From the NCBI RefSeq assembly GCF_902459465.1, contig NC_047072.1, positions 15,103,776 through 15,167,775 on the forward strand: a DNA stretch of 64,000 nt, given 5' to 3'. This DNA comes from Asterias rubens. Its lineage: Eukaryota. A model generated the notes under the pieces. That model did not search any database. It had not been told where the DNA came from and saw nothing but the letters and a program-made list of their open reading frames with translations. The translations under genes and the position numbers were made by a program. Positions 1 to 64,000 of the stretch are shown piece after piece (within the stretch, counting starts at the first letter, position 1; every line of letters starts with the position of its first letter).

Positions 1-1540
1 CACTCAGGTTTGGGTAAATGTGTCTGTATACACCCAAACCAAACAGTGCATGATACACCATATCTCAAAAAGGCTAGCTGCAGCAGTGATGATGTCATGA
101 TTAGGTCACATCGTCTAGTGATTCATGAAAGACAAGCATTGACATAAAATATTGTATGGCTATAAAATGCTCCTGTGCAACCTTGTCCAACAATGGTCAA
201 GGATCGGGGACTGCACCTTAGTAAATAATCCAGATCAGATACACAAACAAATGCGTCTCTTTCATAACACGGCCGCTAATGGACCTCATAATGTATATCA
301 AAAATTCATTAGAAGGCAATCTTTAATATTAAAGGTAAAATAAACTGACACGGTTAAAGTAGACCGGAACGATGGCAAGTGGTGTATAATGAAGGTAAGA
401 AGTGATGCAAGCTTGCGGTTGTTATATTGAAGGCCATTGGAATATTATTATTATTACATAACAGGTTTTTGCATGCAGATGGATTTTTTTTAAAATTCTG
501 CATGCATATTGTTGGGTACATTATGTTCATATATGGTTTTGTTATGTAAATTCAGATTCAATTAACGGATATATACGAACCATTAGATTATAGAGAAACC
601 TTCATCAAAATTTAATTCCATAAAACACAACTTTCTTTTGCAAATGGCTATGTTTCTTTCTCACTTTGGCAGCTTGAAGCACCACAAGCATTTGAGGCTC
701 TTTCAAAGTATAATGCAACGATTACAAGGTGTCATCAGTATACCGTGGGGAAATAAAATACACCCGCATCTGTTTTCGCTATGAAAGAAAAAAACACTTC
801 GAGCTTGTTGACGGATGTGAAGGCGCAATAACCAACATAATGTTAAATACAACACTATATGATTACTAACTACACTATTTTGGTCACAAAGTAATTTTGT
901 ACATATGATATGTACGTGGTGCATGTAGAATGATCGATAGTTCTAGTTACATACATCTGACATTAATTAACTTCAGACGAATTTACCTGGAAAATGAAAC
1001 ACTTCTTAAACAACATTGGTTTCCTTGAATAATCTAAACTCACTACGTTAAGTTATATCGGGCCGGGTTTGCGAGAAGGAAATATTGGAAAACCTAATTT
1101 TAGATCCTGGAATGTTAATTGTTCCTCTAATTACCACACCCAAACATCAACGTCATAGGAACCGCCCATTTGGTATCAAGGGACATAAAACTGCCTCGTA
1201 CCCAGTTTATTGTCGTTAATTTTGCCGTACAATGGAACGCAAAATGTATGAAGATTGTTTTCATCGGTTTTTGTTCTCAGTCGATACACGTCATTTAGCC
1301 AGCAATTTATTAATAACAAGTTGGCAATGCGACCACGGTTGTTATGCTAGCGACTGTAGTTTGTTGATATTGGCACATGGTTTGGCCTCGTAGCCAGGCT
1401 GGTGGCTAAACAGTGACCTTATCGTTCACTTAACTGTGACCAGAATAACTGTTGTTACCAAATGACCGTAATAGGAATATTATTTTCATCAAATATTCAC
1501 AATAGGTCGACAATTGCTCACATACAAAAAGTTCTGAATC

Positions 1541-1676
1541 AACTGTCATCGATTGTTGATGTTGTCACATAGTGGGGCCTTGGTACGGTTACTATATTGG
1601 TGACCTGTAACTGTCATCGATTGTTGATGTTGTCACATAGTGGGGCCTTGGTACGGTTACTATATTGGTGACCTTA
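1541..1676. repeat. 63-bp direct tandem duplication (x2)
   Basis: aactgtcatcgattgttgatgttgtcacatagtggggccttggtacggttactatattggtgacct occurs twice. Confidence 0.8.
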
Positions 1677-2034
1677 CAGGGTACTCGACTGTGTCCAACA
1701 GACTATTTCTAAATGACCCATCTTTTTGATAGGCAGAGAGTATCTCTTTAGTTGTTTTGATATGCAGAATGCATTCGTTTAATCAGTCTACTGTAATATA
1801 CAAGGTTCGCCTATGATATGCATTAATGAGGCTTATTTGTAATGATGTATTGCAGGGTGGAAAAGGGAGAGGCTCCTAGGGGACAAAGCAACGCGACGAA
1901 GCGGCCATGACCACGTCAGACTACTTGATATCACTGCTGTGAGTTTGACGCAGTGAGGACGTGTCATCCTCATCAGCTTAGATCTACCGTGCATTGCCCA
2001 CCGTCATACCGCTCAAGCAACAGCAGTGTCAAAA

Positions 2035-2250
2035 TGGCAACATGTACCCTAAGAACAATGTTATTATCTCTCCTAATGATGATAATTGTCTTAACCCGAA
2101 TGACTTCTGCACTAGTGGTGCCCTTGACTGTAAATGGAGAATGCCCGATCCACACTGTGCGAACTTTAGATGGAAACAATTGTATGTCATGTGCGTCTTG
2201 CTATTCGGACTACTCACCGCAGGATTGGCTTTGCATGAACTGCACACAAG
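2035..2250 (+). CDS. candidate first coding exon of a secreted or membrane Cys-rich protein (signal peptide plus cysteine-rich segment); the gene is not identified
   Basis: ATG at 2035. MATCTLRTMLLSLLMMIIVLTRMTSALVVPLTVNGECPIHTVRTLDGNNCMSCASCYSDYSPQDWLCMNCTQ is followed by G|gtaaat, a strong donor. The overlapping ORFs in other frames are probably artefacts. Confidence 0.35.
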
Positions 2251-2310
2251 GTAAATATTAGTTTCTAAATAGTGTACGGTATAATGTGTGTGACAGTTAT
2301 TAATTTGCGT

Positions 2311-2607
2311 TTTTACCCATACACCGATGTGTGTTAGCACTGTATACTCAGTACTTTCCCGAGTCCTGTGAAAAAAATATCACAGGCATGTTACTCGGGT
2401 GGGATTCGAACCCACGACCATTGCAATTCTAGAGCAGTGTCTTACCAACTAGACTACCGAGGTTTCCCGGCAGCTAGAGGCAGTTCAAATCCTATGTTTT
2501 GGCAGCGGATACCGCAACGATATAACAGATGTTAAATTTGCATCGGGGATAAAGAATATTAATTTTGGTTTTGACCCATACACCGATGTGTGTTAGCACT
2601 GTATACT
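2311..2607 (-). mobile_element. tRNA-derived SINE, composite copy (tRNA-like head 2386-2485 on the minus strand, plus a duplicated body segment)
   Basis: It contains an A/B-box-like TAGTCTAGTTGGTAAGAC and GGTCGTGGGTTCGAATCCCAC (minus strand). The body motif tttacccatacaccgatgtgtgttagcactgtatact occurs at 2311-2345 and again at 2572-2607. Confidence 0.6.
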
Positions 2608-3025
2608 GTAACAGTTATTGTCATCTATATTATAGTGAATAGTGTACATTACTAAATAGCATGCAACTTGAAGAATAAACCCTTTTATAAGCAAACTTTT
2701 GAATTGTATATACATTTAACCAACTTTGGTTTGAAACTATTTACAGTTAATTCTTTCTCCATAAATACTTATGGGTATATAGACTTATGTGTTACCAACT
2801 GGAGTAAGGTTTGCAATCATGAACAGTGGTATGAACTTTCCACCATGAATTCGTTTCATTCAGAGAGGGTATCCAAACAACTTATGTCTGCGGATTATAG
2901 TGCATCAGTTGCTGCCGTCAAAGCGTTTTGACCATCCGTTAAGCAAAAAAAACCTTTGTTATCTCGATGTTAACTAGCAATGAAGACATTATAAACGGTT
3001 CTGTTGAAAATTACTGTTTTAGGAA

Positions 3026-3147
3026 CAATTAGCCATCGTATTAGGGGATAACTAGAGTTCACGGGATGGGTGAAGAAATTAACTTACAATTAGCCATCGT
3101 ATTAGGGGATAACTCGAGTTCACGGGATGGGTGAAGAAATTAACTGA
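3026..3147. repeat. 61-bp direct tandem duplication (x2)
   Basis: caattagccatcgtattaggggataactagagttcacgggatgggtgaagaaattaact occurs twice (one substitution). Confidence 0.8.
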
Positions 3148-6100
3148 CAATTGTGATCACAGTTAGATGACAAATGGGTTGAAAATGGAAACGGTCGTAT
3201 TGACAAAAGACGCGTCTCAATACCCGTGCATTTATTCTGTTTATATAACAGTTCACTAGCGGGTTTACTTTGATATCCATAAGAGCAGAATCACCTCAGG
3301 CATCGGACTGTGATTAATACTATCACGAACTTGACTCTTCCTTAAACTGCTTTACACACTGTTAAATGACAAACGCTAAAAGGCGTGCGTGTCCAGATAA
3401 AAGGGGAATTAAAAGCCGATTTTTACATCTCATTGACGAAAACAGTAAAGCGATACAAGATAATGTCTTCAACCTGATCAAATTGTATTTTGTCTTTGTA
3501 TCTATCTCTAGGCGCGGTGTTCGCACGATCGGCACTCTGTGCCTCGGGGGAACTTTGCTTAATTTCTAAACACGCCTTGAAATTTACCCGTCGCTGAATT
3601 CGTCAATTTCACAGTGCGTGTTGTATATACTTTGTCGCTGTCAAGTCGAGGTGAATCATGCATTTATTTTCTTCAAACAAGCGAATAGAAAAATACATTT
3701 TCAGGTTTTCCGTGTGACTATGTTTTCATCTTTATCTTTTCGTTTGGGTGATCTTCATCACCATGACGACGGCAATCTTTATTTATATTAAACTTGTCAA
3801 ACTTTAACTCAATATGCATCTCAAACCGCATCGGTCAAATCCTATTAAGCCTTACACAATGGCGCTTTCATAATCCTTACTAGGAATGAACAAGAATATC
3901 AAGTTGTGTCTTTAGTGAGGTGGTTTTATATCTAACGAAAATAAACCAATTCAAACCGACTAAAAATATGGAATGTTCGTACAATGGATTTCATGCACAT
4001 GAAAGATTTATCCGCTCATGAGAAATATGAATGAAAACAATTTATTGTTTGCTTTAACTGCACATACTTCAGAAACTTGGCTTGTGTAATTTTATGATAT
4101 CTCTGAAGTAAATTTCCCAGGAAAATAGTCTGAGAACTTTGAATGATTCTATAATGTTGTAAACGTGCACATTATTCGCTTAAGCTGAGTGAGTATTATG
4201 TGAAGCCGCCTCATGGCCACACTGTAACCAATTTAGCTCAAATCTAAATAAAAGGCGTGGGACTTGCCGTTATAGAAAACAAAGAAGATGTCTCTGAAGA
4301 TGTCACTGAAGATGTCTGTGTAGGAGTAAAACTCAAGCCTAACCTGCGATCATGATATCTCTTGCTGAGATAAATCTTTACAACAAATATTGGAATTGTA
4401 TGTCTTAAACCAGCATCGATTAATCGATCCTGTATCGTGAATCAATCAGTAATGAATCAATAGTATCTGATGTGTAAACCAATCAGCAACCATATGACAA
4501 CACACCAATAAATAGGCCAAGGCTTTAATTATAAAAGTATCAATTATTAACAAATACAATTAATTGCGTTTTTATGAATTATTAATGCTGCCATACCTAC
4601 TTTTACAATTTATATTCCAAGCTACAGTAAATTACACATGCCTTTATCGTATACACAACATAACAGTAATCGCGTAAAACAAAAAAAATCAGCATAATTA
4701 ATATTTTGATTGTATCAATACAACATGCACATGGCCCGATCCATTGCAGTATTGTTTAGCCTGCGGCATTCCATCACTCAATAACTCTCGTCATTGAAAT
4801 CTCGTCTTGGGGGAAATTGGACAAACAATGAGCATGGTGAGATTTCGTTTGATTAGTCGAGCGATATGCGAACTTGGTATCATAACATGGCGTGCACAAA
4901 CTCTGTTTTAATTTGCATAGAAATCATAATGTATGTATGGTGACACGTCTGTTCTGACCTATTATAACTCGGCTAGATCTACTTACATGAAACTGTTTTT
5001 GTTATAACACACGTTTTAACAAAACCTCTGATGAAACATGTTGGAGCATGTTTGCTGAAGGTTGATTTATTGCGGTATATTTTATGAACCAAAACAGAAC
5101 GCGAAATTGAAAGATGCAAATGAACTCATTTATATTGCCGCAACTGCTGCCTGTATTGTCACTTATGCATCGTGGCGTGCATGCCAAACGTCATATTATT
5201 GTGTAAATAGATAAAAGGCCAATTTACTACCGTGAATATAACGTTGTATTCGGACGAAGTTTATATTCTAACATAATTTAATATCAGGCGAGATAATTTA
5301 TAAACTATTTGACTCTCATTTGGATACTTCTTATTATAGCCCTCATCCATCCTGGCTGTGAGCCATTTAATGTCTTGGGATATCAAAGATGATTAACCTT
5401 TCAAAGAATTGTATTTTTAATGAATAAGTGTACCATGGGAAATACATGGTCTCCTCTCACCTAAATGAGAAGAACATTAAAGGCTGCTTGTGCTGCTTTT
5501 AAAAAACAAGGGCAACGTCAATATTTGTTTCTGTATATAAATAAGCATGCCACAACAGTATACCAAAAGGAGTGAATCTTCATTCTTCCTAAAAGCTCAC
5601 TTGAAATCTACGTGTTATAAGAGATAAACAGGAACAAAACTCGCCCAATCCGTTTTTAAGCATATAGAATGATTGGTTGGATTTTGATTGGTATCAAGTT
5701 TTGCATATCCCTCGATGTTTTAGTTGCTGTGTTTTATGGCATAGACATGCCTTTTTGAAGTTTGACATTATATATGTGTTACCTATATACTTCTGCCCTG
5801 CATGCATGAAGCATGCACACACGTCTTGACTATTTTTGACATGAGTTGTTATGAAAGCATGGTCAGTGCTGGATTTAATCCCAATCCACGCTATTGCATA
5901 TGACCCTTTCGCAGCTATAACTATACCGTGGCCCAGACCTGATTCCAACGCTAATTTTATTATCATCTTTGATTCGGAATCTATCACAGTTGCCCAAGGT
6001 TATTATTATTTTCATTTTGACTCCTTTTTTGCCTAGCGCCCCGTCCATCATCGCTTCATGTTCACTGTTCACCTTATTGTCCCCACCGCTCTGCCTAATT

Positions 6101-9100
6101 CTTTGAGAATGCCATTTATAACAACCTCCCCTCCAGTCGTCCTTAAAGGAACACAATGTGTTTGTTTGATTCATGGTAACTTCACAGAAAGGTCATTACT
6201 TTAAAAAGAAGAAATTGTACTGGCGCCTTGTTCAGCTATTTGTTGTATGAAGTGGCATGCCTTTTCAATTAACCTGTTGTTATGGATCCTCAATAATATA
6301 AACAACGAATGCTCGCAGCAGTAAACAGTGTGCGCCATATGCGTTTAAATGTCTCATGCTGATTCAAATTATGGATACCGATTTATTTTCACAGATTGGG
6401 TATAACAGAGTTTTGTTTCACCTCTTGATTTCAATTGTTTGAACGGATAAATAAAGGGTATCCGCATAATTACAATATATTGGGGGTTTTAAATTTTAAA
6501 TAAACAGGTCTGTTTTTGTTATACAAAACTTGACATCAAATAGAGACAACTTCAAGATGGACCTTTAGCCTAATATTCTTTTTCTGTTCTATAATCCAGT
6601 GGGTTGTCAAACAAGTCCTGTAAGAGATCCTCAATAGACCAGGTAACCTTTTAGCAGCTTGGAAGTATAAGATAAGACACTTGAGTAACACTCAAGTCTC
6701 AGCCAGACACAACTCTTCGTTCGCGGTTAATATTGCAAGCGAATTTACCTTGAAGGGCAGAGGGTTTAGACGGCCGCCTCAAGCCTGATGGCAATTTCAA
6801 GGTTCAAAATGTGAAATCACTTGATGATGTGCAAGGAGTTTGACAGGCGAGATTATTAACAATCGGTCACTGTTGTCATTGGGAGATAGCTAGTTTTTCC
6901 ACTTCAGGGATATATCTGATTTTCAACTAGCAATTTTATGTAGGCTACATGCATAGGATAAGCAATGTATGCAAATGTCTTTATTGTAAGTGATCATGAC
7001 GTTGATTTTGATTTTAGAAAGCACTACAAACAAATAAACGCAAGGTGAATGCGCAAGCGTGGTTTTGATCTAAGCGTTATAATTTCCCACAGGATTTAAC
7101 AGATGAAAAACTACCATTTCATAATCCAGCACCTAGCATGCCATGAGGTAATAATGCCATCTTTTAGAGGCTCCGTCCATGATTATAGCCAGCTTAGCCC
7201 AAATGCCAAAGCTGGGTTTTAAAGAAGTTCGTCGTCTTCTTTGAAATTGATCTTCATCCTGTCTGTTTCGTCTCTCATATTAAAAACATATCTTATCTTT
7301 CAGCGGCAAGGGTATCAGAACCTGTTACCGCGCGGCTCAGGTCCCTCTGCTTTGAAAACACTCATGGCAAGACTGTAACTCAACACTCAAGCAACATTAA
7401 AACCCTGTCTCTTGTAGAGCTTCTTTATGTTTCACGGCTTAAGGGACCCAAACTCTCTCCCTGTCTTCACAATGAAAGCTTTTGGATCTTGTATTATAGA
7501 GACTATTAGTTTCAGCTCTCAGGAAACGAAGTGAGACTTCGCTTTAATTTCCTGGGCAGGGGACACTCTCTACTGTAGTTGTGGTAATGACACAACCGCT
7601 GGGCAATATTAACACTGGGGCCAGAAATAACCGGTTATTACATCGCACGGTTCATAAATTATTGTAGAGAAAGTCATCGCTGAAGTGTGAGTCGGTCCAA
7701 GTGAAAGAGATCTACAAATATAGTGTTTTTCTTTAAGTAAACTAAAGGACGCTGGTTTTTGGCCTTTCAAAACAACTATTTCCATTCGGGTATATTAAAT
7801 TCAAATAACGTAATTTCATGATGCTTCACTGTAAAGATCGCGACAGGTCCAGTTACGTTATTTAATATATTGAATATCCATCACAGTGTTAACTCAATGT
7901 GTTAAATTTTCCCTTTATCTGATGGTTGCAGAACTAATATCAAATATTGTTTGGCTGAAAGGTTAGATTTACAAAACAGTTATTGTGTAAACACAGAAAC
8001 TGCTTGGTAACTATTTGTATCCATTATTAAAACATGATCATCTCAAGCCGTGTTCGTCACCAAACATTAATATTGATGTTTTTTTTTGTAGAAGCAAGAT
8101 CAGTGAGCAAAGAGTGGGGGAAAACATATAGCGATTCCCCCTCCCTCCCCTTCTTCCACCTACATCACCCGAGAGTCAATAACATCTAATGTTAGTCTAT
8201 GCTATGGAAACCTATTGGTGGTATCACATTTAGTGTTATGGTTAGAATTTGAGTTGTATTATTATGTACGAGGCGAGCGTTTGGATATTGGATATTGAGC
8301 TCAGGGGAAAGCCATTGATATTACCCATAAAGCAAGGTTTGACGTCTTTATGGCGTGAGGGCAAGGGCAAAGAGGAACCATTGGCTCAAATTACAACCAA
8401 AGATGATTAACATTACGACCTGTTCACTCAAAGGTCACGGAAGTACTTGTATTTTTTATACAGTCACAATTGTTTTTCAGCCAGATGTTTAAATCAAAAT
8501 CATACTTTAAATCAATTTGGTTGGTTGACTTCAATCAATAACAACCAATGATATTTACGCCGGTTATGATATCCTTTAATATATACTGCACATGTGATTC
8601 AGATGCAGTTATTGGGACCTCCCCCTTGCTATGTTAATCGATCAGAAAGCAAATATGATTATGCAGTGTTTTACACCATTGAAAGGTCAACAATATACTT
8701 TTAAGGAAAGGGGAAATATGGCCACAGTAAATCGATTGAACTTGAATAGTGTTGGTTTAAGGCGTACGTACAAGTATACGTGCCCAGCAGTGGGTTGATA
8801 TTACACGCACAGATACAATGACATAGTGACTTGAAATGACGGTCTTCTGACATGGTTCATCTGGTATCTCCTTTAAAGTCCACTGAAAGTACACTTAAAC
8901 CAATAGACGCACAGGGGAATCTTAAGATAACATATCCACTATCACTGATGAGACTAAATCTGGGCCTGCGATGAGGCGAAAAAGGTCGCTGTTCATTCCA
9001 CGCCATCGCTTTGCTACAGTATCGTACCAATTGCTCGCTTCATTTGCTGCACCAGGCAGGGCGAATGCTTACAGCCATGTGCAAGATAAAGGAGTCAGAT

Positions 9101-12100
9101 TGGGGCTGGTTCAACCACAAGTTCAATCATATGGGAATACTCAAATGTAAACTGTTGTGACTCTCATGCATGTGCTCTTTTTAATGAATGGCCTATTTGT
9201 TATTCCACTTTCCTATTCTTATTCATGATTTTCATGCTAGCTTATATCTTTAATGCATAGCTGATTGTTTATGCCTAGTGAACACATTCATTATATATCG
9301 ATTTCAAACAGAGAAATTTATCTTTGGAGGCGAAGCGGCATATTTCGGCCCACCCCCTCTGCCCGTAAACACGTGCATATGATAAAAGGGTACAAGTACT
9401 TTTGATGTCATATTACGTTCGTCATCCTTGAAACGGAATTACCGTACTTCTCTATCAAAAGTGCATGTGAGCTTTTAGTAAAAGCAAAACAGGCACTTAT
9501 GCAGAGTGGGAAATGTTGAGCTGCAGATCGAAGACTAGTCGTGCGTACCAGTTCAATGGGAAGGGACTCATCTAGTATCACAGACATTGGGAAAACATCT
9601 CCCGCTGAAGAAGAAAATAAAAAAATAAAAAAATCCGGGAACTTGATCGTGTCCATGTCCTTATCTTTAAACTTTGACATGAGTTCCACTCCTTTATGCT
9701 CTCAATATATAAAATGAGCTCAGCTGTCGGCACCATGCGCGCCTGCGCGTTTTTTAAAGTCTCGAAGTACAGTGACTGAACATTTATCAATCGATGAAGC
9801 AAGACTCTATAGTTGTCCCTGAACGCTCTAAACCCCGTCAGCTATCTGTGTAATAGTAGGAAGAAAAGTGCATCAGCACACCTACCCTTGATAATGGTGA
9901 TGTGTAACTCCCCTGTTATTGGAGTGTGGCCTTCACTTCAGCCGCTGCAATTGTTTCATTGTCTTCCTTGACGCCACTGATGCACTTATCTAAATGAAAA
10001 ATGGAAAATTTTAAATAATGAGCTGCCATTTTTCTTTCATGAGAATATTAGATCTAGACACAGGGTGATGACGCACAACCATTCGGTATTTCGAATTGAC
10101 AATGCTAATGAAAGAAAACCAATCTACGCATGGGGTAATAATTGTGTTACCGGCCATAGACAAAATCTCAATTCAAATGGTGAACAGGATTTAAAATTTA
10201 CATTTGCGGGAGTCAAATGGTGAAAGTCCTTCTATACATAGCTCATCCATCAAACATAAAGTTTTCACCGATTATCAATCCATGTAGGCTGTTTGTATTA
10301 GCAGGGTTTGTGGGATCAGAGATAACATCGGAGATGTTACTTGGGGTATCTCATTTTCAGAATCATTAAAATATACACGTGTACATCTACATATTGGACA
10401 GTTTAATCTTTAAGGTAACTGAAACCGTGGATCAATATTTTGTCATGCCTTGCTCATTGGCCTATATAATTGGCATGCTACTACGCTGCTTTTACGAAGA
10501 TAAAATACCCACAGAATTATGCATCGCTCATGTACAACTCATCTTTGAAAATGTCCCTATGCATGCCCGTTTTCCCCCAACAACAAGACACGAGTTAATG
10601 TGTAATTTCTCAGAGGAATAAAATCTGAGCGAATCACAAATAGCTGTTGACATAAATTTGCTGTTTTCTTTGAGCGTAGGCGCTTTCAATGAAAGGAACA
10701 TTAGGTTACCCACTTCAGCGTCTTTCGAGCGCGGCGGCATGCTGTCCAGGCTCACCACCGTTCGGCATACAGCAATTCGTTTTGAAAGCCGTAACGACTA
10801 TAGAATTTTCCTTAGTGCAACGTTAGTTGACGATGGTTAATAAATTTAAACAGTAAAAGTATGGCAAATCTTTTAAGTGCAGACCAACTTAACGACTGTT
10901 TTTCATATGCAAATTTAATTACTTATAGGAGGCGTTGGACTTTCCTGCTCAATTAATTTCCTTTGGTGGTTTTTAATGGGAAATTATTGCAGCATTGTGT
11001 TTTGAGATGTTTGTAACGCGTGCCCTCATAATGATACAACTGTGGCATTTTCCGTATTCATTAAAACATTTTGAACAGTATTTATGTCCCATGTTTCACA
11101 ACAGTATTACAATGAATGACACACACGTTTAAGGCAGCAAAATGTCATATATGAAAATCCTTTCCACAAAATAAATCCATTAGTGTTTTTGTTATAAGCT
11201 TACATGTGGCGGACACAATCATTTCAATGCTGTCTCGTTGCTTAAGGAAAACGCCTAAAGTAATCCGCTCATTAAGTATACAGAAATTTACTATTTTTAT
11301 GCTAAAAATAAAACAAGGGCAGACAACGACGGTGTTTTAAGCTACTGATTTATCGAAAGTGATAGTCAGTAATCATGAAAGATTTGCCGACGGTACAATC
11401 CATTACTACGTCTCAACAAATAAATCATGATTTTTATCACCCATTTACCCACTATATAGAATGAGTGAAAACTGCAGAGATGTACATCGTGGATCTCATA
11501 TAAGAAGAAACCCAAATGAAAGCAGATGCAAACCGTCGCAAATTACTGCTGGGACATCCAGGGCAATCTTTTAATCTTTCTTATACCCGGTGATTGGAAT
11601 TGATGCCTGGGTCTTAATGTTTAGGAGACCATAGATCAAAGGCCCACTTACTTTTCAAATATTCCTCCAGGGAAAGAACAGCTATAGCTCCAATAAAGAA
11701 GACCCATTGCATCATTGATAATGTTGGCCAAAACAAGTCTGTACTGTATGCGTGCTTCCTCTTTTTGAAAAGTATTTAAAGGCACTGTAAATCAAATAGA
11801 CCATTGATGACTAATTATTATAACAATTGAATTCACGTCCAAAAAAAAAACAAGCAAATTCTTTTTAACATGTTATTGAATAGTGCAATTATTAGCCTTG
11901 CATCTTTTTGACACTGTGTGTTGAGAAAGTTGTTTAATTTATTTGTTACTTCATTTCCTTGTGTTGCCAATGAAACATAACAACCTTTCATTCTTTTTAT
12001 TAACCAAAAACTAAAACTGGTTGATCATATTTCGGGTTTTTTGTTGCCAAGATAAAAGGTTTAAATTTATTGGCGTGTATACCTTAATTATGCTGAATTT

Positions 12101-15100
12101 AGCTCCGATTAAACACTTTGAATATTGGCCTTGCACAACTGTCCACGTTTACCCACGTCCATATTTATGATCACGTATTTTCAACTCGTTGTTGAAGTAA
12201 AAACACAAAAACAAAATCCTGAAATCTTATAAGTGCATGTTGATGTGAGCGCAGGTGTATGCTAAGTTGTATCGCCCATGGGGTGCCATAACTGATGTAT
12301 TATTGATTCGTTTTGCCTGCGATTCACACAATACATGGTGTGAATACCTGTAAAGTGTCAGTCTTAAGGAGATTAAAATATGCATCTTGTCAGGCTTACT
12401 AGCAAAGGACCATCAAGTTCTTGACCATTTGAAACAAGTTAATCTTGGATGGCGTGAAATGTTTTTCAAATGTAGGGTTATTGCAGTACGCGTACAACAC
12501 CATCATGTACTTCTTGGATTTAAATGACCAGAATATCAAACTTTCCAACGTGACTCTTATGTTGCACAGCGCCACCATTGACACCAATATCATTCTTTGC
12601 ACAGTCTGTAAATATTGATACATTTTCAAAGGTTGTGTTTTTGGTAGCTATATTTTATTTAGCCTAAATTGTACATGGACAATATATATCGAGGACGAGA
12701 ACGAGCAAGGCGGTCTTATATGCCACATCATCATTGCAGATTGTGTGCATGCACACTGCGAACAACTGCAGATGACATCTGTTCAACGCTAAATTCATTT
12801 TGCATCACCCAGACATAAGCCAATATTACAAAGCATAATTATGTTTTTATTAATTAGCCATAAAAGGGCCGTCTATTAGTCTCCTACAAGTCGTTTAGCT
12901 GTGAACCGCCTGTTTGAAATGCACGCATCGATGCGTAGTCTCCGAATCATTCATTACCTGAGTGATTTGTGTCCCCATCAGAAAACCTACCAGGAAGCCA
13001 ATTGTACAGTAATTGCGCCTTAATCAAATTGACTTCATTTTGGTACCGTGTGACAACTTAATGCTTGCCCGTCTGACAACTGCCGATCATGTAGAACGTC
13101 ATGCGTGAATGAGAATACAGTGGACCATAGAGGGGCACGATACATCATTAGAATAACGCAGGCAAAATTGTTAGACACATCAGGAACATCAATTTGTTTG
13201 GGGAAAAAAAAAGTGAAGATGAGGTTGTTTACTCTTTGCACAATGACCCAAATAATAATGACCGCGTCTGGATATTATTATTACTGCATTGTTCTATATT
13301 CTGAAGGCGCTTGGTCAGAGAAACAAAATAATGTAATAATTATTGATATAGTACAATGACCAGTCGATGGACAATTTAATAAAAACACATAAATTATGTT
13401 TTGACCATGGCGAGGGGAATGAGCAGTATGTTGATGCTCACTATAGGGAATGTGATTGTTTTATTTTATTTATACCAATAATTTAAGTTTTCCAATCTTA
13501 TCAACGCCACGGGAAATGTTTTGTTCTACCTGCCCTTCCCAAGTTTGACAGATGAAACCAACAGAGGGCAGTATGATGACCTATTAAAAATTCTAACAAC
13601 AAGTTTAGTAATAAAACCAAAACCAGGCATTAATTTTTAACAATAAAGTAGACATACGTTGGTACTGTTTTTTCCAGCAGTACAGCCTCTTTACTTTAAA
13701 TTCATACGGGATACGTTCTGGCTTTAAATTATATCAAATTCCCACGGCTATTGTTTATTTAATTCATCGCCCCGTTGGGTCTATGATATCCCACTGATAA
13801 CTGAGGTTTTATGTGCATTGTTCAAAATCAAAGGCGTGAATGGGAAGGACAAGGTAATTTTTTTAGGAGCTGTGATTGAACTTTGCATCACTGTGTCATA
13901 TTAACGATGTCAGGGACGGTTCTGCCCCCCCCCCCCCTCATGATTTATTAACGACCGTGGTTTTATTTTTTACTCAAAACAAACCCGCTCAAACACTCGA
14001 AACATTTATTGATTCTCACTTAGTTTTTAAAGACTTTTTTGTGCAAATAAAGCCTTTAATTTGAGTTGTTTTCCCCTTCCATTTAAAGTTTATTTTGTCT
14101 ACTGTTTTAAATTTACGCACATAGACTTCATTCTGCTGACAGGAGTGTAGTTGGCAGTGACATGAAATTAGGACCCCGGGGTCCAATTTCGTGCTGCTGC
14201 CAATTCCAAGTCGCCTAACGACCATTGCTTTCCTCTTAACAGAGTTATCGCCGCATAAATAGCTAGCTACGTACATATGGAATGCTTAAAGCTATGCGAG
14301 CAGAGACTTTCAAATGTTAGTCAGTACAAAAACGTAACATTTCCACCTGCTGTACATGTTAGTCAAGAACGTTTCTGTGAGAAGTTCTCCGTCGTTTTTT
14401 TTTTAGGGGGGGGGGGGCATAATGCAATGTTGGAGACCAACACTGCTTGTATGAATAAAAAGCTACACCACACTTCAGGCACAAGGCTAACAAAAATAGA
14501 CCTCCGTGTTACAGCTAACTTAGTACTAATATAGGCTAGAGGGCAGCTGGCAATGCCTCTGGCGGTACACAGATAGGCAATTCAGGCAACTCAGTCCGCA
14601 GAACAAGTCAGACCAGAGTGAGAGGGGCAATCTCCTACTCATTAGGGCCTAGCCTAGCATCCAGCCTAAGTAACATAAGGCCTATTGTTACAATGGCCGA
14701 TCATGCCGATGGCTGTTTGACAGTTCAAAAGATAAAAGTAGCTCTAGAATTACCACACAACAACAAAATTTCGACCGTGAAGCGTATTTATTATGTGTTT
14801 ATTGAAATCTTTAAATATGCCTTATTAGTGCAAACTCTCAAACTTTGAACTCACAGGTGTGCCCTCAAGACAAATTTCAATTTGCGCGCGCATTTGCAGA
14901 CGTTCACAAACACACAAAAGTGTCTGAAGACGTATATCGAGATATACATCATTACAACAAAGTCAGGACTAAGCCAAGAGATGAAATGTATTTTTTACCT
15001 GTTGTACACACATTTTACTCACTATTGTTATTCTTCTTGTATGTAATCATGATGTTTAAACCTCTTGGTAAAATTTCACTTCATCATATGCTGCCGCAAA

Positions 15101-15824
15101 ACATTCTTTTTCACCAACGAACTGCTGACGAACGACTGTTATGCCGATTCTTGTATTTTTAACGGTGGACTTACATAGCGCCCTCTACGAGTAAAGTAAG
15201 CTCAACAGTTAGATATGTATGTTTTAAAAGGTAACTGTTAGCTGCGATCTTGCTTTTAATTACCTACGTAAACCTACGTTGTTGACATCTAGAGGATCGC
15301 GGTACTAATTACCTTTTAGTAGCAGCAAGTGGAATAGATTCTGCCAACGGTGTCTCAAATGGCGCCCTCTTGAGTAAACGTTGAGCCACGTTATAACTGT
15401 TGTATCTCTACGCCAGTGAACCGAAAGAAAATAAAAGTTAAAATTAAATGACTCATTGTGACAAATTAGCAGATATTTTTTGTAAAGATATAAAACATGA
15501 TATTTTTAAAGCATTACGTACATTGGCAACTATTAAATGAAATCAACCACTACCGGACTACACTTTTTCAACCATGCATGGATCACTTCCTAAAATTAGT
15601 GGTGATGAGGCGATCAGAGACATCCATAAAAACCATAGACTTGTTTTCGTACGAAACAGTTTGATTATCTCCTTAAAATTTCTCTAAAATGAGGTATGTG
15701 CTCATTAAAATATCACCAAATGATACGTTTTATATGTGGTTGTGTAATTGTCAATCGTCACAGGTTTCTCGTCGCTTACTTGTGCCATTCAGCTTTCGCT
15801 GACTGATCTGAACACCAACTGGCA

Positions 15825-15923
15825 ATGGCAACCTCAAACTACCTTCTTTTATTTCTACTACTACTAGGCCTACAACTTCTAATGTTATTCTTTAATGTTT
15901 GTCAATTTCATCTTTGTATTTTG
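15825..15923 (+). other. candidate signal-peptide ORF upstream of the nAChR exon (MATSNYLLLFLLLLGLQLLMLFF...); the splice to the next exon is not resolvable
   Basis: The ATG at 15825 is followed by a strongly hydrophobic run typical of a signal peptide, in the same frame as the downstream exon. It is terminated by TAA at 15924-15926, and no canonical phase-compatible GT donor leaves an intron of 60 bp or more before the acceptor at 15942. Confidence 0.25.
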
Positions 15924-15942
15924 TAACCATTAATCTGTTCAG

Positions 15943-16094
15943 GTGGAGCCCCATTTCTAGGAGATGAGCAGCGTTTATATCAGCGACTGTTTCTAAAGAA
16001 ACCCTACTACAACAGCCAGCTGCGACCTCTGAAGAATAACTCGGATCAAGTCGTCGTACAGTTCACCATGTTGATCAAGCAGATTGTTGACATT
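15943..16094 (+). CDS. nicotinic acetylcholine receptor (Cys-loop) alpha-like subunit, exon encoding the start of the extracellular domain; the upstream signal-peptide exon is unresolved
   Basis: Acceptor ttcag|GT at 15940-15942. Translation GAPFLGDEQRLYQRLFLKKPYYNSQLRPLKNNSDQVVVQFTMLIKQIVDI aligns to the nAChR N-terminal helix and first beta-strands (EERLLKKLF...VRFGLSIAQLIDV). Donor ATT|gtaagt at 16095. The exon starts in phase 1. Confidence 0.8.
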
Positions 16095-16700
16095 GTAAGT
16101 TGTATTTTCAACATCAGTTTATAAAACGAAATTAAGTAGACTGACATTCCAAGGAAAGACAATTTCTCTTTGTTTCAATGTTGTGGAGCACTGTCTACAA
16201 ATCCCGGCCATATCTCGCTGGGCCTTCGCACCACGGCGCGATGCCCCCTTTCGTTCAATGTTGACTCTCTCTGTGAGGTTCGTCACTGTGCAGTGTCTGT
16301 GTGCCATCAATATGGGGAAAGAATGTTTATAGTCATGTTGCGAGTGGGTGGCCCAAGCATTTTGGCCGGGATTGTAGTAGGCACTCATCACGTAGTCATT
16401 ATACATATTCTGACCCTAAAGAAGTGAGAGTAAAAGAGTAGACGATTTCTGAGAAAATGTCAATCATATTAATTTAATTATTTTTAGTGTTAAATATTGT
16501 TTCAGTTATGTGAATTGCTTTTTACAATTTACTGTCACTGTTGGGTCACTGTATCCTAGAATCGAGGACCAACAATGTTATCGTTAAATCAAAGAGAGGT
16601 AAGACTTTATACGCTTTTATTAAACCTTACTTAAGGTATTGGTCTAAATGATGGAAACATTAATAGCATGATTTTTGATTTTCATAAATTCTTTAAACAG

Positions 16701-16855
16701 GACGAGCGGAATCAGATAATGAAGATGAACATCATACTACAGCAGAATTGGAGAGATCACTGGCTACATTGGGATCCTGATGACTATGGAGGATTGATGG
16801 AGTTAAGAGTCCCTGCTTATGATGTCTGGCTCCCAGACACAACACTTTATGACAC
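16701..16855 (+). CDS. nAChR alpha-like subunit, extracellular domain exon
   Basis: Acceptor aaacag|GAC. DERNQIMKMNIILQQNWRDHWLHWDPDDYGGLMELRVPAYDVWLPDTTLYD matches the conserved W-x-D-x-x-L-x-W-(D/N)-P-x-DYGG...R(V/I)P...W-x-PD-x-x-LYN block. Donor AC|gtacgc. Confidence 0.8.
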
Positions 16856-17463
16856 GTACGCTTTGTTTATTACACTTTCTAGTTCCAGGATGGTGACAAG
16901 CAGAAGTTACCAGGTTTTGGTCTTTCACAGATTTGTGGTGTAGAAAAAAGGTGTATTCCTGATGAATAAAGAAGCCCTACTACACTACCCCCAAAAAAGA
17001 AATCAAATGAGTAAATGTTGGAGCTAATGTACCCAAAGCCACACCCTCCTGAAGCTGTAACTGTGTACTTGATATTAATGATAGTCACTCCAACACTACT
17101 CTAAGCAAATGAATAAAATACTTGTTAATACTTGTTGATTTGCAACCAATTGTTTTCTTACAATTAAATTGTAAACTTTTGATCACATTATCATAATTCT
17201 TGAAAACTTTCCAGACCTGTAATATTCAAAAGGTGACGGATTTGAGTTTCCACCGAAAGTTTACAGTTATATACATTTTCAAGTGTTGTAATCAAAAATT
17301 TACCATAAAATTGTATCCAATTTATACCAACTCAGATGAAGTTTCAATTTTTTTTCCTCATTTTAAAGCGGCAAGGAACTGTTTGGGTTGATTTGGAAAA
17401 AACCCTGATCAAACCAAACTTTAAAATGGTTTTTAAAAGCATCACTGTTATTTATTATTGCAG

Positions 17464-18011
17464 AGCGGACACAAACTCGGCCTATGCTGGCATCACAGGC
17501 ACAAATGTTGTACTGAGACATGATGGATTAGTGCAGATGAAAACCAAACCTTACATACAACGTAGCACATGCCACATCAAGATTCGCTTCTTTCCTTTCG
17601 ATGAACAGAAATGCCAACTGAAATTTGGGCTGTGGACATATGACTGGAATCATGTAGATCTACAAAACTCAACAGCAGGACCAGACAAATCGCTGTATTT
17701 AGAGAATGAGCAATGGGACTTGATGTATTCATGTTTCAAGAGGAATCTTGAGAGCTACATATGTTGCCCAACTAAGTATGTGGATGTGACGCTTTTCGTT
17801 GGCATACGCAGGAAGCCTCTGTACTACATGTACAAGTTGGTGATGCCGATTGTTCTACTCTCTGCATTGTCTATGGTGGGTTTCCTGATGCCTTATAATG
17901 TGGGTGTGGTCAAGGCAAACCTCAGCATCACTCTTATCTTGTCAATGACTGTCTTCCTACTTCTGGTGGCTGAGACTATTCCTAAGACATCAGAAGGACT
18001 TCCACTTATCA
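17464..18011 (+). CDS. nAChR alpha-like subunit, exon with Cys-loop, loop C and TM1-TM2
   Basis: The Cys-loop CHIKIRFFPFDEQKC has 13 residues between the cysteines and the FPFD signature. Vicinal cysteines YICC in loop C are the alpha-subunit hallmark. M1 is PLYYMYKLVMPIVLLSALSMVGFLMP and M2 is KANLSITLILSMTVFLLLVAETIP. It matches the ORF-track ORF 17336-18133. Acceptor tgcag|A at 17461-17463; donor A|gtaagt at 18012. Confidence 0.85.
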
Positions 18012-18338
18012 GTAAGTATTCGTCTCGTTTGGATTCATTGGAGATGTCTCAGACATTTTGTACTTGTAATGTCACAGTAACATTACAACGCACTAACTTC
18101 ACAGTCCTTTTTACAATCAAACCCCTCAGGTGAATACAGTTTAGTAGCTTTTTGTCCCCCGAGAGATAAACTTACATAAACACTTAACAATCATTCCTAA
18201 ACCTTTGATAGCTGAAGTGTGACCTTGCAGGAACAATCATGTTGCAGCTGTGTTCCTTTCACTCATCCTCCACCTCACAATCTAATATGTTCCCATCACA
18301 TTGACATTTTAATCTTATTTGCACATCATCAACTACAG

Positions 18339-18594
18339 GTGAATACTACCTAAGCATCATGTTCCTCATAGCAATCTCAACAGCGATGAACATCACAGTT
18401 CTAAACATTTTCCACCGTGGGGAGGATGGTAGTGTTGAGGTGCCTCAATGGCTCCGAACGTTGGTGCTCAAGTACATGGCTAGGATCATGTGTATGGATT
18501 GTAAGGGTGAATATTTCCTGACCAGACCCAATGAGCCCAAGATTGACCAAGCACGACTGGCAATGCTCAGGAAACAAAGATGGTTCAATGCAAG
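18339..18594 (+). CDS. nAChR alpha-like subunit, TM3 and the start of the cytoplasmic loop
   Basis: Acceptor ctacag|GT at 18336-18338. EYYLSIMFLIAISTAMNITVLNIFHR is TM3, followed by HRGEDGSVEVPQWLRTLVLKYMARIMCMD. Donor AAG|gtgaac at 18595. The phase is consistent with the neighbouring exons. Confidence 0.8.
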
Positions 18595-18865
18595 GTGAAC
18601 AGGAGTTGATTCATTCTTAAAAAAATGGAGACTCAATGAAAGTGGGAAAGCCCCTCCAAGTCTACTTTCATGTTTCAAGTTTCAACATGTTCACTTATTT
18701 AGTGGAACTTCCCTAATGCCAAACAATTATGCAGTTATTTTTCATAGAATCACAGGGATTGTAAGCAGTATTATATTGGGTCATCGTGTGCAAGATGTAG
18801 AGATTAATTTCAGAACATTAGTTTGGGAAACCATAGTCAAACTGTTCTTTTTTATCTTCACATTT

Positions 18866-18891
18866 TCAATTCAATTCAATTCAATTCAATT
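18866..18891. repeat. (TTCAA)n microsatellite in an nAChR intron
   Basis: ttcaattcaattcaattcaattcaat. Confidence 0.8.
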
Positions 18892-19306
18892 TTTATTGGT
18901 CCTACCATGGAGGAAATTCAGTTTGAATACATGCAATTTGAACCTGACATTAATCACAAATTTGACAAGTTCAACGACTACACATTGTGATCATTGGTAA
19001 ATTGGAAATATTTTCATAATCATAGTGTACAAGTCTACTTCGGAATACAACATTCATTTCATTCTCAGAGATGTCAACATTAATTGCATCTTGCAATCAA
19101 TGAGATCTTGTGTAGCAATCAAGGAGATATTGATGGTTCAACATAACTGGGAAAACATTCCCACATCAGATCAGGGAGGATTTTCATAAGATAAGTTAAT
19201 TTCCAAAGTACTCTCTGGGTGAGTTGGCAGATCTGTATACACTGCAGAAATGGCTTAACATTTTGAATGATAAAAACTTACCTCATTTCATTTGCTACTT
19301 GCTCAG

Positions 19307-19697
19307 GTATGGCACATCGTATACACCGCTAATTCAAGACTCATCGAGGATGAATAATGATGGCATGCAAGGAGGCTGCAGTAATGGCCACAATGCACAA
19401 GCTGAGTTAGACCACTTTGTTGAGAATCTTGGAGAATCTGACAACATAAGACTAACCAAGATGGAATCCAACGTCTATGGAATCCTCAGACAGATCCGTT
19501 CAGTGCAGAAAAAGAGTGACCGCACAGGCAGAGTGCATAGAGAATGGGCCTTGGTGGCCACAGTAACTGACCGCTTGCTGTTCTACATCTATGCCTGCTT
19601 TACAGTTGCAATGTCTGTCATAATCTTACTAGTCAACCCAACTTTAGACGTCCATGATGGAGCTGTATGCGGTACCACAGAAAGTGAGGCAGCATAA
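19307..19697 (+). CDS. nAChR alpha-like subunit, cytoplasmic loop, TM4 and stop
   Basis: Acceptor gctcag|G at 19304-19306. It contains the amphipathic pre-M4 segment and M4 (ALVATVTDRLLFYIYACFTVAMSVIILLV). The TAA stop is at 19695-19697 (ORF 19224-19697). Confidence 0.8.
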
Positions 19698-22264
19698 CTT
19701 AAGTTTTAAACATACACAAATACATGTACACCCATATCAATGTTGTAGCCCTGGAAATAATTCACTTGGGCCTTTGTTATAACATGGATACCTAATTGGT
19801 TCAACTGTAGTCTGGATAGTCTACACTTAACAGTTTACAATTGTCCAGGTCAAATCAATTTTGGGGCCCAATTTATGTAAAAGATGACCAACTTCAAACT
19901 CGACTTCTGTATTACAGCAAACCCTGGTACTTTTTTAATTGGCTATAAATGCAATGCATCTTTACAACAAATCTTCTTTGGAAGAAAGTCTTCAAGACCT
20001 TATGGTTGGTAAAATGTCAATCAAGCTTTTGATTCAAGATGACATGCTTAAATTCACTGCATCAAAGTCAGACAAGGAATTCACTGCTGAATTTTATGAG
20101 AACTGAAAAAGTTAAACTTGCATCCCAATTGGGAGGTCGACCCAATATGCCATTTAGTGGAATCATAAATCTTGCTTGGCTACTTTTTGTGTTTAAGAAA
20201 ATATAGCTGAACAGTTCTCTACTTAGCAAGAATATAAGCACGAAACCAATCACAAAAGGTACATATCTTATTATGGCAAGCACATTTGCATTGTGCTTAG
20301 CTACTTTTTGTGCGTAAACAGCTCTATGCATTGGGCCCTGATTATTATTCATATAATTAGCATTCCAATAACAGGCGTTTAATGAAGATGTAAGATTGTG
20401 GTGGTAATGTCAAACCTGGTTCTATGAGTTTTTAATCTTTTAACTTTATATTTATGTCTTAGTTTCTTTACAGTGTTCCACATATACATGAACATTTTAA
20501 CAAAAATGTTTATTAATTTGTAAACAAAGGGTGGATTTTATGTAATTGCTTTGCAGAGTTGTCAGTTACATTGCTTAACCGTCTTTCAATTTTCAGGGGT
20601 GAAAACCATTTTAGTTTACAATTTGTATATTTTTTATAAATTTGAAAGAAAGAAAAACTCCCACCATTTATGCAAGCCCTGTAAGGCTCTTGCATTTTGT
20701 AAATAATGTATAATTTCAATAAATATCTGTAATCTGCGTGTAAGGATTTATGTACTCAAACTACTAAGAAAATCACATAATGAAGCTATTTTAATAGAGT
20801 GGAAGTAACAACTTGAAGCATTAATTGTTGTGTACAAACATTCCACTTGATCATCAACCAAGTTCATCTTTGAGTTTGTGTTTTAGTTTTAATTACTTTT
20901 GGTGCAAGTTTTGGATCACAGTGAAATGATGTTCCTTGATCATTCTTACCAAACTATTTACTACTGGCACAGTCGGTGGTTTGTTTTGTGTTTTTTATCT
21001 CACAATCTTGACATAATTTTAGATTGACTTCACATATTGTTTTTGTGTCCAATAGGCAAATGGCCTTACCTAAAATGAAAAATGGCTCAGCATTATTTTG
21101 ATGGCTACATATTTAATAACAGAAAACACCAATGTCAATCCTTTGTCTTTTTGTTTTCAGGTACAGCATTGGTTATGTAGATAGAAAAAATGCAACTTTA
21201 ACAGCGAAAATGTGGCGTATTGATACTTTTCTTCCCCATGCCCCCAGAGTCAATCTCATGTTTGCCGAGGGAGTTTTCGTTTTGGGTGACGGATGGTTCT
21301 GCAATAGTAAAAATGTACACCACCACCGTCCGCTGTATCAAGTATCCATTCTACGGACAACCCATTGATTTTTCAGGCTGATGAACTTTTAGTTGATCAC
21401 ATGAGCAAGTTCAGTATGCGGACTGCGCATGTATGAATATTTATCAGTATGTTGAAACACCAAACGTCAGTTTTAAGCAAAACGTAGAATCATTCCAGGT
21501 ACTGTCATAGAAATTGACGGGCGACTGTCCTCAAAGTTGACGCATGCGCCGATAACTCAATGTGTAGTTTTCACCGTCGTAGAACCATCCATCATCCACA
21601 AACTCCCTAATCACAAACAGGAGACCATTGTGGTGAAGGGAGGGGGGGGGGCGGAAAGGCAGACTAAGATAAATCACCTGGGGCAGTGGGTTAAAGGAAC
21701 ACGTTGCCTTGGATCAGTCGTTGAAAAGCGTATGTAACTGTTTGTTATAGAATGCATATACATGTACATGTAATTAGAAAGATATTTTAAAAGTGGAATA
21801 TAATGATTCACACAAGTATCACTCCAAATTGCGTGGTTTTCCGTTTACCTCGTCGACAAACATGGTCGGCCATTTATGGGAGTCAATTTTTTTACTCAAA
21901 TGGCCGACCATGTTAGTTCGCAACTGTGTGTGGATCATTGCATTCTACTTTAACATCTTTCTACCCATATGCAATTTATAACAAACGGTTACAAATGCTT
22001 TTCATAGACCAACTCGACCGATCCAAGGCAACATGTTCATAACCTGTAACATTTCTGCTTCCAAAGGTCCTATGCTGTACCTTCCTTTAAACATTATGTT
22101 TCTCCCTAGTTGACTATCACTGTGTCGTGAACATAAATGCACAACGTAAACTGTAACAAATTTAAATTTCCAGCAAGTATTTGTTTCAGTAAGTAAATAA
22201 AAAATGCCTTTGCTTTTATTAAATGATACCAGAGTGTTGCTTACATTTGTTATAGATTATATTT

Positions 22265-22644
22265 AAAGACACTGGACACTATTAGTAATTGTTAAAGACC
22301 AGTCTTCTCACTTGCTGTATCTCAACATATGCATAAAATAACAAACCTGTGAAAATTTGAGCTCAATCAGTCATTGATGTTGCGAGATAATAATGAAAGA
22401 AAAAACACCCTTGTCACACGAAGTTGTGTGCTTTCAGATGCTTGATTCCGAGACCTCAAATTCTAAATCCGAGGTATAGAAATCAAATTCGTGGAAAATT
22501 ACTTCTTTCTCGAAAACTATGGCACTTCAGAGGGAGCCGTTTCTCACAATACTATCAACAGCTTCCCATTACTCATTACCACAAAGTAAGTTTTTATGCT
22601 AATTAATATTTTGAGTAATTACCAATAGTGTCCACTGCCTTTAA
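22265..22644 (+). mobile_element. MITE copy 1 (about 380 bp; TIR AAAGGCAGTGGACACTATTGGTAAT; internal palindrome gatttcgagacctcaaatt...aatttgaggtctcgaaatc)
   Basis: It starts aaagacactggacactattagtaat and ends attaccaatagtgtccactgcctttaa. It lies in an RPL24-downstream or intergenic position. The orientation label is arbitrary. Confidence 0.8.
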
Positions 22645-22878
22645 ACCCCAAAATGAAACACAGCCTGATACTTCACAGAGAGGCTAACTGAGCCAAACTG
22701 CCTTGATGCCCCTAGAACTTTACATTTCACAGAAGAGCACTTAACGATGTTGAACTGCCTTGATATTTACCAGAATGAGTATCAGGTCGGCCAACAACCT
22801 AATCCTTAAATTAAGAAAAAGACAAGAAAGAAACTTGATGACACCATCTTTGTCAGTATTTCAACCGTGAACTGGCTT

Positions 22879-22884
22879 TTTATT
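22879..22884 (-). terminator. RPL24: putative RPL24 polyadenylation signal (AATAAA on the minus strand)
   Basis: The plus-strand sequence tttatt lies about 120 nt downstream of the RPL24 stop. Confidence 0.4.
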
Positions 22885-23002
22885 CATATTTGTACACAAC
22901 CAAGAATGAATAAGAAGTAATTATGAGCTTCTTGAGTGAAGGGAGACGAGTTTACCAGGATTTGATATTGATGACTAGTGAATGATTATCGGATGTTAAA
23001 GT

Positions 23003-23077
23003 TTATCTTTTGCCAGAGACACGTGGCGCTTTGACCTTGGGCATCTGGGCTGCCTTTTGCTTCACTGGCTTGGCCGT
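23003..23077 (-). CDS. RPL24: ribosomal protein L24, last exon with stop
   Basis: Acceptor ttttcacag|ACG. TAKPVKQKAAQMPKVKAPRVSGKR, then TAA at 23003-23005, compared with the human C-terminus KIVKPVKVSAPRVGGKR. Confidence 0.85.
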   Translation of the reverse strand, partial: TAKPVKQKAAQMPKVKAPRVSGKR

Positions 23078-24807
23078 CTGTGAAAAAGAAAAGAAAGTAT
23101 AGTGTCATAACAAGGAAAATCCAAACAAGCATAAAAATACAGGGTAACATTAACAGAACAGTCAAAATAAGGAAACTATTGTAATGGAACATGTGCAACC
23201 AAGGGGAAATAAACCAACCCAACAAGCTCTGCCTGTTAGTGCAATAAATCACTGCAAAACAAAAAGTATGTGGTAAAAAGCATTTTATACTTGATCCCTC
23301 GTGCAAATTGTTACAATCTCTTTAAAAGTCCCAAACATTGCAAAATGCAAAGAAGTTTTGATGATTGCTGTCTTGTGCATTTTGTTTGTGACATGATGTA
23401 TATGTGTTCAACCCTAAAATGGTCACATGAATATACAATGTAGGCGGAGCTTTATGGATAGGTTTATTGTTAGCGCTGTTAAGCACATGAATGGCACATC
23501 AATGGCACAAGCACAAAAATGGTTTTGATTATAACGAACGGTTAACCAGCCAAAACGAGAAAAAAAAATTAAAGACCTGCTTGAACGAAAATGTCAAATC
23601 ATGAACGAAAATGTCAAGTCATGAACTTTGCTGAATTCCACTTAAAATGTTTTTGATGAATAAGGAAATCGAGTCATATGATTATAAATAGGTTTCAATT
23701 GTGTAAAAAAACAATCATTTTGTATGCCCTTGTTCAGAGCTTTTCTGCGAGATTTGCGAAAAGCCCCGTTATGTAATCACTCTCAAAACGTCATAAGTAG
23801 ATAAAGCCGCTTTGTTGCAGCATGGATGTATAACAAAGCAAACTCCCACAAATGACGTCAGCGGCATTGTCCTTTGACGCCCGCTCTCAACGGCAGAAGT
23901 GTTTTTAGTTTTTCAAAAAACCTTTAGGTAGGGGCCTGATTTTTTACTCGATAATTACGAAAAGTTCAGAAGTGTACACATATCAAAATTACATTAAAAT
24001 GGTGAACAAGTGCATTATAAACAAGTAAAATCACCATTTCTGTTGAAAACATTCCGCTCAGGTAGCTGTTTAAATGTGCAGTTTGTGACTGTCCCCTGCT
24101 TATTTACGCATAGTTGGCATTCTCCACTAAGCAGCAACGGATTGTCCCCCTTGACAAAAATGGGGGTTGTGCATGTGTTCAACAATTCAGGGCCAGTTAC
24201 GTAGAGCTGCCTAAGCCCAAAGTGCCCAAGCACAACAAAATGATGCTTTACAGAAAAAAAATTACAGTAATTATCAACCAAACATTATTCTACATCTAAA
24301 ATCTATTACTGGTATCGTGCTTATGTTTGCTTGGTATAATTTGTGCAAGTAATAGTTGATGCTAAGCAGCTCTTTGAAACTGTGCCCTGGATAACCTTGG
24401 CTACCAAAGTAAGCTTATTCTAAAAGTTCATTGCTTTGAAGTGTGAAAGAAAAAGTCCACACAGGTATTCAGAGTTAAAAAACACTCAAGACCTACACAA
24501 CAGTCCATTATTTTAAGGGATACTGTGCTAGCCCTGAGCTTGAGCAATTTAAGTCAAAATAATAAAAACGATAAAAGAAAAACAGATGGATCTTCTGCAC
24601 ATAAAAGCAGCCTTGATACTTCACTAAGCAACTGCCTCCATGCCCCTAATCATTGCCTAGGTGTAGGGGTATAAATTAACAGTGGCCCCGCTGGCCCAGA
24701 CAAATGATGGGACAGTGAAAACAAATTATCTTCCTAAAAATATCGCTGAATCCTTCTGGACTGTCCAGCAAGCTACATGTCCGATGAGATTTTTATGGTT
24801 AGGATTT

Positions 24808-25193
24808 AAAGGCAGTGGACACTATTGGTAATAACTCAAAATAATTATTAGCATAAAACCTTTCTTGGTGACGAGTAATGGGGAGAGATTGATGGTATAA
24901 AACGTTGTGAGAAACGGCTCCCTCTGAAGTGCCATAGTTATTGAGAAAGAAGTAATTTTCCACGAATTTGATTTCAAGACCTCAGATTTAGAAATTGAGG
25001 TCTCAAAATCAACCATCTAAACGCACACAATTTCGTGTGACATGGGTGTTTTTTTTATTTCACTTTTATCTCGCAAGTTCGACGACTGATTGAGCTCAAA
25101 TTTTCACAGGTTTGTTATTTTAAGCATATGTTGAGATACACCAACTGTGAAGGCTAGTCTTTGACAATTACCAATAGTGTCCACTGCCTTTAA
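24808..25193 (-). mobile_element. MITE copy 2 (full length, inverted relative to copy 1), inside RPL24 intron 4
   Basis: aaaggcagtggacactattggtaat ... attaccaatagtgtccactgcctttaa. Confidence 0.8.
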
Positions 25194-25273
25194 CCGTTAC
25201 AAAAAAATACCCCAAAGTGCCGCAAAATGCATACCCTATTGCGATCATGATGTACACAGTTCTTTGAACTTAC

Positions 25274-25331
25274 CTTCTGTTGTGATGCTTTCTTTGAAGC
25301 ACTGTTTGCCTTCGCCTTCTCCTTTGCAGCT
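25274..25331 (-). CDS. RPL24: ribosomal protein L24, exon 4
   Basis: Acceptor aacag|A; donor CAGAAG|gtaagt. (K)AAKEKAKANSASKKASQQK matches the RPL24 K/A-rich tail (RAAKEAKKAKQASKK). Confidence 0.85.
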
Positions 25332-26978
25332 CTGTTAAGTTAACATTAGAAGAAGAAAAAAATCATGTTTAAAATAAATCATCAGGAAATGTCTGGCAAA
25401 TGAACACAATACAAATAAGACAATAGACATTTTTTAGAATTGTTGTCCATGTGGTGAGAAGTATCAGTTAAGTATCAGTTAAGTTTAATACCTAAAAAAT
25501 TGATGTTGGACTAGACAGACCATTAACCACACTCAAGTTGGAAGGTACACACTAACAGCTTTGTCAATTTAGTATTTCAATAATCGCAGAGTCAGTCATT
25601 CATTTTTGTGCGCATTAATGAACAGAGTTGACTGCACCCCAATAGTACACTACTACTGGGTCTCCTCCTCCATTTGACCTTTAACACCCAACACCCAACT
25701 CCCCACCAACCAAGGGCGTCGATCGCTATTCATTACCTTTACGTTTAGATGCTGTGTTACACGTCTTCCCTACTTTTTGTTTGACAAGGAGGCGAGTTAC
25801 AGGGGGTGATAATTAACAATAACATCATCCGATGGAGTTTGGGAACTTGTTTCCCTCATGTAAAACCGAGATTCTATCAAATTCAAACATCGTATGCACA
25901 GTCTTTTTTAATTGTAACAACATCGCAAAAGATTATTGGGTAAAATTTCAAGAATTCTTTATGTTTTTGTTTCCTTTCTTTTTCTTTTATTTTAAGATAT
26001 TTTACCTTCAAATTTACTACATTTTTTTACCGCGTGTACAATGTATCAGTTGGCCTGAGCCAAAATTCCCGTCCGGCGCAATGGCTCAATGCAACAATCA
26101 ATGCTCTTTCACACCATTTAAAAACATTTTGATTTAAAGGGCCTTTGTATTTGCTATAGCTGTCTTTATTTAATATGTTTACTTGTATATACTGTTTTTG
26201 TGAACATTATTGTCTTTGAATCTTGGCCGAATAAATAGTATTTATAATAATAATAATGATCTTTAGAAGAGCTGACCGTGCAGTATGTTGTTCTTCTCGA
26301 AGCTTGGGGTCGAGTTTTGCACATTGACATCAGGTTGGATTCTTCAATTTAAGATTTTCAGAAGCAAGGTTGTGATTGGACACTCATGTTGTCTAAATTT
26401 ATCTGTGCTCTTCTTCTTGCAAAATCCCTTTGACACAAAAGCCTCATCTGAACAGTGGGCAAGCAGAGTAAGACTTTGTGGAGTAGCACTATTGGTTGGT
26501 TAATATCCATTTTGCTTCTTTGACAACTGAGCCCAAACTGCTCGGAGCTGCTCCTATGGATTTTACTGAATTTTGTGCCTTGTGTGATTGTAAAATAAAG
26601 GTAAAACATTCTGCATCGTGTACTGAAACTTATCGTCTATTGTCTGTATTAAAGAAACGGAAATAGGCCCCAAATACCATTCTGAGTGTGGTCCATCAGA
26701 ACCATGATCAGAATAAAGATGAAATTGAAGAAGACATTTCACCGTTTGTCCGCAATTCTTTTATTTGAACAAACAGTGTAATAATATCAAGAAAATTATG
26801 TATATTTTATACTTTATTGCACATTTTCTAATGACAGTCAATCAAAAAGTGGGGGGGGGGGGACATCTGATATGCTGTCCCCCCCAGTCTGAAAAGTACC
26901 GCACCCATTGACGCCCTTGCCACCAACACTCCCCATCACCACTCCCCACCAACACCCCCTCAGTTCCTATGTACTTAC

Positions 26979-27226
26979 TTGATGGCTTGCTCCCTCTGAG
27001 CCTTGCGCACCTCAGGCTTCTGGTTTCTCTTTGCATTGATCTGCTCCAGGGAGACACCAACGATGGCACGATGAAACTTTGTGGCACGTCTCGTCCTCTT
27101 CTTGGAAACCTCTTCTTGAGTTCCCTTCTTGTGTTTACGACGGTAGAGGACTGTCCAGTTGATCTTCCTGGGGTTTTTCTTCATCATGAATGAAGCCAGG
27201 CATTTGTTGCTGACAAAGCTGAACAC
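26979..27226 (-). CDS. RPL24: ribosomal protein L24, exon 3
   Basis: [82 protein letters not shown] aligns to human [85 protein letters not shown]-track ORF 26975-27268. Confidence 0.95.
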
Positions 27227-27600
27227 CTGTTTTAGGAGACAGAGAAATGAAGGCGGGTCAGGGCACAAGTAGCTCTACATGTAACATGCTGAATAATTAG
27301 TCCACTCTTTCTCAAAAAACAATTTGAGGTGCGCAAGGCTCAGACAGAGAGAGCAAGCCATCAAGTAAGTACATAGGAAAAAGAAATTTTTACCCCTTTC
27401 AAACCATGACACAAATTCTTCGGACACGACCTTAATCCTCAATATCTAATGAATAACATGATAACACCATTGAGAAAGTATTTCGAAAAAAAGTACAGAT
27501 CCCAGAGCATAACAGTCACAAATTTCCAAGGTTTTGAACCTATTTTGAACCTGTCGCTTTGCCATTTTGTGACTTCCCAATGTTCATTGCTGTTGGACTA

Positions 27601-27760
27601 AACCATTCTGTAAAAGGGGTGTTATAAGGCAGCGTGGCAGGGCGTGTGCGCTGTCCGTTTACTATGCCCGCTGTTCACTCACTAGCGCACTGCCGCTGCA
27701 CCCATTGTAACACCCCTATTACAGAATGGTTTAGTCAAACTCGGCTGCCGCTCGGTCGGC
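27601..27760. repeat. foldback (hairpin) element of about 130 bp with a 30-bp tail, copy 1, in RPL24 intron 2
   Basis: aaccattctgtaaaaggggtgttat ... taacacccctattacagaatggtt are inverted repeats. They are followed by agtcaaactcggctgccgctcggtcggcag. Confidence 0.6.
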
Positions 27761-28212
27761 AGGTCATCAATTCAATTGGCTGGTACCTGCGGTTGGGTTC
27801 AGCGCCTGGGGTCAGCGACAGGTTCAAAAATAGAACGTGGGAAATTTGTGACTGTTTCGCTCCCGGGATCTGGTAAGTTTTTGTCCTTTTTTTCAAAATA
27901 TTTTTTCAATTGTGTTTTTGGATGTTATTCATTAGATTAGACATTGAGCATTAAGTTCGTGTTCATAGAATTTGTGTCATGATTTTTTAAAGTGGTAAAA
28001 AATGAGCAAATCTGTTGACTTAAATATTTCGCACTGAATCGATAGCGAATAACTCGTAACCCTCCGGCTACGCTGTCGGCAGGAGGGTTACGTTATCGCA
28101 ACTACATTTTCTCCCCCAAATAATTATTTTCTTGATGATATTGACTGTCTATAATTCATTGTTAAATCTAGTCACTAGTCTGACATTTAATGGACGAAAT
28201 TGCACAGAAGTG

Positions 28213-29675
28213 TCTCCGTAACTGGTCGGTCGGTCTGTATAGTATTACAACGATCGAGTGGAGGCTGGAGCGGACTACTCCTAGAACTATTTCGGTTTTG
28301 TCCGTCTCCCGTAACCTCACGGCTGTGCGCCAAAAGTGTACATACTGGTACCCTGTGCGAGCTTCGTGGTTCTGTGTATCCTGGTGTCATGTGTTTTCAG
28401 TAGGATAACAGGAAAATTGTTCACAATCAAAAACTAAATATTTTTTTTTCAAATCATCTATCCAATTTTTTAACAATAACACTTTCATTTCATGGTGTGT
28501 TGAAATTTTTAAAGTTTTGGTTTTACGTTGCAAGAGACAGTCGGCCATTAACAGTGCTTGTGCATGCACGACATTGGAGCAACGTCATATGTTTTCACAC
28601 CTTTCATTGGTTGGTATTTTATTGAATATTCAGAAGCTAGTATGGCGGGCAAAGTAAATCAAAATTATTATTCAATTAGTACTTGACAAATTTAATTACA
28701 TTTTTGTCCTAAGGCATTATGGCTACAATATTATAATCCAGAGATATCATAAGGCATGAAAGTAAAACACCCCAACCCCCCCCCCCCCCTTGATGCACTC
28801 ACACTTCATAACAATCCGTTTTCCCCCATTTCAGACCAGTAATGTTTGGTTTGGTTTCAGGAGATAAGAAACCAATCTATGATATTTTCTCTTAAATGTA
28901 GACTTAATATTTATTAAGCTTATCGGAATTTATAACAGTTATGCAGTAAATAAATAAAAAAAATTGTTGTCATTTTCACTTAAAATATTTTAATATTTTC
29001 CCCACATTTGCGCACCATAGAATCCCAAATAGTAACCACCTAACGTGATCCATCTAGTGACTCAAGCAGAGTGAAACTCAATCTAGCAGATAGTAAATTT
29101 GTTTGGAACTTTCGAGGTTGGATGATGTTTCTTTGACTCACTTGAATGTTGGCATAATAATGCAATTGTGATTAGTACCAAAAATCAATCATTTTATAAA
29201 TGTTTGAGCATAACCAACGACAGGAAACTTTATTCTCGGCATGATTAAGCCTGATGAAAATACAGACCGTGAGTAAACTGCATAGCTTCTGTCACCGGTG
29301 CAGCTTGCACAATTTCGTGGTAAACGGGAATCAAAGTTGGGGACCGAAAACATATGAGGGTCGATAACGTATGACGCTACGATATGTTTTGTACACAAAG
29401 CACGGATCGTACCCGCCCTCTCGTGACGCGAATTCTATGGTCGCCCCCTGGCACATTGATCAAAGGACACAAAGCGCCTAATTTTGGCGAGATTAAAAAA
29501 AAAAAGGAGAGACTTCTGATTAAAAAATTCATTGAACCCATGGGTCGTTAAACGCGTGAGAGATATAAACCTATGAGGTTACGGGAGACGATAGCCGGAC
29601 GAAACCGAAATAGTTCTAGGAGTAGGAGCGGGCTACATATTGCGACCGGACGAGTACGATTATTGCAACTTTAGA
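28213..29675. mobile_element. TIR-bounded element of about 1.46 kb in RPL24 intron 2 (possible non-autonomous DNA transposon)
   Basis: 28213-28320 is the reverse complement of 29574-29675, with a core of about 55 bp (tgaggttacgggagacg..aaaccgaaatagttctaggagtag) that is nearly identical. The interior is AT-rich and non-coding. The ORFs at 28187-28408 are GC-rich TIR artefacts. Confidence 0.45.
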
Positions 29676-29841
29676 GTCGTTATGGCATGAATTGTTCACT
29701 AAGGGAGCATTTGGCAAAGCAAAGAGGTTGTATCTCAGTTAAAAGACCCTTAACTATTATATTAATATGTTTAATAAAAATTACAAATAAGACTACGATA
29801 AGAGGAGTAAAACGGCCGTAGGGCGACTGTTACTTGCTTAC

Positions 29842-29917
29842 CTTGCCATCGATTCTTGCGAATCGGATGCCATGTCCGGCATGAATTTTGTACCCACTGA
29901 AATGGCACAACTCCTGC
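29842..29917 (-). CDS. RPL24: ribosomal protein L24, exon 2
   Basis: Acceptor tcttag|G. (K)[25 protein letters not shown] aligns to human RPL24 (K)[25 protein letters not shown]. Donor AAG|gtaagc. The length of 76 nt is phase-consistent. Confidence 0.9.
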
Positions 29918-30052
29918 CTAAGATAAAAACAAAATACAAAGAAATGTCAAATTTAAGAACTGAAATTTGAACAGGTATTACGAGAAATATATATTTTTCC
30001 GGTTTTATGGTGATGTGGTGAGATTGAATAAGATCGGATTCCGGATACTTAC

Positions 30053-30057
30053 TTCAT
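30053..30057 (-). CDS. RPL24: ribosomal protein L24, exon 1 (ATGAA only; most of the exon is 5' UTR)
   Basis: The minus-strand sequence CTTTTCCCTAGAAAGTCGTCAAAATGAA|gtaagt has the start codon immediately followed by a consensus donor, as in many ribosomal-protein genes. Joining to exon 2 gives [14 protein letters not shown]. Confidence 0.75.
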
Positions 30058-30080
30058 TTTGACGACTTTCTAGGGAAAAG
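30058..30080 (-). promoter_or_regulatory. RPL24: RPL24 5' UTR with a terminal-oligopyrimidine (TOP) motif, CTTTTCCCT at 30072-30080; likely transcription start
   Basis: The minus-strand pyrimidine tract CTTTTCCCT lies 15-23 nt upstream of the ATG. Ribosomal-protein genes start transcription at a C within such a tract. Confidence 0.5.
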
Positions 30081-30212
30081 GCTGTAGGTCATCGTCTGGC
30101 ATTGAACCTACACAGGAGGGCGCTATGCCGATTTAACGGTGGCGATTTTTTTTTGGCAGAAAAATTAACGGTGGTGTTAAATACCGCCCTCATACGTTTG
30201 GACGTAAGTATA

Positions 30213-30220
30213 TGACGTCA
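30213..30220. promoter_or_regulatory. perfect palindromic CRE (TGACGTCA) in the RPL24 promoter, about 135 bp upstream of the TOP motif
   Basis: tatgacgtcatc was read directly. Flanking repeated motifs ttaacggtgg (30143 and 30178) and gggcgctat (30117 and 30301) suggest further factor sites. Confidence 0.4.
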
Positions 30221-31237
30221 TCATTCTGAAACGCAATGCATGATGGGACAATATTAAGGGTCAAAAGTCAATTGATACTGCATAAGCTTTAAATGTAAGA
30301 GGGCGCTATTTAACCACACCGTATACAATCCAATTTAGACATCGGTCGATGACAGAAAATGTCAAAATTTCGAAAAAGGAATACAGCGCCCCAGTTACTG
30401 GGTCTAATAACAGCACAACATTGTTGTAACAAGGTGGTGGGCTAAGTGACCCCATTAATTTTATTTCTAGCCCTGTTTATAGGAGCAAAAAACTGTGCCA
30501 CTGCCAGGAGTAAAATTTAGTGGAATAAAGTTTATTGAAACAAAGTAATATATCAAAGTGTTCTTGGACCCTCATTTAGAGGATTGTTTTATTTAGAATA
30601 AAATACAAATATTTTCCAGCACTGAACTTTGTATGAAATTTCAAAAAAGTGTATGAATTATTCCTTTAGAGGTGATTAAATTAAATTAACTTGGCAAGGT
30701 ATAAAACATTATTACAGATAAAATAGTTAATAAAACAATTAACTATTTTTATTCTGAGACAAGATCATAAAACCTTGGTGCTAGGCTATTCTTTTCACAG
30801 TAAATCAATCAATCTATATGCATACAATAGTAGAGTGTAATCAATTTAGTTTCTTGCAGTAACACTATCAATCAAGATTACTTCTCCAATAGTTGATAGG
30901 CAAACTCCTTTGCGTAGTTATGTTGAAGGCAAACTTTCAACCTGCTCAAGGTCAAAGCGAGTTGTGGTGTTACTTTACGCCCACTATCTCTTTTGAACTT
31001 TAATTTTTGACTTGAAACTCTTAATTCTTTAGTTGTTTCAGAGTAAGAATTGTCATGTTACACTTCTCAACTAAAAATGAATAGATGTAAATTTGCACCA
31101 GGGATAATGGAATATTAATTAATTATGGTTAACCCATTTTACACTGATGTAAATAACGACTGTGATTTTTTACAAAATATTAATTTAAAAAAATAATGAA
31201 TACTTTGTAAAAAAACAAAAAAACTAAGAGTCCTTCC

Positions 31238-31455
31238 TTATTCTTTGGCATTCATGTCATGTTTGAGTTTAGCCAAGGCAACCAGTCTTCTATCTCGCCA
31301 TTGACGTCTCTCCTGCAGTTGATCAAGTGGAAATCTTGTAGCACTTTCTGCAAAAATAGCATCACTTCCTTCTTCCTTAAAGTTTGGAGGTGGTCCAAAT
31401 GATGAAGTGACTCTGTTGATAGTGGGACCGTAACGTTCCATGTAGTTGGATGTAC
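31238..31455 (-). CDS. CRYL1: CRYL1 homolog, last exon with stop
   Basis: TSNYMERYGPTINRVTSSFGPPPNFKEEGSDAIFAESATRFPLDQLQERRQWRDRRLVALAKLKHDMNAKE, then stop. It aligns to human [26 protein letters not shown]...AARRQWRDECLMRLAKLK. ORF-track ORF 31238-31660. Confidence 0.9.
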
Positions 31456-31576
31456 CTAAACAAGATAAACAGTTCACATTTTTAAAACAGAAAGTCTTGA
31501 CACATTTACATGTAATAGACTTTTTTATCAAGGAGGCCCCAAAAGACTGTGTGGTGTTTTTGTTGATAATTCTTAC

Positions 31577-31682
31577 CCTCAGCATTAAGGTGAATGACTT
31601 CAAATGGTCCACAGAACGCATATCGCATTCCCAATCCAGCTGTGAAAATCTTGTCCACATCTTCTGATGACATCACACCATC
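31577..31682 (-). CDS. CRYL1: CRYL1 homolog, exon 6
   Basis: [36 protein letters not shown] aligns to human [36 protein letters not shown]. Acceptor cccag|GAT; donor GAGG|gtaaga. Confidence 0.9.
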
Positions 31683-32141
31683 CTGGGACAAAAAAGGTGG
31701 CATAAAAGAAACAAAATGATGAGTATCTTTGATTTTGAAATAAATGAACCATGAACCACAAAAAGACTTCCAACAAAACTAAATTGTTATAATTGTTAGT
31801 TGATTTTTCACTAAAGCACAAGTAGTAAATTTTCCCAAAGCTGAATAGGATATACATGTACATGTATAAATAAAGCTGTATCAACACTTTTTGAAGCATA
31901 AAAGCAGAAGATAAATTCTAGGTTTCACATTACAAAATAACTTTTTCAATCATTACACAAAAGCTGTTACCATTACAGCACTATGGATACATTTCACAAA
32001 GAGATATGATTGATCTTTAGATCTACATCTATCGTAAATGTTTAGCAAAGTGTGACATCACGATACAAAACACTAAGCATATTGACAAATCATTTTACGA
32101 TGAATGTTGGTGTTTTATGAAACCTAGCCCTGGATACTTAC

Positions 32142-32336
32142 AGCAACCAACCTCCAGGCTTCATTGATGAGGGCATACTGCATACGGTTTGAAGCAAACC
32201 CATCAATCTCTCTCTTGACCGTCACAGGAACCTGACCAACTTCTTCTAGTAGTGACCGGGTACGTGACATAATGGACTGGTCAGTCCAAGAGTTGGGTAT
32301 GATCTCCACTAGAGGGCAATAGTACGGTGGGTTACA
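32142..32336 (-). CDS. CRYL1: CRYL1 homolog, exon 5
   Basis: CNPPYYCPLVEIIPNSWTDQSIMSRTRSLLEEVGQVPVTVKREIDGFASNRMQYALINEAWRLVA aligns to human [65 protein letters not shown]. The length of 195 nt fits 65 codons. Confidence 0.9.
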
Positions 32337-32443
32337 CTGTAATCAAAGAAATAACAAAATAAACACAACGTGAAACAATCATGTTCCTTTATGACCAAAA
32401 GCTTATAAAGTAGTATCCCACATTCCTTGTCCATATTACTTAC

Positions 32444-32605
32444 TGGATGGGCCACAATGCATTGGTTGCGGCGTTTGAGTTGATGAGTGAATTTAGAAGG
32501 CACTATACAGGATGTAGAACTACAAAGGACAGTAGAATCATCAGCGTACTGTTCCATCTGCATAAAGACTTTCCTCTTAAGATCTTCATTCTCTGGCACA
32601 CATTC
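32444..32605 (-). CDS. CRYL1: CRYL1 homolog, exon 4
   Basis: ECVPENEDLKRKVFMQMEQYADDSTVLCSSTSCIVPSKFTHQLKRRNQCIVAHP aligns to human [54 protein letters not shown]. Donor CCA|gtaagt. Confidence 0.9.
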
Positions 32606-32952
32606 CTGACAAGAAAAACAAGTAAAATAATAATAATAATAACAAATTCTTATATAGCGCATTTCACAATAAACTGTATCAATGCGCTTTACATTAGTCC
32701 CCTAGTCATTGGGCCAATAAACATCCCTTTAATCTTTCTCAACTCCCATTAGCGAGTATACAGCCCCGAGCTGCCGTGGCGCTCCGAAAGCTTTTCATTC
32801 ACAATATCAACCTCTACCCTCGCAGGTACACATCATAATCAAAATAGTGTGCGACCCATCACTGTAAGAAATGTTTCCTAGGTTAGAGTCGACATGGAAT
32901 ACTTGTTACGATTTCATGACAAAAATAAATCCAAAGTACAATATGAACCAAC

Positions 32953-33105
32953 CTGTACATGCACGGCACCAGTGACTGCATCCTTCATCTCCATGGTAAC
33001 ACTGATTAGCGCCCTCTGTTGCTCAGGAGACAGTGAGCCTCTTAACAGACCAGACTTCTTTAGTTCCTCCAACTGCTTTTCAATGTCTTCGAGAGCATTA
33101 GTCAA
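32953..33105 (-). CDS. CRYL1: CRYL1 homolog, exon 3
   Basis: LTNALEDIEKQLEELKKSGLLRGSLSPEQQRALISVTMEMKDAVTGAVHVQ aligns to human [51 protein letters not shown]. The length of 153 nt fits 51 codons. Confidence 0.9.
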
Positions 33106-33283
33106 CTGAAAGATAATCAACATTTTGAACTGAGTATTCAGAACAAGGCAATTGTTGAATCTAGTAAATATAGCAAAGGAGGAGGGATCACAGATAGTAA
33201 AATTCCTGATATTTTTTTGCCAACTTCTTATTTTGCTTTACGTTCTTGATTAACAAGGAGAAAATAAAACCCAATAAGCTTAC

Positions 33284-33365
33284 CTGTGATTGTTCAATGT
33301 CATATATGGTGACATTGTAACCTGCGCCAGCAAAGATCAAGGCCCAACTCCTTCCAATCAGACCA
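33284..33365 (-). CDS. CRYL1: CRYL1 homolog, exon 2
   Basis: [28 protein letters not shown] aligns to human [28 protein letters not shown]. Acceptor tacag|T; donor CAG|gtaagc. Confidence 0.9.
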
Positions 33366-33952
33366 CTGTAAAAAAAATAGAGGGAAAACACAATTCAGAA
33401 ACGAAAAATGGTTGAACACGGCCCATGCACCACTGCCTTTCCCTGATTGATTCACTAGGCACTCCTTATTGCGATAACGTAACCCTCCCCCCAATGGAGA
33501 AGCCGACGGAGGAGTGTTACTGATAGCTCACAGCTCACTCCTCCAGTAAAGTTGGGCTAAAATCATAGAGCTATATTAGCTCTTAGTAATAGTATTATGG
33601 CTTCAGTTTCTACTCCTTTTTTAAGTCAGATTTTGTTGTTTTTTGTAATTGTTAATAATAATGAATATAATATCAGCAAATTTTTATCAAATTTAATCAA
33701 TTTTTTGTTTTTTGTAATTTTAAACAACATAATAATGAATTTAAACACGTCAATTTATTTTATAGGGTATATTAGTTGCGATAACGTTTCCTAGCAAAAA
33801 ACACAATGTCAACAGATTTACATTAAACTTACACAGTTTGAAGATTATGATAGTAGAAAGCTTCCCTTGAAATTTTACTTACTGAGGTGCTGTACTTTTT
33901 GAGAAATTAGTAAAAGTAATAATTTTCATCTCAGTGCATGTAAAAACGCATT

Positions 33953-34331
33953 AAAGGCAGTGGACACTATTGGTAATGACTCAAAATATTTATCATCATA
34001 AAATCTTTCTTGATTACAAGCAATGGGGAGAGATAGATGGTATAAAACATTGCGAGAAACAGCTCCCTCTGAAGTGACGTAGTTGTCGAGAAAGAAGTAA
34101 TTTTCCACGAATTTGATTTTGAGACCTCAAGTTTAGAATTTGAGGTCTCGAAATCAAGCATCTGAAAGCACACAACTTCGTGTGACAAGGGTGTTTTTTT
34201 CTTTCGTTATTATCTCGCAAATTCGACGACCGATTGAGCTCAAATTTTCACAGGTTTGTTATTTTATGCATATGTTGAGATACAACAAGTGAATTGTCTT
34301 TACAATTACCAATAGTGTCCACTGTCTTTAA
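33953..34331 (-). mobile_element. MITE copy 3, inside CRYL1 intron 1
   Basis: Same TIRs and internal body as copies 1 and 2. Confidence 0.8.
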
Positions 34332-34668
34332 CCAGTTATGCTATGGTTTGGGTATAATATCATAACTGGTTAAGGGGATTTTACATGCTAAAATAGTTTT
34401 GGTCTCATGAGACCAAAACTATTTTGTGACTTGTTTTACTCCTTTCTCAAAAACTACACAACCTTAGTTAGTAATATTTGAAGGGAAGCTTTCCAATATC
34501 ATTATCTTCAAACCCTGTAAGTTTAATGTAAATCTGTGGACATTTTGAAAAAGTATCCGAATTAAGTCATTAACTTCTGTCATGTATTTTGTGATATTTT
34601 TAATTATATGGGGGCCTATTATATTAAAGTATTATTGATAATGAATTGAATTAAATTGAATTGAATAC

Positions 34669-34742
34669 CTGCCAATAATTCCAATCTTTCCTTTTCTAGT
34701 TGATGCTGGTGGTGGTAGCCCTGCTGCACTAGAATCTGCCAT
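34669..34742 (-). CDS. CRYL1: lambda-crystallin / L-gulonate 3-dehydrogenase (CRYL1 homolog), exon 1
   Basis: The minus-strand ATG at 34742 gives MADSSAAGLPPPASTRKGKIGIIG, then AG|gtattc. This is the start of the NAD-binding Rossmann GxGxxG motif (human [21 protein letters not shown]). Confidence 0.8.
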
Positions 34743-34805
34743 TTTGTATCCACTTCCAAACAACGTTTGTTGTGTGGAGCCAAACTGGAACTTTTTGTTC
34801 TCAAC

Positions 34806-34837
<32 letters not shown>

Positions 34838-35403
34838 CTCAATCAATCAAATCATAGAGGAAGGTCCTTCCTATATCATATGATCAAATCATGGAGGTAG
34901 CTCAATGATCAAACAAATCAACCCCTGCTTGTTGAAAACTTGAACTTGTTGGAATGTTGTGCAAGTTGTGGTTTGCAACTGAACCAGTTGAGACTGGCAC
35001 AGTCCCTCCCATTGTTATCTTTCTCATCTCATTCATGGGTCAATGATTTGATGATTTGGAAAAATAAAGATTGCACTTGTATCGTACAGCATGAAAACGA
35101 TACACTCTTTGTGATACAGTTGACAAGGGGAACGAGCGGAACTACATGATCTGGGCGGTACGCGTTACTCATCCACGTCACGACCCCATTCATTAGTGCA
35201 GAACACAGTAAATAAATAAATGACCCCTGGATATAAAGAGGAAAACATTACTAATATTGACCGTAAGGGGCGTTATTGCTCGATGTTGAGTTGACGAAAG
35301 AGGGCGTTCTTGTAAAAGGTTGAGGATTGACAGTTTTTGAAGTTTATTCCAACTACATAAATCTTATCCAGATATAAGCTACAAAACTGCTTATCCTACA
35401 AAC
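34743..35403. promoter_or_regulatory. divergent (bidirectional) promoter region between the CRYL1 ATG (34742, - strand) and the ATG of the unidentified gene (35404, + strand)
   Basis: The two start codons are 661 bp apart and in head-to-head orientation. The region contains a (CAAT)n/CCAAT array at 34806-34850 and a GC-rich block with cacgtcacg at about 35150-35185. Confidence 0.5.
34806..34850. repeat. (CAAT)n microsatellite beginning with CCAAT, in the CRYL1 / unidentified-gene divergent promoter
   Basis: ccaatcaatcaatcaatcaatcaatcaactcaatcaatcaaatcat. Confidence 0.8.
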
Positions 35404-35420
35404 ATGGGAAGTAGTTCAAG
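35404..35420 (+). CDS. unidentified conserved Ser/Lys-rich protein, exon 1 (MGSSS-)
   Basis: caaacATGGGAAGTAGTTCAAG|gtaaag. The ATG is in reasonable context and is followed by a strong donor. The phase joins exon 2. Confidence 0.5.
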
Positions 35421-36001
35421 GTAAAGGCAGTATCCTCAGTTTTAATTTCTGTATTTTAATCCCCCATAAAAACAAACAACAAGTCAAAAATTAGGCTGTT
35501 CGTATGTAGTGCCCAGTTTCCGGACATTAGACCTGCTACTCACCCGGCCTACTTCTACTAGGCTCCCTCGGAGCCTTATTAGGGGTCTTACTATTTTGGG
35601 CCTCCTCCTTAACGTTAAACATTTTATTAAAATCGGCGTTGATAGATGAAAGTTTTACGACCGTTAGCCACCAATAACTGAAGTTTCCTTTGTAAATTGT
35701 ATATTGTTTTTTTGTAGTAAAAAAAATTGACAACATAACCAACAAAACTTTCCCAGACCCCACACACTCAATAGACATAATGCTTGCATTTAATTTCCTT
35801 TTTGTTGAGTGAAGTTAAAAAACATCCTCAAAAAATGCAACTTTCTCTCTGCTCGGATACTCACTGTTCTTTTTCTGCCGCATCGCCAGTTTTTTTACTT
35901 CTCAATATATATGCTCAACGCTTTATTTTTTGGGTCACCAAGCGCTGAACCGCGGGTACAAGCCTATTGGATTGACGAACTGCCGCGGCCATTATAGACT
36001 A

Positions 36002-36160
36002 AACCATTCTGTGGAAGGGGTGTTACAGTTGGGCAGTGCGTGCAGCTATATGCGTGAACGGCAGGTATTGTAAATGGACAGCATTCACGCACTGCCGTAC
36101 TGACTTTTAACACCCCTTTTACAGAATGGTTAAGTCCGACTCGGCTGCAGCTCGGCAGTT
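36002..36160. repeat. foldback element copy 2 (same family), in intron 1 of the unidentified gene
   Basis: aaaccattctgtggaaggggtgtta ... taacaccccttttacagaatggtt, then agtccgactcggctgcagctcggcag. Confidence 0.6.
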
Positions 36161-36449
36161 CCTTAATCTAGTAGGCTGGTGCTTGCGTGTACAGCACTTG
36201 GTGACCAAAAATAAAGCGTTGAGCAAAGAAGTAAAAAAAATAGATTGTTTTTTCAGTTGTTTGCATATAATGTTTTTGCTTTTGCTATATTATATTTGGC
36301 TTCTCAAAATAGCCAGTTTGCAGTTAATGATGATTTGTGGGACATAGCATTATAACAACAATCAGCATACATTTTGTAAACATTGATATGGCATCCAGTA
36401 TTTCGATTTTCTCAATTTATTTGTTTAACCTTTGAACTTTTTAAATTAG

Positions 36450-36541
36450 GGGAAAGAATTCTAAGGAAGAAAGCAGATCAAGTAAGCGTCATGTTAGCAG
36501 CAGTAGTAGCGAGGACAGCAATTCAAGTAGTTCATCTTCAG
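36450..36541 (+). CDS. unidentified gene, exon 2 (serine-rich)
   Basis: Acceptor aattag|G. (R)GKNSKEESRSSKRHVSSSSSEDSNSSSSSS; donor TCAG|gtgatt. The length of 92 nt leaves phase 1. Confidence 0.55.
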
Positions 36542-36864
36542 GTGATTTATTCTTGGCAACAAGAAACTTTATGAAATTATATTTCATTAATCAATATGAC
36601 AACTCATGCTATTTGCCAGGTTTGCTTTTAAATTAAAATATTCAAGGACACTCTCATTAGGGGGCTTGAGGGTAGCACATAGATTCTCAGTTGTGGACTT
36701 GGCCAACCCTTCTCCATGCAATCCCCTTGGTTTCTGGCGATGCTACTGCTCTTTATGTATAATAAGGTTTTTACATGCTATAGTATCATGATCGTTGCTT
36801 GGGCATTTCTAAAATATCCCTGATATTTTTTTAATTAAATTTATTTCAAACTGTTCCCATGCAG

Positions 36865-36982
36865 AGTCTGAGTCAGAATCTAAGATTCACTTCAAGAAGC
36901 AGAAAGTAGACTCAGCAACTAAGAAGCAGCGGAAACGAGAAAAGAAACGAGAACGAGAGAAGAAGAAAAAGAAAGAAACAAG
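36865..36982 (+). CDS. candidate cassette exon (Lys/Arg-rich ESESESKIHFKKQKVDSATKKQRKREKKREREKKKKKETS), frame-incompatible with the next exon
   Basis: Acceptor cccatgcag|AG and donor ACAAG|gtgaga are good. It is in frame with exon 2, but its 118 nt (not a multiple of 3) produce an immediate TAA when joined to exon 4 at 37244. Confidence 0.3.
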
Positions 36983-37243
36983 TGAGAATGGAGTCATCTT
37001 ACTTTTTAAAGATTTTTAATAACAAGTTGCGATTGAATAATATTGAATAAAAGTGTTGTCAGATCTGATTATTTCCTTTGGAGAATTTTGTTTATCATAT
37101 TTGCATGAAAGTGAGTTCAAAAAGCAACCAAGAAAATAAGTACTTGTAATTTCGTAACTAATTGTATTGTCATGTCATAAAATACAACGCATTCTCTGCA
37201 CAATCAAACCCAAAATACTTAATATTCTTTATTTTTTGTACAG

Positions 37244-37308
37244 ATAAGATCTCCAAGGATGACTTTTACCACAAAAGCACAGAGTTCAGATTATGGCTTG
37301 TTGAAGAG
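37244..37308 (+). CDS. unidentified gene, exon (KISKDDFYHKSTEFRLWLVEE)
   Basis: Acceptor tttttgtacag|AT; donor GAG|gtaatt. It joins in frame to exon 2 (phase 1 plus AT gives GAT). Confidence 0.6.
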
Positions 37309-37431
37309 GTAATTTATACAGCATTTTCCCCCATACAAGTTAAACACCCAGCCAGAATAGTACCTTTTTATCATTTCTTGTCATCTCATGTCTATTAATT
37401 AATACATGGTGTGTTTGTGTCACTGTACAGA

Positions 37432-37524
37432 AGGGCAAATACTTTGATCAACTTACGGGTGCAAAAGCCAAGAACTATTTCAAGAAATTTGTGAAGAGAT
37501 GGAATGCAGGGAAGCTTTCAAAGG
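37432..37524 (+). CDS. unidentified gene, exon (KGKYFDQLTGAKAKNYFKKFVKRWNAGKLSK)
   Basis: Acceptor ctgtacag|AAG; donor AAG|gttagt. The length of 93 nt is phase 0 to 0. Confidence 0.65.
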
Positions 37525-37669
37525 TTAGTATGAGGCATAGTTTGTATTTAGATTAATCTTTCAATACCTTGCCTTTTATTGTTCTATCCCTTACATGTTG
37601 TTCCATTCTTTTAAAAATTGTGTTCGCCAATGTTGCTGTTATTTGGCAAAATAATCAAGTGGCAAGCTT

Positions 37670-37932
37670 AAAGACACTGGACACTATTGGTAATTGTCAA
37701 AGACCAGTCTTCTCACTTGGTGAATCTCAACATATGCATAAAATAACAAACCTGTGAAAATTTGAGCTCAATCGGTCATCAAAGTTGGGAGATAATGATG
37801 AAAGAAAAAACACGAAGTTGTGTGCTTTCAGATGCTTGATTTCGAGGCCTCAAATTCTAAATCTGAGGTCTCAAAATCAAATCCGACGAAAATTACTTCT
37901 TTGAGTAATTACCAATAGTGTCCACTGCCTAT
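37670..37932 (+). mobile_element. MITE copy 4 (internally deleted, about 263 bp), inside an intron of the unidentified gene
   Basis: Both TIRs are present. The central segment between the palindrome and the second TIR is missing. Confidence 0.7.
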
Positions 37933-38201
37933 AACACTCCGGCTGATTGACCATTCAAAGCCAAGAATCCATTCCTTACACTTGCCTGTAGCTTTGTAGG
38001 CCTACACACTCTATAGCTTTACAATTGAGTCAGTTGTACACAACCATGGATGATCACCGGAATGTGTAAAAGGTTTTTGATAGTGGATTAGTGGGCTCCA
38101 CAATCTAAAGCAAGTAGAAGGGGGTTTTATGTTTTTATATTTCAAATGCCCGCCAATAAGTGTGATATTTAATCTTTTTTTTCTTTCTTTTCTCTATTGC
38201 A

Positions 38202-38264
38202 GAAATTTTACAGAGGAATAGACCATGAGGATGCCAGAGCATCTCTTACTAAATATAAATGGAA
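38202..38264 (+). CDS. unidentified gene, exon (KFYRGIDHEDARASLTKYKWK)
   Basis: Acceptor tattgcag|AAA; donor AAG|gtggtt. The length is 63 nt. Confidence 0.65.
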
Positions 38265-38451
38265 GGTGGTTATCTTTAGTTGGCTCTTTGTTTTTGCGGC
38301 TGCATTTATATATTATTAATGTAACTTTTTCTCAATTCATTTTTATCCCAGACAGCCCCAAAAAGCTTCAATCACTTAATTTGACCAATTTAGTTGTTTG
38401 ATTTCACTTTAATCTCAGAAACCCTTTTTAATATCTCTTTAGTTTGCAGAG

Positions 38452-38685
38452 CGTCACACACCCACAAACATAAAGAAGCTTGACATTGCCAGCTACGATA
38501 ACAGACATAATACAACGCTTAGTGGAGATCACATGACCCCAGTGGCTGACGGTCTCATGAAACCCAAGACCTTCTCAACCTTCGGCAAATCAACAGCATC
38601 GGGATCAAGAGATGACAGTGACCAAATTGGACCAAGTCGACCTGTACAAGGACCCTCAAGACCAGTACAGGGACCTATGCGACCA
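38452..38685 (+). CDS. unidentified gene, exon with a tandem PSRPVQG peptide repeat
   Basis: A NAGNAG acceptor (cagag|CGT) is used, because the first AG gives an in-frame stop. RHTPTNIKKLDIASYDNRHNTTLSGDHMTPVADGLMKPKTFSTFGKSTASGSRDDSDQIGPSRPVQGPSRPVQGPMRP; donor CCA|gtaagt. It matches ORF 38533-38718. Confidence 0.6.
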
Positions 38686-39140
38686 GTAAGTTATCCAATT
38701 GTTGTAATATGTATGTGATATGGAAAGGTTTGCCGTAACACCATTAATGACTATCTCTAAATGAATTGGGGTGGTTCTGATAAGAACCGTTGGTTTCAAA
38801 TCGACGTTTTGATCAGTATGTTCTGCTCGTCATCTGGAGACAATATATGTATGTGTTTTTCCTTCTGTTTGTATTCTCAAATGATGGTTGCAACCAGGCC
38901 TCAAAATAACCCACATCAATTGCCGTGGTTTCCAGTGCTTTTGCTGTGGTGCCCTCTGCAAGAGAAATACAAACTTAGATTTTCCCCATGGAAGTGCTCC
39001 TTATCGGAGGAAAATTGCAGTGCCCTTCAAAAGCGAAGTTGAAGGCCTGGCTGTAATCATTGTGGTATAGTGTAAAACTACCGCTAAACCATTTTGTAGT
39101 GAATTTAATTATTTCAAAATCAATCATTTTTTTGTTTTAG

Positions 39141-39236
39141 CCATCTTCGTCACAAGCTGAGTATGAAATTACACAAGAGCAGAGAACGAAGCAACTCAGA
39201 AAAGAGCGAAAACAGTTTAGAGAACATGATAAAATG
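39141..39236 (+). CDS. unidentified gene, exon (PSSSQAEYEITQEQRTKQLRKERKQFREHDKM)
   Basis: Acceptor tttgttttag|CCA; donor ATG|gtaagc. The length is 96 nt. Confidence 0.55.
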
Positions 39237-39512
39237 GTAAGCCCAATATTGAAAACTCTCTTCAGCAGATGGTATAAATGTGGTGCAAACAGCTCCAGAG
39301 TCTCAGAGTATGGGGTAGTGGTCAATTTATGCTGAATGAGCATGTAGCAGATTAATGAAATTATGGTAGGAATTCTTTTACACTTGGACCATTGTACGTT
39401 CACAGTGACAGTGATTGTAATGAAAGCCAAAACAACAAAGTAGCCACATTTTTTTGCTTAAATTTTATCTTTCTAGCCATCGTTGAAATGAATTGAATTT
39501 GTTTGTGTGCAG

Positions 39513-39643
39513 GTTATGGAAGAGCTTGCACCGAGGGCTACTGGCCATGAAGCCAAGATTGAAAAGAGATTGCTCCGAGCAGAGCAGAGAAAACGAAAAG
39601 GAAACAGCCCTGAGACAAGAGAGTCATTCCTGTACGGGGGAAA
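39513..39643 (+). CDS. unidentified gene, exon (VMEELAPRATGHEAKIEKRLLRAEQRKRKGNSPETRESFLYGG)
   Basis: Acceptor gtgtgcag|GTT; donor GGAAA|gtaagt. Basic coiled-coil-like segment. Confidence 0.55.
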
Positions 39644-39695
39644 GTAAGTAATAATAACATCCCTAAAACAGTGCAATCCAAAGATATGGTTCTTT

Positions 39696-39850
39696 AAAAG
39701 CACTGGACACTATTGTTTACTACTCAAAATAATTGTTACCATAAAAACTTACTTGGTAACAAGCAATTGAGAGCTGTTGATAGTATAAAACATTGTGAGA
39801 AACGGCTCCCATTGAAGTAATACAGCATAGTTTTTGAGAAAGAAGTATTT
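39696..39850 (-). mobile_element. MITE fragment (one TIR plus about 150 bp) inside an intron of the unidentified gene
   Basis: aaagcactggacactattgtttactactcaaaataatt... matches the TIR-proximal half only. Confidence 0.55.
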
Positions 39851-39927
39851 ATGTATTGTTGTTATCCAAGAGAAATTCCGTTAGCTCAGAGCCTCGGTTT
39901 TTATGTTTATTTTGGTTTCTTTTCAAG

Positions 39928-40150
39928 AAGACAGCAGCTTGAGAAAAAGACTACTTTACAGGATTCTCTTTTAGGAGATGATGAAATGACTCTATTAAAT
40001 GTTTCCGTTTATCCCTTGACCAATAGGACTGACATTCAGTCACAGGTAGATGCACAAAGGCATAAAAAGGAGCAGAGAAAAGAGCATTGGGAGAACAAAG
40101 CTGCCACCAAAGCAGAGGAATATAGGGCAAAGGAGAAGGCAAAGATGTCT
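39928..40150 (+). CDS. unidentified gene, exon (KRQQLEKK...VDAQRHKKEQRKEHWENKAATKAEEYRAKEKAKMS)
   Basis: Acceptor ttttcaag|A (an alternative AG lies 3 nt downstream); donor TCT|gtaagt. It matches ORF 39851-40234. The length of 223 nt is phase-consistent. Confidence 0.55.
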
Positions 40151-40813
40151 GTAAGTACAAAGTCAAATAATATCTCTTGCAATTCAGCTTACCTACCAGA
40201 CCTGTTGGACAATGTCATCAGGATTTTACAATGACTTATGCGCTTTACATTAGTATCATAGTCATCAGGCCAATGACATTCCTGTTATCTGTCTCAGCTC
40301 ACTTGGAATATAACAGTGCAGGCTACCGTACACGGTGCTCAGTAGGCTTTTTTATACACAATATCAACCTCTACCCTGGCAGGTACCCGTTTATATATAC
40401 CTATGGGTGAATAGCAATTACAGTGAAGTGTCTGTTCAAGGACACAAGTGTCATGCTCAGGATTCGAACCCACATCACTAAGGCCTAATTACCAGAACTT
40501 GTACTTCATGATCTTTACTGCTCGGCCATGACCCCGTATTGAAACATGTGATGATTGGGCAACTTCTGAAGATTAACCAAACCTAGTGACCTTAATAAAC
40601 TATTGTGTAAAATAGTCTGCATCCAGTTAACTTTTGCCAGTTGCACTACATCTTGATGGCAAACTAAATGCAGGGAGGCATCGAACAATCATATTCAAAG
40701 CAGCAATTTCAGTAGACCAAATTGGTGGAGGTTTATCTATCATCCCCAAAACTCTGAAAAGCATGTCCACAAATATCTTAAACTTATTGTTTGAACTATG
40801 TTTTTGTACACAG

Positions 40814-40864
40814 GCACTGTTGGAGCTTGCAAGAGCAAACAAAAGTGAGAATGCACTCTGGTGA
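40814..40864 (+). CDS. unidentified gene, last exon (ALLELARANKSENALW, then stop)
   Basis: Acceptor tgtacacag|GCA; TGA at 40862-40864. Confidence 0.5.
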   Translation, partial: ALLELARANKSENALW

Positions 40865-41578
40865 TTGACATGAGGGATGATGAACAAAGCACAGAGCTTA
40901 CTGATGATGAACTTTAACAAATACCACAGCTCCATGTGTCTTTCCAAGTGTACATACTAACAACTTCTATTACTTCAGGTATCCGTATATTTATGTTTAA
41001 GTTTGAACTCTCTTTGATCTTTGTGATTGGATTTGTTGGGAATTGGCAACTAGGTGCAACAAAAGATTGTCAACAATTTTGTTTTTTAATTTTTTAATTA
41101 CAGTATTTGGATTACAGGTTTTGTCTAGGTTTATTTTAGATAATATTGTATGGGTGTCCCTAATGACTTCAAATTGTGTATTAAAGATTTTTTATTTTTG
41201 TAACATAATAGACTTTTATTTGATACATGTCATCAAATTTGTAAAGGGTTATTCCTTGCTTCGTTAGAATCGGTGTACAATAGCTTATGGGTTACTAGAA
41301 GAAAAAACATTATTAGAAGAAATTACCTTTGCAAGAACGTTAACTAGTTAAGGGTGGCAAAGATCCAAACTTGTACACACATTTCATGTAGTTTCATGAC
41401 AAAATCATTATTTCAGATTTAAACGCATGACTCGACAATCAGTCTTATTTTTACTTTCATGAATTTTTAATCAAACACTTCTAGAAATGCAAATGCTCCT
41501 GTATCAAATAATCCATTCTATCTGGTGTCCAGGCTCCCAATCACAACCTGCTGTGCAGATTGTTTGATAGGCACCAGT

Positions 41579-41945
41579 TAAAGACATTGGACACTATTGG
41601 TAATTGTCAAAGACCAGTCTTCTCACTTGCTGTATCTCAACATATGCATAAAATAACCAACCTGTGAAAATTTGAGCTCAATTGGTCGTCGGAGTTGTGA
41701 GATAACTATGAAAGAAAAAACACCCTTGTCACACGAAGTTGTGTGCTTTCAGATGCTTGATTTCGAGACCTCAAATTCTAAACTTGAGGTCTCGAAATCA
41801 AATTCATGGAAAATTACTTCTCTTCAGAGGGAGCCGTTTCTCACAATGTTTTATACTATCAACCTCTCCCAGTTACTCGTTACCAAGTGAGGTTTTATGC
41901 TGATAATTATTTTGAGTAATTACCAATAGTGTCCACTGCCTTTAA
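41579..41945 (+). mobile_element. MITE copy 6 (full length), intergenic downstream of the unidentified gene
   Basis: TIRs and the internal palindrome are intact. Confidence 0.8.
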
Positions 41946-44900
41946 ACCATGAGACTCACTTTGATTCCCACAGTTGTGTGAATAAGAAATCCAAGATGGC
42001 TGCTGTGAGAGAAAGTCTGTATCAATGATATAATTAAAGACTTTTTAGTCTACAATTTATTTTTTGTTTGTCTATATTGATAATAGTTTGGAATGTACAG
42101 TTTAATTGCTTTGACAAATTTCTTATTTAAGATGAATTAAAACAATAACAAACAGTAATAAATGTTCCTAATGATTCATCTTTTTGGTGTGGCTTACAAT
42201 AACAACATGACAACGTATTAGAGTTTCAATGATTGTAAGTTTATATTAATTTTGGTGGTTGTAATGGCCTTGAAAATGTTCTTGTATTCTTCCAAAAATG
42301 AGTGTTCCTTTGCTTAATTATTTGAAAATTAACGTTGGATCAAATATTTAGTAAGATAAATGAGCAGATTGAGGACAACAGTAAATTGCATTGACAAATA
42401 GAATTGCAATGTGTAAAATAAGTTTGGATACAAAATAATTGATCGTTTGGTTGAGAGTAAATAAGAGAGAAAAATAACAGTAAATATCAATCATACATGT
42501 CTACAATAGTGACCTTGGCTAAGTAACTAATAAGACATGCTAAAACCTTTAACTTTCCAATACTTGTTATATCACAAATATACTACACCACCAAGACATC
42601 CCCAACAAAATTCAAAACTCTGTAAAATTAAACAAGACTAATAAGTGCATGACAAAAATGCATACTGAAGAGATTGGCACTGAACCTTTGAAGGGGTAAA
42701 CCACTCCAGAAAGGTTCATTATTGTGCATTTCATTCAAACTGCATTGCTTAACATATAACAAGTTTACACCAAAATGTATGAAATATTTCAGGGCTTTTG
42801 CATATTTTGGTTCAGAATTTTTACTTGTATGTTGGCTCGCACCTTGTTTTCACATATATAAATAGGTGTTTTAAAGAGTTCATTGGGCCGATTTCACAAG
42901 GAGTTAAAATTGACCTGTTAGTGTGAATCAATCTTAATTGCTAAGCAAAGTGTGATGTCACAATACAAATCACTATGGTAATACTGACACTCATCTTAAG
43001 ATTAATCTTATTAGTGCCTTATGAAATCCAGCTCTGGTTAAAGAATTTTGACAGATACGCAGTTTTGATGTTTTCAGGCTCATTTGAGATAATAACTCCA
43101 TATTACTGGAATGGCGTATTAGTTCAAACCATTGCTACTTGTCCCATATACTACAGTTGTGTTTAAGTGATAAATAAAGGACTCCCGCATTGTGACTTTT
43201 CCCAATCCATTATTATTGAAAGCCTTCTGTTACACAGATTACATCACACACGCTTGGTTTGGGAGTCCACATGGAACCTACTTTGATAAAAAAAATATGG
43301 CCTTATGCAAAAAATTATTCATAGCTCGACGTTTCAACTCGCCTAGCAGAGTCTTTCTCAAAGGCTAAAGGAACTTGAATGTTGACATATCAACCTTTTA
43401 TTTCAAGTCCTTCATTTTAATGTAGATTTGTGTACAAACATGCACAGTTATACTGTAGTTCATCTGTGTTGATGACTACAATATAACTTAATGAACAAAA
43501 CCACTATTTTATAACTCCATATTTACGATAATCTTAATCCCCACAGCATGAACCAGAGAAAAGTAGAAAATGTTATCAAACCGATAGAAAATTGTAAAAA
43601 GATTATTTAGTTTTGTACTTTTCAAATTAATTGATTGCCAAGGTCAAGTTATCCATACTTGTAACACAAGCTGCAACAAATTAAAAGTTTGAACCACTTT
43701 CATAAATATGATATGATGATATCAATACTGAACGACGCTGATATCACTGCTGGAACTTTCAACACACTTGATCATAAAAAGATGATTCTACATCAACACC
43801 ACAATTACCTGAAGGCCAATCCCACAAAACTTTCAATTGATTGTGAGATATCTAAATATTTCCTGATAAGATACAACCCATACCAAGTATAACAAATGAC
43901 ATCCCTCTACCAAGTAAATTGATGTAAATACAAAAAGGTGAAAATATATATTTATCCATTTGTAAAATGCATGTACACCAAACTCCACTTGTAAAAAAAA
44001 AAGTCAGCTGACAATAATAAATACAAACATATCTCATTGAGATATGAATCTGTCAGATTTTAAAAATTGGATTACAAATTAATAAGAATGTCATCAGTTT
44101 ATGTGCACATTATTTCATTACATCATAACATCCCCTTTTGAGACCAGCTTCATTTATATATTATTTTGTTGTTGATGGAATGTTACAGGCCGGTCTTGAG
44201 CCAATATTACATTGTTATGCGAAAATCATTCAAAAGTACCATCAAATTAAACAGTAACCATGCATACAAAATTACTAAACAATTATTTATTCTTGCTTTT
44301 TTAATAGTATTGGCCCAGCTTTATCAACACAACTGACCACTTAAATCAAAGTAGTATAACCATTTTCTGTATACATAATTTTATACCGAAGTATATTCCA
44401 AATTCATTCCAAAATACAGAAACATATTGATAAAATATTTGAATTCCATATACACGCAGATACTTTTGCTCTGTCCATGACACAAACAATGGGGTTTGTT
44501 ACAACTTGATGCAGAATTGTAAAAACTAAAACATAATATTTAGTGTGTCTTTGAGACAAGTCCATGTAACCATGGTAACTACAACAAACAATATATGAAT
44601 AGGTGACCTTCAAAAATGTATTCAATATTTTACATATTCACACAATTAAGCAATATTAGGCGAGTTTAAAAATGTTGATATACAAGAGTACTAACAAACT
44701 TATCACACAACCTTTCAAAAAACTCTCTCCAAAACTATAGGCACTGTTTGTATATTACACAAATAGATAACATTTAACAAAATGTTCTTTATCTACCAAT
44801 TAATTTCCCCAATATAACTGGCTTAAAAAACTGAGAGAGACCACAAAAATACTTAGTACTAATCCTTTAAGTTCCATTGATTTTCATGACTATGCTCGAA

Positions 44901-45321
44901 AGTGGCAAAGCATGACAGCACGTTTGACATAACTTGCATAAAATTTGCATTCATTTGCATGGTAATACAAAGTATTCAGAAACAAAAAACAACAGATCAC
45001 AATATTTTTCTGACTTTACCAAATACAGTTAGACCATATTTCAGCATAGAATGGATTAGTCTCAAAGAAAACGAATGAAATCTCACTTACAAAAAGAAAA
45101 CAAATGGTGGCAAGCCTCTTTGAGGCAGTAGGTCAATCAAGTTGAAAAACAATTACATAAACTGGCTATAAAATAAATAAACCCCAAAGCATCATCAGAT
45201 CTCTTTATGAAATCAACCAATGGCATGGAGTGTATTAACAGCTCAAGGTGATACAGTATAACTCATCTGATTGGACATAATTTCTTTTAAAGAACATATC
45301 TTCACAACAGACGGCCAATCC

Positions 45322-45465
45322 TCACAGGTCTTCTAGAAGCTGTAGGTAGAAAGGTACTTGCCCAAGCTGTCTTAGCAGTTTGTTGGTCTTGAACATCACA
45401 GGGCAGTCCAGAGAAACGCAGCCATGTGTTCCCTGCTCACTAAAATTGCAGCAACTTGCACAAAT
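45322..45465 (-). CDS. REV3L: REV3L last exon (cysteine cluster 2) with stop
   Basis: ICASCCNFSEQGTHGCVSLDCPVMFKTNKLLRQLGQVPFYLQLLEDL, then TGA at 45322-45324, aligns to human ICKNCTGCFDRHIPCVSLNCPVLFKLSRVNRELSKAPYLRQLLDQF. Confidence 0.85.
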   Translation of the reverse strand: MCASCCNFSEQGTHGCVSLDCPVMFKTNKLLRQLGQVPFYLQLLEDL

Positions 45466-45754
45466 CTATCAAAAACAAAAACACATCAACACAAATCAAC
45501 TTGTGTGTCAAAATAAACCCTCACTGACCAGAATCCTGTTTTGATGGCTAATTCCCATCTAGCCTTTGAGTAACACTCCGCTAGCGTGGAAACACAAAGC
45601 TATCATAGCAATTGCTTTCATTTATAGTGTCAGTCTTTCACTCGGTTAGCAGTTTGCAACAGCTAAGTTATTTTCTGATTCAAACTTTGTTTGGTAAACA
45701 TAAATCTTACTGAGTTAACTCTCAAATTGAGGTCAATAACTAATCAAGAGTTAC

Positions 45755-45916
45755 CTTGGCAATGTCTTGCTGCGCTTTCTGCCATTGCTGAACCCGACTC
45801 ATGAGGGCGGTAGATGTGACTTGACTTTTACTCTTACATTCATCGCAGATACTTGTCTGGGTGACTTTCTCACAGATGACGCAATTCAAACTGACAAAGT
45901 ATTGGGATATTGTACC
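45755..45916 (-). CDS. REV3L: REV3L exon (C-terminal metal-binding cysteine cluster 1)
   Basis: GTISQYFVSLNCVICEKVTQTSICDECKSKSQ... aligns to human GTISQYFTTLHCPVCDDLTQHGICSKCRSQPQ. Confidence 0.85.
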
Positions 45917-46297
45917 CTGAAAATTGAAAACAGTTTCAGATGACAGAGTCTCAAAAGATAATCAAATAAAGACAATGGCTACAAAGTACTAATCCTGGAG
46001 AAAATGAAATGAAAAAGGATTTTGTCTTCACATCCGAATAAAAATTTAAGATTGTAAAAACTAAAAATAATCCCAAAATCTGTTGATAAAGAAACCAAGT
46101 AGAGGGTGGTCTACCAATAGAGTAATGGAGTTGATTATCCAACTGTCATTGGACAATTGGTTTGTTTGCTAATTCTAAATTAGCCAATCAATAAAAAAGA
46201 TGAGCCTAAACTTTGGCCGTTTCACATGTTTTGTCTTCTTTCTATTGGCTAACCGATGTTTCAAAAGATGTCTATTTAAAATAAAAAAAGTGTTAAC

Positions 46298-46465
46298 CTT
46301 CTTCCCAGGTGTGCCAAGCTGATGGTGTGATGTCACCCTTTGCCACCGTGGTAACTCCTGATACCACTGCATGGTGTCCACTCCAAGCAGTCCAAATACC
46401 CTGTTAAGGGAGGGTACCAGTTGACGTGTCAAGTAGTAGGTTGTGTTCAATCTTAGGCTCGGATC
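46298..46465 (-). CDS. REV3L: REV3L exon
   Basis: DPSLRLNTTYYLTRQLVPSLNRVFGLLGVDTMQWYQELPR... aligns to human DPTLRLNATYYITKQILPPLARIFSLIGIDVFSWYHELPR (ORF 46175-46606). Confidence 0.9.
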
Positions 46466-46775
46466 CTTAGAAAATAAAAACAACAAACTCTGATGAACTA
46501 AATTGATTAAATTGTGCCATAATAAATAACTCAAAATTTTAGTGGGCTTAATTAGAATTACACTTTGGATTTTAAATCTTTCCACAACAAAAAAGTGACG
46601 AGACAAGTTATAACAAATATTTGTTAGAATTTAGAAAACTTAGTGTAGCAAAGTTATAGGTAAGCTAAAAAAAATTCCTGAGAAATGAAAACACAGTATT
46701 AAGACTGGTTGAAACTTCATGTAATGGTTGAAACACACCTTGGTCACAACCACATTTACTCATCATTGATTTTAC

Positions 46776-46902
46776 CTCAAGAACTTGACTTGGAGTGCGT
46801 ACAAGCTGAATAAGAGGCAATCCAGGACTGCCGTACACAACAACATAAGGCACTCTCTGACCAACTCGAGGCTCTGCACGACGATCAACAGCAAGTAGAC
46901 GT
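46776..46902 (-). CDS. REV3L: REV3L exon
   Basis: (R)RLLAVDRRAEPRVGQRVPYVVVYGSPGLPLIQLVRTPSQVLE aligns to human KMLTYDRRSEPQVGERVPYVIIYGTPGVPLIQLVRRPVEVLQ (ORF 46665-46853). Confidence 0.9.
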
Positions 46903-47056
46903 CTAATACAAATGGATAAAACAAATTCATAAAACTCTTAATACTCCAATGGTTCAGGCATATCGGCCCAACTACAAGATTTTCAATAAAATATAGTAAA
47001 GCTTAATATTTCTTTAGCATTTCAATTCTAATCTTCTGCTCTAGCAAACATTTTTA

Positions 47057-47205
47057 GCTGCCAGCCCTGCCGTCTTGTTGCTTGCCAGCCCTGCCGTCTT
47101 GTTGCTTGCCAGCCCTGCCGTCTTGTTGCTTGCCAGCCCTGCCGTCTTGTTGCTTGCCAGCCCTGCCGTCTTGTTGCTTGCCAGCCCTGCCGTCTTGTTG
47201 CTTTC
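47057..47205. repeat. 24-bp minisatellite (gccagccctgccgtcttgttgctt, about 6 copies) in a REV3L intron
   Basis: Perfect tandem copies. The ORFs at 47041-47264 on both strands are translation artefacts of the repeat. Confidence 0.9.
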
Positions 47206-47525
47206 CCCCAATTTGGGCCTGTGAGTATCAGCTGGAAATGGCAAACTATACATCACATTTATAAAAGTTATGTACTCTTTGGAATGGTAAATAGTTTTTG
47301 GGGATGTGTTTATTTACAATGCAGTAAACAATGAATGTTTATCGTAAAGTGCTACATGGGCTTAGGTAGGAACGGCACTTAGTCCCATGACCAGTCAGGT
47401 GGAATAATGAAAAGAAAATAAATTTTTTTTACAACTTTTGCAAAAACCCATCATTAGTCTTACTGCCATTTGCATTGTGTCTAAATCAGAATTCCTTCTT
47501 CAGAATGGGAAGTAATAATCCGTAC

Positions 47526-47716
47526 CTGGTGATTTCAAGGGATGGTACACAAGCCCCTGGTCGATAGGAGTGCTGGCCACGGTACTCCTTGGCAAAGATC
47601 AGGTCTTGCATTGTTGCTTGGCCATCAAGGATCTTTAAGAACTGCTTCTGAACGTACTTCTTGACTTGTGAGACATCATGTGTGGTAAAGAGAGTCTTCA
47701 GAGCTTTCTCAAGTAT
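47526..47716 (-). CDS. REV3L: REV3L exon
   Basis: ILEKALKTLFTTHDVSQVKKYVQKQFLKILDGQATMQDLIFAKEYRGQHSYRPGACVPSLEIT aligns to human ILERSLKLLFETRDISLIKQYVQRQCMKLLEGKASIQDFIFAKEYRGSFSYKPGACVPALELT. Confidence 0.9.
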
Positions 47717-48194
47717 CTATGAACAATTGGACTAAATTTATTACCAATTGATCTTCAACAAATCATAATTTATGTCCTCGTTAAAAGATTTTAAAACAAA
47801 AGTTTGACAAATCTTTAGAGTATAAAGCTTAATTGAAAGAGCATTTATCATTATTTATTTATTTATTTCTAAAAATAAAACAAACAAAACCTTGAAAGTG
47901 CAATGTAGCACATTGGCCTGGCAATACCTGTCACAGAAATCTAAATTTTTTATGTAAGAAGAAAACCCCAAACTGAAAAAACAAAAACGAATCTGGAAGG
48001 GACTAAAAAAAACATCCACGCACAAGGCTCAGGTCCAAAGGGGGATTTGAACCCGGTGCCACAGAGGTCAAAGGCATAGAAGAAACAACTAAGCTAAACC
48101 TGTATGCATTTATTCAAATTGTTCAAGCCTCATTCAGTAAGTTTTTTTAATTCATTCTCTCTGGCAATATTTATCAAGACAAATCTCCCGTTAC

Positions 48195-48332
48195 CTTGCC
48201 AACAGCAGGGCATGAATCACGACGCACTGTTTCAATTCCCTTAGCATCAAAGTCTGGTTCTGATTGGTCAGGCGACTCGTAGCTATAACCAACATAACGT
48301 TTCTTGGATTGTAGGACACATGGATGGTAAAC
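48195..48332 (-). CDS. REV3L: REV3L exon (KKRY motif)
   Basis: VYHPCVLQSKKRYVGYSYESPDQSEPDFDAKGIETVRRDSCPAVGK aligns to human VYLPCVLQTKKRYVGYMYETLDQKDPVFDAKGIETVRRDSCPAVSK (ORF 48174-48404). Confidence 0.95.
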
Positions 48333-48543
48333 CTGCAAAACAGCAAAAGAGAACAACGTACTTTTAGTATTTGGGAACATAAAGCTGTGGTTGTCATGAA
48401 CCATATTTTATTCCAAATTGTAAAGTTCCAGTTTTTGTTTCATTGACTTCTAGAATACAGCATTATTTAGATTAAGAGAGAAAACTGGATGCCTGTGTTG
48501 AACCCTGACAATCTAAAATGAAGGCACGGATATTTCAACTTAC

Positions 48544-48658
48544 CTTTTCCAGTTTCAGTTTGACAGGTTTAGGGTTCGCTGCAGTCACATCATCTCGGAT
48601 TTCACGCCCTACTTCAAAGGCTCGCTCCTTACTGGCTCCTTCAACTAATACAAACATA
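48544..48658 (-). CDS. REV3L: REV3L exon
   Basis: (S)MFVLVEGASKERAFEVGREIRDDVTAANPKPVKLKLEK aligns to human MFVLLKGATKEQSFKIGQEIAEAVTATNPKPVKLKFEK. Confidence 0.9.
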
Positions 48659-49058
48659 CTGAGGACAAGAACAACAGATTGGTTTGCATAAAAATCAATC
48701 CAATGCCTTTGAGAAGCAAGTTAATTCAAGAGAATTCACTGAAAATCTTCAACCTCAGAGCAACTGTAAACTTCTTCAACTATGACTACAAAGGGGGTAA
48801 AACAGAAGAGTGACTCTGATACAATACACTCTTTCCCTTGCCTTGGAGAAAAACTATTTTTACATCAAACTTAAAGTTACAAAAATTGTCTTTGAAGTCA
48901 AATGAGTCCACTCTTACAGCAACAGCTTGCACGCTACTTCGATAAGTGCAAACATACTGCACTAAAAGAATTAATACAAGATACTTATAAAATAACAAAA
49001 GGTCCATTTTGAAATAGGGCTTGTTTTGAACCTTGCATGGTGGGAATACAATCTAGAA

Positions 49059-49165
49059 AGGTTTGCAGAGACACCATGTACGTAAAGTCTCTAAAGGTTT
49101 GCAGAGACACCATGTACGTAAAGTCTCTAAAGGTTTACAGAGACACCATGTACGTCAAGTCTCTC
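49059..49165. repeat. about 36-bp tandem repeat x3 (ggtttgcagagacaccatgtacgtaaagtctctaaa) in a REV3L intron
   Basis: Three tandem copies. It shares ggtttgcagagaca with the inverted array at 49280-49555. Confidence 0.8.
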
Positions 49166-49279
49166 TGTGAGTTGGTAGTGGTTATGAGAAGAACTGGTAG
49201 TTTACCAAGTTGTTAAAACTCTAGTTCTTCTCAGAGATCCACCACAACTCAAAAAGAGGTTTTATGTACTGTACAAAGT

Positions 49280-49555
49280 GTCTCTGCAAACCACACTAGT
49301 TTAAGAGTACTGTACAAAGTGTCTCTGCAAACCACACTAGTTTAAGAGTACTGTACAAAGTGTCTCTGCAAACCACACTAGTTTAAGAGTACTGTACAAA
49401 GTGTCTCTGCAAACCACACTAGTTTAAGAGTACTGTACAAAGTGTCTCTGCAAACCACACTAGTTTAAGAGTACTGTACAAAGTGTCTCTGCAAACCACA
49501 CTAGTTTAAGAGTACTGTACAAAGTGTCTCTGCAAACCACACTAGTTTAAGAAAC
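49280..49555. repeat. 41-bp tandem repeat, about 6.5 copies (gtactgtacaaagtgtctctgcaaaccacactagtttaaga)
   Basis: Near-perfect copies. The unit contains the reverse complement of the core of the 49059-49165 unit. Confidence 0.85.
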
Positions 49556-49588
49556 TGCTTATAACTTCAGGATGTCTCCAAAACCAAC

Positions 49589-49698
49589 CTGTCTGTGTCC
49601 CCATACACTACTCTAGCTCCCCATTTCTTGGTTGTTTCTACAAGATGTATGGCTCTCTCCAACGTCTCACGCCCCTTCCGTACAACACTGTCACCAAC
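49589..49698 (-). CDS. REV3L: REV3L exon (catalytic YGDTDS motif)
   Basis: VGDSVVRKGRETLERAIHLVETTKKWGARVVYGDTD(S) aligns to human VGDSIVHKARETLERAIKLVNDTKKWGARVVYGDTDS. Confidence 0.95.
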
Positions 49699-49789
49699 CT
49701 GCAAGAAATAATCAGTAAATCTGACAAACTGTCTTCAACCCAAAATAAGGCAGTCATTAGTTGAAACGATCAAAGGTGATTTGCCTACA

Positions 49790-50080
49790 CATTGGCAGAA
49801 ATGGACACAGATTGATTGGGGAATACTCAGTATGCATACTTCAGCGATGGAATGAAGTGCATGCTGGTCTAGTTCAGTGACAAAGTTTGGTTGCTTGGTA
49901 GACCAGCATGCCCCTCATTCCACAGCAATGCGGGCACGCCAAGAAATGGACACAGATTGATTGGAGAATACTCAGTATGCATACTTCAGTGATGGAATGA
50001 AGTGCATGCTGGTCTAGTTCAGTGACAAAGTTTGGTTGCTTGGTAGACCAGCATGCCCCTCATTCCACAGCAATGCGGGC
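49790..50080. repeat. about 134-bp tandem duplication (x2), each unit with an internal 23-bp inverted repeat
   Basis: gaaatggacacagattgattgg.gaatactcagtatgcatacttcag.gatggaatgaagtgcatgctggtctagttcagtgacaaagtttggttgcttggtagaccagcatgcccctcattccacagcaatgcgggcacgccaa occurs twice. Confidence 0.8.
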
Positions 50081-50162
50081 ACGCCAAGAAAATGTGAAGT
50101 AGTCTTTGGGAGATAGTTGGGTAACTTTTTTACAAAGAAATTGAAATGAATCTTGAATCTAC

Positions 50163-50270
50163 CTCAATACAAGGCATCCGTCCAGAGAAGCTAGCTGATG
50201 TATATCCATAGGTGAAGTTAGCGATATATTTAAGGGCAAGCTGACGACTATTCAACATACGATTCAATGC
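50163..50270 (-). CDS. REV3L: REV3L exon (KxxxNSxYG motif)
   Basis: ALNRMLNSRQLALKYIANFTYGYTSASFSGRMPCIE aligns to human ALSRMLDARQLGLKLIANVTFGYTSANFSGRMPCIE. Confidence 0.9.
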
Positions 50271-50320
50271 CTGTGGGAAAAGAAAGAAAACAAATTCAAT
50301 TTAAAAAGTACTCTAATACT

Positions 50321-51886
50321 AAAAACTACAAGGAAAGCATTAATCTCATCCTGTTGCCATTTAGAAAACTACAAGGAAAGCATTAATCTCATCCTGTTGC
50401 CATTTAGAAAACTACAAGGAAAGCATTAATCTCATCCTGTTGCCATTTAGAGGTAAGGAAAGCATTAATCTCATCCTGTTGCCATTTAGAAAACTACAAG
50501 GAAAGCATTAATCTCATCCTGTTGCCATTTAGAAAACTACAAGGAAAGCATTAATCTCATCCCGTTGCCATTTAGAGGTAAACTACAAGGAAAGCATTAA
50601 TCTCATCCTGTTGCCATTAAGTAAACTACAAAGAAAGCATTAATCTCATCCTGTTGCCATTTAGAAAACTACAAGGAAAGCATTAATCTCACCCTGTTGC
50701 CATTTAGAAAACTACAAGGAAAGCATTAATCTCATCCTGTTGCCATTTAGAAAACTACAAGGAAAGCATTAATCTCATCCTGTTGCCATTTAGAAAACTA
50801 CAAGGAAAGCATTAATCTCATCCTGTTGCCATTTAGAAAACTACAAGGAAAGCATTAATCTCATCCTGTTGCCATTTAGAGGTAAACTACAAGGAAAGCA
50901 TTAATCTCATCCTGTTGCCATTTAGAAAACTACAAGGAAAGCATTAATCTCATCCTGTTGCCATTTAGAGGTAAACTACAAGGAAAGCATTAATCTCATC
51001 CTGTTGCCATTTAGAGGTAAGGAAAGCATTAATCTCATCCTGTTGCCATTTAGAAAACTACAAGGAAAGCATTAATCTCATCCTGTTGCCATTTAGAAAA
51101 CTACAAGGAAAGCATTAATCTCATCCCGTTGCCATTTAGAGGTAAACTACAAGGAAAGCATTAATCTCATCCTGTTGCCATTAAGTAAACTACAAAGAAA
51201 GCATTAATCTCATCCTGTTGCCATTTAGAAAACTACAAGGAAAGCATTAATCTCACCCTGTTGCCATTTAGAAAACTACAAGGAAAGCATTAATCTCATC
51301 CTGTTGCCATTTAGAAAACTACAAGGAAAGCATTAATCTCATCCTGTTGCCATTTAGAAAACTACAAGGAAAGCATTAATCTCATCCTGTTGCCATTTAG
51401 AAAACTACAAGGAAAGCATTAATCTCATCCTGTTGCCATTTAGAGGTAAACTACAAGGAAAGCATTAATCTCATCCTGTTGCCATTTAGAAAACTACAAG
51501 GAAAGCATTAATCTCATCCTGTTGCCATTTAGAGGTAAACTACAAGGAAAGCATTAATCTCATCCTGTTGCCATTTAGAGGTAAACTACAAGGAAAGCAT
51601 TAATCTCACCCTGTTGCCATTTAGAAAACTACAAGGAAAGCATTAATCTCATCCTGTTGCCATTTAGAAAACTACAAGGAAAGCATTAATCTCATCCTGT
51701 TGCCATTTAGAAAACTACAAGGAAAGCATTAATCTCATCCTGTTGCCATTTAGAAAACTACAAGGAAAGCATTAATCTCATCCTGTTGCCATTTAGAAAA
51801 CTACAAGGAAAGCATTAATCTCATCCTGTTGCCATTTAGAAAACTACAAGGAAAGCATTAATCTCATCCTGTTGCCATTTAGAGGT
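50321..51886. repeat. 1.56-kb minisatellite, about 36 copies of a 41-46-bp unit (aaaactacaaggaaagcattaatctcatcctgttgccatttag), in the REV3L intron between the exons at 52048 and 50270
   Basis: Read directly. Unit variants are a 41-bp aaaactacaagg..., a 45-bp aggtaaactacaagg... and a 37-bp aggtaaggaaagc..., arranged in a higher-order pattern that itself repeats (for example 50321-50960 is similar to 50961-51600). Confidence 0.9.
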
Positions 51887-52047
51887 AAAACCATGCAACA
51901 AATGATGCAAATTATTGGAAATACCCAGCAGACGCGCAGCGCACAGAATGGACCAAAAAGTAACTGCCTTTTGGCCTCTATGATGGCGCCCTACTGCAGT
52001 GACAGCTTGCATTAAGTCTATTCTTCAAATGAAGACATTCGTAATAC

Positions 52048-52117
52048 CTTGTTATCCTTAAAGTCCTTCAGCGCTTTCTTGACAATTAGACGAAGATTTA
52101 GAATCTGTTCCAACATC
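52048..52117 (-). CDS. REV3L: REV3L exon
   Basis: (T)MLEQILNLRLIVKKALKDFKDNK aligns to human MLEEILKTRFMVKQSMKAYKQDR. Confidence 0.8.
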
Positions 52118-52573
52118 CTGAAATAAATTGTAAAACTGGTATTTATATACACTCCTCATGAATCTGTTGACGAAGATAAACATGCTGTGATAAGGTCTTC
52201 GTCGAAGCCCGCGAAAATGAAATTGCTGAAAGGTGCCATTTTGGTAATATTATGTAAGAGAGATAAAGTTAAACTAAACAAGTCTATTTAGACTGCGGCA
52301 TTTGCAATAGTTCATGACTGTCACAATTGATAATCACACCCAATTTGGCCTGTAGGCCATGAAATGTGATACTAGGTTTTCATTGTTCAATAGACTGTGC
52401 ATGTCTCCCACTTTGGTCCCACACACATTGCTTTATTGTGCAAACTACAGTATTTTAACAGGTTCCAACGTTAGAATAAGTGTGTGACTTGCAGTCTATA
52501 AGACATTTTGATTCATTGAGAAACAGCCGCTTTTGAAACCTTTAGGTAGTAGAAACACAAGATGTGGACTTAC

Positions 52574-52717
52574 GTTGGTACGACACCACGCCTGATATGA
52601 GACTTGACAAACACAATACCATTAGGGGATATATGAAGACCATCTGACTGTAGAAGCTTCTTGAATTGACTTATGGAATTAGATAAAGTACCACATCCCA
52701 TAGCATATTCACCACCA
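52574..52717 (-). CDS. REV3L: REV3L exon
   Basis: ...ISPNGIVFVKSHIRRGVVP aligns to human ITVSPNGVAFVKPSVRKGVLP. Confidence 0.8.
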
Positions 52718-53384
52718 CTGAAAATAAACACAACACAATTTTACAACCAAGACAATCATTTCATACTATGAAACACATCTTTACTCAATGGTAAAAAATT
52801 CCAAAACTTAATAGTATTTGGAAACACAAAGTACAATCGCATCAACCACATTTCAAAAGCGTTATTCAGATTAGAAAGCCCAAATGAAGTGTATTGACAA
52901 ATGAAAAATAATCGGTAGTAAATGTTAAATATGCAATCAATGGTTAACCAATGTTTAAACAATTGTAACCAGTGGTTTATGGTTAGAGGAACGTTACAGA
53001 ATTGGTAAGAAGCAAAAATCATGAAGATCACAGATTTACATAAAACTTACACAGTCTAGTGATGATGATAGTTGAAAACATCCCTTAAAATATTTCTGTC
53101 TGAAATGTCATATTTGATGAGAAATAAATAATCTAACTTCGCATTTTGAGTTTATCGCTCAGTGAGCGTTTTATTAATTTATATTTTGGCATCGATGCAA
53201 TGCAAAATTTGTAATCGGTTTTTCACTATTCTCTCTGATCGATCTCAAACTTCTACAGGTTGGTCAGTTTATGTATATGATAGATTACATAAAGTGCTTA
53301 CACTGCCAGCAATTGTTTTGTTAGCAAAAACCAATTCTGTAATGTTCGTTTAATGCAACAGCAGTAGTCAACTAATGGTCTCAC

Positions 53385-53546
53385 TTTGCAATGTGTTCTA
53401 AGCGGCCAAGACAAGTTGAGTAGCAGTAGTTATATGCAATCATCATTGAAGGATACAGAGACTGGAAGTCTAGAACAATAACTGGATCTTTATAGAAACG
53501 AGATTCTGGCTCCATCACCAAAGGAATGCACTCCGGAGCTTTCATT
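53385..53546 (-). CDS. REV3L: REV3L exon (polymerase motif region DxxSLYPS)
   Basis: (R)MKAPECIPLVMEPESRFYKDPVIVLDFQSLYPSMMIAYNYCYSTCLGRLEHIA aligns to human PQCVPLIMEPESRFYSNSVLVLDFQSLYPSIVIAYNYCFSTCLGHVENLG. Confidence 0.9.
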
Positions 53547-53910
53547 CTGCAAAGAAAATATCACAATTTCACGGTTAAAATAAATTCCTTGGGTAACCAG
53601 GAGTGGAAGATTTGCAGAAAAAAATATCTGAAAATAGTATCAAAATTGTAGGTATGTTGAAATGATTGCATGTCAGGCATTTTATTACCGCTGAGTCGTT
53701 AGAATTCAAGGTAATTTGGGGAAAAGTATACTTATAACAGCACAAGAAAAGTGGATCAAAGTGAATGGTTTCTTCATATCTGTAGAAAATAACAGCTTTA
53801 TTTTTTCCACCAGGCAAAACTGAAAATGTTTTTTACTTAAATATATTTTTCTTAAGATCTTTTTTAGTTTTGGTGTTGATAACTTATTCCACCAGGAAAG
53901 TTGTACAAAC

Positions 53911-53993
53911 CTAGATCTTTGCTGTACACTGGGCGACATGGCAACGTAATTCTGTGGTTTTGCTGTTCTCATCATCATAGACTCCACACGATA
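53911..53993 (-). CDS. REV3L: REV3L exon
   Basis: YRVESMMMRTAKPQNYVAMSPSVQQRS aligns to human YRVESMMLRIAKPMNYIPVTPSVQQRS. Confidence 0.9.
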
Positions 53994-54469
53994 CTGTCAA
54001 AGAAGAAGACATATCAGATTGTAATAACTTATAACAAACCTTTTCCTTCTTTCTTCAAAACAGATGTTATTATAAGTTATCACACAAGTGGAATACGGAC
54101 AAAATATAGCAATTCTGCGTCCCATATCCAACGAGGCCGAATATCTTCCAGTTTCTCAGACGTCGACGCGCAGAACGTTATTTTGCGACAACCGCACAAA
54201 GTTTAGAATGTAATTTTTGCTCTGTATCTGTATACAGAGCGTGATGCATTGACATTCACAATACGCACTGTGTAATAAAAACAGTGGAAGTAGGATATAA
54301 AACAGAGGAAGTAGTATACAGTATATATGTTTTTATGCCCCTAATAGTTCGAGCATCTGATTGGTGGATTAGTGCGTACTGGAAGATAACATTTGATACA
54401 TAGAAACAACGTAGGCCTACAAGAAATGGTTAATTGCAATCTCTAGTTGAATCAGATGTACTTTAGTAC

Positions 54470-54611
54470 CTGAGATCCTCTTGACAGGACACAGTAAAAC
54501 TGAATCCCAAACACACGAGCGAGTTCACTAGTTCGTCCAATCAGATCTAACTGATGAAGAAGCTTCAGAGAGCCACGCACACGCACTGTATAGTACTCCA
54601 CCACTCGCCAC
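54470..54611 (-). CDS. REV3L: REV3L exon
   Basis: (R)WRVVEYYTVRVRGSLKLLHQLDLIGRTSELARVFGIQFYCVLSRGSQ aligns to human WKMVDHYVSRVRGNLQMLEQLDLIGKTSEMARLFGIQFLHVLTRGSQ. Confidence 0.9.
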
Positions 54612-55108
54612 CTTAATAAAACAAATCATCAGCAAAAAAAACATCAATATACACTGGAGTGTTGTGGCCGAGCGGTTTAGTGTATCGAACTCGTGTTCTG
54701 ATGTGTAAACCATCAGAATGTTGGTTTGAATCTCGGTCAATACAAATGTATAATTGCTTCTCTCCACCCAGGGGTAAATGGGTACCTATGAGGGCAGAGA
54801 TCGTTCTTGTGATTGATTTAGCTTAGTGCGCTATATATTTGATAGCAAAGGCTGTATACTCCAAAGAGAGCTGAGATGGTTTTAGAAAACTGAAATAAAT
54901 GGCACAGTGACCAAGGGTAATAATGATACACACAAACTCCATATCACACTTCAAAACTTTAAAACAATCTTGAGGAAGTGTGAATTCAAAATGAAAGTTG
55001 TTTCATAAATGGCAAGGAATTTAAAATGTACCAAAGGAAGAATGTTTGATAACAGAAATGATTTGAACGAGGATTTAAAACATTTTTGAATGAGACAAAT
55101 CAACTGAC

Positions 55109-55230
55109 CTGTAGAGTTGTGGATTCTTGTGATCAAACCAGTCAGTCAGTGTACGATATGAGAACAGAGGAATGCGCTGATGTAAAACATGGAAAGCTAT
55201 ATTCTCAAATGTGTAGTTGGTTAAGGCCAC
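55109..55230 (-). CDS. REV3L: REV3L exon
   Basis: VALTNYTFENIAFHVLHQRIPLFSYRTLTDWFDHKNPQLY aligns to human VALTNYTFENVSFHVLHQRFPLFTFRVLSDWFDNKTDLY. Confidence 0.9.
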
Positions 55231-55270
55231 CTGAAGAATAGAAATACACAAGTGAAGATGCATCAAACTT

Positions 55271-55647
55271 AAAGGCAGTGGACACTATTGGTAATTACTC
55301 CAAATAATTATTAGCATAAAACCTTACTTTGTAACGAGTAATAGGGAGCTGTTGATAGTATAAAACATTGTGAGAAATGGCTCCCTCTGAAGTAACATAG
55401 TTTTTGAGGAAAGAAGTAATCTTCCACGAATTTGATTTCGAGACCTCAGAATTATATTTTGAGGTCTCGAAATCAAGCATCTGAAAACACCCAACTTCAT
55501 TTGACAAGGGTGTTTTTCCTTTCATTATTATCTCGCAACTTCGACGATCAATTGAGCTCAACTTTTCACAGGTTTGTTATTTTATGCAAATGTTGAGATA
55601 CAGCAAGTGAGAAGAGTGGTCTTTGACAATTACCAATAGTGTCCAGC
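55271..55647 (-). mobile_element. MITE copy 7 inside a REV3L intron
   Basis: aaaggcagtggacactattggtaat ... attaccaatagtgtccagc (terminal TIR slightly truncated). Confidence 0.8.
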
Positions 55648-55821
55648 ATCAGTCTTAATGGAACACATTTATAAAATACTGACATCACAACTGAATACAA
55701 TTTTGGGCTTTACAAAACAGTGGAAAAATAACCTCGCACAAATTTGAATGAAAGCCTAATGAGCACTGCAATGATTCTGCTCAACTACTTTGTGAGTAGT
55801 ATTGAGTAGTTTGAGTGTTAC

Positions 55822-55940
55822 CTCGTGTCTCATAAGTCTCCAGAGATTGAGCGTTATACGACCGGCAATGTTGATTTCTGATTGGTGGTCTGCTCCGTAG
55901 GCATCACGCTCAGATGCAAAATGGCTCTCCTTCTTAAACT
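55822..55940 (-). CDS. REV3L: REV3L exon
   Basis: EFKKESHFASERDAYGADHQSEINIAGRITLNLWRLMRHE aligns to human ENRFAAERDEYGSYTMSEINIVGRITLNLWRIMRNE. Confidence 0.9.
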
Positions 55941-56033
55941 CTGAAACAATCAAAACACAATCAGTCTTAGTTCCGGTCATCACAAGGAGATAAAATTGAC
56001 AGCATTAACTTAACTGAGAGGAAGAGTTCTCAC

Positions 56034-56149
56034 CAGGTAGTCTTGAGATTTTAGTACAGAGATCAACGTCAAGAAAAGCTGCTCTTTCCAAAAGGTAGCC
56101 CCAAGAATGCTGCTGGATCTCATAACCAACCAAGATATCTGGATCATAT
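56034..56149 (-). CDS. REV3L: REV3L exon (exonuclease-like domain)
   Basis: (K)YDPDILVGYEIQQHSWGYLLERAAFLDVDLCTKISRLP aligns to human YDPDILLGYEIQMHSWGYLLQRAAALSIDLCRMISRVP. Confidence 0.9.
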
Positions 56150-56429
56150 CTACAAAGAAATAACTCATGTTTAACTACCCTGTGCTGATTCCAATACATG
56201 TCAAAAATGATCTTAGAAAAATTTGACAGCTTATTGAATAGTACATATTTTGCTTACATTTGCAAACACTAAAAATGGTTATTTCCCTTCATAAACATAG
56301 TGAGAGGCAACAGCTTTACACAATTGCCACCAATGCCCCCCGAGAACACGAAGTATAAACAAAAATTAATTACCAAAACATGTTTTACAATACTTCATAT
56401 CACAAAACTGAACAATGATCTAGACTTAC

Positions 56430-56607
56430 TTCCTGATAACACACAGAATCTCATCCAGTAGTTCAGCCTCGGATGCTACTGATGTAATTTTGGTATCATT
56501 CAAACCACTATGTGCAAGAGATGATGGTAGATGAGATGAGGTTGATGGTCCTACGTTACTATGGTTACTATCATCAACCATGATCACACCGTGAAACATA
56601 TTTAGAT
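56430..56607 (-). CDS. REV3L: REV3L exon
   Basis: (D)LNMFHGVIMVDD...SVASEAELLDEILCVIR aligns to human GVIVIDKD...EKALFHEIANIIKR (ORF 56426-56617). Confidence 0.8.
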
Positions 56608-56844
56608 CTAATAACAAAGGAATATCAAAAATATAACTTTGAAAATAATTTTTAAAAATTCCAATAATGTTGCTTTGATAAGAAAGTTTGTCAAAACTGT
56701 TTTCCTTAGAAAAAAATAAAGTAAAATGAAAATAAAATAAAAGGGACTAAACTGGATTCATGCTTCTTAAAAATGGGTAGGTAAAGTGAACAAAATATTG
56801 CAAATAATCAGCAAGTGCTGTTTTCTAATTGAGACACACAAGAG

Positions 56845-57060
56845 ATGTTAAATTTGCATCGGGATAAAGAATATAAACTTTGGCTTTTACCCATACACCG
56901 ATGTGTGTATGCACTGTATACTCAGTACTTTCCCGAGCCCTGTGAACAAATATCACAGGCATGTTACTCGGGTGGGATTCGAACCCACGACCCTTGCAAT
57001 TCTAGAGCAGTGTCTTACCAACTAGACTACCGAGGTTGCCCGGTAGCTAGAGGCAGTTCA
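56845..57060 (-). mobile_element. tRNA-derived SINE copy (about 215 bp) in a REV3L intron
   Basis: The body gatgttaaatttgcatcgggataaagaat...acccatacaccgatgtgtgt...cagtactttcccgag is followed by the reverse-complemented tRNA-like head gggattcgaacccacgacc...agactaccgagg...ggcagttca. Confidence 0.65.
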
Positions 57061-57276
57061 CACACACAATTCACATTACGTATTTCACCGTCTGCTAAGA
57101 ACTGACTCTTAGATAATCCGTCTCCCTAAATAAAAATTGTTTTTATTTAAGGCAAGCTGGTCTGTCTTTACATGAAAGGCATTAGGTCTTAGCTGCTCAA
57201 CCCTTGCAAACTATAAGGCCTGGAATTCAAACTATGAGAGGCCAATACTGATTTCGTTCACAAAGGGAAAAACTTT

Positions 57277-57652
57277 AAAGGCAGTGGACACTATTGGTAA
57301 TTGTCAAAGACTAGCCTTCACAGTTGTTGTATCTCAACATAAGCAGAAAATAACAAACCTGTGAAATTTTCAGCTCAATCGGTCATCGAACTTGCGAAAT
57401 AATAATGATAGAAAATAAACACACGAAGTTGTGTGCAGTTAGATGGTTGATTTCGAGACCTCAAGTTCTAAATCTGAGGTCTCGAAATCAAATTCGTGGA
57501 AAATTACTTCTTTCACAAAAACTATGGCACTTCAGAGGGAGCCATTTCTCACAATGTTTTTACCATCAACCTCTCCCCATTACTCGTCACCAAGAAAGGT
57601 TTTATGCTAATAATAATTTTGAGTAATTACCAATAGTGTCCACTGCCTTTAA
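57277..57652 (+). mobile_element. MITE copy 8 inside a REV3L intron
   Basis: Full TIRs and internal palindrome. Confidence 0.8.
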
Positions 57653-57753
57653 GTCTATGGGAAAGTTCTGAGGGGCTACCAAGCCAAGACTAGGTCAACA
57701 TTGGAAATACAGTGAACATCATGTATTAAGATTTAAGAGTAAAGACTGCTTAC

Positions 57754-57922
57754 CACCATCGCTCTGTTCGCTGCTTCCTTGGCTAGCTGTGTCATGCTGT
57801 TGAGGTGTATCTTGTTGGATGCTATAAAACAATGCTCTGATTGGATCAGAGTCTGGGTCTGGATGATAGTCACGTCTTGTCTTGATGTGTAGCTCAAGGC
57901 TCATAATACTCAGATGCTGAAC
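57754..57922 (-). CDS. REV3L: REV3L exon
   Basis: VQHLSIMSLELHIKTRRDYHPDPDSDPIRALFYSIQQDTP... aligns to human IQNLTLISVELHARTRRDLEPDPEFDPICALFYCISSDTP (ORF 57719-57928). Confidence 0.85.
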
Positions 57923-57969
57923 CTTCAATCACATGATAGAACACAGACATAAGAGATCTTATAACAAAT

Positions 57970-58136
57970 CACTGCCTCTAGCTACCGGGCAACCTTGGTA
58001 GTCTACTAGTTGGTAAGACACTGCTCTAGAATTGCAAGTAACAAGCCTGTGATATTTTTTCACAGGACTCGGGAAAGTACATCGGTGTATGGGTAAACAA
58101 CAAAAATTAATATTCTTTATGCAAATTTAACATCTC
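57970..58136 (+). mobile_element. tRNA-derived SINE copy (opposite orientation, with internal deletions) in a REV3L intron
   Basis: cactgcctctagctaccgggcaaccttggtagtctactagttggtaagacactgctctagaattgcaag...ttctttatgcaaatttaacatc. Confidence 0.6.
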
Positions 58137-58570
58137 TTACATGTTATGATTATTAAGTGAATTCAAATTGACTTTATGACTTCACAGAAACTGTCAAAGA
58201 CTGAAGACAATAATCACCTAAGAACATTGGTGATTCAGTATTTGTATTAGCACTATGTCACCTGCAAGAACTATCACAGACGAGACTGATAATTAAAAAA
58301 CAAATAACAGAATCTGCATTGAATAAACTGTATGAGAATTCGTGCATGGATCCTCAGTTGACTGAACTACAAATTTACCTTTCTTTCAAACAACATAAAC
58401 TTCCATAAAACTAGTTTGTTGCTTGTACAAGTCCATACCAAGCAAATGTACATCTTTTAACTTTACAAATCTTGTGTAAAACAGCCTCAAGTTGCAGATA
58501 AAAACCAAGTCAAGACAACATTGAATTCAAGGCAATGATATGACACTGTGGACTGAATTTGGATTGATAC

Positions 58571-58690
58571 CTCATGAGTAGCCTTGGCATCCTGCATATT
58601 AATATCTCCAAACTTGAAGCCACAAGTGTTACTGGGCGTGGCACCTTCTATTTGAGACCAGTCCTTGGCATGCCTTCCATCTCCTGAACC
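58571..58690 (-). CDS. REV3L: REV3L exon, start of the conserved polymerase N-terminal region
   Basis: GSGDGRHAKDWSQIEGATPSNTCGFKFGDINMQDAKATHE aligns to human REV3L ...SQIEGPSLSNSYGFKVSIQNLQEAKALHE. Confidence 0.8.
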
Positions 58691-59085
58691 CTGATGGTCA
58701 AATGTTAAATCAAATTACAATCAATGTATGATAAGGAATAAACATTTATAGAACATGATCAAGTACTTGTTTATCCACAGTTCTGCCAATTGAAGATAAA
58801 AATATCATCATTATGCTTCCTCAAAATAAGGTCATGTCCGAATTAGCGGCTACGGCTACGGCTAGATTTCTGTGACATCATGCATTGAAGAATAGGACGT
58901 CCTAAGAAACACACTAAGCATCAGTCAGAGCCAGAGCTGAAGCCTCCCATTTGGATACAACCTTAGGCTGGGTTTTTTTAATGCAGAGAAATATGCGCAA
59001 TACTTAAATTACAGATATTTTGTTATACAATTGGAAAAAAAAAACAATATTTGTAAACTAAATTCTTAAAAATGAACCACATTAC

Positions 59086-59896
59086 CTCTCTTGGTGTGAA
59101 GAGCAATGACTGTCTCATACTAGATGAAGAAGATTGTCTCTCACAAGATGGTCCAGCTGACATTGGGTCACGCGGCCTCTTCCATCCACTAATAGGGGTG
59201 ACAGGAAGAGGAGTACCTTTTGACTGTGTGTGAACGCGTAGAGGAGTACTATGCTGTGGTTGGCTGCTCTCCCTCCCAAGCAATGGTGTATCCCGTTGGG
59301 ATAAGAAGCCGTTTGTATTCCAGGGGGTTGGACTCAATCGAGATGGGCCTTCCATTGGTGAGGAAACTACTCTGGATGATTGTGTGCCGTTATTAATCCA
59401 GAGTGGTAGATTGAACTTTGGTGTTTGCACTTGAGACATTGACGGTTTGTGCTGTGACTCGTTTGCCTGTGTGTTTAGAATGACACTGTGCATGTCTTCC
59501 TTCATGGTTGCTGCCAAATGTTCCTTATCATCTTTAGGCTGAGAGGTTTTGGTCACAGTTTGGTTTGTTTTATCCTTGTCTTTGTCATTTTTGTTTTCCT
59601 CATCTTCTTTACACTTATCAGTTTTATTGTTCTTATCATCCAACCACTCCTGAACCTGTTTAACAGAGGGAGGGGACCTACAAGGTGTAATCACAGCATC
59701 CACATCTCCCACCAGAGCCGCTTTTAATCCACATTCAGGGGCAATGTTGCTAGGCAACAATAAGGGGTGTGGACTCAAGGCCATCATGTTGGCTTGCCAT
59801 TGGTTGAGACCTGTTTGGGAAAGTTTACTTTCAGCTTCAGGTAGAGAGGATGGCAGATTGGATTGCAAATGACCTTCGTCGTGAACACCTGGTTTA
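59086..59896 (-). CDS. REV3L: REV3L exon (disordered central region)
   Basis: Acceptor ttcttcag|T; donor GAGAG|gtaatg. It matches ORF 59023-59925 (KPGVHDEGHLQSNLPSSLPEAESKLSQTGLNQWQ...LLFTPRE). The length of 811 nt is phase-consistent with the giant exon. Confidence 0.75.
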
Positions 59897-60119
59897 CTGA
59901 AGAAAAATATAAGTGTGTATATCAAAATAAAGTCTGCTTCAATACATCATTTAATGTTGACTTTGAATATTACACACGTAGACTGATAGTAAAACAACTT
60001 CTTGCTCACATCGTATTAGGTTTGATTGCAACCAGAACTAAGAATTATAACTCTACCTTTGTAAAAATAATTGGGCAATTATTTAAGAGATACTTATAAG
60101 ATTATTACAACTCACATAC

Positions 60120-63100
60120 CTGGTCTGATGGACATCATTTGGATTCCCGCAAAATGCTTTCTTGTGTCGTAGCTGAGGGAGTCCATACTCTTGCAGCGAT
60201 GCTTGTATATCATCAGCACTTGGAGGAGGATGAAAGGGTGTCCACACCTTGCTAGGCTTATCTGATAAACTCTCATCCTCCTTTGTTGTTGTGGTATTTC
60301 TGAGAATTGATGGGACTCTTGTTGAGGTTGTTGGAGGTGATTCAGATGTTGATTGGAGAGGATCTTGTACTGATTGTGAGATGAGTTGAAGACTGTTAGT
60401 GGTCAGGTCTTCAACCATCTCTGTGCTGATTCCATCTTGCTCCTGTGAGTCACTTTGTTGACTTCTTTTACAATGTACTAGAGCCGCATCATGTCTGTCT
60501 GATGGCTGGCTGGGGTGGTCGATACTTGCAGATAACTCATTTGCTTTATCTACAATGACCTTGCTGTATTGTGTCTGATCTTTATCACTAGGTTCATATG
60601 ATAACTTATCCCCAAGGCTTTGGGATTGTTCCATGGTTGAAGTTTGTCTAGCAGAAAGACAATCTTCCTGAGATGAAACTGAGTGTCCATGGGGTAAAGA
60701 TCTCTCAGGATCAGTACAGGCGGACACAGACATTGGGTTTGAGGAACCTGATTCAGACGAGTCTCGACATACACCCCCTTCCTGTGATGTATCGATTTCC
60801 ATTGGTTCCACTTCATCTGACGCACTCTCTCTACTGTCTTCTCTTGCACTAAGCCCCTCCAAGGATGGACCCTGGGGATCTCTGGGTTTAAGAACTAGGT
60901 TCAAGGGTTCCTCTCCTAATTCCTTGGAGGTGCTAAAGCTGGAATCTTCAAGATTTGATGCTTTCATATTTGAGTTGTCATGGTACGAATCAGGGTTTGG
61001 CACATTGGTATTTGTTCTGTCATAATTTGAAGATTCTTCATTGAATTTATCTTTGTAGTTGATTCTCAACAGTCCTTCAGCAATGTCTCGATCAATCTTA
61101 CTCTTTGTATTTGTTGAAAGCTTTACTTTACAATGTAAAGTAGGGCTTTTACCAGGAGTTGATGGAATCGTCTTCCCAGCAGCATCTGTGATTGAATTTG
61201 ACTGGCTACTGATGTACTGCGTACCTTGTGGTGATGGGGTCTCTGGGCAAACAAGCTGAGAGAAAGATTCATTATTGTCACTTAGAGTATCCTTTGAGTT
61301 CAGTTTCCCACAAGGTTTCCATTTTGAAAATGATGAAGTGCTTTCACTAGAGCTGCTCCAAGATGATGCGCTTGGCATCTCGCTTACTCTATTCTTTTGA
61401 AACTTACTATTTTCAGAACAATCAGAGTCTGTGTTTCTACATGTGCTTTCCTGATGCATCTTTTTATAAGACACATCAGTTATGTTTAGAATGCTTGAGG
61501 AGGCTTGACTTGTGTCACTTTCCATCTCTGTGTTTCTTGTCTCATCTACCTGAGAAGTTCTCACTGACTCACGCTGTCTTGATTGTCTTCCTGGAGTAAA
61601 GATACTACCACTTGAAGGTTCAAAAACTTCCCTGGTTGGTGAGATGGAGGGTATACAGTTGATGATCTGAGACATATCAAGTGATAAGGATGCACCAGTG
61701 CTGCTAGACCCATTAGAGGCACCATAGATATCACTATCGTCACTCTCTGCTGGACCGTCACTATCACTGGAGGGTATGTATTTCCTCTGACCTGGTGTGA
61801 TATAAGACAGTGAGTCAGTAACTCCGCTGTCGATTATTTCATCATCTGATGATAGTTTTTCATCCTTAAATTGAAGAGAGTGATCAGACCTTTCAGAATG
61901 TGTGTCTTTCATATCATCAGGCTTAGTGTGAGTGCTACTCATGCTATCATGAAGAGCTGTAGTTGGTTGACTTTCATCATCTGATGAAATTTCCTCATAC
62001 TTCATTTGAGGAGAATAAACGTGAGGGCAAGACAACATGGATGATGATTCTTCAGGAGAAAACCTTTTGCAAGATGTTTCTGATTCAGACTGACTATTAG
62101 CATCTTCATCTTGGTGGCTGTCCCTTGTCTTCTTAGAGAAACTCTCATCATCTGATGACCTTTCTCCATATTTTGTTTTATTGCTCGACAGTGAAATAAC
62201 TTCTATTGCAGATTCCTCTGATCGTTTACTAGGTGATTCTCTCAAACCGTCTGACTTTAAACTATTACTACCGACATCCTCGGCATAAAGCTTCTGTGTC
62301 TCTTGAGTGATGTTTTCCTTAGGATTGTCCTTTTGAGACACACTTTGTGTAGGAGCAGGAGAAGGGCTTAAGGACGTACATGTATCTGTGCCAGTATCTA
62401 CAATGAGTGGCGGAGTTAAGACATCTCCAATGCTTGTAGAAACACTGCTTTCAAGATCCATATCACCAGCCAATGTACTGAGAAATCTCGGAGCTGATGG
62501 TAAATTTGATGATGGTGCATCTACAAAGTCACTTTGTGTATCATCAAGTAGAACTTGACTTAGATCTTCAGATTCATAGTTGGTAGTTCTCTCTTTGTGG
62601 CTTGCAATGTTACAAGCAGAGGCGGTAGAAATACTGCTATCGAGATTCGCATCACCACCCAACATGCTGAGAAAATTCTGACCTGATGACAAATTTGACG
62701 ATGATGCATCTTCTAGTGCACCTTGTGTATTGAGAAGCAGGACAGACCGACTTAGATTGTTAGATTCAGGGTTGCTTGTTTTCTCTGGGTGGCTGGCAAA
62801 GTTACAAGTAGAGGCTGTTTTCCCATCATCTCTAGACCTGTTACATATATCTCTTGATTTTCGAGATGTTTTTCTTTTAGGGAACTTGTCTGAGAGTGAA
62901 AACTTGGATAAAGATTGGACTGAGGTGGTGCTCTCTGCATCCGCACTTATATCAGCATCATCTTGCTGTGTGTGATTACTTGATTGATCATCACTTTGGC
63001 TGGATTCATCTTCACTTTCAAAATAACGTTTTGATTTGGCAACATTGGTTTCATCCATCGAGGGAGTAGCATTTGTTGTCTTGTCCTGAACACCACCAAC

Positions 63101-64000
63101 CTCAGAGTCACCAAAACTACTTTTGTGTTTTGCCTCGTTGAACTGTCTACTTGTGATTCCTGTCACATTGTCTATTCTTAATAATCCAGTATTGCACATT
63201 TGTTCCGACAGTGAACCATTTCCGTTTCTAGAGGTATCAACATTTATCAGCTGCATATTTGTCCCATTCTCTCCTTCTTGCCGGGAATTCTCATCTTCGC
63301 TCGTTGAGCCTGAGAATCTGTTCACCAATGTCTCCGTTTTATTGCTAAGGTTGTGACCCATCCTGTTTGACCTTTCTCCATTCTCACGCCTCTGATTTTG
63401 AGTGAGATTCTGTTGGAACCCTTCTCTCATACTTGAAAATAATTGTCCACCTTCTTCACTTGGTGACCAGCATCTTGGAGGAGAGCCTTCCTTCTTTGTT
63501 TTACGTGGTGAGAAGTATCCCAAGTTCCACATTGCATCCCGATATAAAGTAGCTTCTGAGTCGGTGTCTTGGTAACTGGTAAAATGACCATTGACTGCAG
63601 GTTGATAATCTGAAGCCCTCGGACATGACCCATTATGTTGTTCACTCATTGAGACATTGCTATCTGTGTGCTCATTGATTCTTGGTCTTGCTGTAGTGGT
63701 TCTGCAGGTAATAGGTCCATACATTGAGCCATGAGTTGTAGAAACAATAGACTGGTTTAGGTTTTTGACTTGTTGCCTTTCAGTTGTATCTGTTTTAGAT
63801 GGGCTGTTTATACTTCTACCATTATGCAGCATGGAGTCAACTGTAAAAGACAATTGAGGCTTAGGTCTTGAGGGACTACTATTTTTGTCTTCCTTCTTTG
63901 CAGAATGAGATCCTGATTTTAACAGTTTAGATTTCTTGTTTTTGCTTCCAGGGGGTCGCCCTCTTTTTTTTTGAGGGCTCCATGGAAATCCTTTTCCAGC
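60120..64000 (-). CDS. REV3L: DNA polymerase zeta catalytic subunit REV3L, giant internal exon (partial; continues beyond the window end)
   Basis: The minus-strand frame is open from 64000 to the donor CCAG|gtatgt at 60119 (ORF 60083-63853 plus an upstream continuation). It has Ser/Asp/Glu-rich low complexity typical of the 4-kb central exon of REV3L. Assignment follows from the downstream polymerase exons. An AT-hook-like KKRGRPPGSK lies at 63941-63970. Confidence 0.8.

What the first reader, a model, noticed from the sequence alone, without database searches (positions are those of the whole stretch)
26961..27376. Inverted duplicate of the RPL24 exon-3 3' end plus donor site sits just upstream of exon 3 and could loop out the exon in the pre-mRNA
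The plus-strand segment 27326-27376 (gaggtgcgcaaggctcagacagagagagcaagccatcaag taagtacatagg) is an inverted copy of the minus-strand exon-3 end and 5' splice site at 26966-27013 (GAGGTGCGCAAGGCTCAGAGGGAGCAAGCCATCAAG|gtaagtacatagg). In the minus-strand transcript this places an antisense copy of about 50 nt in the upstream intron, only about 100 nt before the exon-3 acceptor. Pairing with the real exon end and donor would bracket the entire 248-nt exon 3. Ribosomal-protein genes are known to autoregulate through pre-mRNA structures or unproductive splicing. This element could be such a device, or a neutral local inverted duplication.
Basis: seen in the sequence. Interest (0 to 1): 0.6.

Follow-up and report, generated by a model that had tools for sequence, protein, structure and literature searches.

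The report
Young inverted exon-end copy in starfish RPL24
A starfish ribosomal-protein gene (RPL24/eL24) carries, just upstream of exon 3, a recent back-to-front copy of that exon's end and splice donor that could zip up with the real donor in the RNA. Three other starfish lack the copy, including a species of the same genus, so it looks like a repair or transposon scar in an unstable intron, not a conserved regulatory device.

Summary
Window 27325-27379 (+) is an inverted copy of 26964-27014, which is the last 35 nt of eL24 exon 3 plus the first 16 nt of intron 3. The two differ by one substitution and a 4-nt insertion, and chance does not explain the match.

In the minus-strand pre-mRNA the arms are predicted to form a 51-bp duplex (-96.6 kcal/mol). 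This duplex buries the GUAAGU donor (pairing probability about 1) and loops out the acceptor and most of the 248-nt exon.

The element is not conserved. It is absent from Asterias amurensis (same genus, identical eL24 protein), Acanthaster planci and Patiria miniata. In A. amurensis the same donor is predicted to be mostly unpaired.

The copy sits in a transposon-rich intron that has been heavily rearranged between the two Asterias genomes. It lies 7 nt from a 615-nt foldback element and at the edge of a block with no counterpart at the A. amurensis junction. Its near-identity to its source implies an age similar to or younger than the species split.

The best reading is a neutral or mildly harmful local inverted duplication. 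It is a by-product of break repair or transposon activity and has a testable potential to mask a splice donor. No evidence supports autoregulation. Interest is low to moderate.

The parts
27325..27379 (+). Inverted copy (55 nt) of the exon-3 end plus donor. In the minus-strand pre-mRNA it is the upstream, antisense arm, lying in intron 2 with its end 98 nt before exon 3.
26964..27014 (-). Source and downstream arm (51 nt): the last 35 nt of exon 3 (27013-26979, plus T at 27014) and the first 16 nt of intron 3, including the donor GTAAGT at 26978-26973.
26979..27226 (-). eL24 exon 3 (248 nt). Together with the 98-nt intron tail and the acceptor it forms the 310-nt loop of the predicted structure.
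27227..27324 (-). Last 98 nt of intron 2 (branch-point-like CTGAC, polypyrimidine tract, AG). Positions 27311-27227 are orthologous to A. amurensis L004 12374-12458. Positions 27324-27312 (AATTGTTTTTTGAG) have no counterpart there.
27387..28001 (.). 615-nt foldback (MITE-like) element with TA on both flanks, 7 nt from the copy. Its palindromic core (27592-27740) belongs to a repeat family with copies at window 35997-36155 and L004 3858-4011. It is absent from the A. amurensis intron.
27312..28103 (.). Block between segment D and segment E that has no counterpart at the orthologous junction of A. amurensis. It holds about 100 nt of unique or repeat sequence, the foldback element, 7-11 nt, the inverted copy and 13-14 nt of filler.
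28276..29624 (-). Neighbouring element 'TE1' in intron 2. Its 51/44-nt terminal inverted repeats (29624-29574 and 28319-28276) differ by one substitution and a 7-nt indel. It is flanked by CCCGCTCC / TCCGCTCC, and the site is empty in A. amurensis. The inner ends of its repeats carry the same hexamer (ACCTCA/TGAGGT) as the exon copy.
28379..29382 (-). Element 'TE2' nested in TE1, flanked by TA. A. amurensis has the empty site AAAACA-TA-CACGG.
29842..29917 (-). eL24 exon 2 (76 nt). Exon 1 ends at 30053 (ATGAA, 30057-30053).
25274..25331 (-). eL24 exon 4 (58 nt).
23003..23077 (-). Coding part of eL24 exon 5, with stop codon.

Best explanation
This is a young, lineage-restricted local inverted duplication. 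A 51-nt stretch spanning the exon 3/intron 3 junction of the eL24 gene was copied in reverse orientation into intron 2, about 310 nt away.

The most likely origin is a by-product of DNA break repair or template switching in an intron that is a nest of transposons and has been extensively rearranged (inferred). It was not selected as a regulator.

At the RNA level the two arms can form a 51-bp duplex that buries the exon-3 donor and loops out the exon. This is shown thermodynamically, not in vivo. If the duplex forms, it should lower U1 access to the donor and yield some intron-3 retention or exon-3 skipping. It would also make a substrate for double-strand-specific enzymes such as ADAR.

The gene is an essential, highly expressed one with a near-consensus donor, and the partner arm lies about 350 nt upstream. 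The net effect is therefore most likely small, neutral to slightly deleterious (inferred).
For: (1) The repeat is real and near-identical, with 1 substitution and 1 indel in 51 nt.
(2) It is absent from the orthologous eL24 loci of A. amurensis (protein 100% identical, exon 3 98% identical), Acanthaster and Patiria. No inverted or direct second copy of the exon end exists anywhere in 15-26 kb around those genes.
(3) The same donor is predicted to be mostly unpaired in A. amurensis (unpaired probability 0.5-0.98) but 0.0 in the window. The MFE is -127.9 against -173.8 kcal/mol.
(4) The copy lies 7 nt from a 615-nt foldback element. It sits at the edge of a block with no counterpart at the A. 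amurensis junction (window 27311 corresponds to L004 12374).
(5) The same intron holds at least three mobile-element insertions with empty sites or truncated copies in the other species.
(6) The only substitution gives a G.U pair and the indel gives a bulge. There is no compensatory change and no sign of selection on pairing.
(7) Copy-source divergence of about 2% is of the same order as per-lineage intron divergence between the two Asterias genomes (3-10% pairwise).
(8) Templated inverted insertions made by foldback synthesis or template switching at breaks are documented (PMC11724301; SD-MMEJ papers listed).
(9) In human, stable complementary pairs that loop out exons are depleted and are associated with lower exon inclusion (PMC8052449). 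This fits such a structure being tolerated or mildly deleterious and not designed.
Against: No transcript data could be examined, so an in vivo effect on splicing, large or small, is untested.

The direction of change is unresolved. A. amurensis carries truncated transposon fragments that abut the homology breakpoint, so a deletion there could have removed an older copy.

No microhomology is visible at either junction of the copy, so the foldback or template-switch origin is not directly supported.

Only three orthologues could be retrieved, one of them close. Other asteriids were not available.

A -96.6 kcal/mol duplex over the donor of an essential gene is not obviously harmless.
Confidence: 0.7

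Rival explanations
1. The element is a functional cis-regulatory RNA switch. The upstream antisense arm masks the exon-3 donor or loops out exon 3, so that eL24 output is tuned by unproductive splicing, either as autoregulation by eL24 or as sensitivity to helicase level or elongation rate.
For: The duplex is very stable and covers the whole donor. Splice-site masking and exon loop-out are established mechanisms (PMC10790352; PMC8052449). Several RP genes are autoregulated by alternative splicing coupled to NMD (e.g. RPL10A, PMC4937301, listed). Intron-3 retention would place a TAA directly at the junction, upstream of two further junctions.
Against: The element is absent from the congener with an identical protein and from two further starfish. 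There is no covariation. The copy carries a bulge-forming indel. Exon-3 skipping gives a frameshifted 76-aa product whose stop lies in the last exon, so it is not an NMD target by the exon-junction rule. No skipped isoform is on record. No eL24 binding motif or Rfam family is present. No metazoan eL24 autoregulation turned up in the one literature search made for it; the only eL24 mention was a yeast over-expression screen in which both paralogues drop, which its authors suggest may reflect protein degradation.
Confidence: 0.07
2. The element did not evolve for a purpose but is molecularly consequential. The duplex forms in vivo and measurably alters RPL24 RNA. This would appear as reduced efficiency of intron-3 removal or as promiscuous A-to-I editing of the exon-3 end and donor, making it a slightly deleterious and possibly polymorphic allele.
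For: Same structural evidence as above. The duplex (17 + 33 bp around a bulge) lies 7 nt from a foldback hairpin with arms of about 230-300 nt, so a long double-stranded region is predicted. Conserved complementary regions overlap A-to-I editing sites and generally obstruct splice sites that lie in double-stranded structure (PMC8052449).
Against: No transcript or editing data could be accessed. From my own recollection of Eperon et al. 1988 (Cell 54:393, which appears in the reference list of PMC7404189), hairpins that sequester a donor lose effect in vivo once the loop exceeds some tens of nucleotides; here the loop is 310 nt. The donor is near-consensus (CAA|GUAAGUAC).
Confidence: 0.2
3. The inverted copy is an assembly or sequencing artefact, for example a chimeric long read or a mis-polished palindrome, and does not exist in the animal.
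For: The region is rich in palindromes, which are difficult for assemblers. Only one genome carries the copy.
Against: The copy is short and internal, has sharp ends, and differs from its source by a substitution and a 4-nt indel. That pattern is not typical of missed-adapter palindromes. The flanks are unique sequence continuous with orthologous intron sequence.
Confidence: 0.03

Closest known systems
Long-range pre-mRNA structures that mask a splice site or loop out an exon (human conserved complementary regions, PCCRs; Drosophila intronic long-range pairings; the tau exon 10 donor hairpin)
   Same: Two complementary stretches lie in one pre-mRNA, one intronic. The predicted helix covers a 5' splice site and encloses an exon. 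This geometry is associated with exon skipping or donor blockage.
   Different: The known functional cases are conserved or show compensatory substitutions. This one is absent from the sister species and shows no covariation. It is much longer and more perfect (51 bp) than typical regulatory helices, because it is a recent duplicate and not an evolved pairing.
Templated inverted insertions made by foldback, snap-back or template-switch synthesis at DNA breaks (yeast foldback inversions, SD-MMEJ, Pol theta-type templated insertions)
   Same: A short inverted copy of sequence a few hundred bp away on the same molecule is inserted at a site of structural change, with small errors.
   Different: The reported yeast events are mostly 5-34 bp and use microhomology next to the break. 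Here the tract is 51 nt, the template is 310 nt away, and no junction microhomology is visible.
Ribosomal-protein autoregulation through own pre-mRNA (yeast RPL30, RPS14 and RPL22; nematode/mammal RPL10A, RPL12 and RPL3 by alternative splicing coupled to NMD)
   Same: An RP gene carries an unusual structure or sequence next to a splice site. Intron-3 retention would be unproductive.
   Different: Those elements are conserved, often ultraconserved, and are bound by the protein. This one is species-restricted, is simply the antisense of the gene's own exon end, and has no evidence of protein binding or of alternative isoforms.
Exon-intron duplexes used as ADAR editing sites (editing-site complementary sequences, e.g. 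the GluA2 Q/R site)
   Same: An exon pairs with a complementary intronic sequence to give a double-stranded region over coding bases.
   Different: The known complementary sequences are conserved and usually lie downstream. No editing evidence exists here and the element is not conserved.

Membership tests
RP-gene autoregulatory pre-mRNA element | Element conserved among related species that carry the same RP gene | tested here: not met
   Absent from A. amurensis (identical eL24 protein), Acanthaster planci and Patiria miniata.
RP-gene autoregulatory pre-mRNA element | A regulated unproductive isoform exists (alternative splice product, usually an NMD target) | tested here: inconclusive
   No exon-3-skipped product in the protein collection. 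The predicted skip product ends in the last exon and is not an NMD target, while intron retention gives an immediate TAA. No RNA-seq was available.
RP-gene autoregulatory pre-mRNA element | Binding of the encoded protein to the element | not testable with these tools
   Requires biochemistry. No Rfam family matches in 22000-31000.
Functional long-range RNA structure (splice-site masking or exon loop-out) | Two complementary regions in the same transcript with stability beyond chance | tested here: met
   The 51-bp duplex is -96.6 kcal/mol. The fold has z = -6.2, with 0 of 100 shuffles as stable, and it persists in a 1151-nt context. Shuffling the copy removes about 46 kcal/mol and frees the donor.
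Functional long-range RNA structure (splice-site masking or exon loop-out) | Evolutionary conservation or compensatory substitutions in the helix | tested here: not met
   One arm is missing in all three orthologues. Within the pair there is only one G.U-forming change and one bulge.
Functional long-range RNA structure (splice-site masking or exon loop-out) | Measured effect on splicing | not testable with these tools
   No transcriptome reads were accessible.
Templated inverted insertion at a DNA break (foldback or template switch) | Inverted copy of nearby sequence from the same locus, lying at a structural breakpoint relative to a related genome | tested here: met
   The source is 310 nt away. 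The copy lies 13 nt from the point where homology with A. amurensis resumes (27311 / L004 12374).
Templated inverted insertion at a DNA break (foldback or template switch) | Microhomology between primer end and template at the junctions | tested here: not met
   The flanks AATT|TGAGGT and GGAA|AAAG show no match to the sequence adjoining the template. Later mutation could have erased it.
Transposon-carried (transduplicated) gene fragment | Fragment lies inside the element's terminal repeats and recurs with other copies of the element | tested here: not met
   The copy lies outside the foldback arms (which end at 27387) and has no mirror copy beyond the other arm at 28002 onwards. No further copy exists in the 64 kb window or in 57 kb of related loci.
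Flanking intronic inverted repeats that drive exon circularisation | Complementary sequences in both flanking introns, leaving both splice sites free | tested here: not met
   The downstream arm is 35 nt of exon plus the donor itself, so the donor is paired rather than presented.

The most novel reading that the evidence does not exclude
The copy is a newly born, species-specific RNA switch. By masking the exon-3 donor of an essential ribosomal-protein gene, it makes eL24 output in this Asterias lineage depend on co-transcriptional folding, helicase or ADAR activity. If so, the two Asterias species would form a natural with/without pair for watching a splice-regulatory structure arise from a repair scar.
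Probability: 0.06. Interest if true: 0.55.

Novelty: new member of a known kind. Interest (0 to 1): 0.25.

Why it matters
If the duplex forms in vivo, this would be an unusually clean natural experiment. Two congeneric starfish have identical eL24 proteins and nearly identical exon 3. One has a perfect 51-bp mask over a constitutive splice donor and the other does not. Comparing their RPL24 transcripts would show how far a long-range exon-intron duplex with a 310-nt loop can interfere with splicing, or attract RNA editing, in a highly expressed gene.

Otherwise the finding is ordinary. It is one more small structural scar in a transposon-rich intron, and a caution that conspicuous self-complementarity around an RP-gene splice site need not mean autoregulation.

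Tried and rejected
The look-up of the exon-3 ORF found nothing. A metagenome scan for the exon end plus donor pattern found nothing. A protein search with the exon-3 ORF returned no genomic ORFs from closer relatives. Polymorphism and other asteriids therefore could not be tested.

(2) Rfam scan of 22000-31000 at E <= 0.1: no family, and no intronic snoRNA.

(3) Exon-3-skipped isoform: no protein with the predicted frameshifted tail.

(4) Cryptic 3' splice site created by the antisense copy. The antisense of the donor reads TACTTAC, which resembles a branch point, followed by CUUGCUCUCUCUGUCUG-AG with the AG at 27340-27339. Use of this site would add 112 nt and a stop after 8 codons. I rejected it as a strong candidate because position -3 is G (GAG) and the genuine acceptor has a much better pyrimidine tract.

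(5) circRNA driver: rejected, because the donor lies inside the helix.

(6) The copy as part of the foldback element: rejected, because it lies outside the arms and there is no mirror copy.

(7) A 'double snap-back at one break' model. In this model both the exon copy and the 28319-28276 inverted repeat were made at the two ends of a single break at the A. amurensis X''|E junction. The model was attractive at first. It was weakened when the second repeat turned out to be the right terminal repeat of an element with flanking direct repeats and an empty site in A. amurensis. Block C-U also turned out to be a TA-flanked insertion.

(8) Polarising gain versus loss: unresolved. A. amurensis has truncated element fragments at the breakpoint, so it has itself suffered a deletion there.

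(9) Staggered-break inversion model: rejected, because the two repeat pairs lie side by side, each copy next to its own source, not interleaved.

Full report
OBSERVATION. The window carries a five-exon eL24 (RPL24) gene on the minus strand. Exon 1 ends at 30053 (ATGAA). Exon 2 is 29917-29842, exon 3 is 27226-26979 (248 nt), exon 4 is 25331-25274, and exon 5 starts at 23077. The junctions match a spliced, cDNA-like 645-nt sequence from a related starfish (L001, 92% identical). The spliced product is identical to Asterias rubens XP_033636131.1. Positions 27325-27379 (+, 55 nt) match 26964-27014 (-, 51 nt), which is the last 35 nt of exon 3 plus the first 16 nt of intron 3 including the GTAAGT donor. 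The two differ by one substitution (exon AGG, copy AGA) and one 4-nt insertion (CAGA duplicated), and homology ends sharply on both sides. A 19-mer from the repeat occurs only at these two places in 64 kb, and no shuffle reached two matches.

RNA STRUCTURE. Folding the minus-strand RNA 27400-26940 gives an MFE of -173.8 kcal/mol, against -133.2 +/- 6.6 for shuffles (z = -6.2). The closing stem is a 51-bp helix interrupted by a 4-nt bulge, and it encloses the intron-2 tail, the acceptor and most of exon 3. The two arms alone give -96.6 kcal/mol. Every base from 27013 to 26965, including the donor, pairs with its partner, with probability about 1.0 outside the four bases next to the bulge, and the single substitution becomes a G.U pair. 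In a 1151-nt context the helix persists next to the large hairpin of a 615-nt foldback element that begins 7 nt upstream. As controls, shuffling the copy removes about 46 kcal/mol and frees the donor. The orthologous stretch of Asterias amurensis folds to -127.9 kcal/mol, with the donor core mostly unpaired (unpaired probability 0.5-0.98).

COMPARATIVE EVIDENCE. The eL24 protein search identified the source as an asteriid starfish. The cluster member P0121 is the A. rubens / A. amurensis protein and is identical to the window's product. Its encoding contig L004 comes from GCA_032118995.1, the A. amurensis chromosome assembly. The window differs from L004 by 3-12% in introns and 2% in exon 3, all synonymous. 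It is therefore a different genome, most probably A. rubens (inference). In L004, homology with the window runs from exon 3 upstream to window 27311 = L004 12374 and then breaks. The only match to the window's copy is L004's own exon end, in inverted orientation. Searches with each species' own 51-nt exon end plus donor found no second copy, direct or inverted, in L004 (26 kb), Acanthaster L002 (15.6 kb; intron 2 is only about 290 nt) or Patiria L003 (15.5 kb). The element is thus not conserved even within the genus.

ANATOMY OF INTRON 2 AND ORIGIN. Intron 2 (29841-27227) is a nest of mobile elements and differs structurally between the two Asterias genomes.
- A 615-nt foldback, MITE-like element lies at 27387-28001 with TA on both flanks. 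Its core belongs to a family with other copies in the window and in L004.
- A 1349-nt element (TE1, 29624-28276) has 51/44-nt terminal inverted repeats. It is flanked by CCCGCTCC / TCCGCTCC, and the site is empty in A. amurensis.
- A 1004-nt element (TE2, 29382-28379) is nested within TE1 and bounded by TA. A. amurensis has an exact empty site there and a truncated copy elsewhere in the intron.
- A. amurensis has its own insertion of about 970 bp, and truncated pieces of the TE1 and TE2 families abut the homology breakpoint.

The exon copy lies in a stretch of about 790 nt (28103-27312) that has no counterpart at the A. amurensis junction. It is 7 nt from the foldback element and 13 nt from the point where homology resumes. 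Templated inverted insertions made by foldback priming or template switching at breaks are well documented, and this is the origin I favour. I found no junction microhomology to prove it. I also cannot polarise the change, because the truncated elements in A. amurensis show that a deletion happened there too. The divergence between copy and source is 1 substitution plus 1 indel in 51 nt. Per-lineage intron divergence between the species is about 2-5%. This places the duplication at roughly the age of the species split or younger.

PREDICTED CONSEQUENCES. If the helix forms, U1 cannot reach the donor.
- Intron-3 retention puts a TAA directly after the last exon-3 codon (ATC AAG TAA), upstream of further junctions. 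This would be a likely NMD substrate.
- Exon-3 skipping shifts the frame and gives a 76-aa product whose stop lies in the last exon. Skipping is therefore not an NMD switch.
- The antisense copy also creates a branch-point-like TACTTAC, a pyrimidine run and an AG, but position -3 is G, so this is a poor acceptor.
- No skipped isoform is on record.

Literature on long-range pre-mRNA structure shows that exon loop-out and donor masking reduce inclusion, and that stable exon-enclosing pairs are depleted from human genes. That argues such a structure is tolerated or mildly harmful and not designed. The 310-nt loop and the near-consensus donor argue for a small effect in vivo. This rests on my own recollection of Eperon et al. 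1988, whose reference is listed.

COMPARISON AND VERDICT. The element works like a splice-site-masking or exon-loop-out long-range structure. It fails the conservation and covariation criterion that defines the functional members of that class. It also fails the defining criteria of RP autoregulatory elements wherever these could be tested. It resembles a templated inverted insertion in geometry, though it is longer than typical cases and lacks visible microhomology. I file it as a real, young, lineage-restricted inverted duplication whose potential to mask the donor is strong but unproven, and whose most probable status is neutral or slightly deleterious (confidence 0.7). A regulatory role is unlikely (about 0.07), as is an assembly artefact (about 0.03). 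A non-adaptive but measurable effect on RPL24 RNA is possible (about 0.2).

UNEXPLAINED. Both inverted-repeat pairs in this intron, TE1's terminal repeats and the exon copy with its source, are built on a 51-nt unit. In both pairs the copies differ by one substitution and one indel. In both, the loop-proximal ends are the same hexamer (ACCTCA ... TGAGGT). Between 26.9 and 29.7 kb these hexamers occur only at those four places on the minus strand, while across the whole window they occur at about the expected frequency. I could not decide whether this is coincidence or the mark of a common mechanism.

Noticed in passing
window 29624-29574, 28319-28276, 27379-27325, 27014-26964: The two inverted-repeat pairs of intron 2 and exon 3 share three features. 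Both use a 51-nt source unit, both differ by one substitution plus one indel between arms, and both have the hexamer ACCTCA/TGAGGT exactly at their loop-proximal ends. On the minus strand between 26.9 and 29.7 kb, TGAGGT and ACCTCA occur only at these four places. It is unresolved whether this is chance or a common mechanism.
   Followed up: partly
window 28276-29624 (TE1) and 28379-29382 (TE2); L004 about 10406-10414 and 11336-11348: Two nested mobile elements lie in RPL24 intron 2. TE1 has 51/44-nt terminal repeats flanked by CCCGCTCC / TCCGCTCC. Inside it is a TA-flanked 1004-nt element, TE2. A. amurensis shows the corresponding empty sites (GCCCGCTCC|ACTCG and AAAACA-TA-CACGG). It also carries truncated copies of both families elsewhere in the same intron.
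   Followed up: partly
window 27387-28001; 35912-36225; L004 3845-4011: A 615-nt foldback element has arms about 80-86% complementary. Its inner palindromic unit of about 150 nt (27592-27740) recurs at window about 35997-36155 inside another nested palindrome, and in the A. amurensis locus.
   Followed up: partly
window 26932-25710 (intron 3); L004 12732-12753: About 1.2 kb of intron 3 is present in the window but not in A. amurensis. The block is bounded by similar G-rich repeats (GGTGTTGGTGGGGAG-type 13-nt units at 26959-26920, and again near 25710-25680) that start 19 nt downstream of the exon-3 donor. The same block contains a run of more than 10 C at about 26860.
   Followed up: no
window about 25200-24810 (intron 4); L004 2126-2311 and 217-376: A MITE-like element has terminal inverted repeats AAAGGCAGTGGACACTATTGGTAAT ... 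ATTACCAATAGTGTCCACTGCCTTTAAA. Related copies occur elsewhere in the A. amurensis locus.
   Followed up: no
L001 (GCA_014845315.1, JACSEB010018446.1, 645 nt): A spliced starfish eL24 cDNA-like sequence (92% nt identity to the window's CDS) sits as a 645-nt contig in an assembly deposited in NCBI. Another hit in the list, from a different assembly, is labelled 'Salmonella sp.'. This is probably contamination by eukaryotic transcripts.
   Followed up: no
window 33802-34547 and 57023-58005: Two further elements with long terminal inverted repeats are present: 114-nt arms at 86%, and arms of about 65 nt at about 97%. Together with the intron-2 elements this makes five local inverted-repeat loci in 64 kb.
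   Followed up: no

What the first reader, a model, noticed from the sequence alone, without database searches (positions are those of the whole stretch)
35404..40864. Conserved-looking gene of unassigned family: MGSSS N-terminus, Ser-rich, basic block DDFYHKSTEFRLWLVEEKGKYFDQLTGAKAKNYFKKFVKRWNAGKLSKKFYRGIDHEDARASLTKYKW, tandem PSRPVQG repeats, coiled-coil basic tail
Ten exons with consistent phases assemble into a protein of about 330 aa. The central aromatic and basic block (FYHKSTEFRLWL / FVKRWN / FYRGI) looks like a conserved globular or RNA-binding module. The rest is low-complexity Ser/Lys/Arg/Glu, suggesting a nuclear, possibly spliceosome- or nucleolus-associated protein. I could not match it from memory to a named family, so it may be poorly annotated. 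It shares a 661-bp divergent promoter with CRYL1.
Basis: partly seen in the sequence, partly recalled or inferred. Interest (0 to 1): 0.55.

Follow-up and report, generated by a model that had tools for sequence, protein, structure and literature searches.

The report
Starfish homologue of plant SCI1 protein
This is a real, correctly placed starfish gene whose protein belongs to the SCI1 family, known only from a plant regulator of cell proliferation tied to the splicing machinery; it is an ordinary but badly named gene from a family not studied in animals in the papers I found.

Summary
The gene is real. An exact spliced alignment gives 11 GT-AG exons (not 10) from 35404 to 40864 on the + strand. 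They encode 363 aa (not about 330), identical to Asterias rubens RefSeq XP_033635657.1.

Its RefSeq name, "corepressor interacting with RBPJ 1-like", is a low-complexity artefact. No Cir_N domain is found, and orthologues carry unrelated names.

The aromatic and basic central block is the Pfam SCI1_hairpin domain (PF27660). It is 54% identical to a plant "style cell-cycle inhibitor 1"-like protein. A domain profile finds 1253 clusters. Named members include echinoderms, hemichordates, amphioxus, a priapulid, a placozoan, sponges, choanoflagellates, fungi, a glaucophyte and plants.

Most members, including this one, are a long form with a conserved helical C-terminal module that the angiosperm SCI1-like proteins sampled lack. 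Intron positions and phases match in another starfish and a hemichordate.

Plant SCI1 is nucleolar and speckle-located and binds CDKG;2 (a CDK11 homologue), cyclin L, a DDX41-like helicase and spliceosome proteins. By homology, the starfish protein is probably a nuclear factor associated with the spliceosome or nucleolus. That function is inferred, not shown.

N-myristoylation is unlikely. The head-to-head CRYL1 neighbour is confirmed but not conserved in other species.

The parts
35404..35420 (+). Coding exon 1 (17 nt, MGSSS + 2 nt; phase-2 donor). Start codon context is aaacATGG.
   Evidence: Patiria has the same 17-nt first exon with the same phase.
36450..36541 (+). Coding exon 2 (92 nt): Ser-rich, acidic N-terminal tract.
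   Evidence: Predicted disordered, pLDDT about 40.
36865..36981 (+). Coding exon 3 (117 nt): end of the Ser/Glu tract and the Lys/Arg-rich basic helix (residues 44-77; 18 K+R in 34 aa). Candidate nuclear or nucleolar targeting segment.
   Evidence: Predicted helix 53-75. The targeting role is inference.
37244..37308 (+). Coding exon 4 (65 nt): start of the SCI1_hairpin domain (ISKDDFYHKSTEFRLWLVEE).
   Evidence: The 65-nt exon size is identical in Patiria, Lytechinus and Ptychodera.
37431..37523 (+). Coding exon 5 (93 nt): second helix of the hairpin (KGKYFDQLTGAKAKNYFKKFVKRWNAGKLSK). Contains invariant F114, F117, W121, N122 and L126.
   Evidence: The 93-nt exon size is identical in all four deuterostomes with introns.
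38203..38265 (+). Coding exon 6 (63 nt): end of the conserved domain (KFYRGIDHEDARASLTKYKWK). Contains invariant Y131 and W148.
38443..38685 (+). Coding exon 7 (243 nt): disordered linker with the conserved FSTFGK motif and the GP-x-RPVQGP repeats. The two GPSRPVQ units lie at 38629-38670.
   Evidence: The two units differ at 7 of 21 nt, all synonymous.
39141..39236 (+). Coding exon 8 (96 nt): start of the conserved C-terminal helical module (…KERKQFREHDKM).
39513..39643 (+). Coding exon 9 (131 nt): the motifs VMEELAPRATGHEAKIEKR and SPE…LYGG of the C-terminal module.
   Evidence: An [ED][ED]-[LIVM]-x(1-2)-P-[KR] motif (EEL-x-PK in the starfish) is present in 72 of 81 long-form homologues.
40027..40150 (+). 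Coding exon 10 (124 nt): long charged helix of the C-terminal module.
   Evidence: (helix 309-360, pLDDT 86-96).
40814..40864 (+). Coding exon 11 (51 nt including TGA): the conserved C-terminal end ALLELARANKSENALW.
   Evidence: The …[AS]LW ending is shared by named echinoderm, hemichordate, placozoan, sponge, amphioxus and choanoflagellate homologues.
34743..35403 (.). The 661-bp interval between the start codons of the CRYL1 homologue (minus strand) and this gene. It holds a (TCAA)12 microsatellite (34801-34850) and a CpG cluster (35073-35182). It is a presumed promoter and 5'UTR region, but the transcription start sites are unknown.

Best explanation
Window 35404-40864 (+) is an 11-exon protein-coding gene of the starfish Asterias rubens. 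It encodes a 363-aa, 42-kDa, very basic (pI 10) protein. This protein is the long form of the SCI1 family (Pfam PF27660, SCI1_hairpin).

The protein has four parts:
1. A disordered Ser/Asp/Glu-rich N-terminus followed by a Lys/Arg-rich helix.
2. A domain of about 70 aa with an aromatic core, whose central part is predicted as a helical hairpin. This is the family signature.
3. A disordered linker carrying an FSTFGK motif and GP-x-RPVQGP repeats.
4. A conserved helical C-terminal module of about 130 aa (KERK…EEL-x-PKATG-x-E-x-IEKR, SPE, LMGG, KEKAKM…ALW).

By homology with plant SCI1, I propose a mechanism. The basic tracts would take the protein to the nucleus or nucleolus. The hairpin domain would dock it onto partners associated with the spliceosome, of the CDK11/cyclin L and DDX41 type. 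The Ser-rich tract and the conserved S-P site would make it regulatable by phosphorylation.

Shown here: the gene model, the family membership, the domain architecture and its conservation. Inferred only: the localisation, the partners and any effect on splicing or proliferation.
For: Gene model:
- There are 11 GT-AG exons, and the CDS of 1092 nt reads through with no internal stop.
- An independent exact spliced aligner reproduces the model.
- The protein is 100% identical to XP_033635657.1.
- Patiria and Ptychodera have 11 exons with identical intron phases and the same 65- and 93-nt domain exons; Lytechinus lacks only the last intron.
- A cDNA-like contig carries an uninterrupted 343-aa homologue, 46% identical and closest to the echinoderm proteins.

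Family:
- The precomputed Pfam hit for this exact protein and almost all homologues is PF27660, named SCI1_hairpin.
- Direct BLASTP gives 54% identity over 57 aa, E 1e-17.
- The liverwort long form also matches the C-terminal module: 32% over 107 aa, E 5e-11.

Breadth:
- 1253 clusters match at E<=1e-3 and 680 at E<=1e-10.
- 116 of 199 proteins in hand with the domain (the best-scoring matches plus earlier hits) are long form, and 82 share the C-terminal module.

Structure:
- AF2 gives pLDDT above 90 for about residues 90-130 (helices 87-98 and 107-123) and for the C-terminal helices. Residues 1-46 and about 138-226 are disordered.

Function by homology:
- Plant SCI1 is nucleolar, is degraded at mitosis and binds 14-3-3 (PMC9013909).
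- It binds NtCDKG;2, a CDK11 homologue (PMC11720235).
- It also binds cyclin L and NtRH35 (DDX41-like), and its network includes U2A', NKAP and CACTIN, with co-localisation in speckles (PMC13552211, citing Pinoti et al. 2024).

Selection on the linker motif: the two GPSRPVQ units differ at 7 of 21 nt, all synonymous.
Against: All functional data come from the plant short form, which lacks the C-terminal module. Only the basic region and the hairpin can be compared, and the hairpin is only about 54% identical.

No localisation, interaction or expression data exist for any animal member in the sources I could search.

The domain folded alone gave only pLDDT 68.

The original plant hypothesis was CDK inhibition rather than splicing.
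Confidence: 0.75

Rival explanations
1. It is what RefSeq calls it: a CIR1-like protein (corepressor interacting with RBPJ 1), a Notch/CBF1 corepressor and splicing-associated factor.
For: The RefSeq name of the identical protein is 'corepressor interacting with RBPJ 1-like'. From my own knowledge, CIR1 also has K/R/S/E-rich low-complexity tails.
Against: A Pfam scan at E<=1 returns no Cir_N domain. The only hit is a sub-threshold SR-25 match in the low-complexity N-terminus.

Orthologues carry mutually inconsistent automatic names: triadin-like, ATRX homolog, PPIG-like, CWC22 homolog, ZC3H4-like and 'splicing arginine serine-rich 12'. This is the signature of naming by compositional similarity.

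The conserved parts belong to PF27660 instead.
Confidence: 0.03
2. The family acts as a direct inhibitor of cyclin-CDK complexes, independently of splicing. This was the original plant 'tissue-specific inhibitor of CDK' hypothesis. The starfish protein would then be a cell-cycle brake.
For: In plants, SCI1 loss increases cell number and overexpression reduces it. SCI1 is degraded by the proteasome at mitosis and binds a CDK (PMC9013909, PMC11720235).
Against: The CDK it binds, CDKG;2 (CDK11-like), is itself linked to transcription and splicing (PMC11720235). The partners and co-localisation point to speckles and the nucleolus (PMC13552211). No kinase-inhibition assay is reported in the papers I read. 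There is no sequence similarity to known CDK-inhibitor families in the Pfam scan.
Confidence: 0.15
3. It is an N-myristoylated protein associated with membranes.
For: Gly is at position 2, followed by small residues.
Against: Residue 6 is Arg, not Ser. The usual myristoylation consensus, G-{EDRKHPFYW}-x(2)-[STAGCN]-{P} (PROSITE PS00008, from my knowledge), therefore fails at its fifth position.

Gly2 is not conserved: sea urchins start MPKAK, Saccoglossus MTKHK and a sea cucumber MHSS. Where Gly2 is present it is usually followed by Lys or Arg.

The protein is highly basic with nuclear-type K/R clusters, and the plant homologue is nucleolar.
Confidence: 0.03
4. The model is a chance concatenation of ORF fragments and is not a real gene.
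For: None was found. The only weak point is that no A. rubens transcript could be examined here; the exact protein is not on record in the contig index.
Against: Homologues across eukaryotes reach E down to 1e-159. Intron positions and phases are conserved in three other deuterostomes. A cDNA-like contig exists for a homologue closest to the echinoderm proteins. Synonymous-only divergence between the repeated peptide units shows selection at the protein level.
Confidence: 0.01

Closest known systems
[quoted passage not shown]
   Same: It shares the SCI1_hairpin domain (PF27660), preceded by a Lys-rich basic tract and a Ser-rich, phosphorylatable N-terminus. Identity is 54% over the domain core with a grass SCI1-like protein. 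The aromatic residues that are invariant across the animal and fungal members are largely retained in the plant sequences.
   Different: The plant proteins are short, about 115-156 aa, and end just after the domain. The starfish protein continues for about 210 aa, with a repeat-bearing linker and a conserved helical C-terminal module. That module is also present in fungi, choanoflagellates, a glaucophyte and a liverwort. Function has been tested only in plants, in the floral meristem and pistil.
Uncharacterised long-form SCI1_hairpin proteins of other non-vertebrate animals, choanoflagellates and fungi (e.g. Patiria XP LOC119730624, Saccoglossus LOC100378007, Trichoplax TRIADDRAFT_60950, Priapulus XP_014674531, Gamsiella BC939DRAFT_410924)
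   Same: They have the same four-part architecture, the same C-terminal motifs and, in animals, the same …ALW end. Deuterostome relatives that have introns share the same intron positions.
   Different: The differences are lineage-specific only: the number of GP…RPVQGP repeats, the length of the N-terminal low-complexity tract, loss of the last intron in Lytechinus, and an intronless CDS lacking the KERK…IEKR motif in amphioxus.
CIR1 and SR-25/ARL6IP4 (K/R/S/E-rich proteins associated with nuclear splicing)
   Same: They share composition, with Ser-rich and Lys/Arg/Glu-rich low-complexity tracts, and probably a nuclear location. This is why automatic pipelines borrow such names.
   Different: There is no Cir_N domain. 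The SR-25 match is 21 bits against a 40-bit cut-off and is confined to residues 6-78, the low-complexity region. The conserved domains are unrelated.

Membership tests
SCI1 family (Pfam PF27660, SCI1_hairpin) | Match to the PF27660 profile | tested here: met
   The precomputed Pfam annotation of the identical protein P0001 and of almost all homologues is PF27660.1, named SCI1_hairpin. The local Pfam copy lacks this model: even the plant SCI1-like protein P0038 gets no hit. A direct hmmscan score could therefore not be obtained.
SCI1 family (Pfam PF27660, SCI1_hairpin) | Significant sequence similarity to a plant protein named SCI1 | tested here: met
   [quoted passage not shown] BLASTP gives 54% identity over 57 aa, E 1e-17.
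SCI1 family (Pfam PF27660, SCI1_hairpin) | Helical hairpin fold with a conserved aromatic core | tested here: met
   AF2 on the full-length alignment gives helices 87-98 and 107-123 with pLDDT above 90. W93, F114, F117, W121, N122, L126, Y131 and W148 are invariant in 20 sequences. The domain-only model was weaker, pLDDT 68.
SCI1 family (functional definition from plants) | Nucleolar or speckle localisation and degradation at mitosis | not testable with these tools
   Known only for tobacco SCI1 (PMC9013909). The starfish protein has a basic K/R cluster, which is suggestive only.
SCI1 family (functional definition from plants) | Binding to CDKG;2 (CDK11-like), cyclin L, RH35 (DDX41-like) and 14-3-3 | not testable with these tools
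   Reported for tobacco (PMC11720235, PMC13552211, PMC9013909). There are no animal data.
CIR1 (corepressor interacting with RBPJ 1), the RefSeq name | N-terminal Cir_N domain | tested here: not met
   The Pfam scan at E<=1 returns only a sub-threshold SR-25 hit and no Cir_N.
SR-25 / ARL6IP4 (PF10500) | Score above the Pfam gathering threshold (40 bits) | tested here: not met
   The score is 21 bits, E 2.8e-4, and the match covers residues 6-78 only, the low-complexity region.
N-myristoylated proteins | Gly2 plus a small or uncharged residue at position 6 (consensus G-{EDRKHPFYW}-x(2)-[STAGCN]-{P}), conserved among orthologues | tested here: not met
   The sequence is M-G-S-S-S-R, so position 6 is Arg. 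Gly2 is absent in sea urchins, Saccoglossus and a sea cucumber. The consensus itself is recalled from PROSITE PS00008.

The most novel reading that the evidence does not exclude
The long-form SCI1 protein may be an ancient, pan-eukaryotic cofactor of the machinery associated with the spliceosome, of the CDK11/cyclin L and DDX41 type. Its C-terminal module would carry a function that angiosperm SCI1 has shed.

It may have escaped notice because it was lost from vertebrates, insects, nematodes and budding yeast. That would explain why it appears in no solved spliceosome structure. Echinoderms would then be the most tractable animal system for studying it.
Probability: 0.2. Interest if true: 0.5.

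Novelty: new member of a known kind. Interest (0 to 1): 0.27.

Why it matters
There are three practical points.

First, the RefSeq name "corepressor interacting with RBPJ 1-like" is wrong and should be replaced by an SCI1-family name. The orthologue names (triadin-like, ATRX homolog, PPIG-like, CWC22 homolog) are equally spurious. They can mislead enrichment analyses in echinoderm and hemichordate genomics.

Second, SCI1 is discussed in the plant papers I read as a regulator of floral cell proliferation. The data here show that it is the truncated form of a widespread eukaryotic protein. The conserved C-terminal module of that protein has never been studied.

Third, if the link to CDK11/cyclin L and the spliceosome holds in animals, starfish oocytes and embryos would be a convenient system to test it.

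None of this is a new kind of system. The family is already in Pfam and the gene is already annotated.

Tried and rejected
Searches that found nothing useful:
- The local Pfam-A scan of the full protein and of the part without the N-terminal tract gave only a sub-threshold SR-25 hit. The local copy predates PF27660, as a control with plant SCI1-like P0038 showed.
- PDB sequence searches with the protein and with the 20-sequence profile gave 0 hits even at E<=10.
- Foldseek of the full model against PDB gave one meaningless hit at E 8.7.
- The afdb50 library was not available.
- ARAGORN found no tRNA or SINE-like gene in 34000-42000.

Searches that fell short:
It added few named taxa and no vertebrates.
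- Looking up the exact starfish protein in the contig index found nothing, so no direct A. rubens transcript check was possible.

Literature:
- Searches for 'PF27660' and 'SCI1_hairpin' found nothing.
- The fungal 'SCI1' of Sordaria (STRIPAK complex interactor) is a name collision, not a homologue.
- The key paper, Pinoti et al. 2024 (J Exp Bot), and DePaoli et al. 2012 are not held. Their content is cited second-hand via PMC13552211 and PMC11720235.

Ideas rejected: CIR1 membership, SR-25 membership, N-myristoylation, chance ORF concatenation, and a conserved bidirectional promoter shared with CRYL1. No CRYL1 was found in the 6-10 kb flanks of the orthologues in five species.

Full report
**1. 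What is in the sequence**

The window is AT-rich eukaryotic DNA with about 37% GC.

From the ATG at 35404 I assembled 11 exons, each flanked by AG…GT:

| Exon | Coordinates |
|---|---|
| 1 | 35404-35420 |
| 2 | 36450-36541 |
| 3 | 36865-36981 |
| 4 | 37244-37308 |
| 5 | 37431-37523 |
| 6 | 38203-38265 |
| 7 | 38443-38685 |
| 8 | 39141-39236 |
| 9 | 39513-39643 |
| 10 | 40027-40150 |
| 11 | 40814-40864 (including the TGA) |

This gives a 1092-nt CDS and a 363-aa protein. An exact spliced aligner that I wrote independently reproduces the same 11 exons.

The exon count (10) and the length (about 330 aa) are not.

The start codon has a good context, aaacATGG.

**2. Is it a real gene?**

Yes.

- The 363-aa protein is 100% identical over its full length to RefSeq XP_033635657.1 of Asterias rubens. 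That identifies the source organism.
- Orthologues are found at E 6e-159 in Patiria and 2e-149 in Acanthaster. Hemichordates, sea urchins, a sea cucumber, crinoids and a brittle star score between about 1e-56 and 1e-77, apart from a partial crinoid protein at 6e-34. Amphioxus scores 4e-40.
- I fetched four orthologous loci and mapped their exons:
  - Patiria has 11 exons, with introns after the homologous residues and phases 2,1,1,0,0,0,0,0,2,0.
  - The hemichordate Ptychodera has 11 exons with the same phases.
  - Lytechinus has 10 exons; only the last intron is missing.
  - The domain exons have identical sizes in these three species (65 and 93 nt). The next exon is 63 nt, or 66 nt in Ptychodera.
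- A 1154-nt contig assembled from run SRR27871384 carries an uninterrupted 343-aa homologue, 46% identical and closest to the echinoderm proteins. It is probably spliced mRNA.
- The two GPSRPVQ units differ at 7 of 21 nucleotides, all synonymous. This shows selection on the peptide.

I could not examine A. rubens transcripts directly.

**3. What family is it?**

The local Pfam copy gives only a sub-threshold SR-25 hit in the low-complexity N-terminus. It finds no Cir_N domain.

The protein database's precomputed annotation assigns this protein and almost all homologues to PF27660. The name is SCI1_hairpin. The model is simply newer than the local library: a plant SCI1-like protein also gets no hit locally.

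A profile of the 78-aa domain, built from 18 animal and fungal sequences plus one liverwort and one unnamed sequence (alignment A2), retrieves plant proteins. [quoted passage not shown] Direct BLASTP of the starfish protein against it gives 54% identity over 57 residues, E 1e-17.

The RefSeq name 'corepressor interacting with RBPJ 1-like' is therefore an artefact of composition. So are the orthologues' names: triadin-like, ATRX homolog, PPIG-like, CWC22 homolog, ZC3H4-like and SR-12.

**4. Distribution and architecture**

An exhaustive HMMER search of 1.84 billion cluster representatives with the domain profile finds 1253 clusters at E<=1e-3 and 680 at E<=1e-10.

Named members come from:

- echinoderms, hemichordates and amphioxus
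- Priapulus and Trichoplax
- homoscleromorph sponges and choanoflagellates
- chytrids, Mucoromycota, Mortierellomycota, Glomeromycota and basidiomycetes
- the glaucophyte Cyanophora and the liverwort Riccia
- angiosperms

No vertebrate, insect, nematode or ascomycete yeast appeared among the named hits. I could not test their absence properly.

Of 199 proteins in hand with the domain (the best-scoring matches plus earlier hits), 116 continue for at least 120 aa after it. Of these, 82 share the starfish C-terminal module at E<=1e-3. The liverwort long form matches that module at 32% over 107 aa.

The angiosperm SCI1-like proteins I read (115-140 aa; tobacco SCI1 is 154 aa, PMC9013909) end right after the domain. 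The long form appears to be the more widespread, probably ancestral, architecture, and the studied plant protein is a truncated derivative.

**5. Anatomy of the starfish protein**

| Residues | Feature |
|---|---|
| 1-43 | Ser-rich and acidic; disordered |
| 44-77 | Lys/Arg-rich (18 of 34); predicted helix |
| 78-150 | SCI1_hairpin domain; helices 87-98 and 107-123 with pLDDT above 90; invariant W93, F114, F117, W121, N122, L126, Y131, W148 |
| 151-232 | Disordered linker with the conserved FSTFGK motif and GP-x-RPVQGP repeats |
| 233-363 | Three to four long helices (pLDDT up to 96) |

The C-terminal module carries several motifs. They are KERKxF, VMEEL-x-PKATG-x-EAKIEKR, an S-P-E site, L/M-G-G and KEKAKM-x-ALLE…ALW.

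The whole protein is 42 kDa with a pI of 10.0.

No solved structure resembles either part.

**6. How it probably works**

Published work on tobacco and Arabidopsis SCI1 reports the following:

- It is nucleolar in interphase.
- It is degraded by the proteasome at early mitosis, in a manner that depends on N-terminal serines, and it binds 14-3-3 (PMC9013909).
- It binds NtCDKG;2, the homologue of human CDK11 (PMC11720235).
- It binds cyclin L and the DDX41-like helicase NtRH35.
- It co-localises with these partners in speckles.
- Its pulled-down network includes U2A', NKAP and CACTIN (review PMC13552211, citing Pinoti et al. 2024, which I could not read).
- Loss of function increases cell number in the pistil.

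The plant short form consists of the basic tract plus the hairpin. Those interactions must therefore reside in parts that the starfish protein shares.

I infer that the starfish protein is a nuclear factor associated with the spliceosome or nucleolus. The hairpin would be a docking module, the basic tracts would mediate nuclear or nucleolar retention, and the conserved C-terminal helices would add a second, unknown interaction.

This is inference by homology at about 54% domain identity. I put roughly 0.95 on identity and family, and about 0.5 on the functional proposal.

**7. Side claims**

*N-myristoylation.* Residue 6 is Arg, not Ser. Gly2 is not conserved among orthologues. Myristoylation is unlikely.

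*CRYL1.* A CRYL1 homologue lies on the minus strand. A human CRYL1 sequence that I recalled from memory aligns at 38-62% identity to six exons between 31262 and 33367. The first exon, 34669-34742, encodes MADSSAAGLPPPASTRKGKIGIIG. Exactly 661 bp separate the two start codons.

Whether the promoter is shared cannot be decided from sequence. CRYL1 is not in the 6-10 kb flanks of the orthologues in Patiria, Acanthaster, Lytechinus, Ptychodera or amphioxus.

The downstream tail-to-tail neighbour appears to be a REV3L-like gene, judged by eye from its large ORFs rather than by a search. The same arrangement is seen in Acanthaster.

**8. Verdict**

This is a genuine, conserved but misnamed gene. It is a new animal, long-form member of a known family (SCI1, PF27660). 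The gene itself is ordinary. Modest interest lies in the uncharacterised ancestral C-terminal module and in the family's possible absence from the standard model organisms.

Noticed in passing
window 35928-36211 (intron 1): A near-perfect palindrome of about 285-320 bp made of three nested inverted-repeat arm pairs: 35928-35950/36189-36211, 35951-35985/36153-36187 and 35997-36025/36108-36136, at 77-90% complementarity. It looks like a foldback or MITE-like element.
   Followed up: no
window 37668-37934 (intron 5) and 39694-39728 (intron 9): A 267-bp element bounded by 28-nt terminal inverted repeats (89%). A related terminal sequence occurs in intron 9. It is probably a MITE family.
   Followed up: no
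window 34801-34850 and 35073-35182: A (TCAA)12 microsatellite and a separate CpG cluster (9 CpG in 110 bp, GC 0.49) lie in the 661-bp interval between the CRYL1 and SCI1-like start codons. The CpG cluster is the likeliest core-promoter region.
   Followed up: partly
window 31262-34742, minus strand: A CRYL1 (lambda-crystallin / 3-hydroxyacyl-CoA dehydrogenase-like) homologue. Exon 1 is at 34669-34742 and six further exons match human CRYL1 at 38-62% identity. It lies head-to-head with the SCI1-like gene only in Asterias among the species checked.
   Followed up: partly
window 46175-46606, 59023-59925, 60083-63853, minus strand: Large ORFs, including a 1256-aa Ser-rich ORF of the size I would expect for the giant central exon of REV3L (DNA polymerase zeta catalytic subunit). 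I identified them by eye, not by a search. In Acanthaster the gene downstream of the SCI1-like orthologue is REV3L in the same tail-to-tail orientation, so this adjacency seems conserved among starfish.
   Followed up: partly
L002 6001-6939 (Branchiostoma floridae): The amphioxus orthologue has an intronless CDS, whereas echinoderm and hemichordate genes have 10-11 coding exons. It also lacks the KERK…EEL-x-PKATG…IEKR motif of the C-terminal module. It may be a retrogene that replaced the parental copy.
   Followed up: partly
P0023 and P0052 (Riccia sorocarpa): The liverwort has both a long form (371 aa, with the C-terminal module) and a 134-aa protein that is a near-copy of the long form's domain region. 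This may be relevant to how the short angiosperm SCI1 arose.
   Followed up: no
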